A stretch of DNA of 30,973 nt from Kudoa neothunni (taxonomy: Eukaryota > Animalia > Cnidaria). The notes beneath the pieces are model-generated. The model did not search any database. It was not told the DNA's origin and saw only the letters and a program-made list of their open reading frames with translations. The stretch is from the NCBI GenBank assembly GCA_964304625.1, contig OZ199839.1, positions 11,732,535 to 11,763,507 of the forward strand, written 5' to 3'. Shown piece by piece: positions 1 through 30,973 of this stretch (the first letter of the stretch is position 1; each line of letters opens with the position of its first letter). Both the position numbers and the translations under genes were made by a program.

Positions 1-499
1 TGTCAAGGTTACGTTATTTAGATTTGCTGTTAAGTTATTTTAAATTTTTATACTTTAAAGTAAGCTAAATATTCACTCAAAAATTATATAAATTAAAATT
101 ATACATTCAAGATTTCGTCACATATTTAATTCTCTCTTTAAATTTATTATTAAACAACAAAACTACAAAATCCAAAATTTCACCTATGCTCAACTATTCA
201 CATACGTTGTTGTTCACAAAAACATTAACATATCATGTACCTTTACGAATTATGATTTAGTCGTAACTTTATCGGATAATGAGTCCCGTTTTGACTCGTG
301 TATTTCCCAAAAACGACATAAAAAAATTCAAAACATTTAATTTATTATCAGATTTATTTATTTTATTCACATTTGTTTTCCTATTAAAATAGGCGGTTTT
401 TTTGTTTTAATATTATTATAATAAAAAATAATTCCCCGCCTAAAAATAAATCCATTTTAAATCTCTTTTTTGATAAGGGGTGCGGAGTTGTCGTTGTAT

Positions 500-549
500 G
501 CGGTAGGGGATTCGGAAACTAAAATGAATTGGGAAACGCTGCCATAGTT
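500..549 (-). mobile_element. hAT (Buster/Charlie-like) element terminus
   Basis: ...GGGGATTCGGAAACTAAAATGAATTGGGAAACGCTG ends at 541 (reverse complement CAGCGTTTCCCAA). The flanking 8-mer CCATAGTT fits the Buster nnnTAnnn target consensus. Confidence 0.55.
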
Positions 550-746
550 CAATAACCTATAAGAAACTTCCAAAGAGGGAGACCCGTCATCTTAAACATA
601 AAAGTTGAATTTGGAACATAGAACGTTTAGAATTCTTTATACAAAACATTCAAGAGACTGTTATGACCATTGAGCCTACAAAATTTTATAATCAGGGACA
701 TAAAAATACATCGAAATCCAATCACGAGAAATCAAAACTAACCATA

Positions 747-2200
747 ATGAGTGTACCAAAGCGAAAGATCGATTATGAATGTCGTGTTTTTAACAAAGAT
801 TGGGCAAAAAAGTATTTTTTTGTTGATATTGGGACCAAAGCCACATGCCTGATTTGTTATGATACTTGTGCGGTATTCAAGGAGTATAACTTGAAAAGGC
901 ATTTCCAATCTCACCATTCCAATTTCGGTCAAAACCTTACTGCAATTGAACCCAGAAGGAAGGTAGTGGACATAGGGAATAAATTAAAATAACAAGAAGG
1001 TGCGTTTTTAAAGTTCACGTCCATACACGAGGGTGTAACATAGGCAAGTTTCGTATTGGCACACAAGACTGCAAAACATAACAAATCATTTTCTAAAAGC
1101 AGAATTTATTTAGTCTTGTATGATTGATGTTGTGGACATAGTTTTCCCAGAAGTGAAGCCAAATTGGAGTTAATTTCATAGTCAAGGAGAACCATTATTC
1201 GTAGAGTTGATGCGATCGTTTCTAACCTAAAAGAAAAGCTGTTGGATACTGCATCTTCTTTGATATGGTTCTAGATAGCGTTAGGTGAGAGCACATATTT
1301 TCATGATACTGCAAGTTGCTCATTTTTATTCTTGGTATCGATGAAAATTTTCTAATTACAGAAGAGCTCTTGTCGATAAAAAGCCTCAGAGACACTACTA
1401 CCGGACAGGACTTATACGAGAGTGTAATAAATTGAGTGGAGAGATCACAGTTGTGTCTTGATAAACTCGTGAGTACTACATCTAAGGGAGAACCTCCATT
1501 AATTGGAACACATCGAGGACTTTTCAAATTAATGACGGACAGGATCCAACAAATCTTTCCAAAACACGAATTACTTTCGTTCCACTGTATAAATCACCAA
1601 GAAAGTATTTTCAAATCTAAACTGGATATCAGGAATGTCATTATTCTTGTCACAAATGCAGTAAATATGATATGGTCGAACAGGCTGAATCACAGACAGT
1701 GATTCAGCATCACTTGGAAGAAATGGAGTCAGATTTCATTGTTGTTTTGTACCACACAAATGTACGATGGCTTAGTCTTGGAATGGTACTAAAAAGAGTT
1801 TAGGATCTTAAGGATGGAATTTTACTGCTTTTTTTATGTAAAAATCTAACTTGTGATTTCACACAAAAAACTAAAGACAGCGATTGGATGTGTGATTTTG
1901 CTTTTGCGATTGATATTAAGCAAAAAGTTAACGATATAGATAAAAAAATCCAAGATGAAGATGTATTTGCTCACGATTTATACGTTGGGACCAAATCGTT
2001 CGAAACTAAATGAGCATCTTTTGCGAAGCAGCTATCTGATCAAAACTTTATCCATTATCCCTTATTAGTAACCCATTGTGTAAAAACTAACACTTGCTTA
2101 AAAAATACTGTGGGCAGATAATGTTACCTCCAGAGGAATTTAGACGACGATTTTCATATTTTAATACGATTCAGTACCAGTTTGATTTGTTGATACAGTA
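747..2200 (+). pseudogene. Decayed hAT (Buster/SPIN, GTF2IRD2/EPM2AIP1-like) transposase
   Basis: KRKIDYECRVFNKDWAKKYFF..CLIC....AVFKEYNLKRHF (BED-type finger), HCINHQE, YHTNVRWLSLGMVLKRV, DWMCDFAFAIDI. Multiple stops and frameshifts; the 3' end is approximate. Confidence 0.88.
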
Positions 2201-2429
2201 GGTAACTGATTTTCAGTAATCCAATGAGGATCATGGAAAAGCCACTGAAAATGCGACAGTGACGTATTTTCCCTAACATTTAGCGCGCAAAAACGAACAA
2301 ATATACTTTTTTTTTTTAAATAAGTAAATTCATTTCATTTTTACAACCATCTACTTCTATTGAAATTATATGTTAATTTACATTATTTTTAATTATATTT
2401 TTAAATGTGTATGTCGTAATTTTATGATG

Positions 2430-3600
2430 TTAACTCATTACTTCGTCCAGATAATCAATTCCTCTCCATTGTATATTTCTTCCGCATGTTTAAACATTTA
2501 AATAAATCTTTTGATGATATAAATTCTACCACTCTTTCATCTTTAGTTTCAAAATTAGTAGATCCAATAATCAAGGGAGTATGCTCGTCAGAATGTTTTA
2601 ATGTAGGCATATTGACTTCCTTTTTAATAATCTCCGAATTTCCCGCCGAGAATTTTTTATTGCTAAAATTAATATTTGTTTGACGCTCACATTAGGTGGC
2701 TGTAAGAAACCCATATTTTCAGTAACAATTAAATGTAATATCCATTGAACCAACGTCCCATGATTATTTTATTGGGCACAATTTTGTGAGCCCAATCTTG
2801 GTAGGATGTATTTTTTATCAATGCTAACTGCAGAAATATGGCTTTCTATTATATTATTTTTGTAATTTTGTTTGAACAAAAAAAGATTCCGTGGGTTATT
2901 AATTGCAAACCACCAATTGACTTTTTGGTAAGGAATATAAGAGGGATATTGGACAAATGAATTTTGGCAGGGCAAGTGGCGTTATAAAGAAGTATTAAAC
3001 TTTCTTGTACTTCGGTTTGAGTACACTGTCAAAATTAGAAAAATATTTGTTAAATGTTTCTCTAATCATCCATTCTTTCCTGTTTGATTCGTATTTTACT
3101 TGAAATAATTTAGGATTTTTAATACAATGAGGTTTTTGTGATTTCCAATCACAAGAGATGCAATACAACCTTCAGGCATAGATGCATACCGCAAAATAGT
3201 AACTATTATATAGATTTATTTCCCAGTTAAAATTTTTTTCTCTCGACAAAACATAACATTAAAAATAATGGAACTTTATATCGCTAGGAAAATAATGCAG
3301 TTTCTTCAAGATTATAGATACAGTCATCGTTGTTACTTTTGAATTAGTCAATCTATATAGATTATCAAATTTCTACAAAACTTTAGTAAACATAAGCAGC
3401 ATCGTCATGGATAGTGATATTTTTAAAATAAATCGTGATTTATAACGAAGAAATCAATTTATATTTAGTAATTAAGTCCAAAGGTTTTTATAAAAAATAT
3501 TCAAATGCTATCCACGTTGTTCTCATTATCCAACTATCTTAGTTACATTATTTACATTGAATAAAATTAAAATACTTTCTACATTGTTTTTGAAAAATTG
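2430..3600 (-). pseudogene. Decayed Tigger/pogo (CENP-B-like, DDE_1) transposase
   Basis: Minus-strand frames give IYNLEETALF (cf. IYNADETGLF), LVIG..KKPHCIKN..LFQVKYESNRKEWM, NFDSVLKPKYKKV.ILLYNATC, LSNIPLIFL and SWD......NCY.KYGF. Many stops and frameshifts; ends approximate. Not visible in the ORF track. Confidence 0.8.
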
Positions 3601-4241
3601 TTAAATTTTATCAGTGATTTAACTACGCTTTAATGAAGAAATTAATTCCGTAGGCTAATCATATATTTTATGAAAAATATTAGAGTTAAGTTATATCCCA
3701 AAAAATCTAATAATGAAAGTCTACAAAATTTTGTATTATTATATTTTTTTATTTATTTATGTACATTGACCATACATATAGTTTAAAATCAACGAATCTA
3801 CTCAGTTTTAAGGACAACATGCAATCCTGTAATAAAACCAAGATACTAAGAAATTTATATACGTGGATAAAATTTGTAATTATATAATATTCTTGTTTTT
3901 CTGCATTAACTATTAATTCTACGTTTGTTGTTTATTGAATTAACCCTGAATCATTTTTGTTAATAAAAAATAGATAAACTTTGGCATCAACGCTTAATTT
4001 CATTCTACTTCTTTAAAATAAAAACAATCAAATAATGACAATACACTTCGATTTTAAGATATTGTCAAATTTCATGATGACAAGAAATTAGTGCTCAATA
4101 TCCATTTTCTAGTATTCGTAAAAAAAAATCTTAAATAAATAATCCCAAATGTTTCCTTAATAGCTTAAAAGACTTATGAGATAGAACTGCACTTTATAAA
4201 ACCATAAAATAATGACACACAACGAAAAATGCGCAATATCC

Positions 4242-4500
4242 ACCTACGCCAGTGTTTCCCTACGAGGAGTGCGAAGAGCCATCATTGGGGTGAGGGAGTC
4301 ATTCAAGAATAAATGTAAAAATCAATCAGTTTTATTCACATCGTAATTTTCGTTTGTTCCCGTTTAAATCACGAAAGGACGTAATGCGTACAATAATATT
4401 TCTGATTGTTTTGATATCAATCAAATTCGATTCAACAATGGGATTTGATAATTTATAATTTATTCTGTTCGATTGTACGAAATAGCGCCGCAGTAAGGTA
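4242..4500. mobile_element. hAT (Buster-like) terminus with possible decayed transposase C-terminus
   Basis: CAGTGTTTCCC starts at 4250, preceded by ACCTACGC (nnnTAnnn). A minus-strand SNLIDIKT resembles the hAT dimerization motif FSxLxxIKT (weak). Confidence 0.45.
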
Positions 4501-5250
4501 ATAATTTATATTAAGTCTATTCAGCGGGCAGAATCTATCAATCTTTTCATGCAAAATCGTAACTTTGTTATCTTTCATAATAACATATTTATATTCTTCA
4601 GCTGTAATTAGGTTGTCATTACTTTAATCTACATAGAAATAATCTATATCCATGTAAATCCAACCACTCTGTGGTTTAAACATTGTCTTATAACTAAAAT
4701 TCTTATCAAAGGCTAGGTACAAATTCGAGCATAAGACTTAAAATGCAACATAATAGAGCATATACAATTCAATGATGTATCTCAAATTTAGACATATTTT
4801 CTTGAATAATGTTGGTACAACAAAAATCCGAGCATTCATTTGTACATATAAATAAATGAATATGAATTTTAACAGAATAATCAGTTTTTTTTCAGTTACA
4901 TTAAGAAGGCATCTGTTTTGGATTCTCGGAATTTTTCTTAGCCCCTTGACTCTATGTTTAAATTAAAATGACTAAATGTAGAAAAAAGGAATTCGATAGG
5001 TTTTTCCGCAAAAGATGGTATATGAAAAAAGCTTATCAACTTCATTATATAAAAATACTAAGTAGCGGAAATCATTAAATCCCGAAAACGATTTTCATGT
5101 TTCATATTCCGACAAAGTGTCCTGCTTTAAATTACTTATAAAAACCCAACGTAAGCAAGAGAACCGCCGGATCAAATAAATACTAAATAAAAATTGATTT
5201 TGAAATAATGTTTCTTGTGAACTGTACGAATTTGCTATTTTTATTGGCAG

Positions 5251-7619
5251 TGGCTATTTGCATGAATTCATTTAATCCCCTCTCGGAACTGGCTATACGA
5301 ATGGATGGGAATATCTCCTAGAATACGTGAGATATTAAAAAATTTGATTTCACAATTACAATAAGCTATATTTATCCTAAAAAAATATAAAATTTTTGAA
5401 TGTTTTTAAATGGAGAATTTGTCAATTAAAATCACACTTTAACCATGTCTTATGTAACAAAATCGTATTTTTCCCCCATTTAATAACGTTATTAAATGCT
5501 TATACACAATAAGTTAGTTAATTAGGTTCTATGGTCTGAAATAAAATTGATTATTGCCATGTTAGACGTTGCGCACACAAACCATTGGTTTTTTGCTTCG
5601 CATGGTCTCACAATTTTAATAATTGTCATACGTTGAGCGTTAATTCTCGTTTGATCTATGTTGTACCATAAAATTCACAGATTTTATTATTATGCGAAAT
5701 AATTTTATAAGTTAAACTATTTGGTTACGTTGAATCTGTGCGGTGAATTTAAAATGTGAATCTCTGTGAATACCCTTTTTGAGAACTGTACTAATTGACT
5801 CATGTTTCACTTAAATTGAAATATACTAGATGTATCTTTTTTTATTTCTAGCGCATCTTTCTTCATAACGACTACACAAGATTCGTTTAGCTTGAATCAT
5901 AACATGTGCATGTATCGTATAATGAATCTGAAAATTGATCAAATGGTTATAAAAATAATTAGTTGATGTTTCCTCTTGGCTGAAGACATAAATATGAACA
6001 ACAATAACAGATAAATATCAATGCCTCAGAAAGTGTTTTAAGATGACGTTTGAATCTGCTTCCTTTTGATATTGTTGGGGTCTCGAGCCTTCCACAAATT
6101 GGCGTCAAAACGGAATCCCCGTTGCGGCCGTTGAGGTAAGAATTGAAAACCATTTCCTTCATTATTCAACGATTATTTGGTCCCTGTTGCTTCATGAATC
6201 ACAACTCTTACACTATCCCTTCGATTTGGTGAAGAAACGTGGGACCAATACTCCCCTCAACATCGATCACATCATGAAATATTCCTACCGTCGGAAGCGT
6301 CGGTACAAATTATCAAAATGAAGGCCGGACAATATTGGGATGTAGAGCCCCTCACCCCATTTAAACATATTCTTAATATTTTCACCATCATACTCTCTCG
6401 TGTTATTTTTCAATTCACTCCGTGTGTTCTTTGGCATTTGGCGTGTATACAACAGATATGTAGGTTTCACTCCTGTCGAATATTCCACGCGAAGATAACA
6501 TGTAAGAATATGGAACAAATTCAGAGAAATAGAGGTATATTATGAAAGCTTCGATTAAATAGTTTGTAATATTAGCAACGATCAAGTTGTTAGCATAGGT
6601 GATGAATTATGTGGGCAGGGATTTTACAATCTCGATATTTATTTTGATAAAAGATGGAAACTAATCATAAGTGAATGGATCGTTGGCTAAGTTATGCTGA
6701 AATTTATTTTTAACATTGCACAAATGATAGATTGTAATCGACAAATGAAATATTGAAAGCATTGTTAAAGATTTTCAACTCTCCTAGAATTCTTCATAAC
6801 GTTCTGTTACCTGTAATCCATCAGAATTGAAAGAAAAAAATATAATCATTACCAAATATTTACAGTCATATGATACAATAAGTAACAACGAAACTTCCCA
6901 GCAATATTATACTCTCCTGGCACTTTACTGATCTAATATTATTATAGAGGAAATATCCAAAATAAAAGTTATAAGAAGGAGGAAAACGAGTACATCCTCT
7001 GCTATTGGGCTCCCAAAAAAATTATCAAGATTTGAATTAAATCTGTTGAACATAAAATTTTGATTTATCATTGATTTAAAAAATTCGTCGCTCAATAAAT
7101 TCAATAAAACTAGTATTTTAAGAAATCGATAAAATTATTTTCAAGCTAAAGAGCATAGAATTAAAACACTAAAAAGATACTAACAACCGACCGGTAAAAC
7201 ATCGTTTCATTAAAAAAATAAGAGGAATTTTGGTAGCTACATTTTTTTCTATTATTTTTAGCCATTGGAATTAAGTGTGAAAATTTGTCTCGTACCCATG
7301 CCTCATTCGAGTTTGTAACGTATGATTTGGCAAATAATTTGAATTAATTGAACCGAATAACGTAAATAAACTTTGAATACTATTATTAACTCAAGAAAAA
7401 TACGATTTATATGCGTAAGAGATGGTTAAATTATGATTTTAATGGATAAATCCTCCATTTAAAATCATTAAGATAATTTTATAAAATTTTTTAGTAAAAA
7501 TATAGCCTATCGTAATTATGAAATCAAATTTTTAATATCTCACATATTCTAGGAGATATTCCTATCTAAAAAAATAGCCAATCCCGAGAGAGGATTAAAT
7601 GGATTCATGCAAATAGCCA
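5251..7619. mobile_element. ~2.4-kb element bounded by ~225-bp imperfect inverted repeats (5251-5473 / 7395-7619)
   Basis: Left arm TGGCTATTTGCATGAATTCATTTAATCCCCTCTCGG...GGAATATCTCCTAGAATACGTGAGATATTAAAAAATTTGATTTCAC aligns with the reverse complement of 7395-7619, at roughly 80% identity by eye. Confidence 0.8.
6050..6520 (-). mobile_element. Highly decayed Ty3/Gypsy pol fragment (RT connection/RNase H)
   Basis: Minus-strand pieces occur in the expected order: YSTGVKP (cf. FSxIAKP), ENIKN, HPN..RP, FILIICTDASD (cf. PFILxTDASD), FNSYLNGR (cf. FRxYLxGR). Frameshifted. Confidence 0.45.
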
Positions 7620-8089
7620 TATACATTTTAATTTGGCTCATTTAACTTTCATCTTTAAGTACAGAACCTATTTAAGTGAAAATCCTTTTCATAGTTTAAT
7701 ATTATGTTTGTATTCATTTTATACGTCTGATATTTTGGAATAATTATAATAACATAATTTATTAGAATTTTTTATTACTTTACATATTAATGGTATATAT
7801 AAGCAGGAATGATTAATAGCTCCAATCATTGAGTGTTAAATCATGAGGAGTGGAAAGATAATGTTCATCCTTTTTCAATTATACATAGCAAATTTATTTA
7901 ACCAAAATATTTTGATTTTAATATATTTTAGAAGTAAATGGGGAAATTTGAAGTTAAAATATAACATAAAATAGTAAAAATTTTAATTAAGACATTTTTC
8001 ATCGGTATTATTATTTTCATATTTAAATAAAATCTATAATTGAGTCTTGACATTCTCATAGAGGAGGGGGTGCTAAGTTAACGTGGAAA

Positions 8090-8139
8090 TTAGGATGGGG
8101 GTACGAATGTAAAATTTGTAAGGAAACTCTGATTTATAG
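8090..8139 (-). mobile_element. hAT (Buster/Charlie-like) element terminus
   Basis: GGGGGTACGAATGTAAAATTTGTAAGGAAACTCTG ends at 8131 with the same layout as the terminus at 541. The flank ATTTATAG fits nnnTAnnn. Confidence 0.45.
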
Positions 8140-10472
8140 CATTGTATCCTACTTAGTATGGTTCGTGCAATCTTAGAAATTACGAACGAGTGGTCACCCA
8201 TTGTTTTCATTTGAAAGTTTTGAACTTTTTGAGAGAAATGAATTAATACTTCTCATCAATTCGTTAACACATTAGTTCATTGTTAGACATATATTTAAAT
8301 GACTCTATATCGAAACTTATTGACCTTAAGATGTTACAGTTTGCGCCGACGTAGTACCAAAAGCACTAATGCCTTTATTTTTGGCGAAAACGTACCATCT
8401 CGGGGTCACCCTGATTGAAGTTATCAATAAATGGTATCAATACAATAAAGTGAAAATTTTATATTATCAATTGTCGCAAATGAATGAGTTTTCATCGAAA
8501 AGTTAAACATTAGATTTTTGAAATCAATTCTCTAAAAAAATTTTAACAGAGATATCGACTTCCCTATCAATAGCCAATGCCTAAAATATATGCAAAATTG
8601 TTAAATTAATGAAGAATTGATTGCGAATATCACAACCGGATGGAATAAAGACTCTTATCTTATAACTGGACCTTCAAATTTTATTAAAACCCCCTTTAAA
8701 CCTAGCTTAGAGCGATAAGATTCAACTCACACATTGAAGTTTTGTTATATCAAATTATTTAGAATATTTTTGGTGATATTGATGGGCCACAAAGCCGGTT
8801 TGAGGAAGGAGTGTATAAAAATGTGTCGGAGAGGGGGTTAATAATTTGAACAATAAAAATTAATCGTCGCAAGTTATCAATGAGTTATACATTTTTGTTT
8901 TTCTATTGATCACCCTAAAATTATCTGAATTTTAACTGCGCTTATCACAGTCGTTCAAAGTATGATGTTTTTAGAAATATCTATTTTATTTCATCTTTAG
9001 ATTAGTTCAAAGGATTCATATTTTGATTTAATTTTTAAAAATATTTAAAAAATAATATTTCTAACCCCGTGCAAAGCTGGGAAGTTGGCGCTACTGATGG
9101 GGTACAAATAAAAGATTGATCCAATAAATAGTCATATTTGCAACGAATTTCTTTACCGTCATAACTACGTTGAGATTACGTTTAGAAAATAAGTTTTTCT
9201 TCTATTCTTCTCTTTATTATATTCATTGTGGTTCATTCAATGGTTTTTTAGATGACGGAATCATTTCTGAGGTTTATATAAAGCTATGAGTTTAAAGTGG
9301 TCTTTTATAAATTGAATGTAAATTAGGTCAAATATATCTTTGTTGTCGCTGTTATATACTTTAAAACAAACGTCAAATTGATTCAAAATTGTAATAACAC
9401 TTAATAAATCGTAATGAGTAAGTTACAAATAGTGGAAAAACACAGAGATTAATGAATATTTCATCAACTTCTTTAAACCTATAATCAGTTGTCATTATTA
9501 TTTGTGTTATTCTCGTATATTTAAAAAGAAATTAATAACTAATGAGATTGTTTGTGTTTTTATCAATTTCTTCTATAATTTTTCCATTTAATTATTACTT
9601 TGAGTAAACGTTAATCCATGAGTTATCGAAGAAAGTTGTTTAGAGAGTTCAGAGGGTTTAACCGAGCGTTATCAAGTTTTCGTTAACCAATCTTTTATTC
9701 AAAACCAATTCACAGTATATAATTATATATTCTTTAATTCATATATCACAATTATATGAAAACATTATAATTTAGAATATAAAAATAACGGTTTTATATT
9801 TACTTCTACACTTACATACACATATTATAATGGTGATAGAAATAACGAGAGAAGAAATAATATGTAGAATGAATCATACTTCACCCATATTTTTTAAGGG
9901 GTTTATTATTATATAATGGCATCAACTATGAATAAAGTCTATATACATATAATCAAACAACTTGGGATCCTTGGTTTCTTTAAACTTAAAATGTTTTATT
10001 CAAAGTTAATAACGGTTGATTCACATACGGAAATAACTTTTAATGTCGATTCAAACAATTAATATGATTATGTCGGTGTGAAAGTATTGTTTGTTGAATT
10101 ATATATGATTGGACGGTTGAATTATGGTAATTCATATATGTTATTAAAAGTTTTTTAAAAGAACAAATTTACATGTATATTAAATTAATATATCTTAGGG
10201 TTCCGTCAATAAAAATAAATACTAATTCAAATTAAATAATTGTTTAAATGATAATTTGGTCATAAATTTAAGCTTTTTTTAATTAATAAATAATTTAATC
10301 AATTAAGTGATATACTTTAATAGTAAAATAAGTAAATTCTTTCTGGTTTGAGATAAATATATTTCATGGATCATAAAGATTATAGTAAGAAATCATTACC
10401 GAGTCATAATCGAAAACCTAGTAAATTCCCAATTCATCTATAGAATAATTAATTCATTATCTTAACACAAGA

Positions 10473-10533
10473 ATGATGTGGAAAAATATTTCTTTTACCG
10501 TTTTAATATTTATCACTTTAGCTTCAATAACTG
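10473..10533 (+). other. Exon 1: N-terminal signal peptide MMWKNISFTVLIFITLASIT
   Basis: ATG at 10473, a basic residue then a hydrophobic core and small residues. Phase-1 donor GTAACA at 10534 and acceptor AG at 10590 put it in frame with the ORF at 10599. Confidence 0.8.
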
Positions 10534-13500
10534 GTAACAATTCTTAATTGGATAAATTTTAATACATTTTTTGGTGTCATGATTACATAGCGAATAACTT
10601 GGACGAATGTAATATTCACTATGCATATAAGTCTAATTTGGATGTGTTGGACGTGTGGCTGAACATTCCAGGACAACAAAAATATATCGAAATAAGCTGG
10701 AAGTTGGTAAATTCAATAAATAGAACTCCAATTCGTATGTCTCGGAAAAGTTTGATTAAATGTGAAAGTAACGGTGTTTGTCCAATGTCAATTTACGACC
10801 TGAGTAGATTAACACCGTACCTATTTTTCGTTGAAACAAACGTGTGTTTACAAAAAGAGCCGCTAAAAATATTTCGAAGTACGTAACCATATATTAATCT
10901 TAATTTAAATAAAATTAAATTTGACTATTTTTAGGTGAATTAAACATTGATATTGATTATAGTATAAATGAAGACTCAAAAGTCGTACTTCAAAGTGAAA
11001 TCTTTCATCACAAAAGATATATGTGCCACATTGAAGTAGATAAAATAATTAAAAATGGGAAAACTAGTTATGCGCCTCTATCTATTTATAACTATTGTGA
11101 TGAACCATCGTATGAAATGTCAAAGAATGTGAATAGTGTTATATTGACCATAATAATAAAGGGCATGATCTACCCCATTAAACTTAAAATTAACAGTGAG
11201 CCAATAAAAATTTCGATGGTGTTTCTAAATTATTTTAGATAAAATGTTGAAAGAGAATCCTTATTTATATGATCAGACAGACGACAATAAAATCTATATA
11301 TATTTTAATAATGATGTTATCGAAAATTACGATTTATATTTGATTAATCATTTCTACATTAATGAAGAAACATCTTTAGTATATCAAATAGAAACAAAAT
11401 GTGGAAAAAATACTGAATCTTATCAGGAAGGAGAATTTGTATGTGATTATTCTTACGGTTTGTCAGAGTTTCTGAGATTGGAGAATAATGGAAACAAAAG
11501 AAGTTTTCTAATACACACACATAAACGTGAGAAAATTATGATAATTTTTAATAAAATTGAATTTAGGTAATGATGATGATATAACTCTGATTAATGACTT
11601 TGGTCAGTTCAAAATAATTATTCGTGATTCAAATTTTGATCAAAATAATATTCAATACACATTGGATAGATTTAATGGAAATAAAATAGAGAAAAGATTT
11701 GATTGCCGAAAAGAAAACAGGAATGGTTGCATTGGATTTATCATTGATAATGCTATTATTTTTGAAAAGGAATTTTCAAAAACGTACAGAATAAAACTGT
11801 TATATGAAAAAAAAGTTTTTGAAGAATTAATCCAATGGAAAACTACATTAATTAAATTTTATCATTCAATTGGATCGAAAAATATTCATGTTTGGTCGAA
11901 TATACCAGAAGAATACAACCTGAGTTGTTTATACACATTGACCAGGGTTGATACTTTATGGGATGGCTATCACGTGGCGGGAACATACGATTCGTATGGC
12001 CCACATTCTCATATTGGCTATAAATCATGCCAAAATTACACAATTGACCTTTCGTCTATCACTCCCAAAACGTTGCATATATATATACCTCAGCTGAATT
12101 ATGTGGATTCCATAAGAAATATATATGAAAAATATAAATTCCGAATTTCGAAATCCAATGATGATCTCAAAATAGCAACAGTTTTCAAGAAAGAACATTG
12201 TAATATAAAATATGTTGACTTAAAGAAAAAACTAGAATACATGTATTCCAACAAAAATATATTCAGTCATAGTGATGATGCATATACCTGTGAATCTAAA
12301 TATTCGTATCCATCAGATATTGATAAAAGAAATATTATTGGAATTTATTTAAAATCACTTGAAACAGACAGCGTCTTCTACGTTGATCTACTTTACGGTA
12401 ATAAATAAAGAAAATTTATAATTCCACATTAAAACATATATTAGACGACGAAAACTTCGACATACAAATTAATCAGCCAGTTTCTGGCCAACTGAGCCTT
12501 GAATTTACAAAACCAATGGCTATTAATTCATTAGAGTATATAAAGATATTTCAAGTGGATGGTCTTAAAAATGACTTGCAATTATTTTACAAGGAATATA
12601 ATTCGATAAGCCATGACACAGAAAAATTATCTCAATTAGAATTGGGAGTATTATTAGCTAAAGTTGTCTATCTAGAGGTAAAAGTTAAATCAGGTCCCAT
12701 TTTTAACAAAATTCTATCATTGCGTAAGAAAAATTTGGTTGATGTATTTATATTAAATCTTATTTTAGCTGATATTTCAGTGGATCCTTATGTAAAAGTT
12801 AATGAAAGAAATGTTGAAATTATTCCTCTGAATGCCGTAAATGTTGAAGGAGAATGTAAATTGGTGTTAAGTTCTTACAATGGATCTGACGAATATACAA
12901 CGTCAAAATTAGCTTATATCCATAAATGCAACGAAAAACTAGTTATTGAGAATTTAAAGGAGAGAAATGATATTTCTATCTACAAAGACAATCGACCGAT
13001 TGTTAGACAATCCTTTACTTTATGTATGATTATATTATTCCATTAAGAAAGTTCAAAATAAATATTTGAAATATAATAATTACTTTAAATATTTACTGAA
13101 ATATAAAATATTAATTACACAATTAAATTTTCGTATTATTTATAATATTTGAATTACGTCTTATAATTGATTATTTAAAATTATAAATATAATTAATTAA
13201 AAATTATAATTTTGATGAATTGTAGATAACAACAATTTAATAACTGGAATGGAATACTATAACAATACAATTTTGATTCGTCACAAAAAACAAGGAAATG
13301 AAGTCTCAAAATGCACGATCGAGGTTAAAGAGACTAATACGAACGGAAAAACATTATTCAAAAAATGTCATCCTGTTACAGATTCCTGTAATGCAATTGA
13401 AGATTGTGATAACATTACCATTGATATGGTATATAATAAAAATTTTCATCTTAAACTTTCCGTCAACGAAGATGTGGAAGAGATGACTGTACAAGAAAGT

Positions 13501-16500
13501 AATTAATGGAAATGAATAAAATGCTACAACTAATTATTAAATGATAGTTCCACTTGAGATAATTTGGGAACACCAATGGGGAGAACAACTCATTGAAAAT
13601 ATTCCACCGAATGGCTGGTATTGGTTTTAAATGCTGTTACAAACTCGAAGGTGTGACCGAGGGATCAAGCAATGAAAAATTAATTGGAAACGAAGATTTG
13701 AGCAATTGTCAACTTGTAGAATGCAATAATTTAAGTTTTACTCTAGAATCTCTTTCTGACATATCAGAAAAATATATAAAATTAAAGTTTAGTTATCAAA
13801 TTGAAGGGGAGAAAACTGCAAAGCATTACGATTTAGGTAATTATAATTACTAAAGCATTAGTTTCAGGCTTGTCTAGAAATATTTAAATAAAATCATATA
13901 TTTAATGCTTTTCTTTTAAAACTTTAATGTAATTGAAAAAGGTTGTAGAATTTAATCCATTTCTTGACAGAGCCGTGTTTTCACGCTATAATATTTATAA
14001 AAGTATTATTAAACATATTTTAAATTTAAAAAGATCGAACGGATGAAGTTAATTATTAATGCTTTTAGGATTAAATTGATTATAAAAATTAAAAAAAGAA
14101 TTTTTTGTCCTAATTTATATCCAATATGACATTTCTAAACTATACTTTAGGTCATACCAAACATGATTATGTCTTAACACAAGGAGAGGGCTCAGTGTAT
14201 TACAAACATATTTTAAAATTAAAAAATGATGCTTCACTAAATCAGAAGTGGTATTTATATAAAAATAATGTCTTGACGGAAGTGACTCAAAACATTGACC
14301 AAATTGATACCGGTTCAGTGACATACAAATCTTTGAAGCCCGACTTCGAGCAGGAGTACAAATTGGCTGTTGAAGTGGGATCTAACGATGAACAATTATT
14401 AATTTACTACTATCCTGAGCAGAATTTAGTAAGTTACGAATTTTATTAACCAATCTTCCCATAGTACTTAAGAAAAGGATTCTATTATTCATTAATTATT
14501 TTTAAAACGAATTTTTTATTTTTGGATTAATGAACAAAATACTTATTAAAGTAATTTATTAAAATTAATTAATATCATTTAGATGTTATAAAGGAAAAAA
14601 ATAAATTCATTTACTTTGGATCAGAAAATTCAATTTATTCATAATATGCACATTAACTATTACAAATAAGAAATTTTTAAACGTTAGTATTAAATTATAT
14701 ATATATATATATATATAATTTGAGATCATTCCAAAAAAAGTGATGTATATTAGCATCAACGAATAATCATGCTACTCTGTTTATATAAATATATATTTTA
14801 TCTAAGTTCTGTAATATAAAAAATAATATTAAATATTAATGAATCCCATAATCTGCTAACTTGAAAAATATAAATAAAAAAGAAAAATATTTGGAACTGA
14901 ATCTGTGAATTAATAATTAGTCAACTACAGTAAACTCTCGATATTGCGTAACCTTTTGGAACTATGCATGAGTTACGCTTTAGCAAGAAATTATTAAATA
15001 CCTAGAATTTAATGTAATTTATATTCATATATATATATATATATAATGCCTTGATAAATATATGTTTCATATGTTTAATTAATAGAATTAGACAATATAA
15101 AAATTGTATTAACTTTTCATTAATTGGGAAGAATAATTTTTTTATGTTTTCATTAAATATTTGACAAAATGTTGTGCCAATTGTTTACATAGAAAATTAT
15201 TTATTTACATATTTTTAATTATAATGTATTATTTCTATTTAAATAATTAAGGTATGAATAATAATGTAATCTTTTAAACATTATTTATAGGAATCTTTGG
15301 TTGAAACAATAACTGATTATATGGGTCACATATTAAATATTGCATTAACACCTGCAGAAGCTATAAGTCAAAACAAATACATAAAATATTATGCATTTGT
15401 AAATGAAATATTCATCGAGGACGAGAAATTGAAGAAAAAAGTTTGGTGCAATAAGAACCAACTATCCGATGTACATGACTGTTCAATCGATTATCATGTA
15501 TTACCAAATCAAATAATTAAACTTTGTTTAATTGAAAATGAAAGTATAACATCTTGCAAAATCTACAAATCCAGTAATTAAATATTACATTTTTATTTGA
15601 TGATATCTCTATAATTGAATTATTTAGAATATTATTTTCAAAATATTACATTATTATCAATTGTTGATAATCATTACAAAATTGCAATATCATTTAATTC
15701 GGGTGTTGAAACCAAATGTTATTTTTTATTTGATTTTATCGACGAAAGAACCATATCTTCTAATCCGATAAATTGTGTATGTGATGAGAACAAATATGAA
15801 ATCACATGCTCTAGTTACAACTCCCATTTGGTTGTTGGGCGCAATAGAATGATTACGTTTGTGTTGGATAATAAGTCGGAATATTTTGGTACTCTCAGAA
15901 TTTCTGTCCCAATGCCTCTCAGTATTTTATATTATTTCAATATATTATAAGCTCATTATAGAAACCTATTGGGATAGAAGTGAATATTCAGTAATTCATT
16001 TGGAAAATCAGGAAAAAGCGATAATAAAATTTAATTCATTTAACTGTGAATATGCTGTTAATAACAATAATTTGGATAAAAATAGAAAAGATGTCTCTAT
16101 CATCACTGGTAAAAAAATAGACGACACTACTGCTATAAGTGCTGGTCAACTTGATCTAACTTGTCCTAATATCTCAGCATCAAATCTACAAGATAATAAT
16201 AAGATACTATTAAGTTATTCGTTCGATAAAAAAAATTATTTACTTCAATTAAATAGTAACTTTACTTGATTTTATAAAATTTTCAAAATTACATATTTAG
16301 GGTTCATTAAACTACGTCTAGTCGATTATAATGCAATAATCTTAGGACGTAGTGCTCATTTTTTTGGAATATTAAATACTTTTTTGAATTATAATTATAC
16401 TTTGAATACTGTTCTCTATTTAACTCAATCTGAAAACTTTGAAGAACAAACAATAAATACAAAAATTCAAGATATAAAAATTGTTTGTGAAGGTTATTAT

Positions 16501-19500
16501 TGTTCAAACTTATCTTCCCAAATGACTGACGCTTATACATTTATGAACATTTTTAATAGAAAAATTAAATTTGAAAGAAGTATTATTTTTTATTAACATA
16601 AATTCTCTCAAATTTTTTTTTATTAAAATAAAATTTTAGTCCCTACTATAATAAGTGTTGACGTCTTTGAAGTGAGCGAAAAACAGTATATGATAGATTA
16701 TAATATTGACCAGAATCTTCAAAAAATAATCATAAGTGAAAAAGTTACCGATGAATCAAACAAAGTTTGTTATAGTAGTAAGGATAAAACTATTTTATGT
16801 AACCATAAATCTTGTGAACATAAAATCACTATCAACGGTTGTATCACTCCATTATGGTTACATATTGATTCAAAAGATATGGTTTTTTTCAAGTTCTGTT
16901 TATAAATGTAACTGAAACTAACAATTAGAAGTGATTTCATTTACGTTATATTTAGTTGAAGCTTTAAGAACGATCCCGTTTGAGTATATAGACGACGTGG
17001 ATCATAATAAATACAAAATAATATTAAAATTAAAAAAAAATGGAATGAATAAAGACTTTATTTCAAATCATATTACGATTGGTAACAAAAACATGGAAGA
17101 TACGTGTTTCAGTCTTGATGTTTTGACAAGCGTGGAATTGATAATGTTGGAGATAAAAGAAAATTGTTATCTTGAGGATAGAAGAATTCAGTACAAAGAA
17201 CCACTTGTATTGTACCCCCTTTGGAGTGACATAGGTAATAAATATTTTAGTTTAATAAATAAAATAAATTATTTTTAGATAAGTTGTATACCTATGGGAA
17301 AACGACAATTAGCGAAATGTCTGTAAAGTTACATATTTATCTCCCAATTCCAACAAATTCATTAACAGTGTCGTATATGAAGGTTACAGATTTGAAAACA
17401 AATAATGAAATCACTGAATACGAAAATGAAGATGAAATAATTGTTAATTGTTATGAAAAAACGTGTACACACGACATAAAATTTGCGGGAGAAACTATGC
17501 CCGATGAATTTGAAATATACTTTCGTCCCAGGGAAATCAATGATTTGAAGTTTTACAGCAAAAGTATAATTTTTATATTATTGAATAAGATATATAAATT
17601 AATTAGGTTCAAACCAAAATCTTAATTATGTTGATTTTACATATAAATCTGATAAAATATTTGTTTACTTGGAGGGTGATACAATTGTACCTGGTGTAGA
17701 GGTATTATTAAGACAAAATAGCAACTCAAGATATGAATCATCAACTATCCAAACCAGCGATGGAAAATATTATTGTACGTTTTCTCAGGACAATATTTTA
17801 GATGGAACATACTTCACATTTCCTGGTAGTGACAATAGAATAACCTTAAAGAAATATGAAGGTAGCTATCATTTAATAATCATAGTTGTTCTTAATATTA
17901 CGATTAATTGAGATATTGAGTATTAATAATTATCAAATAGAAATATTAGAGATTTACATAATTTTATGTTATTAATATTAAATAAGTCACAACTAAAAGT
18001 TAAACTTCTTGCATATTAGTTAACGCGATAAGATAACTCGTAGTTACGCTTTAACCCTCCAGGTCAGTGTTGGGTCAATTGGACCCAAGCGCATGCATTG
18101 AAAATCGACAACTTATCCAAAGCCTAAATAAATAAAAAATCTTATTCGCCCAAAATTCAGTATAATTTTATAAACTTTCTTCAAAAATCGTGGGAAAATT
18201 TTTTCCAAAATAAAATAAAAATTACACCACGTCGTTTTGGGATCCAATGGACCTTATGACTTTCATTTACAAAATATAAGAAAATATAATTTTACAAGAT
18301 TTATTATATTTATTGAGAGTTATATCGAGTAACTATTAAATAAATAGCTACAAACTATATCAGCAATCCATCGACGCGTGCGCATTCATTATTTAAGCGT
18401 GCTATTCTTGTTTGATTACGGAGGTACCTCATCAGGTTTTATAATTTCGTGTTGCGGAGAGCATATAAAAATATATCTGAAATTTTCTTGTGTTTCTTGT
18501 TGACATTACATCGCGTTGTTTACAATATGATAAATTGACATAAAGTTTTTAAATAATTTGTTTAAATAAAAATCTACTTCAATAAACCTATAAATATAAT
18601 ATTTCTAATGTAAACTATCAACGTGAAATTTTGCGCATAGGCAAGCAAAACATAACCTTAATAATTGAAAATTTATTCTAAATCCGCAAACTGAATTGTT
18701 CTCATATTTCATCAGTTAGTGCCAAATATTATTGGGAAACAACTGTGTGAAATTGAAACGTGGGGTATATTTATACTCCATTTTTAATTGAAGCATGTAG
18801 ATTTTTTAGCTACTTAGATTGTAAATAATACATGCCCTTCATTGTGAAGCTGTATTTAATAAAAATATTATATACAGTTTATAAAAAAGAATTATGAATT
18901 CGTTAGGTCTTACAAAGATATTATATGAAAGGATTAATATATATTTTTAATTTAAATAGGCCCATTCCCCTACAAAACCGGGGTTTCGCACTAGTTATAC
19001 ATATATTTTTATGTTTCTATTTCATCATCACTGCAATTTAGAAAGATTCAGCTATGAAATGGAATATTATTGGGATTCTCAAAGCCTGAAAATTAAATTG
19101 ATACTAAATTCATTACAGACATATCAAAATTTAAATCTCAATTATTCATTGCGTGAGGAGAATCAAAGGAAAGAGAATACAATAACGCAATACAAAAATA
19201 TTGTTTGTACTGCAAATGTATGCAGCTGGGATTTGGAAAATGTCCGTTCAAACAAAAATATGATTTTAGAATTTTCTTCTGGAGAACTTATCAGTCCTGT
19301 TTCCTATTTTATCAAGAATGGTAAATTATCACTATTAGAATGTTATTATTCTTTATTTCCTAAAATTTTTAGATACATGCTCATTCTCTGGTGTTAAGCA
19401 AAATTTTGGGTCCACAGGCGACGTTTCTGTAATAGTAAATACAACAGATGCTCAACCAAAGGAGTTAGAAGTCGTTTATTCTGTATATGAAACGACTGTT

Positions 19501-22500
19501 GGGAACCAAGAAATAGTGCAAAAAACTACTAAAATGATGCCTTGCAATAGATATGAATGCACGTTGGATATTCCAACCATATCACGCATAGAAAGCTATA
19601 ATGTTCTTTTAAGTATGCCGAATTGCAGTCATAAAATGAAGTTTAAAATAAAGAATTGTATGCTTTATATAAAAATATATTAATTAATTTTGTCTATTAG
19701 CTCCAAGCACTTACAAACTAGGATACCATTACGTCTATACTGGCTACGATGACTACAATGAAGTTACTCTTAACATAGAATTGAAACTTACATTGCCCTA
19801 TGAAAGAATTGTTCTGGAATGGACTTTAAAATCGAGTTCAAATTCAGAAATTGTACAAACTTCAAATACACGTATCAATCTGTCAGGAGAAGATTCAGCG
19901 TTTTCGTTTCAAATACCAGATATTAATGTATATTCGGAATATTCCATTGATTTTTCATCTGATTATCTCATTGAAATGCCTGCTAGAAATTTGATTGTTA
20001 AATGTATATTTGTAAATTTATTTTAATATATTTTTTATATTATGACTTAAATTAAGCGGAAATCGACTATGAAATAATACCGAAATGGAAAGATGGTCAT
20101 TTTTCAATGTCACTAAAATTAGATGTACCAATAAACAGATTAGACCTTAGTGGTAAATTATTCACCCTTAAAAAGACGAATTCTGGATTAATTGAAGAAG
20201 AAGAAATCACTTTTGATGAAGAATTATATTGTGATCAAGGCGTTTGCGACTATGACTTTGAAAAGGTGACAAAAAGAGAATATTTCAAAATCACGGTAAA
20301 TACGGATTTATTGAAGCACAAGGATCCAATCTTTTTCAAGAAAGGTAAATTATTATTAAATAATTTTGATGTTAAAAAAATTTGTTTAGAACCTACTACG
20401 TTTAATATTAACTATAAATACGTAAATAATGTATTGTTGGTTAAGTTTACGATGGAAAATGAATTTGAAGAGGTATTTATGAAATGGAGCCTGTTGGACA
20501 CAGAAAACAATTCGATCAGTATTTCGAACAATCAGTACAAACAGATGGAGGTTGATAATAATAAATTTACCTTAAATCTTGGAGAAATGGATCAAACTAA
20601 AGAATACAAATTAATTATTGAATCCGAAGAGCTTACTGGGGATAAAGAATTTGTAATAGAAAGTAATAACTAAGAAAATTATTATATATTCTTATGTTTA
20701 TGAGATTAATATTGGATTGATATAGAGAATTATATATTATCTAGTTTCAAAAAATATAACTTACTATTACGACCTAAAAATTATAATTTTAGAGAGGTTT
20801 AAATATGCCTTAAACCATAAATGGGATTATCACAAACTCCAAATAATACTAGAAATTTCTTCGAGTGAATCTCTGGTAGACCTTACTATCGAATATTCCT
20901 ACTACGAAGTAGATACAAATATTGATGACGCGACTAAAAATGAAGTGACAATTAAATGCGAACAAAATATCTGTAAATTTGAAATTGAAAAAATAAACTA
21001 CAAAGTTGATCACATATTTACACTCCATTCCCAAAATCTTATCGATCACGCTCAGTCTAAAATAGTGCGAGGTAGAATAAACACTTAACAAGGAGTTTTG
21101 ATTTCCGAAATAATAATATTCTTTAGAGCCATGTCCACTGTTAAAAATACAGCAGAAGTCTTTCGAAAACGATAAACTCACGTTAATAATTCAACTTTTA
21201 TCAGCATACGAAGAGTTATCAGTTGATTATTCAGTTTATGAATCAGGTGAAAACACTGGCTTACTCACTCAAGCTTCAACTGAACTAATATCGTGTATAA
21301 AGAATGCATGCGAATTATCTATTTCAGGCGTAACAATTACAAAGTCTTATAATGTTGCTGTGAAAGTACCACTGTGTGAGAATAACAGTACTCTATCAGT
21401 TAAAAAAGGTATAACATATCATTCATAAAAATAATAAATTGTTCTAGCTCGAAGCAACTATACATTAACGTACAGTTATCGAAAAGTACAGACCAATAAA
21501 GTTGCACTTAGTCTTCAATTACAGCTTTTATTACCTTACGATAAAATCGAGTTGGAATGGTCTTTGAAAGCAAGTCCAAATTCAAATGTCGTTAAGAGTT
21601 CATCTTCAAAAACCGAGCTGATTCGAGCGAATTCCTTATTTTCATTATCTATATCCGATGTTGATATAAATAATGACTATACAATTGAGTTCACTTCCGA
21701 ATATCTTGTGGGAAAAACAAACGGAATCGTCAAAGTTAAAGGTATAAAATAATGAATTTGTTTATTTCATTCGCAGCTTGCTATTTAATTTATATATTAA
21801 TTATCGAATTTTAATAAAATTCATTATTTTTCCATAGTTAATAACTTTGCAATAATTAATGTGTTTTATATTGGATTCATGTAGCAAAATATTTTAAAAA
21901 ATATAAACATATTCATTAATATATAACGTATTGAAATATTTTTCCTTCTTCATAATTGGTTATTTATAATAGATAAATATAAATTGCCACTAGTTTAACT
22001 AATTAGTCGTCTGAATATCACAAAATAATAGTTATATGTTTATGTATAAACAAAAAATTTTTTAATGATATAATTGACAATAATCAATGAGTTTTTAATT
22101 CAAAGCTTAACGAAAAATATATGAGAATAATATTTTTTAACAAAGGAAATTAATACCATCTATAAAAATTATTTAATTCAACATTTGTTAGTGCACACTT
22201 TTTTGTTTGTAAATAAGGTGTGTAGTAAAAATGATGCGTTGGCTATTACCACAGATCCATGTAATCTTCACCTTCGACACGGCTGTCGATTTCTCCATTA
22301 TTAGAAACTTTATAAAAAATTGATTTCAAAAATTTGTAATAATTGATCCCACATAGTTTATATATTATATTTTGAAGTAATGTTTCACCACAGCTAAAAA
22401 ATGGAAAAACGTGAAAACAAATATCATTAATTTGGAATTGGAGAATGATTCCTTCAAACACTTTCTTAATGTGAAATGCTTGTCAATAATATAGTTTGGA

Positions 22501-25500
22501 CACATTGAGATTAATTTGACACTACATTTATTATTTCGGAAACATAACATTTTAAACTCATCCATTTCATCATATAGAATACATGCAATATTCATATGTG
22601 CTTGTCTAGCAGAATCATCAGCAACAGAAATGTACAAAGGTGCCCCAATAAATTAATAAAACAAAACTAATTAAGGTTCCATTGCAACAAGCAGTTAATA
22701 TGTCGCATCAACCATCAATAGTTCTTGAAAGGAATCCAGTGTATTAAGCATTTGGTGAACATAAAATAAATCCACAAACATTGTTATTATCGTCATATTA
22801 AACATTCACTATGTAATTATATTCCTTTTTCAAAATTTCCTCAACCATGTTGATACCGCCAAATATGATTTTTAAGAAATTTTTAAATTTGAAGTGATTT
22901 TAGCGAAATATTTTCTCAGTTTCATTATTGATCTAAGTTAGAATGAGTTTTTTATTGACTCTCAACGTAACTAACTCAGACGATTATTCGTCATTCGAAT
23001 TAATATTGAATTGACTAGGCAAGTTGTTGTAAATTCGTGGGTCTTGGGAACGATTTAGGGCACAGCTGCGTGACCTGACTTAAAGTAAATTCGCGTCAAA
23101 ACTCATCCGTAATGTAATTCAAAAGCGCAATTCTTATTAAAAGAATTTCTTGCACTCTCTCCTTCATTTATTTTTCGTTATTGGACGCCAAAATGACACA
23201 CAAACGTATCTTCGTAATATAGCATTTAGTCTTTAAAAAACCTGTTGATGTGGTTCTTTACTGATTCAGACCTTTTTGATCGACGAATACTTTAATTTAC
23301 ATTCCTCTTTTTTGAGAATCTTTTGCGGACTATTATTATGCTCCGAATGATTAAAATTTCATCCCAACATAAAAACCCTTAAATTAAGTCGTTAAATTTA
23401 GTTTGACTTAATTCGCGTAACACATTGAACAATGCAATGAATGCGAAATTATAAAGTTAACTGGGAGAAGATTGTAATATTTATTTTAATATATTTAATA
23501 TTTCATTATTTTATGAAGTTTGTAAGAGCGTAAGTATTAGATCAATTATTCCTCAAAATATTGAATTCTTTCAAACTTTTCTTCCTTTAATTTTTTTAAT
23601 AGAATAAAAAATTATCAATGTCTTTAAGTAATAATTTTTATGATGGGTAATATATCCATTAATTAAAACATAATCTTCTATCAATATAAATATAATCTAA
23701 CTTCATATTATTGAGCTAATTAAAATACTCTGATGTTAGAAGGAACGAGACCAATGATAAATAAAACGATACCTAATAACAGATGGATAACTAATGTTTA
23801 TGTTTTATTACACAGTTGCAGCAAACAATTTCAGAGTTATTATTATTATAACAATATTATGAACGGCGAAAACACATTGATTTTATTTTTCTATCCGAAT
23901 CTTGCATACACAGATTGCACCATTTTTTAGCTTTAGAAGTGAACCTTTCGTTATTCCAAGCAGGAAGTTCATTATTGAGAAAAGGTTACACTGATAAATC
24001 AGCTAATTCTTCTAGATACAGTAGGTGACGGGTCGTGGGCACTAAAATGGGAATTGGGTTCGAGGTGCCCACGCCTCATCAAATGCCCTCGAGCCGTCAT
24101 GACACATGCGAACAAAGCAAAATTTTATGTGGACTCTTGCATTTTAGTCTCTCATATTTATCACTATGTTTGCATTTATGTTCAAAAGTATATTAATAAA
24201 ATAAAATATTCTTATAGCAATCATGTTAAGATTAAATACGATTAATCTAGTCGATCCTTGACTTTAATTTGTAGAAACAGACCATTTTGACAACGTGATG
24301 ATAATACCAATGATTTCTGTCAACAAAAATTTAAATAAATAATAAATGCAATTCATACATCAAATTTTATTACAATCAAAATTATTTTTTATTTTAATCA
24401 CAAAGGTTTGGACAATTTTAAATAAAAACATGCAGGAAACTTTCTTAATGAATCATTATATCTTAAGGAAGTGTTGCGTAACAAATAAATTATTTTCTGT
24501 ACTCAAGAGAAATAGGAGTAAGAGTTAATAATCAAGATAAATTTAATATATATTGATATGAATAATTTCATAAAATTAATTAATAAAATTAAGTTGAAAA
24601 TTTTTAGCACACTTATTAGTTGGATTTTGCCTTGGAACAATTATTAATATTTTACTGGCAAAGCTCTGACATTCTTGAATCGTAAATCGTCGTTTCCAGA
24701 TCTAGAACCGTAGATAACATTTGATAATCTCATTTTATGAAAAATTTGTTCATTTTGCTCAAATACATTAGAGCACCATTCATAGAAATAGTAAATTTTT
24801 TAGATGTTTTGTGGTAATTTGTAATTTATATTCCATTATGAGACTTCATAATAGATTCTTTATTACCCAAAATCCTATTTAAAGAGGATAAATATTTTAA
24901 GTTAAAATAAATGAGAGTTTTAGTTTATCTGTTTTCCCATTCGATATTCTTTCATAATATTACATTATATCCACTCTATCTTTCAAAGAACGAAACTGCT
25001 TAGTTCTCTTCAAGTGCCCACGACCCATCATTTGGGCAATTTTATTGTTAAGTTTAGTACCCACGAGTGGTAAATTTGAGCTAATTCTTATATACAGTGA
25101 ATTAAAAAAAACTAAGGTTTTAATAATTTATTATAATTGTTATGCTTCTATTCGATTCACTTTAATTAGTAACGGTATTTTGTAAATCATTAAATCACGG
25201 CTCGTGCCCACGAGCCGTCACCTACTGTATTCGGCTCTCGAGATGTTAGGTTAATTAGATCTCGTTTTTCACAAGTAAAACGAGTTGACGAAACATAAAT
25301 CAATCATACTGTAAAAAATTACCATTGGCCATCTTTTTGTTTATCGTTTTACACCCGGGGTAAATAGAATACGATAGACCGTATCTACGCCACATTTAAT
25401 GTTGTTATAATCAATTATAACCTCAGGTTTTTTAGTATGTTCCGGATGCAAATTAACATTTTTAGATGAAAAATCCAACAAAATCATAGCCTTGTTCTTT

Positions 25501-28500
25501 TTGGCACATAGGATAACAATATCTTTTTCTTGAGATAAACAAAAATCGAACTAAAGAGTCTTTTATTTTGTTCGACTTCATAATCGGTGGAATTTCCGTT
25601 TTATTGTGACGAAGAGTCCCAAGCATTGTTAGTCCAAGGTCAAGAAGTTTGTCAGCCAATCTGATCGACACAAAGAAATTATCACACGATATTTTTATCA
25701 AACCCGTTTAGATATGACGACAGCTCTAAGACAATCTTTTCTCCCGCATTTTTAGTAACTAGATTAATAGTTTTACAAAGATGGACGTAAATATTATGGG
25801 TATGATTGGTGCATGGATCGGTTAATAGAATAAACTTCTCGCCATTAACTGCAGGCTTATATAGCATATACAATTTGAATGGATATCTAACACGAAATGC
25901 TACCTGCAAATCATCTATAGTTGGACTTACGGAGGGAGCCAAACATATTGGTAGAATGCTTTCCCATTTATTAAATAAGTCATTTATTGGACAACACTTA
26001 TCAATTTTACGTCGTAAGGTCCTAGTCTCAAAATCGTCAAAGTGAATATTTCCATTGATTTGTGTGAATCTTTGTAACGACATTATTTTTTAAAAATATG
26101 TTGCCCCTTAAACAGGCTCCACAATTGTTTAAGGATTCCATCATGGATTTAGAAATACACATATATACAAAAATTCCCATGTATATTTTCATTTCCACCA
26201 AGGTTAGTTCATTCCACTTATTTCCGTAATGGAAATACCAAAATTCATTTTCGTTAGTAATGATGATTTAATAAAATTTGTCGTCAAAAAATAACGAAAA
26301 AAAAATCCATAATGCAACAGATTCATGACGATGAGAATGCGCTAATGCATGGGTCTTTAATTAAAATATTATCCTTCGTTGATTTGATATTTGAGGGAAT
26401 ATCAGAAGATAATAAAACATTGTTTTTATCCTTGTACATATTTATTGACCCAAACTCATTAGAGCTATCAAAACTGGTAGAAGAAAAATTATTTTCTACG
26501 TAAACTTCTAATTCATTGCAATTTGATTCTTCAATTGACGGAAATTGAGTAAGCAGGTTCTCCATTTCGCATATTAAGGATCGAAGGTTAGCGGAAATGA
26601 TCACGGACATAAAACCTTGTTTTTATCAATAACTATTTGACCAAAATTTCTAATGATGCATTATTTAATTTTTTACGGTTTATACATGTTATAATGAATT
26701 AAAACTTGGGATCCACCTGGACCCCAAAACGTCTAAGTGTATAAATAATATTACAATATTTAGGAGTTTCTTTTAAATTAATTTTAAGGTATAAAACCTT
26801 TTTTTATTCTGTGTAACATATCTGAAGGATAACATCTAATTTTATTGAATAAAACATTTTGAACAAGTAGTAAATTGCCACAGAATTTGGTTTGTTGCCC
26901 ATTGGGAAACAAATATGCTCGGAAGGTTAATAATTATGTTAATTTATTAGTAAACTAAAATTCGAAAATTTACATTTTAATCTCGGAATAAATAATATAT
27001 TTTATTATTAAGTTCTTAAAAATTAATTGTTTTAGAGTTAAAATGTTAGCCTGCATCTTTTGATTGTTAGCAGTTATAATAATTTAGTTCCAATGACCTA
27101 TGATATCAACAAAAACCTTGTCGATAATAAAGTTCAACTAACAATTCAGCCAGAGATAGATGTTAATCGATTAGACGTTAAACTCGAATATTCCACTTTG
27201 AAAAAGACTCTTAATGAATATGTCGAGAAAGAGAAAAAATCCTTAGATATAACGCTAAAATGTATCAAAAAAGTTTGCGAACATCTTTTAGAAGATATTG
27301 ATAAAAATGAATACTATCATATTAAAATTGTGTCTGATTTATTGGAAGGGAAAGAACCTATTCTTATCAATAGAGGTATTATTTTTAATATTTTATTATT
27401 TTTAATATAATATATTTAAGAACCAACTGCATTTGAGGTCAATTATAAATATATCAATGATGAATTATTGGTTGAGTTCATATTGGAGAAAGACATAGAA
27501 ATTTTCCTTAAATGGAGTTTACTGGGAATGGGAGAGAGATCTGTAAAAACCTCCAATGATCAAATTCATATGTTATCATGCGAAACAAAAAAATGTTCCA
27601 TCGGACTTGGCAAGTTGGACCAAGCTGAACAATATAAATTCGCCTTTCAGTCTGATGAACTTCAAGGAGTCAGCGAATTAATAATCGAAAGTAGATATTT
27701 TTTCATTAAATATAAATATTATTATTCGTTAAAAATTGATTAAATAAATTATTTTTTTATTTATATTCACTTTTTCTAGTTAACTGGGAAATACTTTTGA
27801 CAAAATCAGAAGAATTGGATAAGACAATGGAACTCAATGACGAACCAATAGTATAGTTAATTATGCCGACTTTTCATATGGTATGCATATATTAGATTAC
27901 CGGTAATTTTATAAAAGCTTGGAATAAAATAGTGTATGAAGTAATCGAAACAAGTAACTAAAACCACGTACAATTACAATTATAATAACTTTCAATTTAG
28001 CACCAATTCAAAATAATTCAACCATTGAAGACAGCCCAAAAAAAGAGAAGGAGGAAGAAACTTCGTAAATAGATCAAAATAATGACATTAATATAATAAT
28101 TATCTTGTTTGTAGAATCTTCTTAAAACAAATTAACCTTTTGGACAAGAATATCATAAATATTGACGTTACTGAGGAAGTCGATTCGGACAATATAAAAT
28201 TGAAGACAATCACAACACAAGAGGCTTCAAAAACGATATATTTTGCTAAACCAATAGCCGACAATGAAATTAATGACATGTTACAGAATTCAACGCTTGC
28301 TGTAAACAACGATGAGCCATTGCAATCCACTTATTTGCACATGGAATTTTCAGCTGATGATTCTTCCGCTGAAGCGGACAACCAGAGTAAAATTGTGTTG
28401 GCCGTAACAAAAAATAAGGAAATTAACAATTCAACACAAACGAGTGATGTTATTGCAGGAGATGTACTAATCATAAAAGTTTCAAATAATCAGACAAAAA

Positions 28501-29768
28501 AATTAAATATAACGTTCAGTCAAATTATAAAAACCGATGATAAAAAGAACAATTTTAGATGTTGCACGTTAGATAGTATATTAATATTATTAATTATTGT
28601 AAATAATAACCATGTTTCCTTATAAAGGTAAAACATTAGCTTGGGAAACTAAATACTGCTCAATTTTACATGAAGTTCCTATTTCAACATTCCTCACCAA
28701 CTACACATGCACTTGCAATCACACCACAAGTTATGCAATCATATATGATGTTTTTGATAATGATTCATCAAAAAATGTTTTCTATCAACATGAAATATCT
28801 CTAATAACTACTTGCATTTCGATGGTATTTTTGTTCCTCACAATTGTGTGTATTTTATCATCTAAGTAAATTTTGTACGGTGAATAGAAATTGAATGTTA
28901 ACTGTTTGATTATAGAGTTGTTAAAAAAATAAGAATTTTGGCTCAATTGTGGATGTGTGTGGCTATATTTATATTCCACTTGGCATTTATCTTGGGAAAT
29001 GTGTTTAACAAAATACATCAATCGTGTTTTTATGTTTCCATCTTCTTACACTATGGCCTTATGAGTCAATACATGGCATTGTTATTAAATTCTCTTGTTG
29101 TTTTCCAAAGTCTTATATTAACAATGAAAAAAGTAAAGGAAATAATTATGAAAATTATAGCACTTCTCTTTATAAGTGAGTATATTCATTTAAACTTAAT
29201 AATATTTAAATTTTAGTCGTCCCCATAATTGTTGCAGCAATCTCTAGCAAGTTCTTTAGTGAGAATTACGTCATAAAAACAAAGTATTTAAATTATATTT
29301 ATTTTTATAACAATTTAATTGAATTTTATAGTTGTATACCACATGGTTGGCTAAAGTTGGTGACAATCACGATTCCTGGAGCATCTATACTATTATTTAA
29401 TGTAGTGGTATTGTTCCTGGTATTACGCACAATCTACAGATCTGAATTTACAAATAAGAAAAAAAGTTCAATTAAACGACGTACAAGACAGCTAATGTTC
29501 CTGTTCATGTTGCTAGGAATGCCAATGTTAATTCAACTTTTATCTTCCTTCATTAAAAGTGAATTAATTACATTGGTAGCCAATTGTTTAAAACACGTCA
29601 ATGGGAACATTCTTATTTTTCATCTTTGTTGTTGGAAACAATGAAATGAGAACCCATATAAAGTCAACAATTGGAACAGGATCAAGCCGGAAGAAGATAA
29701 TATCATCAAGTAGAACTAGATCCACAACCAAGATGACAACTTTTTCATCAAGATATAAAAAACAATAA
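10473..29768 (+). CDS. Giant adhesion GPCR (~3,277 aa; signal peptide + ~29 tandem beta-sandwich-like modules + GAIN/GPS + 7TM), 36 exons
   Basis: Manual splicing with GT-AG introns joins the + strand ORF fragments in frame. Exons: 10473-10533, 10591-10878, 10935-11195, 11239-11526, 11567-12397, 12445-12723, 12769-13023, 13226-13498, 13548-13836, 14151-14428, 15291-15573, 15628-15921, 15962-16255, 16301-16579, 16640-16907, 16956-17234, 17279-17563, 17607-17861, 19042-19320, 19373-19657, 19701-20003, 20057-20344, 20390-20662, 20793-21071, 21127-21408, 21448-21741, 27088-27375, 27421-27690, 27780-27850, 27896-27953, 28001-28064, 28115-28575, 28628-28865, 28916-29175, 29217-29283, 29332-29768. 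Requires removing one base from three homopolymers (13578-81, 16883-89, 29590-93). The GPS motif and 7TM are unambiguous; that the whole ectodomain belongs to one transcript is inferred from phase compatibility. Confidence 0.85.
14696..14717. repeat. (TA)n microsatellite in intron 10; a second copy at ~15028-15045
   Basis: Direct observation of TA dinucleotide runs. Confidence 0.85.
14926..14990 (+). mobile_element. Orphan Tigger/pogo-like terminus in intron 10
   Basis: TA-CAGTAAACTCTCGATATTGCGTAAC resembles pogo-type TIRs. AGTTACGCTTTA recurs at ~18042. No partner end found. Confidence 0.35.
18051..18260 (+). mobile_element. piggyBac-type left end in intron 18
   Basis: TTAA-CCCTCC terminus, a quasi-palindromic TGGGTCAATTGGACCCA, and an internal motif CGTTTTGGGATCCAATGGACC similar to the reverse complement of 26707-26740 in the intron-26 piggyBac, at a similar distance from the end. 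Confidence 0.6.
18965..18995 (+). mobile_element. Possible Helitron 3' end (hairpin + CTAG|T)
   Basis: CCCC-TACAAAACC-GGGG, then 7 nt, then CTAG followed by T. A similar degenerate motif lies at 9065-9095. Confidence 0.35.
22170..23420 (-). pseudogene. Decayed Mutator-like (MULE, ZSWIM1/3-like) transposase in intron 26
   Basis: Minus strand: N-terminal Cys/His finger-like stretch (VCHFG...KNCAFEL), YDDNNNVCG, FQELLMVDATY (cf. FPEVLxxDATY), and PNYIIDKHFTLRKCLKESFSNSKL..CFHV (cf. MTDxxxALxxAxxxxFPxxxxxLCxFH). Stops and frameshifts; ends approximate. Confidence 0.75.
23830..26930 (-). mobile_element. Decayed piggyBac transposon (PGBD-like transposase) in intron 26
   Basis: MSLQRF...IHFDD, TIDDLQVAFR..PFKLYM.YKPA, CDNFFVS..LADKL, GTLRHNK, YNNIKCGVD, RWPMVIFY, ISRAEYLEELA and a C-terminal CNLC..DRK cysteine-rich remnant at ~23870-23920. 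The 5' terminus GGAAGG|TTAA is at 26921-26930. The 3' TIR was not found. Confidence 0.9.
24019..25227. mobile_element. Non-autonomous Tc1/mariner-superfamily element (1,209 bp) nested in the piggyBac
   Basis: 24-bp TIRs CAGTAGGTGACGGGTCGTGGGCAC (24019-24042) and GTGCCCACGAGCCGTCACCTACTG (25204-25227) with one mismatch. TA on both sides (24017-18, 25228-29). Internal GTGCCCACG-like subterminal repeats; no long ORF. Confidence 0.92.
28115..28752 (+). other. GAIN domain C-terminal part with GPS autoproteolysis motif and Stachel peptide
   Basis: Spliced sequence RCCTLDSKTLAWETKYC...TNYTCTCNHT|TSYAIIYDV matches the GPS consensus C..W...C...CxCxHx|T/S-phi-A. The catalytic His codon is at 28720 and the P1' Thr codon at 28726. 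Confidence 0.9.
28790..29645 (+). other. 7TM domain, secretin/adhesion (7tm_2) family, exons 33-36
   Basis: Seven hydrophobic segments with family hallmarks: TM1 CISMVFLFLTI, TM3 C...FLHY, ECL2 Cys, TM5 IP...LFN, TM6 LLG, TM7 NTSMGTFLFFIFVV plus helix 8 NNEMR (after the +1 correction). Confidence 0.88.
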
Positions 29769-29859
29769 CTTCCTATTAGTTAAAATAATATTGTTATTTC
29801 TCTAGTATAATATTAGTTTTCGTTCTTAGTTAGACTTCATTTCTTTAATTTGCCTTCAA

Positions 29860-29865
29860 AATAAA
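29860..29865 (+). promoter_or_regulatory. Candidate polyadenylation signal of the adhesion GPCR gene
   Basis: First AATAAA, ~90 nt after the stop at 29766-29768. Weak evidence in AT-rich DNA. Confidence 0.3.
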
Positions 29866-30973
29866 TCCATATTTGTAAACATTTCATTTTTATCATATCT
29901 GTATACCTATTAAAAATCTTAAATTTTTGTCTCAATTAATAATTTGGTCTAAATAAAATACTTAAACGGATAAATTAAAGTTTATAATTTCCTTAAATTA
30001 ACAATTTTGTTTATGTTGTAATTTAACGCTACTTATGATGTGCCAAAAAAATAATAACATAATTTAATAATAAATGAGATGCAGGATGGCTCCCACTTAC
30101 GTATAGGCCAATGGAAAGGGAAAGAATCCTATTACACAGAAAAGCTGCGATAAATACAAACTCCTCACTTGAAAACACAAGGGAGTAATTGGAAACTTTT
30201 TATCTAAAGATCGAAACTATTGTATTACGGCGTATTATTTTACTTTTGTTTTGAAACTTATGCAATTACCAATAGTATAATAACCCTCCAATATCTGGCA
30301 AAAAAAGTTACATGAATTTTTGAAGAGGACCGCTTTGGACCTATGCAATTTAATCGTAGCATAATTATATTCGAATCTATTTAACTATAATGATATATAA
30401 AACAATCCAATAGCTTGGTTATAAGTTATAAAAAATGAAAAAAAAATTGAATTATAAAATGAAAATCGAATTTTTTAGACGCGCGCATTAAAAAAATAAA
30501 TAATTTGAAAATATAAACTTATATATAATCATTATCGGCAATATGGAACAAAATAACATTATTACATATAATGTCTACGTTTGAAATATGTTTATCATTT
30601 TCAAAATACGTTGTGATGGATTTTTCGTACTTGTTGGAGCAACCGCATTTGGGAGAATTTGACAATTGAAGTGGGGCTGAGCCAGGTTTTTTATTAAAAT
30701 TCGTCATATTTTCTGTTTAATTTAATATAAATAATTAATAATACAAAATGAAACAATATAATACTATAGTTGACATGAGTAAACTTAATTTTTTCTATAC
30801 TGATTGATATTTAGTTCGAAACCTTTATACTTTCTGCATTAAATTTTTTTATCAATTACATATTTTTGGTGAATAAAAATTTATTGTTATATGGATTTTA
30901 ATTTAAGTGATTTTTAATTAAATTATTGTAGCGGCCGAAAACGTTTGTAATTGTTTTTTTATCATATCTCATC

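Follow-up and report, generated by a model that had tools for sequence, protein, structure and literature searches.

A giant adhesion GPCR is known from vertebrates, ADGRV1 (VLGR1/GPR98), which carries ~35 Calx-beta repeats along with other domains in a chain of ~6,300 aa. Polycystin-1 has eleven helices, with a PLAT domain following the first, and its further parts include PKD repeats and a REJ module. FN3 repeats also build tenascin and the LAR/Dep-1-type receptor tyrosine phosphatases, which terminate in an anchor that crosses the membrane once, in a phosphatase or in a fibrinogen globe. FN3 is listed among the conserved adhesion-GPCR ectodomain domains of sponges, filastereans and choanoflagellates (PMC4302439, PMC12716839), where it precedes the GPS and the seven helices and is found by the Pfam fn3 model.

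The window analysed here is a stretch of 30,973 nucleotides from the myxozoan fish parasite Kudoa neothunni, the assembly of which comprises 40.2 Mb in three chromosomes and the mitochondrion (bioRxiv 10.1101/2024.11.01.621499). It is read, with a probability of about 0.72, as containing one giant adhesion-class (B2) GPCR gene of a lineage-specific family. The predicted receptor has a design in common with ADGRV1, i.e. a signal peptide, tens of beta-sandwich modules, a GAIN/GPS segment and class-B2 seven helices, but it displays ~29 FN3-like repeats, no Calx-beta match in the scanned frames and no sign of orthology. A scan of open frames from 15 of the 25 ectodomain exons gave no match to cadherin, EGF, LamG or Calx-beta, in line with the sequence-only reading, and none of the modules to the Pfam fn3 model. 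The modules thus escape the model that detects FN3 in the sponge, filasterean and choanoflagellate receptors, and the likeness to these is one of architecture; the Kudoa modules further differ from those domains in a frequent C-x4-C hairpin, a far greater number per protein and an almost complete lack of sequence relatives.

From an ATG at 10473 to a TAA at 29766-29768, ~32 plus-strand exons can be joined via GT-AG introns, suggesting one ~19-kb gene for an adhesion-type GPCR of ~3,250 residues, with splicing predicted in silico. The earlier proposal that many ORF fragments form one spliced frame from signal peptide to 7TM is borne out to this extent. The features are as follows.

10473..10533, plus strand: exon 1, ATG and signal peptide MMWKNISFTVLIFITLASIT as read from the sequence, ending in phase 1
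10534-10590, plus strand: intron 1, GT-AG
10591..10878, plus strand: exon 2, first FN3-like module, at the distal tip; module profile 5.9e-29 (seed sequence of the profile)
10935..11526, plus strand: exons 3-4, two ~90-aa modules; paralogous copies open, colinear on contig L038
11567..12397, plus strand: exon 5, 276 aa; predicted model of three tandem beta-sandwiches
12445..13023, plus strand: exon 6, 192 aa, about two modules
13226-13498, 13651-13836 and 14151-14428, plus strand: exons 7-9; paralogous copies 73-100% identical; intron 7 acceptor uncertain
15291..17861, plus strand: exons 10-17, eight modules, one per exon; FN3-like profile matches in exons 14 and 16 only
19042..21741, plus strand: exons 18-24, eight FN3-like modules, namely a five-module block in exons 18-21, followed in exons 22-24 by the first part of its copy
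21742..27087, plus strand: intron 24, 5,346 nt, phase 1
27088..27690, plus strand: exons 25-26, final two FN3-like modules, which are copies of the pair in exon 21
27780..27850, plus strand: short linker exon, NWEILLTKSEELDKTMELNDEPI; 58% conserved in the paralogues at C2:3.2 Mb
28115..28575, plus strand: pre-GPS exon of 153 aa with ...FRCCTLD at its end; from position and conservation, a presumed GAIN subdomain B
28628..28865, plus strand: GPS and helix 1 exon, W..C....C.C.NHT/TSYAIIYD followed by helix 1
28916-29175 and 29217-29283, plus strand: two exons for helices 2-4, with the helix-3 Cys and FLHY motif
29332..29768, plus strand: last exon, with the Cys of the second extracellular loop (SCIPHGW), helices 5-7 and a Ser/Thr-rich tail

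The plus strand holds 36 stop-to-stop frames of at least 60 codons (4,174 codons in all) from 10400 to 29800, as compared to 22 on the minus strand (1,717 codons); the mean over 200 mononucleotide shuffles was 7.4, and the highest count was 16. Each neighbouring pair of frames can be bridged by a GT-AG intron without closing the frame; 24 of the first 26 introns are in phase 1, intron 9 is in phase 0, and lengths are mostly 39-60 nt. Two joins allow more than one solution: at the intron 7 acceptor, a phase-1 option gives a short 61-aa exon and a phase-0 option a longer one, and between 27850 and 28115 several solutions are possible, including an extra mini-exon before 28115. Exons 1-26 (10473-27690) comprise 2,735 codons and the C-terminal exons ~510 more; the 25 ectodomain exons amount to ~29 modules, with three in exon 5 and two each in exons 6 and 21. 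Open paralogous copies exist for every exon (25-100% identity) and dN/dS is mostly 0.3-0.8, which together indicate that the gene is coding; the dN/dS values, which approach or exceed 1 in some exons, also show that constraint is weak. The signal-peptide-like MMWKNISFTVLIFITLASIT is 95% conserved in paralogue A4 and 58% in A2. Two RNA runs returned zero reads and hence carry no weight on transcription or splice junctions; very few transcriptome reads mapped in the genome paper also (bioRxiv 10.1101/2024.11.01.621499). All searches and structure models were run on single exons or open frames, not on exon-joined sequence.

The modules are, as judged from a structure model of the canonical exon 23, highly diverged FN3-like domains of a known fold. 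The model of this exon (21129-21407) has seven strands at a pLDDT of 87.4, and each of its 15 best structural matches is an FN3 domain or an FN3-based binder (Z 8.9-9.7, 80-88 of 93 residues aligned). The modules had been described earlier as unfamiliar; that description is revised by the structure check of exon 23, which places it with FN3 at Z 9.0-9.7, and by the previous listing of FN3 in adhesion-GPCR ectodomains (PMC4302439, PMC12716839). A profile built from the modules retrieved a Mytilus tenascin and an FN3-rich receptor phosphatase via many repeats, and it found few relatives, with matches in 16 of 1.84 billion proteins. The Kudoa modules have the same fold as those of tenascin and the receptor phosphatases, whereas the Kudoa receptor ends in a GPS and seven helices. 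The profile matches 13 of the 29 modules (12 in the rod and module 1) and gives no match in the other 16, among which the three of exon 5 were modelled. The predicted ~2,700 aa of beta-sandwich modules ahead of the GPS/7TM are consistent with the models of exons 23 and 5. A C-x4-C hairpin occurs in many rod modules. Exons 18 and 22, 19 and 23, and 20 and 24 pair in register in pairwise matches, and exon 21 has a match in both exon 25 (1e-15) and exon 26 (1e-23). The rod was probably built by one-module-per-exon duplication in phase 1, including duplication of the five-module block.

The N-terminal head is under stronger constraint than the rod, as evident from dN/dS values against the C2:3.2 Mb genes of 0.13-0.16 versus 0.2-0.5 for most rod modules. 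Exon 2 is among the most conserved parts (dN/dS 0.13 against the C2:3.2 Mb paralogue) and has a 66% identical counterpart on the metagenome contig L038, while exons 3-4 gave no module-profile match, their sequence being too diverged. The structures closest to the all-beta model of exon 5 (pLDDT 75.4) are arrays of tandem FN3 and macroglobulin-type domains (VIA Z at most 7.7, Foldseek E 1e-6 to 1e-5). Residues ~109-178 of this exon form the most invariant stretch of the family and include a Gly/Tyr-rich loop without resolved structure in the model; exon 5 alignment A2 has 84 invariant columns, and dN/dS against cluster B is 0.16. Exon 5, which is fused with exon 6 into a single 503-aa open frame in paralogue A4, is a candidate ligand-binding head. 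One homologue of it was found among 5.8 billion clusters; with the 16 profile matches, this upholds the earlier view of a gene lineage-specific in sequence.

The window's own seven-helix and GPS exons each score, taken singly, under the Pfam cut-off: the GPS exon gives 5.3e-4 and 20.9 bits (cut-off 22.5), and the last exon gives 1.5e-3 over 7tm_2 profile positions 160-247. A paralogous GPS exon reaches 25.8 bits, and ten more GPS matches in the genome lie above the cut-off. The paralogous exon for helices 2-4 aligns to 7tm_2 positions 30-119, and the seven-helix open frame of L039, a contig from another sample, clears the cut-off (24.0 versus 20.6 bits). ADGRF1 (8g2y; helices 5-7, E 0.005) and ADGRE1 (9uco; helices 2-3, E 0.12) are the best solved matches and align colinearly, a weak similarity that implies no subfamily placement. 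These colinear 7tm_2 matches, the L039 score and the solved relatives suggest a region of secretin/adhesion type, nearest to adhesion GPCRs, and the GPS lies directly before helix 1, in agreement with the gene type first proposed. Cleavage is predicted at H-T/T, and TSYAIIYD resembles a tethered agonist. The pre-GPS exon shows no detectable sequence match to solved GAIN domains; its counterpart on L039 is 34% identical and fused in frame with the GPS motif, and its language-model look-alikes are GPS-carrying clusters (score 0.82-0.86), which serve as a lead only.

The gene is no singleton: four tandem paralogues were found at the window locus, and about 15 loci across the genome gave at least 19 seven-helix matches, i.e. 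a family of at least 15 loci; the at least 120 module matches all fall at the seven-helix loci. Relatives occur on L038 and L039, two contigs from other samples. The family is lineage-restricted in sequence, and the organism is the parasite that had been envisaged. From outside in, the mature protein would consist of the head (module 1 and the three sandwiches of exon 5), a long and rapidly evolving rod of ~25 more beta-sandwich modules, a short linker, the GAIN/GPS segment and the seven-helix domain with its Ser/Thr-rich tail. The head would bind a partner on another cell or in the matrix, and the rod would bridge the distance and pass on pulling force; force or ligand may then uncover the tethered peptide behind the GPS, which would activate the seven-helix core and, through it, a heterotrimeric G protein. 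We infer autoproteolysis, ligand, force sensing, G-protein coupling and expression alike; mechanosensing and host contact, as proposed earlier, are candidate functions.

The long intron 24 could instead lie between two genes, the first of which (exons 1-24) would encode an FN3-repeat protein that is secreted or has an anchor of its own, and the second a short adhesion GPCR starting in or after the 5.3-kb gap. This gap (21742-27087) is long for the genome, and the exons on its two sides were joined in silico; it holds a decayed piggyBac-type transposase on the minus strand (25465-26089; Pfam DDE_Tnp_1_7 1e-13 and 4e-5), which explains its enlargement. Exon 24, however, ends in phase 1 at the donor aag/GTATAA, with no in-frame stop used, exon 25 begins in phase 1 at TAATTTAG, and nothing like a signal peptide starts the open frame around it. 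Exons 22-26 repeat the block of exons 18-21, and it is exons 25-26 that complete this duplicate. Paralogues have the same order of modules and the identical junction with shorter introns (1.2-2.3 kb in A1 and A4, short in the C2:3.2 Mb genes), and 3.4 kb of L039 hold, in this order, modules, pre-GPS, GPS with helix 1 and helices 2-7, a direct link from modules to the GPS and the seven helices. Phase continuity, block, junction and L039 order argue for a single gene, and a division into two is quite improbable. Far more weight is due to the possibility that this copy was recently disabled, to which we give somewhat less than even odds. As assembled, it has one extra A in the run 29590-29593 relative to five paralogues, where the frame changes once and breaks helix 7; the proposed open frame through the 7TM is broken there in the assembled copy. 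Read onward, the copy would stop 20 codons later without helix 7, so that it would be a young pseudogene or, at most, encode an adhesion protein of six helices that lacks GPCR signalling, while the family description would stay good for the intact paralogues. Paralogues L002-L006 read ...ANCLNTSMGTFLFF... in a single frame across the site, and the distant relative L039 is likewise open in one frame there; the neighbour on the upstream side, A2, has clearly decayed (four or more modules split between frames, GPS exon frameshifted), so that gene death does occur in this cluster, and dN/dS against A2 is ~1 for many exons. Nevertheless, the break is the sole one in ~9.7 kb of coding sequence and sits in a homopolymer, inside a 2-kb region near-identical in four paralogues, and a consensus error is plausible given ~7x HiFi coverage (bioRxiv 10.1101/2024.11.01.621499). 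All contigs of two DNA runs covering the site have the shorter, in-frame form, but they pool the paralogues (depth 20-26 versus 5-6 in the flanking intron) and, owing to this collapse, cannot decide whether the extra A is real.

Two other readings concern function and class rather than gene structure. The family may be mainly structural or adhesive, for instance holding parasite cells or spore parts to each other or to host tissue, with the seven helices as a membrane anchor instead of a G-protein-coupled signaller; the strong divergence of the seven-helix region from the class-B consensus, with sub-threshold scores, and the fast-evolving ectodomain would fit this. Across paralogues (53-77% identity), though, the class-B hallmarks are kept, i.e. 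the helix-3 Cys with FLHY, the loop-2 Cys-x4-W, LLG in helix 6, N..xG.F.F in helix 7 and the Ser/Thr-rich tail, and the G-alpha genes present in the genome count against a pure anchor, which we regard as unlikely. A polycystin-1/REJ-type protein shares with the Kudoa receptor an extended series of beta-sandwich repeats ahead of a GPS, and yet this assignment is scarcely credible: none of the PKD repeats, REJ, PLAT or eleven helices of polycystin-1 is seen, the scanned exons and open frames giving no PKD-domain match and no PLAT/LH2 match. Only a short loop follows helix 1, the helices number seven as against eleven, and the similarity is to 7tm_2, ADGRF1 and ADGRE1.

The receptor gene was modelled from stop-to-stop open frames. 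The window is AT-rich (24-35% GC) and eukaryotic, and 10400-29800 contains 36 open frames of at least 60 codons on the + strand and 22 on the - strand, as compared to about 7 (maximum 16) after base shuffling. From the ATG at 10473 onward, a GT-AG intron is possible between each neighbouring pair of frames. The introns are mostly 39-60 nt long with a TTTAG-like acceptor, and 24 of the first 26 are in phase 1, intron 9 being in phase 0. The main features are as follows.

10473, + strand: start ATG, opening the signal-peptide-like MMWKNISFTVLIFITLASIT
13024-13225, + strand: longer intron, GT-AG join
13837-14150, + strand: longer intron, GT-AG join
14429-15290, + strand: intron 9, 862 nt, phase 0, perfect GTAAGT donor
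17862-19041, + strand: longer intron, GT-AG join
21742-27087, + strand: intron 24, 5.3 kb, phase 1 on both sides
25465-26089, - strand: decayed piggyBac-type transposase, Pfam DDE_Tnp_1_7 in two adjacent frames (1e-13 and 4e-5)
29766-29768, + strand: stop TAA, gene end

Exons 1-26 amount to 2,735 codons, to which a linker exon, a pre-GPS exon and four GPS/seven-helix exons add ~510. The joins and codon totals show that the sequence-only reading, which had claimed ~3,300 aa, more than 30 fragments and ~29 modules, was right in its figures. Two joins are uncertain, namely the acceptor of intron 7, for which a phase-0 alternative exists, and the path from 27850 to 28115. Searches were run exon by exon, and the spliced joins were used solely for a local check of frame continuity. 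The signal peptide, the 2,735 codons of modules and the beta-sandwich models together support a long extracellular region with adhesion-type repeats. For each exon the genome contains paralogous copies that are also open (25-100% identity), and some exons are fused into a single open frame in paralogues (5+6 in the tandem paralogue A4, 4+5 in one of the more distant genes at C2:3.2 Mb). The dN/dS values against paralogues are mostly 0.3-0.8, and 0.13-0.56 against the C2:3.2 Mb genes where dS is estimable. The RNA runs X5 and X6 gave zero reads on 26700-29800, which is no test of expression and agrees with the very few mapped RNA reads of the published K. neothunni genome paper (bioRxiv 10.1101/2024.11.01.621499). 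Rfam and tRNA scans of the window returned no matches. Within intron 9, (TA)n runs at 14690-14716 and 15030-15046 bracket ~310 of its 862 nt, which may be a small inserted element.

The C-terminal part identifies the receptor class. A GPS motif in an adhesion GPCR follows a Cys/Trp pattern that ends in C-x-C-x-H-[LT]-[TS]. Such a motif, W..C....C.C.NHT/TSYAIIYD, is readable in 28628-28770 of the exon at 28628-28865, directly before the hydrophobic helix 1. Its cleavage-site context is H-T/T-S-Y-A-I-I, with T at the -1 position, where L is usual. The Pfam GPS profile scores the window exon just below its cut-off of 22.5 (20.9 bits, E 5.3e-4), a paralogous exon above it (25.8 bits), and ten more matches genome-wide above it as well (23.2-28.7 bits). 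The matches to Pfam 7tm_2 are colinear and each below the cut-off of 20.6 bits, being scored per exon and not as a joined domain: helices 5-7 reach 18.3 bits over profile positions 160-247, and helices 2-3 of a paralogue 12.1 bits over positions 30-119. The corresponding open frame of the distant relative L039, a contig from another sample, passes at 24.0 bits. A genome-wide 7tm_2 search gave 0 matches, the exons being too short and diverged; its control gave none either. When profiles of the two exons, for helices 5-7 and helices 2-3, were compared with solved structures, the best matches were ADGRF1 (E 0.005) and ADGRE1 (E 0.12) respectively, followed by the PAC1 receptor. The paralogues also have class-B hallmarks in common: a Cys at the top of helix 3 followed by FLHY, Cys-x4-W in the second loop, LLG in helix 6 and N..xG.F.F in helix 7. 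A GAIN fold around the GPS is assumed rather than shown, as the pre-GPS exon profile matched no GAIN domain among solved chains and its language-model look-alikes (GPS-carrying clusters, 0.82-0.86) are a weak lead only.

Two other readings of the locus were considered and rejected. Identity with a polycystin-1/REJ protein is contradicted by the absence of a PLAT match and by the layout, which has a short loop after helix 1 and seven helices, not eleven. The weakest link of the one-gene model is intron 24, whose length would suit two adjacent genes, one with the upstream modules and one with the GPS and helices. Its flanks are both phase 1 with good splice sites, and around exon 25 there is no signal-peptide start in frame. 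Exons 22-26 are moreover a module-by-module repeat of exons 18-21 (18~22, 19~23, 20~24, 21a~25, 21b~26), so that intron 24 lies within a duplicated block that is uninterrupted in its first copy. The junction recurs in paralogues with an intron that is short or of 1.2-2.3 kb, and the 3.4-kb contig L039 has modules, pre-GPS, GPS with helix 1 and helices 2-7 in order. Exons 2-5 have colinear counterparts on the metagenome scaffold L038. The transposase in intron 24, split by stops and frame changes, is a piggyBac-type relic that explains much of the extra length of this intron compared with the paralogues. A single gene from signal peptide to seven-helix region is the reading retained.

The ectodomain was examined through its modules. 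Thirteen of them (exons 2, 14, 16, 18-26) align to one another in register, and together with paralogous modules they form an alignment of 48 rows. The AlphaFold2 model of exon 23 (pLDDT 87.4, pTM 0.76) is a seven-strand sandwich of FN3 topology. Against structural representatives its top matches are FN3 domains, among them fibronectin 10-12, tenascin, EphA2, collagen XX and monobodies (Z 8.9-9.7, rmsd 2.6-3.4 Å, 80-88 of 93 residues aligned); Foldseek alone gave weak Ig-V matches plus one monobody (TM 0.66). In this model C56 and C61 of the recurrent C-x4-C motif flank the turn between strands 4 and 5 (45-57, 60-66). The 48-row profile found only 16 matches among 1.84 billion proteins. Among the long matches are a Mytilus tenascin (E 4e-8, 8 stretches), a receptor phosphatase rich in FN3 (5e-7, 12 stretches) and a further protein with 10 FN3 domains (4e-7). 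Pfam confirms fn3 in all three, and they tie the modules, at the level of sequence profiles, to canonical FN3 proteins. The short matches are pieces of true relatives. Among solved chains the profile matched the IL-31 receptor only (E 0.46), and Pfam fn3 had no match at E up to 1 in the 15 ectodomain open frames scanned (exons 2, 21 and 25 among them), where Pfam overall found nothing above noise. The modelled fold and the remote sequence signal concur and agree with the 13 modules being very diverged domains of FN3 type. The divergent beta-sandwich modules proposed from the sequence thus stand, in the models of exons 23 and 5, whereas the epithet unfamiliar does not, given FN3 matches at these Z values. 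The other 16 modules (exons 3-13, 15, 17) matched the local 13-module profile neither directly nor in profile-profile comparison; they are no more than candidate homologues of the FN3-like modules, exon 5 being the one among them that was modelled.

Exon 5 (276 aa), the largest unexplained piece, was modelled with six paralogues and yields three tandem beta-sandwiches (pLDDT 75.4). Its structural neighbours are tandem FN3, cytokine-receptor and macroglobulin arrays, all with Z scores below 8, so it is shown only as a generic sandwich. A fold search of the atlas likewise gave only generic tandem FN3 or macroglobulin-type arrays (TM < 0.5); a protein-atlas search had no usable match, and one homologue was found among 5.8 billion protein clusters. 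It is the most conserved part of the family, with 84 invariant columns, including a Gly/Tyr-rich loop that is disordered in the model, and it and module 1 show the lowest dN/dS values (0.13-0.16). From this conservation the N-terminus is read as a putative binding head and the remainder as a variable rod.

The gene belongs to an expanded family. The assembly, recovered from yellowfin tuna reads, is published as 40.2 Mb in three chromosomes and a mitochondrion, in a paper that makes no mention of receptors or adhesion genes (bioRxiv 10.1101/2024.11.01.621499). The genome searched has 40.26 Mb in 4 records, and the window lies ~277 kb short of the end of the 12.04-Mb record, within a tandem cluster (C2:11.66-11.83 Mb) in which four paralogues follow one another on the same strand. 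The whole genome yields at least 19 seven-helix matches, at ~15 loci, and at least 120 module matches, all of the latter at seven-helix loci; G-alpha genes are present. The detailed paralogue comparison leaves out loci on record C1 and at C2:6-10.5 Mb. Patches of 100% identity (exons 6, 7 and 16 against A2 and A4) stand beside exons at 60-80%. The paralogue A2, just upstream (G000:C2:11712000-11724000; loci L011, L012, L002), is shorter and decayed, although in several exons it shares 94-100% identity with the window's gene. The last 2 kb (27740-29800) are near-identical across all four cluster genes, including a possibly noncoding stretch of 36 codons (27958-28065). At the sequence level, this mosaic and the near-identical end indicate gene conversion among the cluster paralogues. 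Relatives occur in two unrelated public samples, presumably derived from other myxozoans: L039, a Logan contig of run SRR31175926 (19.5% GC), has 34-56% identity over the GPS and seven-helix part, and L038, an ENA metagenome scaffold of sample ERZ28624939, 36-66% over exons 2-5. A metagenome scan with the helix 5-7 profile gave 537 pattern matches, with no relative among them.

The last exon of the window's gene carries a frame break. Positions 29587-29594 read TTT-AAAA-C, with one extra A (29590-29593) compared with five paralogues (L002-L006), which have one A fewer and read in a single frame through ...ANCLNTSMGTFLFFIFVVGN..., as does L039. As assembled, the window copy ends 20 codons past the break, without helix 7. 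Contigs from two DNA runs show only the shorter form at 29590. These contigs merge the four near-identical paralogues, as is evident from a depth of 20-26 against 5-6 in the unique intron and from mismatches to the window, so the break is undecidable from them. A consensus error is plausible in view of the ~7x HiFi coverage of the published assembly (bioRxiv 10.1101/2024.11.01.621499). A real, recent inactivation is plausible too, given the decay of the neighbour A2, in which at least 4 FN3-like modules are split between frames and the GPS/helix-1 exon is frameshifted. A truly broken window copy is rated a serious possibility, at somewhat under even odds. The nearby intron 29284-29331 (48 nt, GT-AG) is a multiple of three and stop-free, so that the window copy stays in frame whether it is kept or removed; in the paralogues A1 and A4, stops within this interval make its splicing obligatory.

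In its design the window's gene equals giant adhesion GPCRs such as ADGRV1. The absence of cadherin, EGF, laminin-G and Calx-beta repeats, asserted in the sequence-only reading, is upheld by Pfam, which matched none of them in the 15 ectodomain open frames scanned (15 of 25 exons, the other 10 lying outside the scan). FN3 domains are already known from the ectodomains of adhesion GPCRs in sponges and in unicellular organisms related to animals (PMC4302439, PMC12716839). Novel features are an FN3-like module that is an orphan in sequence and stapled by C-x4-C, how many modules the protein carries, a conserved head of three sandwiches, and the growth of the family to at least 15 genes in a parasite genome that is strongly reduced. 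The literature search found no paper describing such an FN3-rod adhesion-GPCR family, and in the literature found myxozoan adhesion GPCRs are not described.

The most likely working scheme is inferred from this layout. The distal head would bind a partner, the rod of ~25 sandwich modules would span the distance and bear tension, and the GAIN/GPS segment would be cleaved at H-T/T. Force or ligand could then expose TSYAIIYD, which would activate the seven-helix core and a G protein. Myxozoans, a reduced branch of the cnidarians, have few cell types and a few thousand genes, and to our knowledge little is understood of how they perceive host tissue and stay attached to it. That a 40-Mb genome has retained and expanded a set of at least 15 receptor genes in the largest size class, built from a module type nearly absent from 1.84 billion known proteins, points to a function indispensable to the parasite. 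A bolder reading, held to be unlikely, is that the clustered, gene-converting and fast-evolving family serves as variable host- or cell-contact receptors, with exon skipping and block duplication varying the rods while the conserved head reads a ligand of the host or of a partner and the signal passes through a G protein. If so, the one-module-per-exon, phase-1 layout would allow rods of many different lengths and surfaces, giving a repertoire, antigenic or adhesive, on a GPCR chassis that is not described for any parasite in the literature searched. For parasites that spoil the muscle of fish, the family offers candidate receptors of cell-cell or host contact, and its natural series of rod lengths on one chassis would be useful for ideas on force sensing by adhesion GPCRs. 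Automatic annotation guided by protein hints will probably overlook genes of this kind or break them up.

Upstream of the receptor gene, open frames at 609-1800 (+ strand) carry a Spin-doc/BED-like zinc finger (zf-C2H2_12, E 3e-6). The Pfam match covers the zinc finger only; the motifs after it (...HTNVRWLSLG...) resemble what we take to be a hAT-type transposase, and the interval is probably another transposon relic. Directly past the window end, a run of N (600 in the cluster region), either withheld or unassembled, hides the downstream neighbour on record C2 (locus L001, ~3260-3432).
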